A stretch of 38,052 nucleotides of DNA from Chloroflexi bacterium GWC2_73_18 (lineage in GTDB: Bacteria; Chloroflexota; Limnocylindria; Limnocylindrales; CSP1-4). The stretch covers positions 34,547-72,598 of the forward strand of contig MGMJ01000050.1 in assembly GCA_001794945.1 (NCBI GenBank). The letters are read 5' to 3'. The first letter of the stretch is position 1; the number at the start of each line of letters is the position of its first letter. Of the stretch, positions 1 through 38,052 are shown piece after piece. Both the position numbers and the translations under genes were made by a program. Under the pieces are notes generated by a model, which searched no databases, had not been told where the DNA came from, and was given only the letters and a program-made list of their open reading frames with translations.

Positions 1-2
1 TC

Positions 3-1172
3 CCCTGCGACCGGGTCCTCAAGGCGATCGGCCAGGCGCCGGAGCTCGACTGGATGGCGCGTGGCGCCGACGGCGTCGCCGCCACGAAGCAGGGCCGCAT
101 CGCCGCCGACGCGGTCACCTTCGGCTCCGGGCGCACGGGCGTCTTCGCCTGCGGCGACGTGCGGATCGGCTCGTCCACCGTGGTCGAGGCGGTCGCCGAG
201 GGGCGGCGCTGCTCCTACGCCGTCGACGCCTACCTCAAGGGGATGGACCTGGGCGAGATCCGCACGCGCCAGACGCTTGCCGAGCCGCAGCCCGAGTTCC
301 TCAGCATCGTCCCCTACACCGGCGAGGCGAAGGAGCCGCGCCACCGGATGCGGGCCATGCCGGCCGCGGAGCGGCGGGCGCACTACGTCGAGTATGAGAT
401 CGCCTACACCCGCGAAGAGGCGATGGCAGAGTCGCAGCGCTGCCTGCAGTGCACCTGCGAGGCGATCGGCTTCTGCGACCTGCGCCGCCTCGGCATCGAG
501 TACGGCACGACACTGGCCACGCTCGAGCCGAAGCTCCACCGCGGCGCCGGTCACCGGAGCATCACCGAGAACCGCTTCACCGGCGTCAACCACGACTACA
601 TCCGCGACGATTCGCACGCCTTCATCCTCCGCGAGCCGGCGCGCTGCATCGACTGCGGCCGCTGCGCCCAGGTGTGCAAGGAGATCGTCGGCGCCGCCTG
701 CTACGACTTCATGCGCCTCGGCTTCGACACGCTGGTGACGACGCCGCTCGACATGAGCCTGAACGACACGCCATGCGTCTCCTGCGGGCGCTGCGCCGAG
801 ACCTGCCCGACCGGCGCGCTGATGCCGAAGCCGCGCATCCTCGAGAAATACGAGGTGGACGAGAGCCGCTGCATCCTCTGCGGTATCTGCGTCGACGCCT
901 GCCCCTACGACGCGCTCCGCTGCGGCCCCGACTTCGAGCTTGCCTCGACCAGCCGCGAGGAGCCCATGATCGACCTGATGGCCCTCGGCGCCCTCGAGCG
1001 CGACACCGAGATCAGCTACGTCCAGCGCGAGCGCGACTGGCTGGAGCGGGCGATCGCCGGCGGGCGCGCGCTCGAGGCGGGGCGGTCGCTGCCGGTCCTA
1101 CCGGCGGCCGTCCGCGGCGACGGGCGGGGCGCGGGCGGCGTCGGCCGCGGCGGCACAGCGCCCTCCGAGTGA
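3..1172 (+). CDS. 5'-truncated fusion protein: C-terminus of a GltD/SfrB-like FAD/NAD(P)-dependent oxidoreductase + NuoG-like Fe-S modules + NuoI-like C-terminal ferredoxin half
   Basis: The frame is open from base 3 (PCDRVLKAIGQ). GVFACGDV...TVVEAVAEGR is a GltD-type FAD C-terminal motif. Cys motifs: RCLQCTC..FCDL, RCIDCGRCAQVC, CVSCGRCAETCP, then YEVDESRCILCGICVDACPYDAL..GPDFELA (NuoI-like). It lies directly upstream of nuoJ. Confidence 0.85.
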   Translation, partial: PCDRVLKAIGQAPELDWMARGADGVAATKQGRIAADAVTFGSGRTGVFACGDVRIGSSTVVEAVAEGRRCSYAVDAYLKGMDLGEIRTRQTLAEPQPEFLSIVPYTGEAKEPRHRMRAMPAAERRAHYVEYEIAYTREEAMAESQRCLQCTCEAIGFCDLRRLGIEYGTTLATLEPKLHRGAGHRSITENRFTGVNHDYIRDDSHAFILREPARCIDCGRCAQVCKEIVGAACYDFMRLGFDTLVTTPLDMSLNDTPCVSCGRCAETCPTGALMPKPRILEKYEVDESRCILCGICVDACPYDALRCGPDFELASTSREEPMIDLMALGALERDTEISYVQRERDWLERAIAGGRALEAGRSLPVLPAAVRGDGRGAGGVGRGGTAPSE

Positions 1173-1188
1173 CGGGAGACACCAGGGC

Positions 1189-1734
1189 GTGACGATCCCC
1201 GCCACGGTGCCGGTCCTGGGCTGGGCCTGGGACGACCTCCTCTTCCTGGGTCTCGCCGGGATCCTGCTCGGTGCCGCACTGCTGGTCGTCCTCGGCCGCG
1301 ACATCATCCACTCGGGGCTCTGGATGATGCTCTGCTTCGGCGCGCTGGCGGGCGTCTACGCGCTCCTCGGCGCGCCGCTGGTGGCGGTCGCCCAGGTGCT
1401 CGTCTACGTCGGCGCCATCAGCGTCCTCGTCCTCTTCGCCATCATGCTGACCCAGTCGAAGGCGGGGCCGCTCCGCCTCGTCTTCCACCGCCAGGCCTGG
1501 GTCGCGGCGATCGCCTCGATCGTCTTGTTCGCCCTCTTCGTCGTCGTCGTGGCCGAGGGCGACTGGCCGCAGCGGGCCGCCGAGGTGACGCGCACCGCGA
1601 CCGATCAGCTAGCGCGCCTCCTCTTCAACGATTACGTCCTTCCCTTCGAGGGGGTCGGCGTCCTCCTCCTGGCGGCGGTGATCGGCGGCGTCTACCTGGC
1701 CAAGCGCGACCCGGGGCAGGGGGGTTCGCTGTGA
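1189..1734 (+). CDS. nuoJ: NADH-quinone oxidoreductase subunit J
   Basis: Hydrophobic; QVLVYVGAISVLVLFAIML and LFNDYVLPFE motifs; operon position. Confidence 0.95.
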   Translation: MTIPATVPVLGWAWDDLLFLGLAGILLGAALLVVLGRDIIHSGLWMMLCFGALAGVYALLGAPLVAVAQVLVYVGAISVLVLFAIMLTQSKAGPLRLVFHRQAWVAAIASIVLFALFVVVVAEGDWPQRAAEVTRTATDQLARLLFNDYVLPFEGVGVLLLAAVIGGVYLAKRDPGQGGSL

Positions 1735-2042
1735 GCGGGTCGCTCGATGCCTACCTGCTCCTCGCCGGCGCCCTCTTCTCCATCGGCGTCTTCGGCTTCC
1801 TGGCGCGCCGTAACGCGATCGCCATGCTGATGTCGATCGAGCTGATGCTCAACGCCGTCAACCTCGCCATCGTCACCTTCGGGGCGTTCGTGCCGGCGCT
1901 CACCACCCACGCCTCGGTGATCGCGCTGATGGTGATGGCGGTGGCGGCCGGTGAGGCGACGGTCGGCCTGGCCATCGTCATCGCCATCTTCCGCAACCGG
2001 CGGACGCCCCTCGTCGACGAGTACGACGCGATGCGCGAGTAG
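1731..2042 (+). CDS. nuoK: NADH-quinone oxidoreductase subunit K
   Basis: RRNAIAMLMSIELMLNAVN and AAGEATVGLAIVIAIFRNR; GTGA overlap with nuoJ. Confidence 0.97.
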   Translation: MSGSLDAYLLLAGALFSIGVFGFLARRNAIAMLMSIELMLNAVNLAIVTFGAFVPALTTHASVIALMVMAVAAGEATVGLAIVIAIFRNRRTPLVDEYDAMRE

Positions 2043-2057
2043 CGGGGACGGCAACGG

Positions 2058-4030
<1,973 letters not shown>

Positions 4031-4034
<4 letters not shown>

Positions 4035-5560
4035 ACGGCGTGCCGATCCTCTCGCTCGTCACCTTCGTGCCCCTCCTCGGGGCGGTCCTCATCGCCTTCA
4101 TCCCGCGCGGCCACGTGCGGCTGATCCGTTACGGGGCGCTCGCCGCGTCGCTCGCCGCCTTCGCGCTCTCGCTGGCCGCGCTCGCCGACTTCGATCCCGG
4201 GGCGAGCGGCTTCCAGTTCGTCGAGCAGTGGGACTGGATCCCCGCCTTCGGCATCCGCTACAAGCTGGGGATCGACGGGATCAGCCTGGCCCTGGTGGTG
4301 CTGACGACGCTCCTCACCTGGATCAGCATCCTGGCCAGCTTCGGCCCGATCAGGGAACGGGTGAAGGAGTACATGATCTCCTTCCTCGTCCTCGAGGTCG
4401 GCATGATCGGCGTCTTCGTCGCCCTCGACCTCTTCCTCTTCTACGTCTTCTGGGAGATCGTGCTGGTGCCGATGTACCTGATCATCGGCATCTGGGGCGG
4501 CGCCAACCGGATCTACGCCACCATCAAGTTCGTCCTCTACACGCTCGTCGGCTCGCTCCTCATGCTGGTCGCCATCCTGGCGACCGCCTTCGCCTGGCAG
4601 GCGGGCCACGGCGGCGACTGGACCGGCGCCTTCGACTACGAGCAACTCCGCGGCTACGCCTTCGACGGGACGCTCCAGACGCTCGCCTTCGGCGCCTTCT
4701 TCCTGGCCTTCGCCATCAAGGTGCCGATGTTCCCCTTCCACACCTGGCTGCCCGACGCGCACGTCGAGGCGCCGACGGCCGGCTCGGTGATCCTGGCCGG
4801 CGTCCTGCTCAAGCTGGGCGGCTACGGCTTCATCCGCTACTCGCTGCCACTCTTTCCCGACGCCGCCCACGCCTGGGCGCCGGCGATCATCGTCCTCAGC
4901 GTCATCGCCATCGTCTACGGCGCGATCGTCGCCCTCGTGCAGCCCGACTTCAAGAAGCTGGTCGCTTACAGCTCGGTCAGCCACATGGGCTTCGTGACGC
5001 TCGGCATCTTCGTCTTCCAGCCCCAGGCGCTCGAGGGGGCGATCGTGCAGATGGTCGGCCACGGCCTGATCACCGGCGCCCTCTTCCTCTGCGTCGGGGT
5101 CCTCTACGAGCGGACGCACGACCGCGAGCTGGCGAAGATGGGCGGCCTGGCCGAGCCGGTCCCGCTCTACGCCGCCACGCTCGGCTTCTTCGCCCTCGCC
5201 TCGCTCGGCCTGCCCGGCTTGGCCGGCTTCGTCGGCGAGTTCCTCGTCCTGCTCGGCACCTGGGCGGTCAACCCGCCGGTCGCGGCGATCTCGGCAGGCG
5301 TCGTCATCCTCTCCGCCACCTACCTGCTCTGGATGTTCCAGCGCGTCGCCTTCGGCGAGCTGTCCGACTTCCTGCGCGGACTCGGCCAACACCTCACCGA
5401 CATGTCGCCGGTCGAGCTGCTGACGCTCAGCCCGCTGGTCGCGCTGACGGTCGTCTTCGGCCTCTTCCCGGCGCTCATCCTCGAGCTGCTCCACGGGCCG
5501 GTGGCGACCATCCTGGCGCGGACCGGCGGCGGCCTCGACCTGCTCGGGCTGGTGCGGTGA
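4031..5560 (+). CDS. nuoM: NADH-quinone oxidoreductase subunit M
   Basis: AFAIKVPMFPFHTWLPDAHVEAPTAGS, KKLVAYSSVSHMG. The GTG at 4031 overlaps the nuoL stop; the ORF-track start at 3791 is an upstream extension. Confidence 0.97.
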
Positions 5561-5576
5561 TGCAGCGGAGCAGCCG

Positions 5577-7088
5577 ATGACGTCGGCCGACCTGACCGCG
5601 CTGGCGCCGCTCCTGGCCGTCCTCGGCGTGGCGATCCTCGTGCTCGCGGTCGACTTCGTGCTGCCCGGCCGCGACGACCTGGCGGTCGCCCTCGGCGTCG
5701 TCGGGATCGTCGTCGTCGGCGCGGTCACCTGGGCGACCGGCGGGGGCGTCGATGGCGCGATCCAGTCGGCCTTCGGCGGCTCCTACGCCGTCGACGCGGC
5801 GACGACCTTCCTTGACCTCGTCTTCGTCGTCATCGCCCTGATCACGCTCCTCGTGGCGCCCGACTACCTGGGGCCGCGCGGCCTCCCCTTCGCCGAGTTC
5901 ACGGTGACGCTCCTCTTCGCCATCTCCGGCGCCTTCCTGATCGCCGGCTCGGCCGACCTGCTCGTCCTGTTCCTCGGCCTCGAGCTGCTCGTCCTGCCCG
6001 GCTACATGCTGGCTGGCTTCCACAAGCGAGAAGGGCTCTCCACCGAGGGCGCCATCAAGTACTTCCTGCTCGGTTCGTTCTCGAGCGCGATCTTCCTCTT
6101 CGGCCTCGCCTTCGTCTGGGGCTTCACCGGCACGACCCGGATCGCCGAGGTCGCCGCCGCGCTGGCCGGCGGGCCGCTCGGCCCCGGCCTGGCGATGGGT
6201 CTCGCCTTCCTGACGGCCGGCGCGGCCTTCAAGATCGCCGCCGTCCCCTTCCACTACTGGACGCCGGACGCCTACCAGGGCTCACCGACGCCGGTCACCG
6301 CGTACCTGTCGACCGGGCCCAAGGTCGCCGCGTTCGCCCTCATCCTGCGTGTCTTCGTCGAATCCCTCGGCGGGATCCGCGCCGAATGGGTGGGGGCGAT
6401 CGTCGTGCTGGCTGCGCTGACGATGACGCTCGGCAACCTGGTGGCGCTCACCCAGTCGAACCTCAAGCGGATGCTGGCCTACTCCTCGATCGCCCACACC
6501 GGCTACATCCTGGTCGGGCTCGCCGCCTTCGCCGCCGAGCCGGCCGGTGACCCGTCGCGCTCGGGGCTGGAGGGGATCCTCTTCTACACGGCCGCCTACG
6601 CCTTCATGAACCTGGGCGCCTTCGCCGTCGTCTCGGCGCTCCAGCGGCGCCCCGGCGTCACCAGCGAGATCGGCACCTACGCCGGCCTGATCCGACGGGA
6701 ACCCGTGGCGGCGGTGCTGATGGCCCTCTTCCTCCTCTCGCTGGTGGGCATCCCGCCGACCGCCGGCTTCTTCGGCAAAGCCTACGTCATCCTGGCCGCC
6801 GTCCAGTCGACCGACCCGGCGGTCGTGGCCCTCGCCGTGCTCGCCGTCCTGAACGCCGCGGCGGCCGCCTTCTACTACCTGCGCGTGGTCGTCTTCATGT
6901 TCATGCGCGAGGCGCCCGAGGGGATGCCGCCGGTCGGGCTGGGCGGCATCCTCCGCGAGCGGCGCCTCTTCCTCCTCTGGACCGGCCTCGCCGCGGCGGG
7001 CGTGGGGACGGTGGTCCTGGGGCTCTACCCGGTTCCCATCCTCGAGATGGTGGTCAAGGCGGCGGCGGCCCTCGTCGCGCCGGGGTAG
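5577..7088 (+). CDS. nuoN: NADH-quinone oxidoreductase subunit N
   Basis: EGAIKYFLLG, FKIAAVPFHYWTPDAYQGSPTPV, KRMLAYSSIAHTGY. Confidence 0.97.
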   Translation: MTSADLTALAPLLAVLGVAILVLAVDFVLPGRDDLAVALGVVGIVVVGAVTWATGGGVDGAIQSAFGGSYAVDAATTFLDLVFVVIALITLLVAPDYLGPRGLPFAEFTVTLLFAISGAFLIAGSADLLVLFLGLELLVLPGYMLAGFHKREGLSTEGAIKYFLLGSFSSAIFLFGLAFVWGFTGTTRIAEVAAALAGGPLGPGLAMGLAFLTAGAAFKIAAVPFHYWTPDAYQGSPTPVTAYLSTGPKVAAFALILRVFVESLGGIRAEWVGAIVVLAALTMTLGNLVALTQSNLKRMLAYSSIAHTGYILVGLAAFAAEPAGDPSRSGLEGILFYTAAYAFMNLGAFAVVSALQRRPGVTSEIGTYAGLIRREPVAAVLMALFLLSLVGIPPTAGFFGKAYVILAAVQSTDPAVVALAVLAVLNAAAAAFYYLRVVVFMFMREAPEGMPPVGLGGILRERRLFLLWTGLAAAGVGTVVLGLYPVPILEMVVKAAAALVAPG

Positions 7089-7937
7089 TCAGCCCGCCAG
7101 CAGCCCCGCCAGCTTGCCCAGCAGACGCGCCGCCGCGCGCGGCGAAGAGAGGAGCACGTCGGCGGCGCCGGCGACGTCGGGTGGCATCTCGGCATGCGAG
7201 TGGACCCCCACGGCCAGCCCGTCGAGGGCCCCCGTGGCGCGCCGTTCGCGCAGGACCAGGAACATCTCCGCGTCGGCGCGGTCGTCGCCCAGGACGACGA
7301 GGCCGGCCGGGCGCAGCTCGTCGACGAGGCGGCGGATCGTCTCGCCCTTGCCGGCGGCGTCGGGCGGGCGGAGCTCGATGACGCGCCGTCCTGCGTAGCG
7401 CCGGAAGACCGCGCCCGGGTCGGCCGACTCGATCGCCTCGGCGACGCGGAGGCGGGCCGCCTCGCCGTCGGAGGCGCCCCGGAAGTGGAAGGCGACCGAC
7501 GGACCCTTCGGCTCCACCACGAGCCAGGGCTCGGGAAGCGCCGCCGCCACGCGCCCGGCAACCTGCTCCGCCTCGACGGTGAAGGGCGCCAGCTCCGGGT
7601 CGTGCACGACGCGCATGGCGGCGGCGCGGCCGCGTCGGGCGAGCGAGGCGCGCTCGAGGCCGAAGTTGCCCAGGTAGGTCGCCCCGCCGACCCGCGCCCG
7701 CGCCGCGAGGTCGGTCACCGTGCGCCCGGAGAGGAGCACGACGTGGACACCCCGGAGCGCCGCCAGCTGCCTCAGGGCGCGCTGCGCGACCGGGAGGACG
7801 CGCGCCCCCCAGGGGTCGACGACGATCTCGCTCAGCGTCCCGTCGAAATCCGAGGCGACCAGGAAGGGGCGTCGGCCGCGCAGCGAGGCGAGGCGCCCGA
7901 GGGCGACCTCGAGCGCGGCGTCCGCGTCACGCCTCAC
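7089..7937 (-). CDS. otsB: trehalose-6-phosphate phosphatase (HAD IIB)
   Basis: C-terminal part of ORF 7089..9566. Motifs SDFDGTL, LLSGR, EPKGPSVAFHFR, GKGE and LGDDRAD. The GTG at 7937 overlaps the stop of the upstream gene. Confidence 0.85.
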   Translation of the reverse strand: MRRDADAALEVALGRLASLRGRRPFLVASDFDGTLSEIVVDPWGARVLPVAQRALRQLAALRGVHVVLLSGRTVTDLAARARVGGATYLGNFGLERASLARRGRAAAMRVVHDPELAPFTVEAEQVAGRVAAALPEPWLVVEPKGPSVAFHFRGASDGEAARLRVAEAIESADPGAVFRRYAGRRVIELRPPDAAGKGETIRRLVDELRPAGLVVLGDDRADAEMFLVLRERRATGALDGLAVGVHSHAEMPPDVAGAADVLLSSPRAAARLLGKLAGLLAG

Positions 7938-8683
7938 GTGTCGAAGACGACGCCCGGCAGGACCTTCCCCAGCCCATCCCCCATCTGCGGCGGCCCGATC
8001 CCGCCGAAGGCCCAGGCGCGCACGATCCCGTCGCGGTCGATCCAGAAGTGCACCGGCATGACCCAGGCGGCCCAGAAGGCCCGCGTCTTCCCGTCCGGGT
8101 CGACGCCGACCGGGAAGGTCAGGCCCATCTCCTCGGCGAAGGCGGCGGCCGTCTCGGGCGACTCCTGGATATCGACGCCGATGACCACCAGGTCGAGCTC
8201 GGGATGGCGGGCGACGAAGCTGGCGATCAGCGGCAGCTCGTCGCGGCAGGCGAGGCAGGTGCTCGCCAGGAAGTTGACCCAGACCGGGTGACCGCGGTGG
8301 GCGGCCAGGTCGATCGTCCCGCCACCGAGGCGATCGACGACGAGGGGCGGGGCGAGGTCGCCGACCTGGAGGCCGGTCGTCGGGCTGCCGGAGGCGGCCG
8401 GTGAGCCGCTCTCCGGGGGAGACGGGCTCGTCCCGGGGGACGGCTCGAGCGACCCCGAGGGCAGGACCGAGGCGGAGGGGACGACCGGGGCGGAGGGCGA
8501 CTCGGGCGGAGGCGACGAGGGAGAGGCGGCGGGTGGCGGGCTCGGCGTGGGCGCCGGCGGCGGGGTCCGCGTCGCCGGGTCGGGCGCGTTCGCGACAAGG
8601 GCGCCGATCACCAGGACGACCAGCACGAGTCCGGCGACGAACCCGAGCAGGACCGGCGCGAGGCTGCGAGCGCGTCGTGACAC
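7934..8683 (-). CDS. membrane-anchored TlpA/ResA-family thiol-disulfide oxidoreductase
   Basis: N-terminal TM, Ser/Pro-rich linker, GDLAPP, WVNFLASTCLACRDELP (CxxC), MPVHFWIDRDGIVR. Confidence 0.88.
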   Translation of the reverse strand: MSRRARSLAPVLLGFVAGLVLVVLVIGALVANAPDPATRTPPPAPTPSPPPAASPSSPPPESPSAPVVPSASVLPSGSLEPSPGTSPSPPESGSPAASGSPTTGLQVGDLAPPLVVDRLGGGTIDLAAHRGHPVWVNFLASTCLACRDELPLIASFVARHPELDLVVIGVDIQESPETAAAFAEEMGLTFPVGVDPDGKTRAFWAAWVMPVHFWIDRDGIVRAWAFGGIGPPQMGDGLGKVLPGVVFDT

Positions 8684-8690
8684 GGCGGGC

Positions 8691-8696
8691 AGTGTA
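8691..8696 (-). promoter_or_regulatory. -10 element (TACACT) of a probable leaderless tlpA-otsB transcript
   Basis: TACACT on the minus strand, 7 nt before the GTG at 8683; no SD sequence. Confidence 0.55.
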
Positions 8697-8762
8697 CGCG
8701 ACGAAGACGGTGCGAAGCGTCAACGGAACCCGGTCCGGGAACGCGGCGTCGTCGGAAGGCGC

Positions 8763-8771
8763 TGCTACGAT
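8763..8771 (+). promoter_or_regulatory. extended -10 (TGcTACGAT) of the leaderless sortase-like gene
   Basis: TG-n-TACGAT, 6 nt before the GTG at 8778. Confidence 0.55.
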
Positions 8772-8777
8772 TCGCCC

Positions 8778-9482
8778 GTGAGCCTCCTGACGCGTCTGCT
8801 CGGCCGCCTCCTGCGCCGTCTCGTGCCGGCGCTCCTGACCGCCTCCGGCGTGACGCTCCTCGTCGCCGGGCTTCTCTCGTACGACGCGACCGCCGGCCCG
8901 AGCCCCACGCCCCCGGCGACGACCAGCCCCTCGCCGGCGCCCACCTCCGGTCCGACGCCCTCGCCGGGATCCACCACCCCCGGGCCATCGGAGAGCCCGG
9001 CGCCGGGCGGCGTCGCCAGCCGCATCGCCATCCCCGCCCTCAAGATTGACCTGCCGGTCGTCGAGGGACCCCCCGGTTACCCCTACTGCGACGTGGCGAT
9101 GTACCTCAAGGAGTACTCCCAGCCCGGCCGGCCCGGCACGACCTACATCTTCGCCCACGCCCGAAAGGGGATGTTCCTGCCGCTCCTGGAGGCGTCCCTC
9201 CGCAGCAACGGGAAGTCGATGCTCGGCGCTCTCGTCCTCGTCTACACCACCGACGACCAGCTCTTCCTCTACGAGATCGACCGGGTCAAGCGCCACGCCC
9301 TCGACTTCTCGCTTGCCGACGAGCTCCCCGATGGGGTGACCGAGCAGCTCGTCCTGCAGACATCCGAGGGGCCCCACGGCACCAAGCCCAAGCTGCAGGT
9401 CCGCGCCAGGCTCCTCTACGTCACGACCGCCGATCACGAGCTGGCCAACCCCGAGCCGCACATCGATCGCTGCGGCTTCTAG
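8778..9482 (+). CDS. sortase-fold membrane protein with an atypical active site (LQTS instead of LxTC)
   Basis: N-terminal TM and Pro/Ser/Thr linker, then RIAIPALKIDLPVVEG, PGRPGTTYIFAHAR (catalytic His position) and LVLQTSEG..KLQVRA. Confidence 0.75.
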   Translation: MSLLTRLLGRLLRRLVPALLTASGVTLLVAGLLSYDATAGPSPTPPATTSPSPAPTSGPTPSPGSTTPGPSESPAPGGVASRIAIPALKIDLPVVEGPPGYPYCDVAMYLKEYSQPGRPGTTYIFAHARKGMFLPLLEASLRSNGKSMLGALVLVYTTDDQLFLYEIDRVKRHALDFSLADELPDGVTEQLVLQTSEGPHGTKPKLQVRARLLYVTTADHELANPEPHIDRCGF

Positions 9483-11118
9483 GGCCTGGGCGCGCCTGGA
9501 GGGCGATGGCGGCGTCCGCTTCCTCGCCGGCACCGTCGCCGGTCGCGCGCCGCGGTCGCCCCGCACCCAGCAGCCAGGCCGGCACGATCGCCGCGACCGT
9601 CACCGCCAGGGCAATCAGGAAGAGGAGCGACATGATCTCGGCCGCCTGCCCGGCGGCCCAGCGCTCGAGCGCCTCGACGACGAGGCCGTCGTTGAGCGGC
9701 CGCCCCCGCAGCCCCGGCGGCAGGATGGTGTCGCGGAGCAACGGGTCGCCAACGATCCGGGCGAGCGCATCGATCCGGTTGCTGCCGAACTGCGTCAGGA
9801 CCGCCAGCCCGACGGTCATGCCGACCATACGGGCGACGGTGACGGCGGCCGAGGCGGCGCCGTAGGCGCGCCGGCCGAGCGCCTCGACCGCGGCGGTCGA
9901 ACGCGGCGTCACGGTCACCCCGAAGCCGAAGCCGAAGAGGGCGAGGTCGAGGGCGATCCGGGCGAGGTCGACATCCGGGCCCCAGGCGCCCATCCGCACC
10001 AGGCCCAGCGCCGAGAACGCCAGGCCGGCGAGTGCCGAGACGCGGAAGGCGAGCGCCCGCACCAGGAAGCCGGAGAGGAAGGCACCCGCGGCGACCGCCG
10101 CGGCGAGCGCGCCGAGGGCGACGCGCTGCGTCTCGGGCCCACCGTAGAGGACGCGGTCGACGAAGACCGCGCCGCCGACGATCGCCGTAGCCAGGCCGTA
10201 CCCGGTGAGCAGGCTGACGAGGACCGCCGAAGCGTAGACCCGGTCGGCGAAGTGGCGCGTCTCGATGAACCCGTCGACCACCAGCGCCCCGCGGACGACG
10301 GCGAGCGCCACCAGCGCGGCCGAGGCGAGGGCGAGCGCGAGCAGGCCGCCCGTCCCGCCGGGGACTTCGGGCGAGCCGGCCCAGGTGACGGCGGCCAGGC
10401 CGCAGCCGAGGCCGGCGGCGAAGAGGAGAGCCCCCGGCAGGTCGACCCGCCCCGGCCGCCGCGGCGTGTCTGTTCCCATCGCCGCCCAGCTGTAGGCGAG
10501 CGCCACGAGCCCGACCGGCACGTTGACGTAGAAGACCCACCGCCAGGCCGGCGTCAGCCAGTCCATCGCCGGGCTCCCGGCCAGGCCGGCGCCGGTGAGC
10601 GGGCCCTCGAGGCGCGCCAGGTCGAGGACCGCCGCCCCCACGAACGGCCCGACCGCCATCCCCAGGAAGGTGAGCGCCCCGATCAGGCCGAGCGCGCGCG
10701 GCCGCCCGCGTTCGTCGAAGAGGTGGCTCGCCCCGGCGGTGGCCAGCGGTACGAGCGCGCCGCCGCCGGCCCCCTGGACGACGCGGGCGGCGATCAGCTC
10801 GTCGAGGTCCTGGGCGCGCCCGGCGAGCGCCGAGCCCACGGTGAAGAGGGCGAGCGCGGCGAGGAGCAGGCGGCGCGTGCCGAGGACGTCACTGGCGCGC
10901 CCCGCGACGGGCATGACGGCCACGTAGGCGAGCAGGTAACCGTTGATGATCCACGATGCCCGCCGGAGCTGCGTCCAATCGGAGAGGTCGGGCACGATCG
11001 CCGGCAGGGCGACGGCGGTCACCATCAGCTCGAGGCCGGCCAGGAAGACCCCCGCCCCCAGGACGGCGAGCAGGACGAGCCGCCCTGCCGCGGCGGCCGG
11101 CCGGGGCCCCTGCACCAT
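9421..11118 (-). CDS. MFS transporter, DHA2 (14-TM drug:H+ antiporter-like)
   Basis: ELMVTAVALP, WIINGYLL, GRASDVLGTRR, ARVVQGAGGG, WRWVFYVNVPVG. The ATG at 11118 is preceded by TACACT 6 nt upstream. Confidence 0.9.
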   Translation of the reverse strand: MVQGPRPAAAAGRLVLLAVLGAGVFLAGLELMVTAVALPAIVPDLSDWTQLRRASWIINGYLLAYVAVMPVAGRASDVLGTRRLLLAALALFTVGSALAGRAQDLDELIAARVVQGAGGGALVPLATAGASHLFDERGRPRALGLIGALTFLGMAVGPFVGAAVLDLARLEGPLTGAGLAGSPAMDWLTPAWRWVFYVNVPVGLVALAYSWAAMGTDTPRRPGRVDLPGALLFAAGLGCGLAAVTWAGSPEVPGGTGGLLALALASAALVALAVVRGALVVDGFIETRHFADRVYASAVLVSLLTGYGLATAIVGGAVFVDRVLYGGPETQRVALGALAAAVAAGAFLSGFLVRALAFRVSALAGLAFSALGLVRMGAWGPDVDLARIALDLALFGFGFGVTVTPRSTAAVEALGRRAYGAASAAVTVARMVGMTVGLAVLTQFGSNRIDALARIVGDPLLRDTILPPGLRGRPLNDGLVVEALERWAAGQAAEIMSLLFLIALAVTVAAIVPAWLLGAGRPRRATGDGAGEEADAAIALQARPGPRSRSDRCAARGWPARDRRS

Positions 11119-11188
11119 GCACGGAGTGTAGGGGCGAGGCCGGCGCCGCGGTCTGCCCCACGTCCGGCTCGTCACCGAGGGCCGGCCC

Positions 11189-11221
11189 TTGACACCGCAT
11201 CAACATTCCTTTATATAAAGG
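11189..11221 (+). promoter_or_regulatory. sigma70-type promoter of the arsR-pgsA-ino1 operon with an overlapping 14-bp palindrome (probable operator)
   Basis: TTGACA at 11189-11194 and an AT-rich TATATAAA -10 region at 11212-11219. The perfect palindrome CCTTTATATAAAGG spans 11208-11221. Confidence 0.75.
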
Positions 11222-11228
11222 GCCGCTT

Positions 11229-11588
11229 ATGAAGAACGCAGCGCTCGAGACGCTCGGCCTCCGCGCCCCGGCGGGCGAGGACCTGCGCGACCTCAAGGTC
11301 TTCCACAAGGCGCTCGCCGACGTGACGCGCCTGCGCATCGTGCAGCTCCTCTCGGCCCGGCCGCGCACCGTCAACGAGTTGATCGAGGCGATCGGGCTCT
11401 CGCAGCCGCTCGTCTCCTGGCATCTGCGGCGGCTCCGGGTCGCCGGGATCGTGGCCACCCAGCGGACGGGTCGCGAGGTCCTCTGCTCCCTGCGTCACGA
11501 CGTCATCGAGCGCTTCACCCACCGCGAACGCGCGCTCCTCGGCCTGGCGCCCCTGGCCGAGCCGGCGGGCGGCAGCGGCGCCCGCTGA
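11229..11588 (+). CDS. ArsR/SmtB-family transcriptional regulator
   Basis: KALADVTRLRIVQLL...TVNEL...LSQPLVSWHLRRLRVAGIV winged HTH. Confidence 0.93.
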   Translation: MKNAALETLGLRAPAGEDLRDLKVFHKALADVTRLRIVQLLSARPRTVNELIEAIGLSQPLVSWHLRRLRVAGIVATQRTGREVLCSLRHDVIERFTHRERALLGLAPLAEPAGGSGAR

Positions 11589-11606
11589 CGTGGAGGCGAG
11601 CTGCCG

Positions 11607-12275
11607 ATGAGCCCGGTCACCGGCGATCGCTCGTTCGTCGGCGTGGGCCTGCGCCAGCGGGTCCGCGAGGCGGTGGTCCCGCTCGCCCGCGCCCTCGGAA
11701 GGCTCGGGCTGACGCCCGACGCACTCACCCTGATCGGCTTTGCCGTCTCCGTGGTCGCGGCACTCGCCGCGGCGGCCGGCCTCTGGGTGGCGGCCGGGCT
11801 CCTCGTCGTCTTCGGCGGCCTCTTCGATCTCTTCGACGGCGCCCTCGCCCGAGTCCAGGGGAAGGCCTCGCCCTACGGCGCCTTCCTCGACGCCACCTTC
11901 GACCGCTGGGGTGAGACGGTCGTCTTCATCGGCATCGCGGCCGGGCTGCTGGGCCCGGGCGCCGCGGGAGTCGTCTTCCCCGCCCTGGGCGAGTGGCCGG
12001 CGGCGGCGCTGGTCGCCGTCCTCGCCGGAGCGGCGATGGGGGCCGCCTTCATGGTCAGCTACAGCCGTGCGAAGGCCGAGAGCGTGGGCTTCGAGGCGGC
12101 TGTCGGTGTCGCACCGCGGGCAGAGCGCATCGCCGTCCTCGCCGCCGGTCTCGTCCTCCAACCGGCGACCGGCTGGAGCCTCGGAGCCGCGCTCCTCATC
12201 ATCTTCGCCCTCGCCACCGTCACCGTCATCCAGCGCGTCGCGCACGTCCGCGCCCAGGCGCGTACGGGGCGTTGA
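11607..12275 (+). CDS. pgsA: CDP-alcohol phosphatidyltransferase, phosphatidylinositol-phosphate synthase-like
   Basis: TPDALT and DLFDGALAR...[10 protein letters not shown] signature; [10 protein letters not shown]...RAER resembles PIP synthases; adjacent to ino1. Confidence 0.85.
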
Positions 12276-12301
12276 GCGGGCCAACTCAAGGAGACCGAGC
12301 A

Positions 12302-13522
12302 GTGGAGCAACAGCAGACCGCCGGCGGTGGCAACGGCCGGGCGCCGCGACGCCGCGACGGCAAGATCCGGGTCGCCATCGTCGGCGTGGGGAACTGCGCC
12401 AGCTCGCTCGTCCAGGGCCGCTACTACTACGAGAACGCCGAGCGGGGTCAACCCATCCCGGGCATCATGCACGTCGAGCTGGGCGGCTACCACATCCGCG
12501 ACATCGAGTTCGTGGCCGCCTTCGACATCGACCGCAACAAGGTCGGTCGCGACCTCGGCGAGGCGATCTACGCGGCGCCGAACAACACCTACGTCTTCAA
12601 GCAGGTCGGCACGCTCGGCGTCCCCGTCGAGCGCGGCATGACCCACGACGGCCTGGGCAAGTACCTGAGCCGCGTGATCGAGAAGGCGCCCGGCCCGACC
12701 GCCGACATCACCGGCATCCTGCGCGAGCGGGAGGTCGACGTCGTCGTCTCCTACCTGCCGGTCGGCTCGGAGGAGGCGACCAAGTGGTACGTGGAGCAGT
12801 GCCTCCGCGCCGGCGTCGCCTTCGTCAACTGCATCCCGGTCTTCATCGGTCGCGAGCCCTACTGGCAGCGCCGCTTCGTCGAGGCCGGCGTCCCGATCAT
12901 CGGCGACGACATCAAGAGCCAGGTCGGCGCCACGATCACCCACCGCGTGCTGACCCGCCTCTTCATGGATCGCGGGGTCAAGCTCGAACGCACCTACCAG
13001 CTCAACTTCGGCGGCAACACCGACTTCCTCAACATGCTCGAACGCGAGCGGCTCGAGTCGAAGAAGATCTCCAAGACGAACGCGGTCACCTCCATGCTGG
13101 ACTACGAGATCGCCGAGGGTGACGTGCACGTCGGCCCCAGCGACTACGTCCCCTGGCTCGACGACCGCAAGTGGTGCTACATCCGGATGGAGGGGACGAC
13201 CTTCGGTGACGTGCCGCTCAACGCCGAGCTCAAGCTCGAGGTGTGGGACAGCCCGAACAGTGCCGGCGTGGTGATCGACGCCATCCGCTGCGCCCGGCTC
13301 GGCCTCGACCGTGGCCTCGCCGGCACGCTCGTCGCGCCGTCGGCCTACTTCATGAAGAGCCCGCCACGCCAGCTGCACGATGACGAGGCCCGCGAGCTGG
13401 TCGAGGCATTCATCGCCGGCCGCGACGCGAGCGTGCTGACCGGCAGCGAGCCGGCGACGGCGCGGTCCCGGCCCACCCGCCGCGCCGCCGCCGGTCGTGC
13501 CCGGTCCGGGACCGACCGCTGA
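12302..13522 (+). CDS. ino1: myo-inositol-1-phosphate synthase
   Basis: [61 protein letters not shown] start at 12302 after AAGGAG. Confidence 0.97.
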
Positions 13523-13530
13523 GGCCGGCC

Positions 13531-14562
13531 GTGCAGCCGCGCATGATGGGCCTCCGACGGCCGGGCGGCGCCGAGGGCGCCCCCCACCGCCGGCCCGCCC
13601 GGCGGCGGAGCCGGCTCACGGTCACCATCCAGGAGCGCCCTGTCCTGCTCGGCTGGCGCGCCCTGGAGTGGTTCTTCGCCCGCATGCCGCCACGCCTTGC
13701 CGTGGCGGCGATGCGGGGGCTCTACACGCTCGCCTACTACGCCTGGCCGCCCAAGGCCGAGGTGATGCGCTCGAACATGGCGCACGTCATGGGCTGGCCC
13801 CGCGACGACGCGCGCACGGCGGCCATGGCCCGGCGTTCCTACCGGACGTACGGGCGGTACCTGGCCGAGCTCCTCCGCCTCCCGTCGCGCCCGCGCGAGG
13901 AGGTGAGCGGCCTGATGGACGAGCACCAGCTCGAGAGCTTCATGTCGCTGCGCGAGGGATCGCACGGGATGATCGTCGCGTCGGCCCATCTCGGCAACGG
14001 CGAGGCGATGGTCGCCGCCTTCGCCCACCTCGGACTCCCGAGCAACGTCCTGGCCGACGACAGCTCGCAGCTCGAGCTCTTCGAGTATCTCAACGCCCAG
14101 CGGTCGCGCTGGGGCGTGCGCATGGTCCCGTGGCGCAACCTGCGCGAGGTCTACCGCATCCTGCGGCGGGGCGAGATCCTGGGGATCACCGTCGACTGGG
14201 GCTACCGGCCCGGCGACGTGCCGGTGCGCCTCTTCGGCACCTGGACCACGCTGCCGGCCGGCCCCGCCACCCTTGCCGCGCGGACCCGGGCGCTGATCCT
14301 GCCGATCTTCTCGTACCGCCAGTCGAACGGCCGCTACTTCGCCTTCCATACCGAGCCGATCCGGGTCGCCGACGACGCGCCGGCGACGATCCAGCAGGCG
14401 ACACAACGGATCGCCGAGGCGCTCGAGGAGGCTGTGCGCCGGGCGCCCGAGCAGTGGTACAGCTTCAAGCGCGTCTGGCCACGCACGGCCGAAGAGCAGC
14501 TCCGCCTCGAGACGCGGGCGGCCGAGCTGCTCGGCGCCGGGGCACGGGCGGGGAGCGCGTGA
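13531..14562 (+). CDS. LpxL/HtrB-superfamily acyltransferase, PatA (PIM acyltransferase)-like, copy 1
   Basis: SAHLGNGE (Hx4E), GDVPVRLFG..PAGPATLA, PEQWY. The start codon is uncertain. Confidence 0.85.
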   Translation: MQPRMMGLRRPGGAEGAPHRRPARRRSRLTVTIQERPVLLGWRALEWFFARMPPRLAVAAMRGLYTLAYYAWPPKAEVMRSNMAHVMGWPRDDARTAAMARRSYRTYGRYLAELLRLPSRPREEVSGLMDEHQLESFMSLREGSHGMIVASAHLGNGEAMVAAFAHLGLPSNVLADDSSQLELFEYLNAQRSRWGVRMVPWRNLREVYRILRRGEILGITVDWGYRPGDVPVRLFGTWTTLPAGPATLAARTRALILPIFSYRQSNGRYFAFHTEPIRVADDAPATIQQATQRIAEALEEAVRRAPEQWYSFKRVWPRTAEEQLRLETRAAELLGAGARAGSA

Positions 14563-15575
14563 GGCCGATGGCCGCCACCGTCGCTCCGGCCGCGCCAGAC
14601 CAGGGGACCGCGTCGGCGACGCTCCTCGACCGAGCCGGCGCGACGCTCGTCTCGCTCATCTCGTGGATCGCCTGTCGCCTCCCCGACCGGCCGCTCCATC
14701 GGATCGCGGGGCTCGTCGGGCTCGGCTGGTACCTCCTCGCGCCGCGCCGGCGGGCGCGGGCGCGGCGCAACCTGCGGCGGGTCGCCGAGGCGCTGGCGGC
14801 CGACGGGCGGGCGGGCCCGCGCATCGCGGCCGCGGCCCGCGACCGGCGCGCGCTCGAACGGCTGGTCCGCGACGCCTTCCGCCACAATGCCCGCTACTAC
14901 CTGGAGGTCGCCCTGGCGCCCTCCTACGACGAGCGCTGGCTCGCCGAGCGGATCGTCAACGAGTCGCCCGAGCTGATCGAGGAGGCGTTCGCGGGAGGGC
15001 GCGGCGCGGGTCGGACGCCCGGGCACGCCGTCATCTTCGCCGGCCTCCACTTCGGGGCGATCGAGTTGCCCGCCTTCTTCCTGACCCAACGCGTCGGCCT
15101 GCGCGTCGTCGCCCCGATGGAGACGATCCGCGACACGCCACTGCAGCGCTACTTCGTGCGCACCCGCGGGGCGGTGGGCCTGCAGCTGGTGACGCTGCGG
15201 ACCGCGCGGCGCGAGGCGTCGCGCGCGCTGGCGCGCGGCGAGGCGGTCGGGCTGGTGACCGACCGCGACATCACCGGCGGCGGCATCGACGTCCCGCTCT
15301 TCGGCCACCCCGCCCCGCTGGCGGTGGGAGCCGGCCTGCTCGCCATCGAGTCGGGTGCGCCGGTCTACGTGGCCGCCGTCAGGCGGCTCGACGACGGCCG
15401 CTACGCCGGCAGCATCGTCCCGCTCCCCGTGCCGGCCGACGGGACGCGACGCGAGCGGCTGGAGCGCTTCCTGCGCGACCAGGCGGCGATCTTCGAGTCG
15501 TTCATCGCCGCGGCTCCGGAACAGTGGTGGTCGGTCTTCTTCCCCATCTGGCCCGACCTCGAGGTGGCGTCGTGA
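14559..15575 (+). CDS. LpxL/HtrB-superfamily acyltransferase, PatA-like, copy 2
   Basis: GLHFGAIE (Hx4E), TDRDITGGGIDVPLFG, PEQWW..PIWPD. Start is the GTG at 14559 (overlapping the upstream stop) or the ATG at 14568. Confidence 0.85.
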   Translation: MRPMAATVAPAAPDQGTASATLLDRAGATLVSLISWIACRLPDRPLHRIAGLVGLGWYLLAPRRRARARRNLRRVAEALAADGRAGPRIAAAARDRRALERLVRDAFRHNARYYLEVALAPSYDERWLAERIVNESPELIEEAFAGGRGAGRTPGHAVIFAGLHFGAIELPAFFLTQRVGLRVVAPMETIRDTPLQRYFVRTRGAVGLQLVTLRTARREASRALARGEAVGLVTDRDITGGGIDVPLFGHPAPLAVGAGLLAIESGAPVYVAAVRRLDDGRYAGSIVPLPVPADGTRRERLERFLRDQAAIFESFIAAAPEQWWSVFFPIWPDLEVAS

Positions 15576-16342
15576 CGAAACGCCTCGGCAAGGCCGACCT
15601 CCACATCCACTCGGTCGCCTCGGACGGGACCGCGACCGTCGGGGAGATCCTCCGTTTCGCCGAGGAGCAGACCGACCTCGACGTGATCGCCGTCACCGAC
15701 CACGACCGCGTCGATGCCGCGCTCCACGCCAGGGAGCTGGCGCGACGACGCGGTGGCCGCGTCGAGGTGATCGTCGGGGAGGAGGTCTCGACGCGCAGCG
15801 GGCATCTGCTCGCGCTCTTCGTCGAGGAGCGGATCCGGCCCTGGCAGCCGCTCCGCCGCTCGGTCGCGGAGATCCACGAGCAGGGCGGCCTGGCGATCCC
15901 GGCGCACCCGCTGGCACCGTATCCGATCTGTATCCGGCGGGGCGCGCTCCTCTCCATCGTGGAGGACGCCGATCCGCTCCTCTACTTCGACGGCCTCGAG
16001 ACATTCAACCCCTCCTACGCGGGTCGCACCCACCACCGCGCCACGGCCGAGCTGAATGAGCGGCTCCACCTCCCGGCGATCGGCAACAGCGACGCCCACG
16101 TCACCTCGCTCATCGGCTGCGCCTACACGACCTTCCCGGGCCGCACGACAGAGGACCTGAGGCGGGCGATCCTGCTCGGCCGGACCCACGCCCACGGGCA
16201 GTTCCTCGACCTGCCGGCGGAAGTGCGCATCTACGGGCGGCAGCTGCGCAAGTACGCCCGCGATGTCCGCGACGACCTGCGGCGGGCGATCCTCGGCCGC
16301 GGCTCCGGCCGCGACCTCGGGATCCGCAAGGAGTCCTCGTGA
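15572..16342 (+). CDS. PHP-family metal-dependent phosphoesterase
   Basis: ADLHIHS..SDG, VTDHD, GEEVST..GHLL, AHP, GNSDAH. The GTG at 15572 is coupled to the upstream stop. Confidence 0.9.
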   Translation: MTKRLGKADLHIHSVASDGTATVGEILRFAEEQTDLDVIAVTDHDRVDAALHARELARRRGGRVEVIVGEEVSTRSGHLLALFVEERIRPWQPLRRSVAEIHEQGGLAIPAHPLAPYPICIRRGALLSIVEDADPLLYFDGLETFNPSYAGRTHHRATAELNERLHLPAIGNSDAHVTSLIGCAYTTFPGRTTEDLRRAILLGRTHAHGQFLDLPAEVRIYGRQLRKYARDVRDDLRRAILGRGSGRDLGIRKESS

Positions 16343-17601
16343 GGATCGGCCTCGTCACTCCCTACATCTACCCGCTCCCCGGCGGCGTCAACGAGCACGT
16401 CCGCTACCTCTACCAGGAGCTGCGGGCGCGCGGCCACGAGGTGCGCATCATCAGCGCCAGTCACGGGCTCCAGCCCGGCCAGGATGGAGACGTCATCCGC
16501 GTCGGCAAGGGGTTCTCGGTCCCTTCCAACGGCTCGATGGGCAACCTGACCGTTTCGCCCCGCTTCAACTCGCAGGTTCGCGCCCTGCTCGATCGCGAGC
16601 GCTTCGACCTGCTCCACTTCCACGAGCCGTTCGTGCCGTTCCTCTCGCTGGTGACCCTCCGCCAGTCGACCAGCGTCAACATCGCCACCTTCCATGCCTA
16701 CGCCGGCTGGAGTCTCGCCTACGAGTTCGGCCGGCGTGCCCTGCGCGGCTACGCCGCGCGCCTCCACGGCCGGATCGCCGTCAGCGCCGCCGCCCGCCAT
16801 TTCGCCGACCGCTACTTCCCCGGCGACTACAAGGTGATCCCCAACGGCGTCGACCTCTCGCGCCTCGAGGGCGCCGAGCCGATCGAGCGCTGGCGCGACG
16901 GCACGAAGAACGTCCTCTTCGTGGGGCGTTTCGAGCCTCGCAAGGGGCTGCTTCACCTGCTCAAGGCATACCGGCTCCTGCGCAAGGCGGGCTGCGACTG
17001 CCGGCTCCTCGTCGTCGGCACCGGCCCGCAGGAGCGCGAGGTGCGACGCTACATCATGACCCGCCGCATGGGCGGGGTCGAGCTGCTCGGGCGCGTCTCG
17101 GACGCCGATAAGGCGCGGCTCTTCGCCACGGCCGACGTCTTCTGCTCACCGGCGACCGGGGGCGAGTCGTTCGGCATCGTCCTGCTCGAGGCGATGGCGG
17201 CCGGTCGTCCGATCGTCGCCTCGGACATCCACGGCTACAAAGGCGTCGTCCACCGTGATGAGCAGGCGCTCCTCGTCCCGCCGCGAGATCACCGCGCCCT
17301 CGCCGGGGCGCTCGGCCGGCTCCTCGCCGACGAGGAGCTGCGGCGGTGGATGGGCGAGGCCGGGCGGCTGCGGGCGGCCCAGTTCAGCTGGGAGCGCGTC
17401 GCCTCCAAGGTGGACGACTACTACGGCTTCGTCATCCGGCGCCTGGCCGCTCAGGGAGCGCTGCCGTCGGGCTTCCGCGCCGAGGTCCCGCCGGCCCCGC
17501 CGCGCGCCGCCGAACGGTCCGGGTCGATCGCCGCGGAGGCACCCGTGGCAGCGCCGGCCGCGGCCGACCCGATCGGCCGCCAGCCGGCCGTCGCTCAGTA
17601 G
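16339..17601 (+). CDS. pimA: GT4 glycosyltransferase, PimA (phosphatidylinositol alpha-mannosyltransferase)-like
   Basis: MRIGLVTPY..PGGV..HV, HFHEP, GRFEPRKG and GGESFGIVLLEAMAAG parallel mycobacterial PimA motifs; same operon as pgsA and the acyltransferases. Confidence 0.8.
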   Translation: MRIGLVTPYIYPLPGGVNEHVRYLYQELRARGHEVRIISASHGLQPGQDGDVIRVGKGFSVPSNGSMGNLTVSPRFNSQVRALLDRERFDLLHFHEPFVPFLSLVTLRQSTSVNIATFHAYAGWSLAYEFGRRALRGYAARLHGRIAVSAAARHFADRYFPGDYKVIPNGVDLSRLEGAEPIERWRDGTKNVLFVGRFEPRKGLLHLLKAYRLLRKAGCDCRLLVVGTGPQEREVRRYIMTRRMGGVELLGRVSDADKARLFATADVFCSPATGGESFGIVLLEAMAAGRPIVASDIHGYKGVVHRDEQALLVPPRDHRALAGALGRLLADEELRRWMGEAGRLRAAQFSWERVASKVDDYYGFVIRRLAAQGALPSGFRAEVPPAPPRAAERSGSIAAEAPVAAPAAADPIGRQPAVAQ

Positions 17602-18332
17602 GTGATGGAGCGCGGCTCGCCCCAGGGCGAGATGTTGCCGGCCCGGTCGCGCTCACGCACGCGAACCTCGTAGCGGACGCCCGGGAAGGCGTTCAAGCGC
17701 AGCGACGTCGCGGTCGAATCGCGCAGGGGACGGTCGCCGCCGGCCCAGCGGAAGGTGACCGAGCCCGCGCCGCGCGTCGCGGTCGGCGCCGACACCCAGC
17801 CCGGGGTCCGATCCGGTCCCTTGATGAAGACCGCGGTGTAGAGGCGTCGCCCGGAGCCGTCGATCGCGGCGCCGACTCCCGCGTAGTTGTAGTCGCGACC
17901 CAGGATGATGGCCCGGTGGCCGGGGCTTTCCATCCACTGCTCGACCGCGGTCTCGGCCGAGGTGGCCCACGTCGGCCAGGTGTTCCAGGCGATGATCTCG
18001 CCGGCCCAGTACCAGGTGATCTCCCAGTCGGAAAGGATGTCGAAGACGGTCCGCCCATCGGGCTGGGTGTGGCAGAAGTAGCCCTTCGTCGCCATGTCGA
18101 GGCTCCGCTCCCGCGCGATCCGACCCAGGCGGGGGTCCTGGCGGACCGGCACCAACCCGGCCGCCTGGCGCTCCGCGTTGAACAGGCGGAAGACGATCTC
18201 CTCCGCGTCCCACGCGGACGTGTCGACGGCGGCCACGGTGCGCGGCGCCAGGGCGGCGACGAGGGGGAGGGCCAGGGCGGCGGCGAGCAGGGCCGCCGCG
18301 AGGCGGGTGACCGGGCGGGGCGGGCGGGACAT
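17595..18332 (-). CDS. secreted CAP/SCP-domain protein with a short FN3-like tail
   Basis: Signal-peptide-like N-terminus, NAERQAAGL, RSLDMATKGYFCH, GEIIAWN, WMESPGHRAIIL, YEVRVRERDRAGN. Confidence 0.88.
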   Translation of the reverse strand: MSRPPRPVTRLAAALLAAALALPLVAALAPRTVAAVDTSAWDAEEIVFRLFNAERQAAGLVPVRQDPRLGRIARERSLDMATKGYFCHTQPDGRTVFDILSDWEITWYWAGEIIAWNTWPTWATSAETAVEQWMESPGHRAIILGRDYNYAGVGAAIDGSGRRLYTAVFIKGPDRTPGWVSAPTATRGAGSVTFRWAGGDRPLRDSTATSLRLNAFPGVRYEVRVRERDRAGNISPWGEPRSITY

Positions 18333-18492
18333 CGCGAGGCTTCTCCGCGTGGTTCGATCGGGCACGTGATCTCAGCCCGAGTCTCGCCGCCGGGGCCCCG
18401 ACCGCCCATGGCCCGCTGGTATCGACGAGGCGCGACCGTTGGTACGGGCCGCCGTCTGCGCGTTTCGGACTAGGGCACAGGGCTGGGGACCG

Positions 18493-18505
18493 GACTAGGA
18501 CTAGG
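18493..18505. repeat. tandem CTAG motif GACTAGGACTAGG (inverted copy at 25497-25509)
   Basis: Read directly. A further CGGACTAGG copy lies at 18466-18474. Confidence 0.6.
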
Positions 18506-21500
18506 CGCGGTCCACCCCCGCCCCGAGCGCGTCCGACGCGCCGTCGCCGGGGGCCCCGGTGCGTCGGGCCCAGACCGCGTAGCCCGTCGCCGCGGCGAAG
18601 AACCCGGTGCCGGCGACGAAGAGGAGCGGCCAGGGGCCCAGGATCGAGGTGGCGTTCGCCGGCGCGGTGTTGACCGCGAACTGGAACGAATAGTCCCAGG
18701 TGGGCAGAAGGCGCTGATACGAGTACGCCTCCGGGTCGGCCGGCAGCGGCAGGCCCGAGATGTTCGGGTAGACGGCCAGGAAGTAGAGCGCGGCCGCCGC
18801 CAGCGCCACCATCACGTAGCGGCGAGGGTCGCGCGCGCCGAGTACCAGCCAGCCGAGCGCCCCCGCGAGGGCCAGGTAACCGACGACCAGCACGACCGCG
18901 GTGGTGATGAGGGCGCGGGTCGAGCCGGGGTCGAGGCTGCCCGAGCCGGTGCAGAGGTAAGCGCCCGGGTTGACCTGCCCGACGCCGGCGGCGGCGCAGA
19001 GCGGGTCCTTGAGCAGCCAGAGCAGCCCGGGCGCCATGATCGTCACCGCGGCCACGGCGCGGGCGAACTGCCAGGTGCGACGCGAGGGGCCGTGCCAGAG
19101 CTCGGCCAGGAAGTAGGCGAGCAGGAGCAGCGCGAAGGGGAGCGCCGTGTACCAATGGTACTGGAAGGTGGCGCGGTCGATGCGCGCCCAGGGGAGCCAC
19201 TGGGAGAGGAACGCCAGGACGACGAAGCCGAGCGCCGCGCTGCGTCGCCCCCAGGCCTGCCAGGCGCCGAAGGCCGCCGCCGGGACGGCCAGCCAGAAGA
19301 GGACCAGGTTGCCCATGTCGAAGATGTAGCCCTGCGTCCCACCGCCGTACGCCTGCGATGAGAACCAGACCGGCTTGAGATCGAACGGCCAGGCCCACCA
19401 GGGCGACGAGGCGGGGTGCGTGGCGCGCAGGTGGTCGTGGTAGTCGTACATGCCACCCTGCAGGTCGACGAAGAGCTGGCCCTCGTGGCCGGGTGGCCAG
19501 CCTGGCACGATCTGCGGGCCGCCGGCGTGCCACGGCATCGCCCACGGGACGTAGCTGAGCACGTAGACCGCCAGCGGCAGCGCGGTGAGGGCGAGGAGCG
19601 CCAGAAGGAAGGGGGCGCCGCCCAGGCGGACCGGGTCCGCCCAGCGCGGCTCGACCCGTCCAGCCACGGGGCGGAGCACGATCCCCGCGGCGAGCAGGGC
19701 GGTCAACCCGACCATCAGGCCGAAGAAGAAGAGGTTCGGCGGCGTCTGGACGACGGCCAGGTAGCCGAGGACGCCGGTCAGCACGACCATCCCCGCGAGC
19801 GCCAGGAGCCGCCCGGCACTCGAGCGGAACAGGACGATCAGCACCGCGCCGCCGATGGCGTAGGCGCCGACCCACTTCGCCGCCAGCGCCAGGCCGAGCA
19901 GGCCGCCGATGGCCGGCAGCCCGAGGAGGACGGCCAGGCGCCCGGTCCGGCCGGCCGGCGGGTCGATGAGCAGCCAGGCCAGCGCCAGGTAGGCGGCCAC
20001 GATGAAGAGGCCGACGTAGGTGTCGTTCATGGCGATCCGCGAGGTGGCGAAGAGCATCCCGTCGAGCAGCGCGACCACCGCCACCAGGAGCCCGACGGCA
20101 CGCCGCCGGAAGAGCCGGCGCGCCAGCAGGTAGAGGGCGGCCGCCAGCAGCACGCCGGCGACGACACCGGGGAAGCGCCAGGCGAAGGCGTTGCCGCCCG
20201 TGTCAACGGCGGCGACCCGGCCGCCGGCCTCGAAGACGAGCGCCTCCTCGCGGTCCAGCGCCGGGGTGTCCCGGGCGGCGTCAAGCACCAGGACGGCCGG
20301 GCGGAAGGGGAGGGCCGCGTCGGCGAAGACGGCGTTGGCGTGGGGCTCGACCACGTAGATCGTGGAGCGGCCGTCCGGCGTCTCGCCGAGCACGTGGACC
20401 AGGTTCGTCGCGGCGTTCCAGCGCACCTCGCCGACCGGTCCTGGCATCGCGAAGCCGGATCCCGGTCGGGGCGGCCCGTCGTCGCCCAGCTGGAACGTCT
20501 CGATGCGGGCGCCTTCCGTGGCGACGTAGAGCGTCGGCCGGTCGAGGCCGCCGACGCGGTCGAGGCCGGTCGCCGCCGCCGTCAGCGGCTCCTGGTCGAT
20601 CGTCTCGAGGGAGACCGCGTCGAGGATGGAGAGTCCGCTCCCGGCGGCCACGGCGAGCGCCTCGCGGTCGGTCACCTCGATGCCCGGCAGGTCGCCCGCG
20701 TCGATGGCGGCCTGCAGCTCGCTGCGCTGCTCGGCAGTCAGGTAGGAGGCGAGGCGGAGCTCATCGCCGCCGGCGCGGAGCCGCGCCGCGAGCGAGGCGC
20801 CGGAAACGCCGAGGACGTCGCCGAGGCGCGCGCCGGCCGCCTCCGGGTCGGTCACCTGCGCCGGATGGGCGACCAGGCTGCTGACCCCGCTCAGCGGGAT
20901 CGCGGCGGCCAGGCCCGGCACCGTCGCCGCGCCGGCCACTTCGCCCGTTTCCGGGTCGAGGCTGCTCAACCGGTCCCCCGCGCCGCGCAACACGACACGC
21001 CGGCCGGCGACCCAGAGCCGCTGGACGGGGCCTTCGACGCGCCCGACCTCGACGGGCTGCGCCGCCTGCGGCTCGCCGCCGACGCTCCGCAGGAGGTCGA
21101 GCCGGCCGGTCTCGAGCTGCCAGACGAGGCCCGTGTCGGTGCCGACGTAGAGCCGGTGCGCCGAGCTGTCGACGGCGACCGCGGAGGCTCCGTTGACGGA
21201 GAGGCGCGACTCGTCCTCACGGGAGAGCAGGTCGAGGACGCGGACGGCCGAGCCGGTGGCCACGAAGAGCCGGTCGCCGGCGCGCCGCTGCGGCTCGAGC
21301 GGGTCGGCGTAGCGCGGCTCGACGGCGACGTCGCGGACAGGCGTCCCGAGCGAGCTCTCGCCGGTGACGCGATCGTCGCCGAAGAGCACGATCCCCGCCG
21401 CGATCAGGTACTTCGCCAGGTGGGGGTGCGTGTACTCGTAGATGTCGTGCGGCATCCCGTAGCGCCAGTCCTGCAGGAACTCGGTCGCCGTTCGCGCGTG

Positions 21501-23360
21501 GTAGACCTCGTCGAAGTGCATCCCGTAGGGCTGGTCGAGCCGGAAGGTGCGGAGGGTCAGGGCGGCCACGATCAGCAGCGCCACGACCAGCGCATCGAGG
21601 CGGTCGAGACGGCCGGAGCCTTCGGCCCCCAGGAGCCGGCTCCGGTCGGCCCGCACCGCCGGGCGGGACAACCGGCGGCGCAGGGAGCCGAGCGCCACCG
21701 CCCCCGTGGCGGGTCCTGCGATTTCGGGCGCCTCGGTCACCGCCGGGGCGGGCACGAGGGTTGGGGCGGCCGCCCGCTCGAGTGGCACGGTCGGCCCTCC
21801 CGGCGCCCCGGCCGGCGGCCGGCTCCAGGGAGTCCGCCAGACGCGCCTCACCGGTTCGATCTCGGGCTCCGGCGCCGGTCTCGGCGCCCGGCCCAGGAGG
21901 CCGAGCAGGTCGTCGACCGCGGGTCGCAGCTGCCAGAGCGCCCAGGCGAAGAGGGCGGTGTGGGCGATCGCCACGATCACGACGGCGGCCTCGGTGCGGG
22001 TCTCCTCGGCGAAGAGGAGCCCGCGGAGCTGGGGCGTCCCGTAACCCTCCTGGGGCCGCGTCAGCACGGCGTGGAGGTTGACCAGGTTGACCAGCCCCAG
22101 CAGGACGTACCAGCGCCGCCAGGCGACCGAGCCGGCGGCCAGGAGCGCCCCCACCGCGAAGACCGGGAAGAGGTATCGCTCGTGGACGCGGGTGGGGAGG
22201 ACGAAGAGGCCGAGGGCGAGCACGGTCGTGGCCACGACGATCGAGGTCCGGTCGTCACGGCGCAGGAGCTGCCAGGCGATGAAGGCGAGGCCGGCGAGCA
22301 GAAGTCCCGTGCCGACGGCGACAAAGGGGACGGCCCCGAAGGCGAGGCCCAGGTCGCTCGTCCAGACGCCGGCGTGGGCCAGCGAGGTCGGGCCCACGAG
22401 CGCCCACAGGTTGTAGGCGTTGACCGTCAGGTAGTGGTACTCGCCTGCCGTCGAGCCGACCAGCACGAGCAGGCCGCCCAGGTCCCCGCCGATCGGGAAG
22501 CCGGGCGCCCGAGCCACCGCCAGCTCGGCCAGGTCGAAGGGAGTGATCGTGGCGAACGCGACGAGGAGTCCGACCGCCGCCGAGGAGACGAGCCGCCAGG
22601 GACCCTGCTCCGTGGTGAACCAGCCGCCCAGGCGGCCATCGAGCCAGGCGAGCGCGCCGCGCGGCTCGGGCACCGGCCCGCTCCCGGGGCGGAGCAGGTG
22701 GCGCCGCAGCAAGACGATCCCGACGACGAGCAGGACGATCCCGTACTGCGGCTTGATGATCGGGGCGAGCACGGCGGCGGCGACCGCCGGCTCGCTCCAG
22801 CCGCGGATCAAGAGCAGGACGGCGCCGAGCAGGACGAGCGCGCCGACCGCATCGACCTGGCCCCAGAGCGCCGACTCGTACCAGGTGATCGGGATGAAGA
22901 GATAGAGGGCGGCGGCGGCGAGCCCGGCGCGCTCGCCGGACCAGCCACGCGCCGTGCGATAGAGGACGCAGGCGAGGATGAGGTCGAAGACGATGGCGGG
23001 GACCTTGATCAGCGAGCTGACGTAGGCGCCCGCGCCGGCACCGGTGAGGTCGCCCAGGAAGCGCGCCGTCAGGCCCACCATCCAGAGCGGGTAGAGGTAG
23101 CCGGGGGTGTAGTCGGCGAAGCCGGCGTTCCGGTAGAAACCGTCCGGGCCGTGCTCGGCGAGGGTCAGCGCCCAGCTCGAGAAGCTGTCGATGTCGACCT
23201 TGAAGCCGGCGCCGGGGAAGAGGCCGTATGCGATGATGACCCGGAGCGCGAGGCCGGCGAGCAGCACGGCCACGAGGGCGGGGGTGATCGCCGGTACCGG
23301 GACCCGGCCTCCCGACGCTCCGGAGCCCCGACCGGGTTCACCCGTCTGGGGCGCTCTCAA
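18501..23360 (-). CDS. ~1619-aa GT-C fusion: N-terminal polyprenol-P-sugar-dependent mannosyltransferase-like domain + protein O-mannosyltransferase (PMT/GT39) domain with a large extracytoplasmic insert
   Basis: N-domain: DYTPGY, ESALWGQVD, KPQ, NAYNLW, PTRVHERY. C-domain: FDEVYH, YEYTHPHLAK, AWRFP, SRIAMND, KWVG, HPASSPWWAWP, GNLVLFW. TTG start at 23360 with AGGAGG 9 nt upstream. Confidence 0.85.
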   Translation of the reverse strand: MRAPQTGEPGRGSGASGGRVPVPAITPALVAVLLAGLALRVIIAYGLFPGAGFKVDIDSFSSWALTLAEHGPDGFYRNAGFADYTPGYLYPLWMVGLTARFLGDLTGAGAGAYVSSLIKVPAIVFDLILACVLYRTARGWSGERAGLAAAALYLFIPITWYESALWGQVDAVGALVLLGAVLLLIRGWSEPAVAAAVLAPIIKPQYGIVLLVVGIVLLRRHLLRPGSGPVPEPRGALAWLDGRLGGWFTTEQGPWRLVSSAAVGLLVAFATITPFDLAELAVARAPGFPIGGDLGGLLVLVGSTAGEYHYLTVNAYNLWALVGPTSLAHAGVWTSDLGLAFGAVPFVAVGTGLLLAGLAFIAWQLLRRDDRTSIVVATTVLALGLFVLPTRVHERYLFPVFAVGALLAAGSVAWRRWYVLLGLVNLVNLHAVLTRPQEGYGTPQLRGLLFAEETRTEAAVVIVAIAHTALFAWALWQLRPAVDDLLGLLGRAPRPAPEPEIEPVRRVWRTPWSRPPAGAPGGPTVPLERAAAPTLVPAPAVTEAPEIAGPATGAVALGSLRRRLSRPAVRADRSRLLGAEGSGRLDRLDALVVALLIVAALTLRTFRLDQPYGMHFDEVYHARTATEFLQDWRYGMPHDIYEYTHPHLAKYLIAAGIVLFGDDRVTGESSLGTPVRDVAVEPRYADPLEPQRRAGDRLFVATGSAVRVLDLLSREDESRLSVNGASAVAVDSSAHRLYVGTDTGLVWQLETGRLDLLRSVGGEPQAAQPVEVGRVEGPVQRLWVAGRRVVLRGAGDRLSSLDPETGEVAGAATVPGLAAAIPLSGVSSLVAHPAQVTDPEAAGARLGDVLGVSGASLAARLRAGGDELRLASYLTAEQRSELQAAIDAGDLPGIEVTDREALAVAAGSGLSILDAVSLETIDQEPLTAAATGLDRVGGLDRPTLYVATEGARIETFQLGDDGPPRPGSGFAMPGPVGEVRWNAATNLVHVLGETPDGRSTIYVVEPHANAVFADAALPFRPAVLVLDAARDTPALDREEALVFEAGGRVAAVDTGGNAFAWRFPGVVAGVLLAAALYLLARRLFRRRAVGLLVAVVALLDGMLFATSRIAMNDTYVGLFIVAAYLALAWLLIDPPAGRTGRLAVLLGLPAIGGLLGLALAAKWVGAYAIGGAVLIVLFRSSAGRLLALAGMVVLTGVLGYLAVVQTPPNLFFFGLMVGLTALLAAGIVLRPVAGRVEPRWADPVRLGGAPFLLALLALTALPLAVYVLSYVPWAMPWHAGGPQIVPGWPPGHEGQLFVDLQGGMYDYHDHLRATHPASSPWWAWPFDLKPVWFSSQAYGGGTQGYIFDMGNLVLFWLAVPAAAFGAWQAWGRRSAALGFVVLAFLSQWLPWARIDRATFQYHWYTALPFALLLLAYFLAELWHGPSRRTWQFARAVAAVTIMAPGLLWLLKDPLCAAAGVGQVNPGAYLCTGSGSLDPGSTRALITTAVVLVVGYLALAGALGWLVLGARDPRRYVMVALAAAALYFLAVYPNISGLPLPADPEAYSYQRLLPTWDYSFQFAVNTAPANATSILGPWPLLFVAGTGFFAAATGYAVWARRTGAPGDGASDALGAGVDRA

Positions 23361-23390
23361 TCGGTCCGGCCTCCTGGACGAGCGACGAAG

Positions 23391-24662
23391 GTGCAGCGCA
23401 GTATAGCAACGCGCATCCGGTCGACCGGGCTCGCGCTGGTGCTGCTGGCGCTGCTCGTCTACCTGGTTTCCAACCCGGGCCGCGCGAACCTCTACGGCCA
23501 CTACGTCTGGCAGGCGGACGCCTGGCTGCACGGGCGATTCGCCATCCCCTTCCCGGTCGCCGAGGGGGCGGTCACCAACGACCGGTACCTCGACGTGATC
23601 CCCATCCCTGGATCTCCCGGCTACGGCCTCATCCCCTACCCGCCGCTCCCGGCGATCCTGCTGCTGCCGGCCGTGGCGATCTTCGGGCTGGCCGCCGACG
23701 CGGGCCTCCTCGCCCTCGCCCTTGGGGCGGTGAGCGTCGGGCTCGCCTGGCGCCTGGTGAGGCGCCTCGTCACCGACCGGCGCGCCGCGCTCCTGGCGAC
23801 GCTCTTCTTCAGTTTCGGCACCGGCGCCTGGTACGCCGCCGCCCGGGGAAGCACCTGGTTCGAGGCGCACGTCGTGGCGCTCGCCTGCACGCTGTTGGCC
23901 ATCACCCTGTCGCTCGACGCGGAGCGTTCGGAGAGCCCGCGTCGCCTCGACCCACGCCAGGTCGCGGCGGGCTTCCTGCTCGGGCTGGCGGCCCTGGCGC
24001 GCCTGCCGACGATCTTCGGGCTTCCGTTCCTCCTGCTCGTCGGGGGCGGTCGTTCACCCTTCCGGCGGGGTGCCGCAGCGGCGCTCGGGGCGGCGGTCCC
24101 GCTTCTCTTCCTGCTCGCCTACAACCTCGCCTCGTCGGGCGCGCCGTTCCAGCCGGGATACGAGTCGCTCTACCGTACCGAGACGCCGGCCCTCCCCGCC
24201 TTCCATCACCCGGATTGGGCGATCGAGGACCCGCGCTATCTGCCCCAGAACCTGCTGATCATGCTCGCCGAGCCGCCGACGATCCGGCTCGAGTGCGGCC
24301 TCCGCTTCTTCGACCCCGACTGCCCCACGATCAGCCCCGACCCGCTCGGCATGAGCCTGCCGCTGACCAGCCCGGCCTACCTGCTGGCGCTCCCGCTGCT
24401 GGTCGGGATCCGTCGCGACCGGCTGCTGGCCGGCGCCTTCCTCGCCATCGCCGCGATCGCCGCGGTCGACCTGATGCACTTCAGCCAGGGCTGGGTCCAG
24501 TTCGGCTACCGCTTCAGCAACGACTGGGCGCCGTTCGCCCTGGTGCCGGTCACGCTCGCCCTGGCCCGGCCCGACGCCCGCCGCATCGGAGTCGTCCTTG
24601 TCGCCGCGTCGATCGCCGTGAACGCCTGGGGGAGCCTGTGGGGTGCGCTGCGCGGCTGGTGA
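23391..24662 (+). CDS. polytopic membrane protein, probable GT-C glycosyltransferase
   Basis: 3' part of ORF 19416..24662. QADAWLHGR, YPPLPAILLLP, WFEAH, YNLA..G, GWVQFGYRF and about 10 TM segments. The start is uncertain. Confidence 0.7.
   Translation: MQRSIATRIRSTGLALVLLALLVYLVSNPGRANLYGHYVWQADAWLHGRFAIPFPVAEGAVTNDRYLDVIPIPGSPGYGLIPYPPLPAILLLPAVAIFGLAADAGLLALALGAVSVGLAWRLVRRLVTDRRAALLATLFFSFGTGAWYAAARGSTWFEAHVVALACTLLAITLSLDAERSESPRRLDPRQVAAGFLLGLAALARLPTIFGLPFLLLVGGGRSPFRRGAAAALGAAVPLLFLLAYNLASSGAPFQPGYESLYRTETPALPAFHHPDWAIEDPRYLPQNLLIMLAEPPTIRLECGLRFFDPDCPTISPDPLGMSLPLTSPAYLLALPLLVGIRRDRLLAGAFLAIAAIAAVDLMHFSQGWVQFGYRFSNDWAPFALVPVTLALARPDARRIGVVLVAASIAVNAWGSLWGALRGW
23400..23408 (-). promoter_or_regulatory. 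extended -10 (TGcTATACT) for the large GT-C fusion gene
   Basis: TG-n-TATACT on the minus strand, ~40 nt upstream of the TTG start. Confidence 0.55.
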
Positions 24663-24705
24663 TCGGCGGGCTGACGCCGCCCGGCATTGTGGGACACTTC
24701 GCGCC

Positions 24706-25494
24706 GTGACCGCTGCCCGGGTCCCCGAGATCTCCTACTTCTTCCCGGCCCACAACGAGGAGGCCAATCTCGAGGCGCTCATGGACGAGGCGCTCGAGGC
24801 GCTCCCCGAGCTGGCCGAGCGCTTCGAGATCATCGCCGTCGACGACGGCAGCCGCGACGGCACGCCGGCGATCGCCGACCGCCTGGCGGCGTCCCATGCG
24901 GGCGTCGTCCGCGTCGTCCACCACCCCACGAACCTCGGCTACGGCGCCGCGCTGCGCAGCGGCTTCCGCGCCGCCCGCTACCCGCTCGTCTGCTTCACCG
25001 ACGGCGACCGCCAGTTCAGGGTCGCCGACCTCGGCCGCCTTCTCGAGCGCGCCGCCGGGCCCGACCGCCCCGACGTCGTGGCCGGCTTCCGCTTGAAGCG
25101 CGCCGATCCGCCGCTCCGGCTCGCCTATGCGCACATCTACCGGGCCTGCCTGGGCCTCTTCTTCAGGCTCTGGGTCCGCGACGTCGACTGCGCCTGCAAG
25201 CTCTTCCGGCGCGGTGCGCTCGAGGGGATCCGCCTCGAGTCGGGCGGGGCGTTCCTCTCGGCCGAGCTCCTGATCAAGCTACGCGCGGGGGGCCGCTCGC
25301 TCGTCGAGGTCGGCGTGCCGCACTACCCGCGAACGGCCGGCTCGCCGACCGGGGCGAAGCCGTCGGTGATCCTGCGCGCGGTGCGCGACTTCTGGCGGCT
25401 CCGCCTCCTGCTCTGGTTCGCCCCGGCGCGCGCCCGGGGCCGCGGAGCGGCGGTGCTCGGCGACGCCGCTGCGGATGGCGGTCGAGAAGCCTAG
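24706..25494 (+). CDS. GT2 glycosyltransferase, polyprenol-phosphate mannose/glucose synthase-like
   Basis: FFPAHNEEAN, VDDGSRDGT, NLGYGAAL, FTDGDRQF, DVDCACKLFRR, HYPRTAG. The GTG at 24706 is 7 nt after TGgGACACT. Confidence 0.9.
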   Translation: MTAARVPEISYFFPAHNEEANLEALMDEALEALPELAERFEIIAVDDGSRDGTPAIADRLAASHAGVVRVVHHPTNLGYGAALRSGFRAARYPLVCFTDGDRQFRVADLGRLLERAAGPDRPDVVAGFRLKRADPPLRLAYAHIYRACLGLFFRLWVRDVDCACKLFRRGALEGIRLESGGAFLSAELLIKLRAGGRSLVEVGVPHYPRTAGSPTGAKPSVILRAVRDFWRLRLLLWFAPARARGRGAAVLGDAAADGGREA

Positions 25495-25496
25495 TT

Positions 25497-25509
25497 CCTA
25501 GTCCTAGTC
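25497..25509. repeat. tandem CTAG motif CCTAGTCCTAGTC (inverted copy of 18493-18505)
   Basis: Three CTAG within 25491-25507, between convergent stop codons. Confidence 0.6.
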
Positions 25510-26043
25510 GGGCCGGCGCCGGCCCTCGGCGGGAGACTCCTCGTCCGTGTCGAGCGAGTTGATGAACTCGCGGAAGACGGAGAGGCGCTCGTCTTCCCGG
25601 TGCTCCCCCTCGCCCCCCTCCTCGTCGTCCTCGGCCGGCGTCACCCCGGCGCGATCGAGGACCGCCCGGGTCACGAAGATCGGGGTCGCCGCGCGGACGG
25701 CCAGCGCGATCGCGTCGGAGGGGCGGGAGTCGATCTCGACGGTCCGACCGTCCGTCTCGAGCTGGATGCGGGCGTGGAACGTTTCCTCGGCCAGGTCGGA
25801 GACGACGACGCGGCGCAGGTGGACGGCGAGCTGCTCGAGGGTCGCGGCAAAGAGGTCGTGCGTGAGCGGCCGCTCCGACGTGAAGCCCTGCAGCCGCATG
25901 GCGATGGCGCTCGCCTCCCACTGACCGATCCAGATCGGGAGGTAGCGGCGCTGTTCGGCCGCCTTGAGGATGACGACGTGCTGGTTCGAGAGCATGTGCA
26001 CGCGCACGCTCTCCACGACCATCTCGATCAGCTCGTCGGGCAT
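25504..26043 (-). CDS. bifunctional nuclease family protein (DUF151)
   Basis: VVILK...RYLPIWIG..EA.AI, RPLTHDL, IDSRPSDAIALAVR. ATG at 26043 with TAGAAT 10 nt upstream. Confidence 0.93.
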   Translation of the reverse strand: MPDELIEMVVESVRVHMLSNQHVVILKAAEQRRYLPIWIGQWEASAIAMRLQGFTSERPLTHDLFAATLEQLAVHLRRVVVSDLAEETFHARIQLETDGRTVEIDSRPSDAIALAVRAATPIFVTRAVLDRAGVTPAEDDEEGGEGEHREDERLSVFREFINSLDTDEESPAEGRRRPD

Positions 26044-26096
26044 GGTGCGTCGGATTCTATACCGCGGCCCGCGGTACCCCGGACCGTGCCGGCGGC

Positions 26097-26801
26097 TCAG
26101 CCGGCGCGGAGCGGCACGCGCACGAGGCCCGCCATGCGGAGCGCGCCGGCGACGGCCAGGCCGGCGGCGAAGCCCCCGATGTGGGCGAAGTAGGCGACCC
26201 CGCCGGCGCTGCTCGTCGCCCCCAGCACGGCGACGCCGTCGAGGAGCTGCAGCACGAACCAGAAGCCGAGCACGAAGATGGCCGGGATCGAGACGAGCTG
26301 GTAGAAGAGGCCCAGGAAGACAAGCGAGAGGACGCGCGCCCGGGGGAACCAGACGAGGTAGGCCCCCAGCACCGCGGCGATCGCCCCGCTGGCACCCACC
26401 AGCGGCACGTCCGACGCCGGGTCGATGGCGACCTGGGCGAGGCCGGCGACGATGCCGCCCCCCAGGTAGAAAAGAAGGAAGGGGAGCCGCCCCAGCAGAT
26501 CCTCGACGTTGTTGCCGAAGATCCACAGGTAGAGCATGTTGCCCAGGATGTGCATCCAGCCGCCGTGGAGGAACTGGGAGGTGAGCAGGGCGGCGGCGGC
26601 CGGCACGGTGCCGCCCAACGGGTCGGCGGTCAGCTGCGCGGGCACGACCCCGAAGTCGGTGAAGAACCGCTCGAGATCGGCCGGGGCACCGACCTGCTCG
26701 AGCCAGAGCTCGTACGCGAAGATGACGAAGTTGGCAGCGATCAGGCCGATGGTGAGGACGGCCGGCCGAGCCGTCGGGTTGGCGTCGCGAAGCGGGATCA
26801 T
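26097..26801 (-). CDS. rhomboid-family intramembrane serine protease
   Basis: MIPLRD, FLHGGWMHILGNM, VGASGAIA (catalytic Ser), AHIGGF (catalytic His). Confidence 0.95.
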   Translation of the reverse strand: MIPLRDANPTARPAVLTIGLIAANFVIFAYELWLEQVGAPADLERFFTDFGVVPAQLTADPLGGTVPAAAALLTSQFLHGGWMHILGNMLYLWIFGNNVEDLLGRLPFLLFYLGGGIVAGLAQVAIDPASDVPLVGASGAIAAVLGAYLVWFPRARVLSLVFLGLFYQLVSIPAIFVLGFWFVLQLLDGVAVLGATSSAGGVAYFAHIGGFAAGLAVAGALRMAGLVRVPLRAG

Positions 26802-26817
26802 CGCCGCCGGCCGACGC

Positions 26818-29103
26818 TCAGGGGGCGGGTGAAGCGTCGCCGGAGGGGGTCGGACTGGCGGCGCCCGGGCTGCCGCTCGGGCTACCGCCCGGGCTGGCGC
26901 CCGGCGAGAGACCGGGCGACGGGCTCGCCGTCGTTCCCGCATCCTCCAGGACGCTAACCAGGAGCGAGTCGCGGTCGATCCAGTAGAGGAGCGGTGCGGC
27001 GTCGGCGCGAGGGACGGCGAAGAGGCCGCGCACGTCCGTGAAGGATTGGGCCGGGCCCTGGAGCGTGAACTGCTCGACGTAGTCGCCGGTCGCGCGGGCG
27101 AAGCGGATGATCCGGTCGTTCCCGGTGTCCCAGACGAAGAGGGAACCCTGGCGTCGCTCGCCGACGGCGTCGAAGAGGCGCAGGTCGATCTCGGGACGCA
27201 GGTCGGTGTCCTCCGGCATGCTGAGCCCGAAGTCGGTCTTCTGGCCCCCCTCGTAGCGCGCCAGTCCGTCGCCCTCGAGCAGGTAGATGTCGCCATCGAT
27301 GAGGATCTGGCGGACGCCGTCGAGGTCCCGCGGCGCCGCCAGGTAGTCGGACGGGCCGGCCTGGAAACCGCTCCCGTCGAGCGCCGGCGTGTAGCGCAGG
27401 ATCTGGCGGCTCGACGGATCGACGATGTAGAGGTTGTAGAGGCCCTGCTCGGCGTTGCGCAGGTAGGTGCCGACGTCGCCGATGTCGTCTCCCCACGAAA
27501 TGTCGCCCCCGACCAGGACGGCGGAGAGCGTCCCCTCGCCCTTCGTGTCGGCCGGGCGCCAGCGCCAGAGCGCCCCGGCGCGGTCGAGCACCAGCAGGTC
27601 GGGACCGCCGGTCGCCAGCATCCAGGGTTCGTCCACCGTGCGGTCCCCGACCTTCGTCCCGGCGGCAACGATCGCGACCGCCTCGCGGGTCGGCAGGTCG
27701 ACGCGGTAGACGGCCTTCGTCGAGCGCTCGATCACGTAGGCGGCCTGCTCCCCGAGCGGCCCGCGCACGACGTCGCCGAGGTCGGGCGTCTCGACAACCG
27801 TGTCGAAGCGGAAGACGGTCGTCGCCCCCGTGTGGCGGACCTCGTAGAGGCGGTCGAGCCCCGCCACGATCTGCTGGCGGAGCAGCACCAGCTTGCCCTC
27901 GCTGACACCCGCCGTGGCCGCCTTGGTCAGCCACTCGTACGCCTCGCGGAGAAGCCGCCTGGCCCGGTTCGGGTCGCTTTCGACGAGGTCGGCGCCGCCG
28001 CCGAAGACCTGGTCGACGCGCTGTTTCACCTCGGCGAGCGCCTTCTCCCCCTCGGTCACCTGGTGGATCTGCTCGCCCGGTCCCGGTCCCTGCCCGCCGA
28101 TCCACCAGGCTCCCACGGCGAGGACGACGACGACGCCGAGGAGCGCGATCGCCGCGACCGCCAGCCGCCGCTCGGACTCGCGCCGGTCGGCCAGCGCGGT
28201 GACACGCCGGATGCCGGCGCCGCGCCGCGGCAGCCGCTCCTGGATCGCCCCGAAGAAGCGCGCGATGGCGCCGCCGGCTCGCTGGCGCGCCTGGCGTCCA
28301 GCGGTGCTGAGCGCCTCGACGCCGCCGCTCAGTGGCTCGGCGAGTGGGATCGGCGAGCGGTCGGGGACACCGGCGAGCGGCTCGGCCGGCTTGACCGGCA
28401 CCAGCGCGTGGCCGGCGGTCGTCGCCGACACCTCGGTCGCTTCGATGACGAGGAGCGCGTCGGAGGTCTCGCCGCCGGCGGCGACGTAGAGGTGGTGGAG
28501 GTGCTCCGCCGCCGACTGGGGGTGGAGCGTCACGATGGCGCTCTTCAGCTCGTCGCTGCCGATCGTCTCGACCGTGCTGCGGCTGGTCAGCACCAGCGTG
28601 TCGCCCACGGAGAGCTCGCCCCACCAGACGTCGGGGAGCGCGTCTCCGCCATAGGGGAGCGCCATCTCGCGCCCCTCGTCGGGGAGCGTCAGCAGCCTCG
28701 CCTGGCGGAGGAGGAAGGCGGCACCCTCGCCGACGGTGGTGACGTAGAGCTCGTGGCCGCGCACGACCGCGGCGGCGACGCCGATCGAGCGCAGCGGGAC
28801 GCCGAGCCGCTCCCGCTGGTGGCGGAGCCGCTGGTCGGCGGCCCGGATCGCCTTCTTGAGGCAGACGGCGATGCCGGCCGACTCGTCGTAGTAGTACTGG
28901 CGCTGGACCGTCTCGGCGACGAGGGCGGTCGCCTCTCGCATCCGGGGGCCGCCCTCGGAGGCCGCCGCGACGAGGTAGAGGCCCCCCTTGCTTCGCGCGG
29001 TGGCACCGACCGTCGGCTCGCTGACGAGGACGGAGTCGGGTGCCGACGCGAGCCTCTCCTGCTCGCCCACCACCCCGAGCCGCATGTGGAGTCGGACGGC
29101 CAT
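26818..29103 (-). CDS. membrane protein: degenerate PP2C-like N-terminal domain + TM + extracytoplasmic beta-rich (propeller-like) domain + Ser/Pro tail
   Basis: PP2C-like segments LYLVA, LKKAIRAAD, LYVTTVGEGAAFLLR and GDTLVLTS lack the metal-binding Asps. TM LAVAAIALLGVVVVLAVGAWW. Repeats LYIVDP, IDGDIYLL, LFVWDTGNDRI. Confidence 0.7.
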   Translation of the reverse strand: MAVRLHMRLGVVGEQERLASAPDSVLVSEPTVGATARSKGGLYLVAAASEGGPRMREATALVAETVQRQYYYDESAGIAVCLKKAIRAADQRLRHQRERLGVPLRSIGVAAAVVRGHELYVTTVGEGAAFLLRQARLLTLPDEGREMALPYGGDALPDVWWGELSVGDTLVLTSRSTVETIGSDELKSAIVTLHPQSAAEHLHHLYVAAGGETSDALLVIEATEVSATTAGHALVPVKPAEPLAGVPDRSPIPLAEPLSGGVEALSTAGRQARQRAGGAIARFFGAIQERLPRRGAGIRRVTALADRRESERRLAVAAIALLGVVVVLAVGAWWIGGQGPGPGEQIHQVTEGEKALAEVKQRVDQVFGGGADLVESDPNRARRLLREAYEWLTKAATAGVSEGKLVLLRQQIVAGLDRLYEVRHTGATTVFRFDTVVETPDLGDVVRGPLGEQAAYVIERSTKAVYRVDLPTREAVAIVAAGTKVGDRTVDEPWMLATGGPDLLVLDRAGALWRWRPADTKGEGTLSAVLVGGDISWGDDIGDVGTYLRNAEQGLYNLYIVDPSSRQILRYTPALDGSGFQAGPSDYLAAPRDLDGVRQILIDGDIYLLEGDGLARYEGGQKTDFGLSMPEDTDLRPEIDLRLFDAVGERRQGSLFVWDTGNDRIIRFARATGDYVEQFTLQGPAQSFTDVRGLFAVPRADAAPLLYWIDRDSLLVSVLEDAGTTASPSPGLSPGASPGGSPSGSPGAASPTPSGDASPAP

Positions 29104-29114
29104 CGGAGCGGCGA

Positions 29115-29507
29115 TTATAGGCGCTCGGTCGCGCCGCCGGCCCCCGGTCGGAGCCGGCCACGCCCGACGACCACCCTCAACTCGCGCGCGCGCGCGCCGC
29201 CCGGCACCGTGCGGAACGCCTCCAGCAGCTCGCGGCCGCGCAGGCGGAGCTCCTGGGCGACGATCGACTCGTCGGCGCTCACCACGACCACGCCCTGGCT
29301 CACCTGGACCAGGTGGGATGCGCCGGCCGCCGCGGGGACGCGCTCCGCCACCAGCCGTTCCCAGCTCGCCATGGCGCGCGCCAGGCGTAGCTCCTCCTCG
29401 AGGCCGAGCGAGGAGGCGACCGCGGGGAGGATGTCGCCCAGGCGTCGCGGCTCGCGCATGCGCCTCTCCGCTTCGGACGGCCGCCGTCGGATCCGCTCGT
29501 CGCTCAC
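29115..29507 (-). CDS. dciA: DUF721/DciA-family helicase-loader accessory protein
   Basis: PRRLGDIL...WERLV...AQELRL pattern; directly downstream of and overlapping recF. Confidence 0.8.
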   Translation of the reverse strand: MSDERIRRRPSEAERRMREPRRLGDILPAVASSLGLEEELRLARAMASWERLVAERVPAAAGASHLVQVSQGVVVVSADESIVAQELRLRGRELLEAFRTVPGGARARELRVVVGRGRLRPGAGGATERL

Positions 29508-30643
29508 GGAGGGCTACCCGCGTCCGACTCGACCCGTCCCGGCGTCACCCGCCAGCGCGTGGCATGGCCGATCAGCTCGCGATCGAGCTCGGCCAGCGTG
29601 GTCGTGGTCAGAAACGCCTGCGGCAGCGCCAGGATGCGACGGGCGAGGTGGGCACGGCGGAGCGGGTCGAGCTCGGAGAAGACGTCATCGAGCAGCAGGA
29701 GCGGCGGCGAGCCATTCACCGCCGCGAGCAGTTCGAGCTCGGCCAGCTTGAGGGCGAGGATGGCGGCGCGCTGCTGGCCGCGGGAGGCGAACTCGGGGAG
29801 CGAGCGGCCGTCGAGCTCGAAGACGATGTCGTCGCGATGGGGGCCGACGAGCGTCGCCCCGTTCCAGATCTCCTTCTCGGCAGTCTCGGCGAGGCGCCGC
29901 CGGAGGGCGTCGCGGGGCGACTCGCCGCGAGCCGCGTCTGGTGGCGCGTTCGTCTCGTAGCGGAGCGCCAGGCGCCCCTCGCCGGGGGCGATCTCAGCGT
30001 AGGCGGCGGCCAGCCCTCCGGCAAGGTCCGTCAGCAGGGCCAGGCGCGCCTCGACGATCGCGCCTCCCTCCTCGACGATGGCGCGGTCCCAGAAGGCGAG
30101 CTCCGTCCGCTCGGCCGTCCCCTCGCGGATCGCCCGGACGAGGCCGTTGCGCTGCTGGAGGGCGCGCCCGTAGGTCGCCAGGGCCCGTGCGTGGCCGGGC
30201 GAGCGCTGGGCGCCGAGCTCGTCGAGCTCGGCGCGCCGGAGCGCCGGTGCGCCAGTGACGAGGAGCATGTGCTCGGGCGCGAAGAGGACGATGCGGAACG
30301 TCTCGGCCAGGCGGGAGGCGCGGCGCGGAACGCCATTGACGCGCAGTCGCTTGCGGCCACCGCGGAAGGGCTCGCGGGCGACGACCAGCTCGATCTCCGC
30401 CCCTGCGCCGCCGTCGCCCCTCACCGTCCCGAGGATGCGGGTGAAGGGGCGCCCCCAGGCGATCAGCTCGAGGTCGCTGCCGGCGCGGTGGGACCGCCCC
30501 AGGGCGAGCGTGACGAGCGCCTCGATCAGGTTGGTCTTGCCGGCCGCGTTCTCGCCCCAGAGGATCTGGGGGCCCGTGCCGAACTCCACCTCGAGACGGG
30601 GGTAGCTGCGCAGGTCGGTCAGCGACAGATGGGCGATCCGCAT
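29504..30643 (-). CDS. recF: DNA replication/repair protein RecF
   Basis: GENAAGKTNLIEAL (Walker A), GPHRDD, ASRGQQR, LLLLDDVFSELD. ATG at 30643. Confidence 0.97.
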   Translation of the reverse strand: MRIAHLSLTDLRSYPRLEVEFGTGPQILWGENAAGKTNLIEALVTLALGRSHRAGSDLELIAWGRPFTRILGTVRGDGGAGAEIELVVAREPFRGGRKRLRVNGVPRRASRLAETFRIVLFAPEHMLLVTGAPALRRAELDELGAQRSPGHARALATYGRALQQRNGLVRAIREGTAERTELAFWDRAIVEEGGAIVEARLALLTDLAGGLAAAYAEIAPGEGRLALRYETNAPPDAARGESPRDALRRRLAETAEKEIWNGATLVGPHRDDIVFELDGRSLPEFASRGQQRAAILALKLAELELLAAVNGSPPLLLLDDVFSELDPLRRAHLARRILALPQAFLTTTTLAELDRELIGHATRWRVTPGRVESDAGSPP

Positions 30644-30671
30644 CGCGGGTGCGTGCGGGGCCGCAGCCGCG

Positions 30672-31790
30672 TCAGGAGGCGGTGCGGACGGGCATGATGA
30701 CGTGCACGTAGTCGTCGTCCCCGACCGGGCGGATGACACCCGGGGAGAGCGGGCCGCTCAGCTCGAGCCCGATCTGCTCGGCGTCGACGTTCTGCAGCAC
30801 GTCGGTCAGGTAGCGGGCGTTGAAGGCGATCGTGGTCCCGTCGCCCTCGACCTTCGCCTCGACCTCGCCCTGGTTGTCGCCGACATCGGCGGCTGCGGTC
30901 ACCATGACGGCGGCCGCGCCGTCGGACGGGACGGAGAGCTTGACCACGTTCGCCGAGGCGCTGGCGATGTAGCTCGCCAGGCGGACGGCCTCGAGCAGCT
31001 CAGCCCGTTCCATCTCCGCCCGCGTGGTGTGGGACGTCGGCAGGATCTGCTGGTAGTTGGGAAACTGCCCGTCGATCAGCCGCGAGACGAGGTCGATCCC
31101 CTCGTCGAGGTGGAAGAGGACCTGGTTGCGGGCCGGGGCAAGGACGATGTCGATCGGGTCGTCCGAGTCCGCCAGGATCCGCGAGAGCTCGGTATAGGAG
31201 CGGGCCGGCACGACGATGGTCGTCTCCTCGACCGGGTCGAGCGCGCCGATCGTCCTGACGCTGATCCGGTAGTTGTCGGCGGCGGCCAGGGTGATCCGGT
31301 CGCCCGAGAACCGCGTCAGAACGCCGGTCAGGATCGGCCGGGCCTCGTCGGTGGCGGCGGCGAATGTGACCTGGGCAAGCGCCGCCTTGAGCACCTTCTG
31401 GGAAACGCGCGTCGTCGGGCGCTCGCCGGCCGTCGGGATGGCCGGAAACTCGTCGGCGTCGATCCCCTTGATGTGGGCCTCGTAGCGGCCGCAGCGAAGG
31501 TGGATCGTGTCACCCTGGAGTTCGAGGTCGATCGCCGGTTGTGCCGGGAGCGTGTTGACGAAGTCGGTGAAGAGCTTGGCGGGGACGGTGATCGCGCCGT
31601 CGGCATCGATCCTGCCCGGGACCCAGTAGGTGACACCGATCTCCAGGTTGGTGGCGGTCAGCTTGAGCCCGGCATCCTCGGTACGCAGCAGTACGTTGCC
31701 GAGGACCGGGAGGCTGCTCCGCGCGCTGACGGCCCGGCTCACCACCTGGAGCCCCCGCGCCAGGTTCTCCTGTACGACCGAAAGCTTCAC
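30672..31790 (-). CDS. dnaN: DNA polymerase III beta sliding clamp
   Basis: LPVLGNVLL, ATNLE, RPILTGV, SRLIDGQFPNY, IAFNARYL, IMPVR. Confidence 0.98.
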   Translation of the reverse strand: MKLSVVQENLARGLQVVSRAVSARSSLPVLGNVLLRTEDAGLKLTATNLEIGVTYWVPGRIDADGAITVPAKLFTDFVNTLPAQPAIDLELQGDTIHLRCGRYEAHIKGIDADEFPAIPTAGERPTTRVSQKVLKAALAQVTFAAATDEARPILTGVLTRFSGDRITLAAADNYRISVRTIGALDPVEETTIVVPARSYTELSRILADSDDPIDIVLAPARNQVLFHLDEGIDLVSRLIDGQFPNYQQILPTSHTTRAEMERAELLEAVRLASYIASASANVVKLSVPSDGAAAVMVTAAADVGDNQGEVEAKVEGDGTTIAFNARYLTDVLQNVDAEQIGLELSGPLSPGVIRPVGDDDYVHVIMPVRTAS

Positions 31791-32056
31791 GGCAGATCCG
31801 CTCCCCTGGATGATCGACGATGAGTCTTGGTCAATCTTCTCACGTTCATCGTCGTAGTCATAAGGCCGTTGAGCGTGTGGATGCCCGTGCCTGGTGGCGC
31901 TCCCCGCGCCGGTGGACTGGTGGCCGCAGCGGTGTGCAGAACAGACTTACCGACGTGGAGATCCGGCGAACCGGCCGGGTCGCCGCGTGGATGCAGCCCG
32001 CCCCCGAAAGCCGGCTTCCCACGAAGGCCCGAGGCCCGCCGAGAGGGGCGGGCGCA
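31791..32056. other. oriC (dnaA-dnaN intergenic unwinding region)
   Basis: Non-coding gap between dnaA and dnaN. Degenerate DnaA boxes at 31876-31884, 31933-31941, 31954-31962 and 31986-31994. GGCC at 31864-31867 is followed by a trinucleotide array at 31846-31863 and an AT-richer stretch. Confidence 0.75.
32034..32053 (-). terminator. GC hairpin immediately downstream of the dnaA stop (no U-tract)
   Basis: GCCCGCC-N6-GGCGGGC, 3 nt from the stop codon. Confidence 0.3.
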
Positions 32057-33403
32057 TCAGTCGGCGTAGATCAACTCCCGGAGGGCCGAGAGGTCGCGGC
32101 GGAGCTCGTCGTTCTCCGTCGTCTCGCGCCCGATCTTGTCACAGGCGTGGAGCACCGTGGAGTGGTCGCGGCCACCCAGCTCGGCGCCGATACGCAGGAG
32201 GGACGCGTCGGTCTCCTCGCGTATCAGGTACATGGCGATGTGGCGCGGCACGACGATCGACTTATCGCGGCGTTGACCGCGCAGCGCCTCGGGCTCGACC
32301 CCGTAGTAGTCGGCCACGGCCTGGGCGATGCGCTCGGGCGTCACCACTCGCTTCTTCGGGTTGTAGAGGACGTTGGAGAGGACCGCCTGGGCTAGATCGA
32401 TGCCGATCGGCATGGCGCCCATCGAGGCGTAGGCGACGATCCGGTTGAGGGCGCCCTCGAGTTCGCGGATGTTCGAACTGATCTTGCGGGCGATGAACTC
32501 GATGACGTCCGAGCTGATCGGTACCGACTGCTCTTCCGCCTTGGCCCGCAGGATGGCGATGCGCGTCTCGAGGTCGGGCGTCGTCAGGTCGGCGATCAGG
32601 CCCCATTCGAAGCGGCTGCGAAGCCGTTCCTCCAGGGTCATGATCTGCTTGGGCGGTCGGTCGGACGAGAGGACGATCTGCTTGCCGTCCTCGTGGATCG
32701 CGTTGAAGGTGTGGAAGAACTCCTCCTGGGTCCGCTCTTTGTCGGCGATGAACTGGATGTCGTCGATGAGCAGCAGGTCGATCCTCCGATAGCGGTTCCG
32801 GAAGTCATCCACCTTGCCCTGCTGGATGCTCGTGATGAACTCGTTGGTGAACTTCTCGCTGGTGGCGTAGACGACCTTCTTGCGCGGGAACCTGGCGATC
32901 ACCTGGTTGCCGATGGCATGCATCAGGTGGGTCTTGCCGAGCCCCACGCCGCCGTAGAGGAAGAGCGGGTTGTAGGCATGGCCGGGTCGCTCTGCGACCG
33001 AGAGGCTGGCCGCGTGCGCCAAACGGTTGGCCGAGCCCACGATGAAGTTGGCGAAGGTGTAGCGCGGGTTGATGTTGGAGGCGCTCACCTCGCCGGGCGG
33101 ACGGGCCGGCTCGAGGCGGACGGGGGCGCTCGTCGGCGTCCCGTTGCCGGCCCCCGCGGGCTCCCGTACGACGAACTCGACCTGGACGCTGTAGCCGACG
33201 ACACGGGCCAGGGTCTGGCTGATGAGCGAGCGGTAGCGCCGCTCCAGGTAGTCCTTGGCGAACCCGTTGTTGACGCCCACCCGGAAGCGGTTGTCGTCGA
33301 CCTCGATCAGCTGCGTGTCACGCAGCCACGTCTCGAAGTTCGCCGGGGAGAGAGAGACCTGCAGCTCGCCGAGCGCTGCGCGCCAGACCTGCTTCGCGTC
33401 CAT
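32057..33403 (-). CDS. dnaA: chromosomal replication initiator DnaA
   Basis: YNPLFLYGGVGLGKTHL, LLLIDDIQF, RLRSRFEWGL, NIRELEGAL, GGRDHSTVLHA. ATG at 33403. Confidence 0.99.
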   Translation of the reverse strand: MDAKQVWRAALGELQVSLSPANFETWLRDTQLIEVDDNRFRVGVNNGFAKDYLERRYRSLISQTLARVVGYSVQVEFVVREPAGAGNGTPTSAPVRLEPARPPGEVSASNINPRYTFANFIVGSANRLAHAASLSVAERPGHAYNPLFLYGGVGLGKTHLMHAIGNQVIARFPRKKVVYATSEKFTNEFITSIQQGKVDDFRNRYRRIDLLLIDDIQFIADKERTQEEFFHTFNAIHEDGKQIVLSSDRPPKQIMTLEERLRSRFEWGLIADLTTPDLETRIAILRAKAEEQSVPISSDVIEFIARKISSNIRELEGALNRIVAYASMGAMPIGIDLAQAVLSNVLYNPKKRVVTPERIAQAVADYYGVEPEALRGQRRDKSIVVPRHIAMYLIREETDASLLRIGAELGGRDHSTVLHACDKIGRETTENDELRRDLSALRELIYAD

Positions 33404-33622
33404 CGAACCGAACGTCCCCGACTTGACACTGGGTTGTGTGGTGATCGGACTCCCCGGGATGTCCGATCCGGCGCGCTCGAGGTCCACGGTGCGAGTCGCC
33501 TCGAGCCCCGGCTGGTGGCGGACGATCGTGCCGGCCACCGGGTCGCCACGATCGCCCAGGGCCCTCGCCGGTAGCCATCCCGGAGGGGCTGCCACCGGCG
33601 TCCCGGCGCTGGAGGCCGGGTT

Positions 33623-33651
33623 ACTGTAGCACCGGCCCCGGGGCGCCGCAA
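33623..33651 (-). promoter_or_regulatory. probable dnaA promoter
   Basis: Minus strand TTGCGG (33646-33651), 17 nt, then TACAGT (33623-33628) with a TG extension. Confidence 0.55.
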
Positions 33652-33656
33652 CCCGA

Positions 33657-33687
33657 ATCCATGATACTCCTGGGGAGTATCATGGAT
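33657..33687. repeat. perfect 14-3-14 inverted repeat ATCCATGATACTCC-TGG-GGAGTATCATGGAT
   Basis: Read directly from the sequence. Confidence 0.9.
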
Positions 33688-33773
33688 CAGGCGACCGGGT
33701 CGCCCGGCTCGGCGCCCGCGTCGACCCCGAGGAGGGGGATCCGGCCGTCCCGAGCGAGGGCGCCGATGCGCCT

Positions 33774-33803
33774 TTGACACCCCCTCCGCTCGCTCCATAT
33801 AAT
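33774..33803 (+). promoter_or_regulatory. consensus sigma70 promoter of the rpmH operon
   Basis: TTGACA (33774-33779), 18 nt, TATAAT (33798-33803). Confidence 0.9.
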
Positions 33804-33924
33804 CGCGCGGACCTGTGACGCGCCGACACGCCTCTCCGGCGACTGGCGCGTCGTGGCTCTCCAGGGGCCCACGCGGCGAGATGGACGCCCCGCCACCCAC
33901 ACCGGAAGGATCGCGCCACCATCG

Positions 33925-34059
33925 ATGAAGCAGACCTACCAGCCGAAGAAGCGGCACCGGGCGCGCGAGCACGGTTTCCGCGCGCGGATGAAGACGAGGG
34001 GCGGACGCCGGGTGATCGCCACGCGGCGGGCGAAGGGGCGCAAGCGGCTGAGCGCCTGA
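33925..34059 (+). CDS. rpmH: 50S ribosomal protein L34
   Basis: [44 protein letters not shown]. Confidence 0.99.
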
Positions 34060-34088
34060 CGGTCGCGGCCCGGCCACGACCGCCCGAG

Positions 34089-34424
34089 ATGCTGCGCCAT
34101 CCCAGGGAGATCTCGGCGGTGCAGCGGTCGGGGACGGGCAAGACCCATCCGCTCCTGCTCGGCCGGTTTCTCGCCAACGGCCTGGGGCGGACCCGCATCG
34201 CGCTCTCGACCGGTCGCAGACTGGGCGGCGCGGTCGTGCGCAACCGCGTGCGACGTCGGCTCCGCGAGGGCCTGCGGGCCCTCGCACCGGGGTTCGACCC
34301 CGGGTGGGACATCCTGATCGTCGCGCGACCGGAGAGCGCGACGGCCGGTTCGCGCGAGCTGCGGGCGGCGCTGGGAGAACTCCTCCGCCGGGGAGGAGTG
34401 CTGGGAGAACGAAGCGGATCGTGA
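34089..34424 (+). CDS. rnpA: ribonuclease P protein component
   Basis: [15 protein letters not shown] (RNR motif), GWDILIVAR; follows rpmH. Confidence 0.95.
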
Positions 34425-34627
34425 AGCTGCTGGGGTTCGGCATCATCAAGACCTACCGGCTCGCCTTCTCATGGCTGCCGCCCGTCTGCCGCTACGAGCC
34501 GAGCTGCTCCGAGTACACGTACCAGGCGATCGCCCGCTACGGCTTCTTCCGGGGCTGGTGGATGGGCTTCAGGCGGATCGCTCGCTGCGCGCCCTGGCAC
34601 CCGGGCGGCTTCGACCCTGTACCGTGA
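34421..34627 (+). CDS. yidD: membrane protein insertion efficiency factor YidD
   Basis: [35 protein letters not shown] at 34421. Confidence 0.95.
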
Positions 34628-35952
34628 CGACCAGCACGACCGTTTCCGGCGACACACCCAGCGTGGGCGCGCACCGCCGGCGCGTGCGCGGCGCCGTCCT
34701 CCTCCTCGGTGGCCTCGCCTTCGCGCTCCTGCTGGCCGCCGGGGGGCCGGCCGCCGCGGAGAGCCCCTCGCCGGTCGCGACCTCGACCCCGGCTCCCTCC
34801 GCCACCCCGGCTCCCTCCCCCTCGCCGCTGCCGGGCGGCGCGACGCCCGCGCCCTGCCCCATCCCGACCCCGGGTCTCACCCCGACGCCCGCGCCGGGCA
34901 CGACGCCCGCCCCCACGCCCCCGCCCAACCTCTGTCCCGCACCCGGCCCCGGTGACCCGGGCTTCGACCCCATCACCGGGCTCCTCTCCTGGCTCTTCAC
35001 GCCGATCTTCCAGGCGATCTTCCTCGCCCTCGTGCTCATCTACAACCTGGTGGGCGACATCGGCATCGCCATCGTCGTGCTGACGGTGGCGATCCGCCTC
35101 GTCCTGGTGCCGCTCTTCCGCAAGCAGATCGTCTCGCAGCGACGCATGCAGACGCTCCAGCCGGAGCTGCGGGCGATCCAGCAGAAGTACCGCGGCGACC
35201 GGGCACGCATCTCCCAGGAGCAGATGCGCCTCTACCAGGAGCGCGGCGTCAACCCGACCGCCGGCTGCCTGCCGACGATCCTGCAGCTGGCGCTCCTCTT
35301 CCCCATGTACTACGCCTTCAGCCAGGGGCTGCAGGCGCCCAACATCGACTCGCTGCTGCACGTCTTCGGCGTGCAGGTCACCAGCGTCGCCTGCTACGCG
35401 GCGACCGACCCGCTCGCCGGCTGCATCGACCCGACCGTGCGCTGGCTCTTCGACCTGAACGCGGCGAAGCCGGAGGTCATCTTCAACCCGTTCAACCCGG
35501 CCAACCCCGCCAGCATCGGCGGCATCAGCCTGCTGGCCATCCTCTCCGCCTTCCTGCAGCTCGTCCAGACCCGGATGGTGACGCCGAAGACAGACGATCC
35601 GCAGACCCGCACACAGCAGCGGATGTTCCTCTTCCTGCCGCTCATCTCGCTGGTCTACGGCGGGATCTTCCCGGCCGGGCTCTTCCTCTACTGGATCGTC
35701 ACCACCATCTTCTCCATCGTCCAGCAATACCTGATCGTCGGATTCGGGTCCCTCTTCCCCCTCTTCGGATGGACGCCGCGGTTCGCCCTCGAGCACACTC
35801 CGCGCTTCGCGGTCACGGCCGAGCATCGGCCGCCGAGTGGCGGACCGCAGCCGGCCACCGGGCCGCGCGGCAGCGCGGCCGACCGGGCCGCCGGTACCAT
35901 CCGTCCATCGAGGGTGCGGGGACGGACCAGCCGACGGGGGAGGCGTCGATGA
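34624..35952 (+). CDS. yidC: membrane protein insertase YidC
   Basis: [53 protein letters not shown] at 34624. Confidence 0.95.
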
Positions 35953-36950
35953 GCGAATACCGTGAGTTCACCGGGAAGACCGTGGAGGAGGCGCTGCGCC
36001 AAGCGCGGGACGCCTTCGGGGTCGCCAACCTGGACGACCTCGATTTCGAGATCCTCTCGCCCGGCAGCCGTGGCGTCCTGGGCATGGGCACCGAGCCGGC
36101 GCGCATCGTGGCCGCGCCGCGCGCCGCCCTTGGCGGCGCCGCGCCACGTCGCGAGGCCGCCGCCGCCGCACCGTTGCCCCCGCCGCCGCCCCGCCACGAG
36201 CGCGAGGGGGGTCGGGAGCGTGGGCGTGGGGGCGAGCGGCCCTTCCGGGACGAGCGACCCCGCCGCGAGGAGCACGAACCGCGCCGCGAGGAACGACCGC
36301 GGGGACCCCGCCGCGAGGAGCGCGGACCCGCGCCCCGACGGGACGAGGGACGGCCCGTCAGCCGATCGGGGCTCGACGCCGTGGTCGCCGGCGCCGCCGT
36401 TTCCCCGGGGGAGGAGGCGATGGTCCAGGCGGCCCGCGCGTCGCTGACCGCAGAGCGCGAGGAGCTGCAGGCGGCGACCGCCTCGCCCGAGGCGCTGCAG
36501 GCCGGCCAGGTGATCCTGGCCGCCCTGATGGCCCACCTCGGTTACGAGGTGCGCGTCGAGATCAGCGCCGGAGAGACGTCCCGGCTGGAGGTCTACGGCG
36601 CCAACGACACCGAGCGCCGCGCCCTCGGCGCGCTGATCGGCCGCAAGGGCGAGCGCCTCTCCGCGCTCCAGCACCTGCTCAACCTGATGCTCTCCAAGCA
36701 GATCGGCCACTGGACCCGCCTCCTCGTGGACGTGGAGGGCTACCGCGGCCGCCGCGAGCATCAGTTGCGCGAGATCGCGCTCCGGGCCGCGGCGCGCGTC
36801 ATCGAGACCGGCAAGATGCTCCAGCTCGAGGCGATGCCGGCGCTCGAGCGCCGCTGGATCCACCTCGCCCTCCGGGAGCACCCGTCCGTGTCGACGCAGT
36901 CGATCGGCGAGGAGCCAGAGCGGCGCGTCGTCGTCCTGCCGCGCGGCTGA
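35949..36950 (+). CDS. jag: RNA-binding protein Jag/EloR (KhpB): Jag_N, KH and R3H domains
   Basis: EFTGKTVEEAL, LIGRKGERLSALQ, VDVEGYR, ERRWIH, SIGEEPERRVVV. Confidence 0.95.
   Translation: MSEYREFTGKTVEEALRQARDAFGVANLDDLDFEILSPGSRGVLGMGTEPARIVAAPRAALGGAAPRREAAAAAPLPPPPPRHEREGGRERGRGGERPFRDERPRREEHEPRREERPRGPRREERGPAPRRDEGRPVSRSGLDAVVAGAAVSPGEEAMVQAARASLTAEREELQAATASPEALQAGQVILAALMAHLGYEVRVEISAGETSRLEVYGANDTERRALGALIGRKGERLSALQHLLNLMLSKQIGHWTRLLVDVEGYRGRREHQLREIALRAAARVIETGKMLQLEAMPALERRWIHLALREHPSVSTQSIGEEPERRVVVLPRG
36256..36321 (+). repeat. 18-bp direct repeat GACCCCGCCGCGAGGAGC (two exact copies, one degenerate copy between) encoding PRREE units in the Jag linker
   Basis: Exact copies at 36256-36273 and 36304-36321. 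Confidence 0.7.
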
Positions 36951-37123
36951 CCGATGGCCGGGGGGGCCCCTCCCGTACGGGCGTGGCGTGAGGGGTCCGT
37001 AACGCCAACGCGACGCTCAGCGTCTATGCTGCGCCTCGCCCGATGGGACGAGTCGCCGGTGCCGGGCGACCGAAAGTGCGGCTAGGCACCATTCCGGGGA
37101 GCATCTAGAATGCGGGGCCTGTC

Positions 37124-38052
37124 ATGACCGACGAACCGCTCGCCCTCGATACCGGGACGCTCGATGCTGCGGGGGCGGCGCGCGCCGGCTCGAGCTGGCT
37201 CCGCCTCATCGCCGCCTTCCTCGCCACGACGCTCGCCGGCGTGCTGCTGGCGGTCGGTCTGCTGGCGGCGATCCAGGTCGCCTATGCCGGCAAGGTCCTC
37301 CCCGGCGTGCGCGTCGGCGGTGTCGATCTCTCCGGGCTTGATCGCGCCGCGGCCGCGGCGCGCCTCGACGCGTCGCTGACCGCCCTCGACGGCGGCCACG
37401 TCACGCTGGCGCTCGGACGGCAGGGGATCGCCCTCGGTCAGGCCGCGCTCGGCCGCGGCTACGACACCGAGACGATGCTGGACGCCGCCTTTGCCGTCGG
37501 CCGGAGCGGCGACCTGGTCGCGCGCGCCTCCGACCAGCTCTACGCGATGGGCCGTGGCACCGACCTCGGGGTCCGCGTCCGCTGGGACTCGGCGGCGCTC
37601 GAGGCGGAGGTCGCCCGCGCGGCCAACCGGCTCGACCGGCGGCCGACCGATGCCGCCGTCCTGCTCGATGCGGCCGGTCACTTCACCCTCGTTCCGGCGA
37701 CCCACGGCCGCCAGATCGACCGCGCCGCCGCGCTGGAGGCGGTGGCCGAGCTCCTGTCCGACCCGGCCAGCCCGGCCGAGACGACGGTCGAGGTCCATGC
37801 GGCGCCGGTCGCGCCGGCGATCATCACCGAGGTCGCCAGGCTGGCGCGGCTTCGCGCCCAGTGGATGACCGCTCAGGACCTGACGCTGACCGCCGGTGCC
37901 GACAGCTGGACGATCCCCGCCGCGAACCTGCCCCGCTGGATCACCTTCACCCCCGACCGCGGCCAGCTCCGCATCGACGCGGGAGGCACCGCCGCCGAGG
38001 CCGACGTGGCGGTGTTTGGCGACGAAGTGAAGGTCGAGCCGAAGGACGCCAC
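37124..38052 (+). CDS. 3'-truncated membrane-anchored protein with a PG_binding_4-type region (VanW / L,D-transpeptidase-associated)
   Basis: Own translation from the ATG at 37124: MTDEPLALD...TM...YAGKVLPGVRVGGVDLSGLDRAAAAARL; the frame appears open to the window end. TAGAAT at 37106-37111. Confidence 0.7.
   Translation, partial: MTDEPLALDTGTLDAAGAARAGSSWLRLIAAFLATTLAGVLLAVGLLAAIQVAYAGKVLPGVRVGGVDLSGLDRAAAAARLDASLTALDGGHVTLALGRQGIALGQAALGRGYDTETMLDAAFAVGRSGDLVARASDQLYAMGRGTDLGVRVRWDSAALEAEVARAANRLDRRPTDAAVLLDAAGHFTLVPATHGRQIDRAAALEAVAELLSDPASPAETTVEVHAAPVAPAIITEVARLARLRAQWMTAQDLTLTAGADSWTIPAANLPRWITFTPDRGQLRIDAGGTAAEADVAVFGDEVKVEPKDA

Follow-up and report, generated by a model that had tools for sequence, protein, structure and literature searches.

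How do electrons enter a complex I whose nuoI position, directly before nuoJ, is occupied by the gene for a long iron-sulfur flavoprotein? Complex I is among the most conserved of bioenergetic machines, and NADH is its textbook donor. To our knowledge, all solved complex I structures have NuoI as one undivided subunit, and every NuoI-type chain among the PDB matches obtained here is a separate NuoI/TYKY subunit. The gene in question lies at the start of the window, the whole stretch of 38,052 nucleotides analysed here from Chloroflexi bacterium GWC2_73_18. Its reading frame (3..1172, forward strand, 389 codons), the 3' part of a gene for an NfnA/StnC-like iron-sulfur flavoprotein fused to the C-terminal half of NuoI, is left open at the 5' edge of the window and ends with a TGA stop at 1170-1172. 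The window starts right after a run of 13 Ns (contig C50, 34534-34546) situated inside the gene, and the frame changes across this run, as it might in an assembly chimera, a frameshifted pseudogene or a scaffolding error. The 5' 445 codons (C50, 33198-34533) are in another frame as written. Contigs from two other studies (runs X5 and X6), however, join both sides in frame; once bridged in this way, the Ns are seen to conceal 63 bases, adding 22 codons, and the entire gene amounts to about 856 codons. In the near-identical runs X1 and X3, loose ends from both sides extend past the Ns and, read by eye, are in frame and GltD-like. The gene forms one continuous ORF in eight of eight relatives, on contigs of up to 3.68 Mb; full-length homologues have 849-877 amino acids, and the 120 best database homologues listed range from 694 to 899. 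The chimeric assembly that the earlier note had considered was thus not seen, and the probability of an artefact at the N-run is negligible.

The window begins within the end of a GltD/NfnL-type FAD and NAD(P)H-binding domain (3..245, +). The last 64 of the 291 positions of Pyr_redox_2 (228-291) match residues 2-67 with 23.6 bits, just below the cut-off of 26.1 because only the tail of the domain is in the window; GltD-type NCBIfam models match residues 1-152 (TIGR01317 at 5-80, PRK12771 at 1-152). A CxxCxCx5C motif follows (441..476, +; C147, C150, C152 and C158), invariant in 15/15 homologues and aligned to 8oh5_C and 9bov_A; it is probably a [4Fe-4S] site and the counterpart of the Cys motif in StnC and NfnA. 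Next comes a HydA/HoxU/NuoG-type ferredoxin-like domain (645..809, +; Fer4_Nqo3 at residues 208-273, FeFe_hydrog_A6 at 185-278, HoxU at 188-277) with two complete CxxCxxCxxxC motifs, C215/218/221/225 and C258/261/264/268-P, all eight Cys being invariant in the alignment. The NuoI C-terminal half (834..974, +) carries the second CxxCxxCxxxCP motif of that subunit (C290/293/296/300-P301) and an FE.A-type flank, and matches positions 71-117 of the NuoI model TIGR01971 at residues 278-324. In the alignment of homologues, the C-terminal tail (975..1172, +) has a conserved helix at about residues 336-352 and then a Gly-rich low-complexity end of variable length; the helix is visible in an otherwise poor AlphaFold2 monomer of the window fragment (mean pLDDT 39.3). 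Thus, the order of domains and motifs proposed in the earlier note, from the GltD-type FAD domain to a NuoI second half directly before nuoJ, was borne out by Pfam and NCBIfam matches.

Conservation extends to the predicted cofactor sites. All 16 Cys of the four motifs are kept in 15/15 aligned homologues, as are the FAD motif GxGxxG, the NAD(P)H motifs GGGxxxxD and YRR, and the Arg equivalent to StnC R239; the position of StnC K170 is His in 15/15. The YRR motif is a mark of NADPH specificity. Together with the other conserved motifs and the likeness to StnC and NfnA, it suggests that the FAD domain would use NADPH. With homologue P0001 as query, 9bov_A (E 5.7e-158) and 8oh5_C (E 1e-138) rank first in the PDB, both over residues 37-767. 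The earlier note had pointed to an SfrB-type likeness. The PRK12814 model NF009454 (657 positions) does match the upstream part of the protein (model positions 4-394, 416 bits) and the window part (426-632, 89.9 bits), neither of which reaches the equivalog cut-off of 916 bits; the nearest relatives of the module by PDB matches are, however, the NfnABC/StnABC transhydrogenases, and not SfrB alone. All three proteins of the module have the same best solved relatives: Csac NfnABC (9BOV/9BP5), S. ovata StnABC (8OH5/8OH9) and 9N5U.

If the fused segment is the second half of NuoI, the first half should be encoded elsewhere. It is found in a 277-amino-acid protein encoded directly after nuoH, whose start lies 3.5 kb upstream of the window ORF and in which positions 1-67 of TIGR01971 are fused to a NuoE-like domain. 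Of 11 TIGR01971 matches in the genome these two segments are the best (57.3 and 56.6 bits), and their complementary spans, 1-67 and 71-117, jointly cover 114 of the 121 model positions. The window segment (E 1.7e-15, or 5.7e-12 in the genome-wide search) is far beyond chance, the next unrelated match having E 1.5e-5, and the NuoI chains 8qby_I and 7ar7_I match the same part of P0001. No TIGR01971 match in the genome exceeds the cut-off of 113.05 bits, and no intact NuoI was found in a single-contig relative (G021) either. Since the halves of the model lie on two separate proteins, NuoI is split: the sequence shows nuoI cut into two genes, with a three-gene NfnABC/StnABC-like module between the halves and in-frame fusions at both ends. 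The conjecture that the first NuoI motif lies upstream was therefore correct, and neither of the findings that would have spoken against it, a separate intact nuoI or a C-terminal segment lacking a NuoI match, was obtained. The related idea that the whole oxidoreductase sits inside NuoI holds for gene order and fails for a single polypeptide, NuoI being divided over two genes, one fused to a NuoE-like domain and the other to the NuoG-N/GltD protein, with a NuoF-like gene between them.

The N-half motif (four Cys and a Pro) is invariant in 17/17 sequences from several Chloroflexota classes. In an AlphaFold2 monomer of the 277-residue protein, computed from a 17-row alignment, the NuoE-like part is confident (blocks of 76-97) and residues 25-115, including the NuoI half, have pLDDT below 50; this would fit a half-domain in need of its partner and may equally reflect the small alignment. 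Prediction of the complex of the two halves gave scores of 0.38, 0.37 and 0.38 (best of three controls, 0.00). For comparison, 58 of 80 solved complexes passed the mark, as did 2 of 110 mismatched pairs; passing scores of 0.60 or less came from only 7 of the 80 and from both mismatches that passed. The runs share at least 80% of contacts, and partner pLDDT is at least 56. These predictions weakly support pairing of the halves; likeness to solved NuoI structures may drive the score.

The split gene belongs to a 13-gene operon with the order nuoA, nuoB, nuoC, nuoD, nuoH, NuoI N-half::NuoE-like, NuoF-like, the window gene (2Fe-2S, GltD-type FAD/NAD(P)H and three 4Fe-4S motifs::NuoI C-half), nuoJ, nuoK, nuoL, nuoM and nuoN. 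The genes are closely packed, several starts overlapping the stop of the gene before. None of the sequencing runs listed for this DNA was an RNA run, which speaks neither for nor against expression. Translation of nuoJ (1189..1734, +; Oxidored_q3, E 1.2e-35) would begin at a GTG at 1189, behind GGGAGA and 16 nt past the stop of the window gene; nuoK (1731..2042, +; Oxidored_q2, E 1.5e-23) overlaps the nuoJ stop. They are followed by nuoL (2058..4034, +; Proton_antipo_M, E 3.9e-87, and Proton_antipo_N, E 3.9e-22), nuoM (4031..5560, +; Proton_antipo_M, E 1.1e-78), whose GTG start overlaps the nuoL stop, and nuoN (5577..7088, +; Proton_antipo_M, E 3.2e-71). With NuoA and NuoH, the membrane arm is complete (Oxidored_q4, NADHdh, Oxidored_q3, Oxidored_q2 and three Proton_antipo_M matches, all above Pfam cut-offs), and Pfam matches also identify the quinone module NuoB, NuoC and NuoD. 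NuoB keeps the CC...C...CP ligands of N2. Aligned to T. thermophilus Nqo4, its best PDB match (E 1.7e-92), NuoD keeps the His of HPSTHG and a Tyr instead of the NiFe Cys. We take these to be the functional quinone-site and N2 residues, and the operon is predicted to encode a quinone-type complex I.

The input side of this complex deviates further. The NuoF-like protein reaches 368.7 bits against TIGR01959 (cut-off 558.65) and, by Pfam, has only the Complex1_51K, SLBB and NADH_4Fe-4S domains, with no Fer4 domain. The second Cys of its N3 motif is Ser in GWC2_73_18 and Ser, Thr or Ala in 9 of 16 readable sequences, and the residue aligned to the NADH-site Glu is E, G, Q or D. For the NuoE-like part the score is 46.7 bits (cut-off 142.4), and the Cys pattern is non-canonical: four Cys as an unusual CxCxxC...C in GWC2_73_18 and three other sequences, three Cys in five, and no domain at all in eight, so that 13/17 lack either some of the N1a/C1 [2Fe-2S] ligands or the domain itself. 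The FMN branch thus looks less constrained than the FAD branch, and in view of the variable N3 Cys, NADH-site Glu and N1a ligands, NADH input may be altered or secondary. No nuoG was found in the genome; in the operon the NuoG model TIGR01973 is matched at positions 1-98 and 117-214 only, without the molybdopterin-like domain. Electron input "instead of or alongside NuoEFG", as first suggested, can hence be narrowed to input alongside NuoE- and NuoF-like subunits, canonical NuoG being absent. A second nuoEFG set as the true N-module was considered and rejected: the NuoE/NuoF/NuoG-N cluster on contig C137 is accompanied by molybdopterin oxidoreductase genes and looks like a soluble formate dehydrogenase. 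The other NuoH/NuoD pair, on contig C100, belongs to a group-4 hydrogenase-like complex.

The reading that we consider rather probable is a quinone-reducing complex I fed by NADH at FMN and by NADPH at FAD, in which two polypeptides jointly hold the two NuoI clusters and no electron bifurcation takes place. The two NuoI halves would join as one 2x[4Fe-4S] ferredoxin fold, N6a and N6b each being ligated by Cys from both chains, and this reassembly would fix the input module onto NuoB/D/H. The NuoF-like subunit would accept hydride from NADH on its FMN, and the GltD-type domain hydride from NADPH on its FAD; from the two flavins, single electrons would enter one shared Fe-S network, whose ferredoxin-like branch, a dead end in Nfn/Stn enzymes, would here serve as the exit through N6a, N6b and N2 to quinone. 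Quinone reduction would drive proton pumping through a normal membrane arm. Two nucleotide sites on one wire could short-circuit the NADH and NADPH pools. The absence of a transhydrogenase was considered as a reason for an NADPH port and rejected: 30 of 31 relatives, GWC2_73_18 among them, have PntB, and an NADPH inlet is therefore not required to connect the two pools. A more far-reaching proposal can be put forward only tentatively, at somewhat less than even chances: a proton-pumping complex I that takes NADPH directly, on a three-port wire (FMN/NADH, FAD/NADPH and quinone) setting the NADH/NADPH balance, in which the insertion of an Nfn/Stn-type operon into nuoI has left N6a and N6b to be built where two polypeptides meet.

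The same architecture might work in the other direction, with the FAD site as an outlet through which NADH, or quinol driven by the proton motive force, reduces NADP+; the complex would then be a membrane-bound, Nfn-like, non-bifurcating transhydrogenase or NADPH generator built on complex I. The accessible text of two reports describes the homologous Nfn/Stn enzymes as reversible and as producing NADPH in vivo (PMC10482914; PMC11829005), and one Fe-S chain links FMN and FAD in their structures, all of its ligands being conserved here. At cellular ratios, however, nothing would drive the reduction of NADP+ by NADH unless ferredoxin served as co-reductant. Of 31 relatives, 30 already have PntAB. 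The split-NuoI form is the only complex I found in the class, so quinone reduction must be a main job. An FAD outlet is on balance unlikely. Bifurcation or confurcation, with ferredoxin as third partner, is very improbable. The nearest relatives of the module are Bfu-family enzymes, and a Nuo-Bfu class of complex I has been predicted, as the accessible part of the Bfu survey states (PMC9304861). Against this, the alignment of the NuoF-like subunit with 9bov_B covers only positions 103-530 of 584, an N-terminal region of ~100 residues and the C-terminal ferredoxin domain being missing, so that clusters B2-B5, given in the same part of that survey as defining for bifurcating BfuB, are absent (PMC9304861); the C1 ligands, moreover, are those found incomplete or missing in 13 of the 17 sequences.

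A different objection concerns the NuoI halves, which might stay apart, the third CxxCxxCxxxC motif of the window protein pairing with the preceding one as a clostridial-type 2x[4Fe-4S] domain and the N-half being a remnant or a mere anchor. The Pfam dicluster models Fer4_7 and Fer4_9 do align motifs two and three jointly (residues 258-304), the 21 residues between C268 and C290 are within the usual range for short ferredoxins, and the complex prediction speaks only weakly for pairing of the halves. Motifs one and two, however, match the HydA/HoxU/NuoG ferredoxin-like domain and leave motif three without a partner, and the spans of the two halves on TIGR01971 are exactly complementary. Invariance of the N-half ligands in 17/17 sequences is unexpected for a remnant, and the genome has no other NuoI to pass electrons to N2. 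Separate halves are accordingly improbable, and two chains sharing N6a and N6b remain the preferred arrangement.

How widespread is the arrangement? The split-NuoI layout was present in 10/10 Limnocylindria operons read, and the fused NuoI N-half protein was found in 41/41 relatives. With this protein as query, matches were obtained in 285 of 301 genomes of a class sample: by family, 89/91 (f1), 12/12 (f2) and 99/103 (f4). The f4 matches listed cover nearly the entire query; among the 103 listed for f1 and f2, 53 extend to query residue 250 and 50 stop at 166-242. Shorter versions, in which the NuoE thioredoxin domain is absent, occur elsewhere in Limnocylindria and in other Chloroflexota, including Ktedonobacterales, where they are encoded in a four-gene cluster. 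No complex I other than the split-NuoI form was found in the Limnocylindria genomes examined; Ktedonobacterales and other Chloroflexota may have it as a second isoenzyme. A search of protein representatives with E up to 1e-30 returned 54 clusters, many of them fragments, and no further architecture. A search for a cultured carrier among short-form homologues yielded only Ktedonobacterales MAGs and the names "ferredoxin" or "hypothetical". Judging by record titles and runs, the Limnocylindria genomes with the split-NuoI complex come from samples of soil, peat, lakes and groundwater.

The literature searches brought up neither a split or fused NuoI nor this layout; supplements and figures of Bfu and complex I surveys may list such clusters. 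Under automatic annotation these proteins go by names such as "FAD-dependent oxidoreductase", "formate dehydrogenase major subunit", "ferredoxin" or "hypothetical", and metabolic reconstructions may therefore score the complex as lacking NuoI and NuoG. A conserved, natural two-chain NuoI would imply that two separate proteins can build the ferredoxin fold at the core of the electron wire, and the locus would preserve a record of how a new input module was grafted, an operon having been inserted into a gene. Should electrons from NADPH reach quinone through the FAD site, respiratory-chain models for widespread uncultured bacteria of soil, groundwater and lakes will need revision. Such a complex could offer a natural template for engineering NADPH-driven proton pumping, and the "dead-end" cluster branch of Nfn/Stn enzymes would become a testable evolutionary link to complex I.

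Canonical complex I (NuoA-N; T. thermophilus Nqo1-14, PDB 4HEA/2FUG family) shares with the present system the seven membrane subunits, NuoB/C/D and both NuoI motifs. Here, in contrast, NuoI is shared out over two polypeptides; the nuoE- and nuoF-like genes have their place after nuoH and before nuoJ, not between nuoD and nuoH; a NuoG molybdopterin-like domain is missing; an FAD/NAD(P)H domain and two 4Fe-4S sites are additional; and the ligand sets of N1a and N3 are non-canonical. Among complex I relatives, the accessible part of Schut et al. (2022) predicts Nuo-Bfu and Mbh-Bfu systems in which the genes for a Bfu-type module are flanked on both sides by complex I or Mbh genes, and describes an extra flavin site in the Mbh-Bfu of Dehalococcoides (PMC9304861). 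Nuo-Bfu, as presented there, has a full bifurcating BfuBC core at the nuoEFG position and a separate NuoI, and that part of the paper does not mention a split NuoI. Identity with the Dehalococcoides Mbh-Bfu was considered and rejected, three Dehalococcoides-like genomes giving no close homologue of the window protein and only weak matches to it (E about 1e-14, residues 202-276). In Mbx-like operons, a gltD-related flavoprotein replaces NuoI (Degli Esposti 2015, PMC4758237, accessible text); the two systems thus have in common that a complex I relative carries a GltD-type NAD(P)H flavoprotein where NuoI is expected. Those operons are of the Mbx/hydrogenase type, occur in Thermotoga and proteobacteria and are thought to reduce NAD(P)+, and the same text describes no NuoE/F or split NuoI (PMC4758237); NuoD here, by contrast, is of the quinone type. 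The PRK12814/SfrB-type "putative NADPH-dependent glutamate synthase small subunit" is a partial match only, the NuoI C-half and the complex I context being extra here.

The closest likeness of the module itself is to NfnABC/StnABC (9BOV/9BP5, 8OH5/8OH9, 9N5U/9N5V), with which residues 37-767 share the order 2Fe-2S, GltD/NfnL-type FAD, Cys cluster motif and ferredoxin-like domain, the FAD, NADPH and cluster ligands being conserved in the window protein except that the Lys ligand K170 of StnC is a His. Those enzymes are soluble tetramers that bifurcate to ferredoxin, whereas the module here is fused to the NuoI halves of a complex I. The Fdh-like C-domain of NfnA/StnC (about 470 residues in StnC) is absent, and the NuoI C-half stands in its place; the counterpart of subunit B, the NuoF-like protein, lacks the N- and C-terminal cluster domains; and the counterpart of subunit C bears the NuoI N-half and is mostly without its cluster. 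In the Nfn/Stn enzymes, according to the accessible parts of the two reports, the NADPH site is on the homologous FAD domain, and electrons on the ferredoxin-like branch go no further (PMC10482914; PMC11829005). In the complex proposed here, that branch would lead to quinone.

The open reading frame that enters the window at its 5' edge (3-1172, + strand; 389 codons) ends 16 nt 5' of nuoJ (1189-1734, +), which is followed on the same strand by nuoK, nuoL, nuoM and nuoN up to position 7088, all assigned by Pfam and with their starts read. Pfam identifies the final 64 positions of Pyr_redox_2 at residues 2-67, and three Fer4 stretches plus Fer4_Nqo3 at residues 208-273. NCBIfam adds GltD-type models at residues 1-152, HydA/HoxU-type models at 185-278, and positions 71-117 of the NuoI model TIGR01971 at residues 278-324 (E 1.7e-15). 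The four cysteine motifs that an earlier note had read in this frame are all present. The same note suggested that the first NuoI motif lies upstream, with the whole oxidoreductase inserted inside NuoI. A domain scan of the retrieved upstream sequence (locus L009, positions 17000-36999 of contig MGMJ01000050.1, hereafter C50) bears out the first suggestion, NuoI positions 1-67 being encoded upstream and 71-117 in the window; the second holds for gene order, yet the halves are carried by two separate proteins. The upstream part of the window gene (L009 16199-17533; 445 codons, in another frame as the contig is written) matches Fer2_4, Fer4_20 and Pyr_redox_2 positions 2-216. It is preceded by a NuoF-like gene (14851-16206; Complex1_51K, SLBB, NADH_4Fe-4S) and by a gene of 277 codons (14008-14841) whose start overlaps the nuoH stop. 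In the product of this 277-codon gene, here called the N-half protein, residues 9-82 match NuoI models (TIGR01971 positions 1-67, E 1.1e-15) and residues 121-266 match those for NuoE, HoxE and FDH-gamma. Going upstream, nuoH, nuoD, nuoC, nuoB and nuoA come next; therefore the operon reads nuoA-B-C-D-H-[I(N)::E]-F-[NfnA-like::I(C)]-J-K-L-M-N.

A run of 13 Ns lies inside the gene, directly 5' of the window (C50 34534-34546; L009 17535-17547). Four full-length database homologues (849-877 aa) have 22 residues at exactly this position, and in eight of eight relatives' loci, on contigs between 125 kb and 3.68 Mb long, the two gene parts share one frame, 66-69 nt apart. Public metagenome contigs were compared over L009 16900-18200. 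One contig each from runs X5 and X6, which belong to studies other than those of the near-identical X1 and X3, bridges position 17534 to 17548 with 63 letters; with the partial codons this makes 1+63+2 = 66 nt, or 22 codons, in frame. Loose ends from X3 and X1 at both gap edges extend past the Ns and, translated by eye, are in frame and GltD-like. The bridging contigs, the continuous relatives and the full-length homologues together rule out a chimeric assembly, against which the earlier note had cautioned. Since the gap hides 63 in-frame bases, automatic gene prediction would break this gene in two or shorten it. An intact nuoI standing alone in the genome (G000; 2.93 Mb, 137 contigs, 89.6% complete), which would also undo the reading, was sought genome-wide: none of 11 TIGR01971 matches exceeds the cut-off. 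The best two of the 11 are the halves themselves (57.4 bits, positions 1-67; 46.5 bits, positions 71-117) and the third reaches E 1.5e-5. A single-contig relative (G021) has the two halves and a hydrogenase-type ferredoxin, and no other NuoI.

The NuoF and NuoE families occur at one further place each in G000, on contig C137. NuoG matches are found at two places on C137 and, within the nuo operon, only for positions 1-98 and 117-214. The C137 genes adjoin molybdopterin oxidoreductase genes; the cluster (25443-30270, locus L144) comprises a NuoE-NuoF fusion (626 aa), a NuoG-N/Fe4S4 protein and a molybdopterin subunit with one in-frame TGA, possibly selenocysteine, and looks like a soluble NAD-linked formate dehydrogenase. 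The sole further complex I relative found in G000 is a group-4 [NiFe]-hydrogenase-like cluster (contig C100 1651-6891, locus L143) with NuoL-, NuoH-, NuoC- and NuoD/NiFeSe-like genes, including a second NuoH/NuoD pair.

All 41 genomes from the family and the order, G000 among them, encode the N-half protein; in one (G040) the match is partial. In an evenly drawn sample of the class Limnocylindria, 285 of 301 genomes match it (E ≤ 1e-5), a tally that takes in 11 unpublished genomes (G126, G117, G268, G186, G152, G311, G258, G121, G179, G098, G141); by family, matches number 89/91 (f1), 12/12 (f2), 82/92 (f3), 99/103 (f4) and 2/2 (f5). Among 103 listed f1 and f2 matches, 53 extend to query residue 250 at least and 50 stop at residues 166-242, the pattern to be expected if the NuoE thioredoxin-like domain is absent. 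In f4, the matches listed cover nearly the whole query at 38-43% identity. Operon order is identical in the ten loci read (seven f1, one f2, two f4). Families f3 and f5 have a separate peripheral-arm cluster, nuoB-D-[I(N)::short E]-F-[NfnA-like::I(C)], with nuoH on another contig (L049-L050, genomes G043 and G052; in f3 the cluster stands alone, with nuoD). Across a phylum sample, 184 of 401 genomes match (E ≤ 1e-12; unpublished G471, G558, G446 and G621 included), and the short form (query residues ~8-190, ORFs of 230-256 aa) extends to families f29, f10 and f47. Four loci (L053-L056, in G636, G354, G332 and G432) carry a four-gene cluster, nuoB-[I(N)::short E]-F-[NfnA-like::I(C)]. NuoD and NuoI families were searched in three of these genomes, from f29 and f47 (G636, G354 and G432, not G332), and all three also have a canonical complex I with intact NuoI (140-142 bits) and a second NuoD elsewhere. 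At 50% clustering, 54 protein clusters match (E ≤ 1e-30). Going by record titles, close relatives are Candidatus Limnocylindrales, Candidatus Limnocylindrus and Chloroflexota MAGs, and the f29 type comes from Ktedonobacterales MAGs; the titles and the metagenome runs assign carriers to samples from soil, peat, lakes and groundwater.

The C-x2-C-x2-C-x3-C-P motif is invariant across 17 aligned N-half proteins, as are 16 of 16 cysteines across 15 aligned C-terminal parts. All 15 full-length proteins keep the 2Fe-2S cysteines, both C-x3-C-x3-C motifs in the GltD cluster domain, GxGxxG for FAD, the Arg that corresponds to StnC R239, GGGxxxxD and YRR, and have His where StnC has its cluster ligand K170; the upstream part in G000 carries the same motifs. 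NuoD aligns best with T. thermophilus Nqo4 and retains HPSTHG and the quinone-site Tyr, and NuoB retains the tandem-Cys N2 motif. In the NuoE-like part (n=17), four cysteines in an unusual CxCxxC...C arrangement occur in four sequences, G000 included, and three cysteines in five, while the thioredoxin-like domain is wholly absent from eight; judged by this alignment, the [2Fe-2S] site of the domain is being lost. In the N3 motif, 9 of 16 readable NuoF-like sequences have Ser, Thr or Ala in place of the second Cys (Ser in G000), six of the nine having an extra upstream Cys as a possible substitute. The NADH-site Glu position holds E, G, Q or D, and the FMN loop RGRGGxG is retained. Identity to the G000 copy is lower for the NuoF-like protein (52-61%) and the N-half protein (55-71%) than for the NfnA-like protein (69-80%) and NuoD (71-82%). 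The changes in the NuoE-like and NuoF-like proteins suggest that the FMN branch is decaying or has been altered.

Against the PDB, residues 37-767 of a full-length homologue (P0001) match 9bov_A (E 5.7e-158), 9n5u_A (3.7e-139) and 8oh5_C (1e-138); beyond residue 767 the PDB relatives continue into an Fdh-like domain, whereas P0001 continues into the NuoI half. The NuoF-like protein scores 380-414 bits to 9bov_B, 8oh5_B, 9n5u_B and HydB chains and 276-285 bits to canonical NuoF, covering only positions 103-530 of the 584 of 9bov_B. The NuoE-like part matches 9bov_C, 9n5u_C and 8oh5_A best, and residues 9-92 of the N-half protein match NuoI chains. Entries 9BOV/9BP5 are the NfnABC of Caldicellulosiruptor saccharolyticus (PMC11829005), and 8OH5/8OH9 fit Sporomusa ovata StnABC as described, the 1172 residues of chain C being the StnC length given in PMC10482914. 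According to these two papers, the FAD in the GltD/NfnL-like domain of both enzymes receives its electrons from NADPH, electrons pass via Fe-S clusters to the FMN subunit, and the ferredoxin-like/Fdh-like branch is termed a non-functional remnant.

At the level of sequence, the order of the genes, their fusions, the complementary NuoI halves, the conservation and the Nfn/Stn homology are established, and the split-NuoI complex I they describe is real and conserved. In any 2x[4Fe-4S] ferredoxin each cluster is ligated by cysteines of both motifs; the NuoI halves would reassemble into one fold, with cysteines from both chains for each cluster. Complex prediction with window protein residues 200-350, N-half protein residues 1-120 and four 4Fe-4S clusters gave 0.38, 0.37 and 0.38 (best of three controls, 0.00), with at least 80% of contacts agreeing between runs and partner pLDDT of at least 56. 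Of 80 solved complexes 58 reach the pass mark, as do 2 of 110 mismatched pairs; passes at 0.60 or below come from only 7 of the 80 and from both of these mismatches. The prediction supports the pairing weakly, and resemblance to solved NuoI structures may account for the pass. In the assembled enzyme FMN/NADH and FAD/NADPH would both supply electrons to quinone via N6a, N6b and N2. Bfu enzymes are defined by clusters B2-B5 and C1 (PMC9304861); here B2-B5 are absent, as is C1 in most sequences, which makes electron bifurcation unlikely. The putative NADPH port does not stand in for a missing transhydrogenase, PntB being present in 30 of 31 relatives.

The window (C50 34547-72598) has a GC content of ~0.70-0.76 and holds other genes too. 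Directly beyond the nuo operon lie an AhpC/TSA-redoxin gene (7934-8683, -), whose product is Pro/Ser-rich in its N-terminal region, and a sortase-domain gene (8547-9482, +). Lipid genes at 11607-17601 encode a CDP-alcohol phosphatidyltransferase, a myo-inositol-1-phosphate synthase, a lipid A-type acyltransferase and a GT4 glycosyltransferase, a set that we take to resemble phosphatidylinositol-mannoside synthesis. An ORF of 1789 aa (18501-23870, -) has protein-O-mannosyltransferase domains (PMT, PMT_4TMC, PMT_2), and one of 761 aa (26818-29103, -) has no Pfam match. After a DciA-family gene (29115-29507, -), the segment 29504-36950, where recF (29504-30739, -), dnaN (30672-31790, -) and dnaA (32057-33595, -) face yidC (34471-35952, +) and a jag/R3H gene (35769-36950, +), looks like a replication-origin neighbourhood.

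The split-NuoI complex I is of clear interest to bioenergetics. No description of a split or fused NuoI was found in full-text literature searches or in selected passages of PMC3144371, PMC4758237, PMC9304861, 10.1101/2025.03.13.643058 and 10.1101/2021.02.01.429150. The nearest published ideas are the predicted Nuo-Bfu and Mbh-Bfu complexes (PMC9304861) and a gltD-like flavoprotein that replaces NuoI in Mbx-like operons (PMC4758237).

Follow-up and report, generated by a model that had tools for sequence, protein, structure and literature searches.

A probable operon for phosphatidylinositol and acylated phosphatidylinositol mannoside synthesis in a Limnocylindria bacterium of the phylum Chloroflexota

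The 38,052-nucleotide stretch of the Chloroflexi bacterium GWC2_73_18 genome analyzed here, to which we refer as the window, carries between positions 11229 and 17601 of the plus strand seven genes in one tight block, as delineated by Pfam, NCBIfam, and start codon inspection. An ArsR/SmtB-family transcription regulator (11229 to 11588; HTH_5, E value of 4.5e-15; NCBIfam NF033788, 76.7 bits against a cut-off of 55) heads the block, and a gap of 18 nt separates it from a PgsA1-like CDP-alcohol phosphatidyltransferase of 222 amino acids (PIP synthase, PIPS; 11607 to 12275). After 26 nt, the gene for a myo-inositol-3-phosphate (1L-myo-inositol-1-phosphate) synthase of 406 amino acids (INO1; 12302 to 13522) starts with the GTG at 12302, just downstream of the ribosome-binding sequence AAGGAGA. 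There follow, after a gap of 8 to 20 nt, two acyltransferases of the LpxL/HtrB/PatA family, namely, AT1 (13531 to 14562, with an alternative ATG at 13543) and AT2 (14559 to 15575, with an alternative ATG at 14568), whose junction is either a 4-nt overlap with the GTG at 14559 or a 5-nt gap with the ATG at 14568. The last two genes encode a PHP-family metal-dependent phosphoesterase of 256 amino acids (15572 to 16342) and a GT4 glycosyltransferase of 420 amino acids (16339 to 17601); each begins with a GTG, at 15572 and 16339, in a 4-nt overlap with the preceding gene, whose stop lies at 15575 and 16342, respectively. The six genes from PIPS to GT4 named in the original prediction are thus all found by Pfam on the plus strand at their expected places, and the short gaps and overlaps agree with its description of them as tightly coupled.

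The best PDB matches of the PIPS (CDP-OH_P_transf, E value of 2.1e-12) are PIP synthases, with 76.5 bits for 5d91/5d92 and 66.7 bits for 6h53 of M. tuberculosis, and the motif D(x2)DG(x2)AR(x8)G(x3)D(x3)D is visible in the alignment to them. Since its scores fall below the cut-offs of both the archaeal AIP synthase model NF040950 (133 bits against 180) and the PIP synthase model NF045883 (122 bits against 170), we file it as PIPS-like rather than as an equivalog. The slightly higher score on the former recalls archaetidylinositol-phosphate synthase, which likewise carries out a CDP-alcohol transfer with inositol phosphate; different from the archaeal pathway, the genome is bacterial, with a CdsA gene located elsewhere and ester-lipid acyltransferases. 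Apart from the PIPS gene, the genome has no PF01066 match, and, as a new point, its product is the only CDP-alcohol phosphatidyltransferase detected in the window's own family, within the Limnocylindrales. INO1, present in one copy in the genome (Inos-1-P_synth PF01658, E value of 1.2e-37), covers the full TIGR03450 model (1 to 355 of 355) with 529.9 bits, short of the 638 bits that serve as the actinobacterial equivalog cut-off.

Both acyltransferases (Lip_A_acyltrans, E values of 5.8e-35 for AT1 and 4.5e-26 for AT2) resemble PatA. The PIM acyltransferase model NF005919, with a cut-off of 209 bits, is the best NCBIfam match of AT1 (109.6 bits) and gives 100.2 bits with AT2, while the best PDB matches are PatA 5f2t/5oce for AT1 (53 bits) and PatA 5f2t for AT2 (38 bits). 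The histidine of the PatA H(x4)D motif, which we take to be catalytic, is kept in both proteins, but glutamate takes the place of the aspartate, giving H(x4)E; E200 of PatA (M. smegmatis numbering), presumably the acidic partner, aligns with D in both. Tsukamurella PatA finds its best match in this genome in AT1 (79 bits). AT1 and AT2 share 26 to 28% identity, and the acyltransferases in the first position form one clade across classes (SH-aLRT of 92), with AT2 falling outside. The duplication, a new point, is ancient, and we know of no enzyme assigned to the second PIM acylation in mycobacteria.

The GT4 protein presents the N- and C-terminal GT4 domain pair of the GT-B fold (Glyco_transf_4, E value of 1.1e-25; Glycos_transf_1, E value of 1.9e-37), and its grouping with PimA, on which the original prediction depended, was borne out. 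In a PDB search, it matched M. smegmatis PimA (2gej/4n9w) over the full length (residues 1 to 362) with 220 bits (E value of 3e-64), compared with 83 bits for the second-best solved GT4, 77 bits for PimB', and 74 bits for MshA. Moreover, it and Tsukamurella PimA, recognized as such from its place in the thrS-HIT-PIPS-PatA-PimA-NUDIX locus, are each other's best hits: the Tsukamurella protein scores 192 bits on the window GT4 and 69 bits on the next-best paralogue in the window's genome. Three other GT4 paralogues of the genome were compared with the PDB, and with solved GT4s they either score no more than 78 bits or give no match at an E value of ≤1e-15; no clear PimB' orthologue was seen among them, and the mannoside may therefore carry a single sugar. 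Identity to characterized and actinobacterial PimA is about 35 to 40%. The alignment preserves Y9, G16, H118, R196, R201, K202, D253, K256, E274, and E282 of PimA (M. smegmatis numbering), which we take to be catalytic and GDP-mannose-binding residues; T119 is replaced with alanine and Q18 with asparagine, and conservation is poor in the basic stretch that binds the membrane. In a tree of 66 rows, with the three paralogues as the only outgroups, all Chloroflexota GT4s fall into one clade of 59 rows (SH-aLRT of 95) adjoined by two actinobacterial PimAs; the paralogues C118 and C127 lie outside, and the third, C53, sits on a very long branch, unresolved beside the actinobacterial rows.

The PHP protein (PHP_C, E value of 3.7e-12; PHP, E value of 1.4e-6) exceeds the cut-off of the CehA/McbA metallohydrolase domain NF038032 (92.3 bits against 80) and forms a PHP barrel whose His/Asp/Glu metal ligands are conserved. 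In particular, D9, H13, D18, D43, H44, E71, H78, H102, H112, E143, D174, and H176 are invariant in 27 sequences, and H11 is nearly so. The AF2 model (pLDDT of 92.8) matches PHP structures with a Foldseek probability of 1.00, the nearest solved ones being the PHP phosphoesterases 3e38 and 2anu (without assigned function) and the PHP domain of RNase AM (7ug9); no characterized close relative was found by sequence or structure comparison. According to the available text of Heaver 2022 (PMC9246714), the conversion of PIP to PI in bacteria had no assigned enzyme until a PgpA-type phosphatase was found in Bacteroides, and to date no phosphatase family other than PgpA has been assigned to it. A search for this family (PF04608) gave no match anywhere in the genome studied here. 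From its context, we propose as a new point that the PHP protein is a candidate PIP phosphatase; if it does perform this step, it would do so as a member of a family non-homologous to PgpA. The pathway, called complete in the original prediction, is complete only if the PHP protein has this role, which we infer from the gene neighborhood.

As had been anticipated, the host genome (89.6% complete) belongs to a soil or freshwater bacterium of the Chloroflexota, class Limnocylindria, and not to the Actinomycetota: the closest homologues of the GT4 (72 to 79% identity) are named "Candidatus Limnocylindrales bacterium" or "Chloroflexota bacterium" at NCBI, and 77 of the best 80 related genomic loci bear Chloroflexota lineage titles. 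The expected synteny extends beyond this lineage to several Chloroflexota classes and much of the phylum, and a PimA-like gene (E value of ≤1e-50) occurs in 288 of the 401 Chloroflexota genomes sampled. Near the GT4 gene in 55 informative loci, PIPS (within 7 kb) is found in all 55 and INO1 in 52, while two acyltransferases and the PHP gene are each present in 42. Wherever it is present, the PHP gene is directly upstream of the GT4 gene, its stop overlapping the GT4 start in most loci. In some loci (L066 and L078), the cluster shrinks to INO1-PHP-GT4-PIPS, which corresponds exactly to the four reactions leading from glucose-6-phosphate to PIM1, and the ArsR regulator heads the cluster in Limnocylindria loci and some others. 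The recurrence of this gene order at related loci in many genomes shows that the juxtaposition is not due to chance.

The closest known counterpart is the pgsA1-patA-pimA operon of Mycobacteriales, which in Tsukamurella tyrosinosolvens (NZ_LR134463.1) reads thrS-HIT-PIPS-PatA-GT4-NUDIX. The same three families occur in the same relative order (PIPS, PatA-type, PimA-type GT4) with tight coupling, and each of the three Tsukamurella proteins forms a reciprocal best-hit pair with its counterpart in the window. However, identities are low (35 to 37% for PimA, 25 to 28% for PatA, and 32 to 35% for PIPS), the window host is not actinobacterial, and its block adds INO1, a second, anciently diverged PatA paralogue, the PHP phosphoesterase, and the ArsR regulator, while lacking the HIT and NUDIX genes. 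In Bacteroides thetaiotaomicron (BT_1522 to BT_1526), the genes for MIPS, PIPS, and a PIP phosphatase are also clustered, and PI is made via PIP; different from the window, this phosphatase is the PgpA-family BT_1525 rather than a PHP-fold enzyme, and the cluster, which has no PimA or PatA, leads to inositol sphingolipids (Heaver 2022, PMC9246714).

Taken together, the locus is probably one operon for PI and an acylated PI mannoside, a reading that the original prediction had put forward and that the host placement, the PimA grouping, and the synteny all favor. Ino1 would convert glucose-6-phosphate to inositol phosphate, which the PIP synthase would join with CDP-diacylglycerol to give PIP, and the PHP phosphoesterase, judging from its context, may remove the headgroup phosphate to give PI. 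The PimA-like GT4 is predicted to attach a hexose to the inositol, the most likely sugar being mannose donated by GDP-mannose, and the two PatA-like acyltransferases could add one or two more acyl chains, probably at two different positions, with the ArsR-type protein presumably regulating the block. The most likely order of products, as far as the sequences indicate, is PI, then PI-mannoside, and then acylated forms.

Other readings of the same genes deserve consideration. It is rather improbable that the GT4 is a PimA relative with another donor or acceptor (for example, one that links glucose, GlcNAc, or galactose to PI, or a sugar to diacylglycerol), which would make a different glycolipid and not PIM. 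The modest identity to characterized PimA and the altered residues would fit such an enzyme, sugar specificity cannot be read from sequence, and "unidentified glycolipids" are reported in cultured Chloroflexota in the available text of PMC12453558; yet the residues aligned with the GDP-mannose contacts of PimA are conserved, PIPS accompanies the GT4 in every informative locus, the genome contains a ManC-like gene for GDP-mannose, and the scores of PimB', MshA, and glycogen synthases are far below that of PimA. It is very improbable that the cluster makes no membrane lipid but a soluble inositol-phosphate solute like di-myo-inositol-phosphate or mannosyl-DIP: the DIP pathway shares MIPS, a CDP-alcohol transferase, and a phosphatase with the cluster, and the AF2299 and IPCT/DIPPS structures match the PIPS weakly (40 and 33 bits), but PIP synthase structures score far higher (76 bits), among the NCBIfam models DIPPS reaches 35 bits and PIP/AIP synthase 122 to 133, and the cluster combines two LpxL/PatA-family lipid acyltransferases with no cytidylyltransferase domain. 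Even less credible is an origin of the operon in actinobacterial DNA, either mis-binned into a Chloroflexota MAG or very recently transferred. Although the GC content of about 72% resembles that of many Actinomycetota, it is even over the whole window, where dnaA, dnaN, recF, and nuo genes are found as well; the same operon lies on long contigs (up to 2.3 Mb) of many Chloroflexota MAGs, and the nearest homologues, at 72 to 79% identity, are all named Chloroflexota, while actinobacterial PimA stands at 35 to 39%.

The alternative that carries most weight, only a little less probable than its opposite, leaves the lipid pathway in place and assigns the dephosphorylation of PIP to a PAP2 or another phosphatase; two PAP2 phosphatases encoded elsewhere in the genome could perform it. 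The PHP protein could then substitute for an inositol-monophosphatase or pAp phosphatase, or it could hydrolyze nucleotides or nucleotide sugars in a regulatory or housekeeping capacity, by analogy with the NUDIX gene after pimA in Mycobacteriales, which ends the Tsukamurella operon at the equivalent place. Among the solved structures closest to the PHP protein in sequence or fold are RNase AM and the 3',5'-bisphosphonucleotide-type enzyme 2yb1. Furthermore, the genome has no match to the IMPase/CysQ family (PF00459), of which all 14 control genomes have one, and the PHP enzyme may fill that gap; given the incompleteness of the genome, this absence is weak evidence, and a PIPS-type synthase needs no free inositol. 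Since the PHP gene is missing from 13 of the 55 informative loci, and five Dehalococcoidia genomes with a minimal INO1-GT4-PIPS cluster contain only weak PHP matches (≤72 bits), the protein cannot be a universal phosphatase of the pathway. On the other hand, its translational coupling to the GT4 in most loci and its presence both with and without acyltransferases, including in INO1-PHP-GT4-PIPS, fit a core pathway step, and the PHP enzyme is proposed as a concrete candidate for the conversion of PIP to PI.

In the literature on Actinomycetota, PIMs and their acylated forms count as a hallmark of the envelope and as the anchors for lipomannan and lipoarabinomannan. A conserved and more complete operon outside that phylum would move the origin of this lipid class outside it as well. 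It is possible to hypothesize, quite tentatively, that Chloroflexota have their own ancient acyl-PIM pathway, with a PHP-fold PIP phosphatase and two PatA paralogues acylating different positions, and that in Limnocylindrales inositol lipids are the only phospholipids derived from CDP-diacylglycerol, PIPS being the only CDP-alcohol phosphatidyltransferase detected there. If so, Limnocylindrales membranes would be built on PI and PI-glycolipids instead of PG, PE, or cardiolipin, and one PatA paralogue could represent the enzyme type for the second mycobacterial PIM acylation. The operon offers a compact and experimentally tractable seven-gene set for expression in a laboratory host, and its predicted products a biomarker class for environmental lipidomics of soil and freshwater Chloroflexota, which are abundant and have few cultures.

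The description of the lipid system as undescribed was too strong: PI is reported as a major polar lipid of one cultured Chloroflexota species, a Dictyobacter (PMC12453558), and JGI automatic naming already labels these GT4s "phosphatidylinositol alpha-mannosyltransferase." Our literature searches found no paper on PIM, PimA, or PIP synthase in Chloroflexi/Chloroflexota or Limnocylindria. Likewise, the placement of the operon beside oriC is true only loosely, as recF, dnaN, and dnaA (29504 to 33595, minus strand) lie in the same window at a distance of 12 to 16 kb downstream, separated from it by several genes, including those for a GT2 and for a GT-C protein of 1789 aa.

The block at 11229 to 17601 on the forward strand is a real and conserved operon of seven genes, which, as far as sequence comparison can tell, appears to be a variant of the known actinobacterial phosphatidylinositol (PI)/AcPIM pathway widespread in another phylum. 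Compared with that pathway, the Chloroflexota operon is more complete, and it adds a PHP-family phosphoesterase and a second, ancient acyltransferase. Domain and family profile matches identified, all on the forward strand, an ArsR/SmtB regulator (11229 to 11588), a CDP-alcohol phosphatidyltransferase of the phosphatidylinositol phosphate (PIP) synthase type (PIPS; 11607 to 12275), inositol-3-phosphate synthase (INO1; 12302 to 13522), two LpxL/PatA-family acyltransferases (AT1, 13531 to 14562; AT2, 14559 to 15575), the PHP phosphoesterase (15572 to 16342) and a GT4 glycosyltransferase (16339 to 17601). The profiles agree with the original prediction in both the content and the coordinates of the six genes from PIPS to GT4, the regulator at the head of the block being its sole omission. 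Inspection of the start codons gave gaps of 18, 26 and 8 to 20 nt at the first three junctions and 4-nt start/stop overlaps at the last three; an alternative start of AT2, the ATG at 14568, would leave a 5-nt gap to AT1 in place of the overlap.

The best match of the GT4 protein in the PDB is PimA of M. smegmatis (2gej/4n9w; E value of 3e-64, 220 bits, residues 1 to 362), the next match reaching 83 bits, PimB' 77 bits and two MshA-type chains 74 and 69 bits; its relation to these three enzymes was judged from such scores. As a control, two GT4 paralogues of the same genome reached no more than 78 bits with any solved GT4 and did not favour PimB' in this comparison, and the third had no PDB match at an E value of ≤1e-15. 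In the alignment with PimA, Y9, G16, H118, R196, R201, K202, D253, K256, E274 and E282 are identical, and T119 and Q18 differ, all of them positions whose functional roles we take to be those known from the PimA structural literature. A protein search of a plasmid collection yielded two actinobacterial records, of which that of Tsukamurella shows the classical thrS-HIT-PIPS-PatA-GT4-NUDIX order. Used as queries on the window genome, the Tsukamurella PimA returned the window GT4 as the best match (192 bits; next, 69 bits), PatA returned AT1 (79 bits) and then AT2 (59 bits), and PIPS returned the window PIPS as its sole match.

A quick maximum-likelihood tree of the GT4 proteins was built from 66 of the 137 assembled rows (the window sequence, three own-genome paralogues, two actinobacterial PimAs, 21 loci, four named representatives and one in three of the remaining representatives, of which 71 were left out). 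A single 59-row clade (SH-aLRT of 95) takes in all Chloroflexota sequences, with the actinobacterial PimAs adjoining it and two of the three own paralogues outside on long branches; the very long-branched third paralogue (C53) has no firm placement beside the actinobacterial rows. Because the outgroups are thinly sampled, comprising only these three paralogues and two PimAs, the tree agrees with PimA orthology but falls short of proof. The predicted grouping of the GT4 with PimA is therefore backed by the PDB scores (220 versus 83 bits), by the Tsukamurella query and by a compatible tree. A mycothiol role for INO1 was rejected, since the GT4 scores 69 to 74 bits on MshA structures versus 220 bits on PimA.

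PIPS carries the CDP-alcohol transferase motif and finds its best PDB matches in PIP synthase structures (76 and 67 bits), DIPPS-type structures scoring 40 and 33 bits; among the NCBIfam models, archaeal AIP synthase (133 bits) and bacterial PIP synthase (122 bits) both remain below their cut-offs. A compatible-solute reading of the cluster was rejected. For both acyltransferases the best solved relative is PatA (53 and 38 bits); both keep the catalytic His, but within an H(x4)E motif, and in both an Asp is found opposite E200 of PatA. In a 34-row acyltransferase tree, from which locus L081 was omitted, the first-position copies of all classes form one clade (SH-aLRT of 92), apart from the second-position copies. 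Thus, the duplication is older than the classes and the copies have been kept in order, which argues for two distinct jobs.

The window lies on contig C50 of a 2.93-Mb assembly (137 contigs; 89.6% complete). The genome was predicted to be nonactinobacterial, and this is the case: its closest GT4 homologues (72 to 79% identity) are named "Candidatus Limnocylindrales bacterium" or "Chloroflexota bacterium" by NCBI. Furthermore, when a 36-sequence GT4 alignment was scanned against one genome per prokaryote species, giving at least 595 relatives in 599 matched stretches, 77 of the best 80 loci had Chloroflexota titles, with Limnocylindrales/-ia, "uncultured Chloroflexia," Dehalococcoidia, SAR202, Anaerolineae and Chloroheliaceae represented among these 77. 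The three exceptions are a "Sphingomonadaceae" metagenome-assembled genome (MAG) (L056), a "Ca. Acidoferrum" MAG (L071) and an unclassified "bacterium." Very short branches join both acyltransferases of L071 to their counterparts in the Chloroflexi locus L076, pointing to a binning error, and mis-binning is likely to explain the Chloroflexota-type cluster in the MAGs titled as other phyla (L071 and L056). The converse possibility, that the operon is actinobacterial DNA mis-binned into a Chloroflexota MAG, was rejected.

Conservation of the cluster was assessed by tblastn of the seven window proteins on the best 80 loci, 55 of which were informative (at least 5.5 kb upstream and at least 2 kb downstream of GT4). 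Within 7 kb of GT4, all 55 have PIPS, 52 have INO1 and 42 have two acyltransferases; the PHP gene, found in 42 loci, always directly precedes GT4. Limnocylindria loci share the regulator-PIPS-INO1-AT-AT-PHP-GT4 order of the window (exact in 29 loci, with variants due to split matches), and the order in the other classes is (regulator)-INO1-(AT-AT)-(PHP)-GT4-PIPS; ten loci have INO1-GT4-PIPS alone, and L066 and L078 have INO1-PHP-GT4-PIPS. With this synteny across the lineage, the overall reading of the original prediction is supported by taxonomy, GT4 grouping and synteny alike. At an E value of ≤1e-50, a GT4 match occurs in 288 of 401 sampled Chloroflexota genomes (a tally that takes in the six unpublished genomes G172, G252, G068, G367, G296 and G199) and in 229 of the 322 that are at least 90% complete; two families gave no match at this threshold (0/24 and 0/25 genomes).

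On this basis, the most likely predicted route leads from PI through a mannoside to an acylated product. Ino1 would make inositol phosphate, which PIPS would join to CDP-diacylglycerol (CdsA is present in the genome); a phosphatase would then yield PI, the PimA-like enzyme would add mannose from GDP-mannose (a ManC-like gene is present), and the two acyltransferases would add acyl chains. A second mannosylation may or may not follow, given that no clear PimB' orthologue was seen among the three GT4 paralogues compared with the PDB.

As for the phosphatase step, in the account of Heaver et al. (2022; PMC9246714) the bacterial pathway had no PIP phosphatase before the identification of BT_1525, a protein of the PgpA family. 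Since a profile search of the window genome gave no PgpA match, and since the PHP gene is translationally coupled to GT4 in most loci and is found in informative loci both with and without the acyltransferases, it is possible to hypothesize, at about an even chance, that the PHP protein is the PIP phosphatase. All 27 orthologues compared share its PHP-type His/Asp/Glu residues without change, and its structure model is confident (pLDDT of 92.8); the nearest structures are PHP phosphoesterases without assigned function (3e38 and 2anu) and RNase AM, its neighbours in the ESM Atlas come from Chloroflexota and are labelled "hypothetical proteins," and the existing annotation is only "predicted metal-dependent phosphoesterase TrpH." Against the hypothesis stand the absence of the gene from 13 of the 55 informative loci, the weakness of all PHP matches in five Dehalococcoidia genomes that carry the minimal cluster, and two PAP2 genes in the window genome. 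The enzyme might instead fill an IMPase-type role, because no IMPase-family gene was found in the window genome at its 89.6% completeness.

The PIPS gene is also the only match to the CDP-alcohol phosphatidyltransferase profile PF01066 in the window genome. Of 30 relatives searched, 25 carry a single match, two carry two and three carry none, and in those that were compared the single match coincides in position with the PIPS orthologue; three more genomes of the same family, from a high-completeness sample that takes in the unpublished genome G068, have one weak PIPS-type match each. The sister family within the class shows two or three matches, including PgsA-like ones, and across this family and many other Chloroflexota there are two to six, including strong PgsA-like ones. 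No PLD-type (PLDc_2) match was found in the 89.6%-complete window genome, and the relatives show a mix of strong and weak ones (cardiolipin synthase or other proteins). In Limnocylindrales, therefore, CDP-diacylglycerol may give rise to no phospholipids other than inositol lipids, a lead rather than a result, as it comes from six-frame profile searches of incomplete MAGs.

JGI pipelines already name GT4s of this kind PI alpha-mannosyltransferase. A full-text literature search, with subscription taxonomy papers mostly outside its coverage, returned no paper on PIMs (phosphatidylinositol mannosides), PimA or PIP synthase in Chloroflexi/Chloroflexota or Limnocylindria; species descriptions of Chloroflexota may already report PIMs. 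PI is reported as a major polar lipid of one cultured species of Chloroflexota, Dictyobacter (PMC12453558), for which glycolipids and phospholipids listed as unidentified are also given. The wider PimA-like family also has representatives named SAR202, "Deltaproteobacteria" MAG, Patescibacteria and Hydrothermae/WOR-3; the last three names belong to P0244, P0258 and P0231, PimA-like GT4s 37 to 39% identical to the window protein (all >243 bits). At the sequence level the family therefore extends past Chloroflexota and Actinomycetota, and such enzymes may occur in a number of poorly studied phyla.

The G+C content is about 72% throughout the window. The 5' flank of the operon holds nuo genes, an ORF with a sortase domain and a DHA2-type MFS transporter gene (9421 to 11175, reverse strand), divergent from the ArsR gene in a position kept in most Limnocylindrales loci. 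Two ORFs with coding-type GC3, of 365 aa (7194 to 8291, forward) and 761 aa (26818 to 29103, reverse), have no Pfam or NCBIfam match. Convergent to the operon on the 3' side are a CAP-domain protein and then a 1789-aa protein (18501 to 23870, reverse strand) with PMT-type GT-C domains (PMT_2 at about residues 288 to 369, PMT at 1226 to 1348 and PMT_4TMC at 1467 to 1613), which is found directly downstream in Limnocylindrales loci too; its score with the protein O-mannosyltransferase model is only 44 bits, and it might serve PI-mannoside extension or protein mannosylation, using polyprenyl-phosphate sugars. Farther downstream lies a 283-aa GT2 (24643 to 25494, forward strand), which resembles polyprenyl-phosphate sugar synthases weakly, with scores all far under the cut-offs (48 bits for PpgS and 46 bits for dolichyl-phosphate hexose transferase), and which could supply the lipid-linked sugar to the giant GT-C protein next to it. 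The GT2 is followed by a bifunctional-nuclease protein and recF-dnaN-dnaA (29504 to 33595); the operon had been placed beside oriC, and these genes are indeed in the window, but 12 to 16 kb away from the operon.
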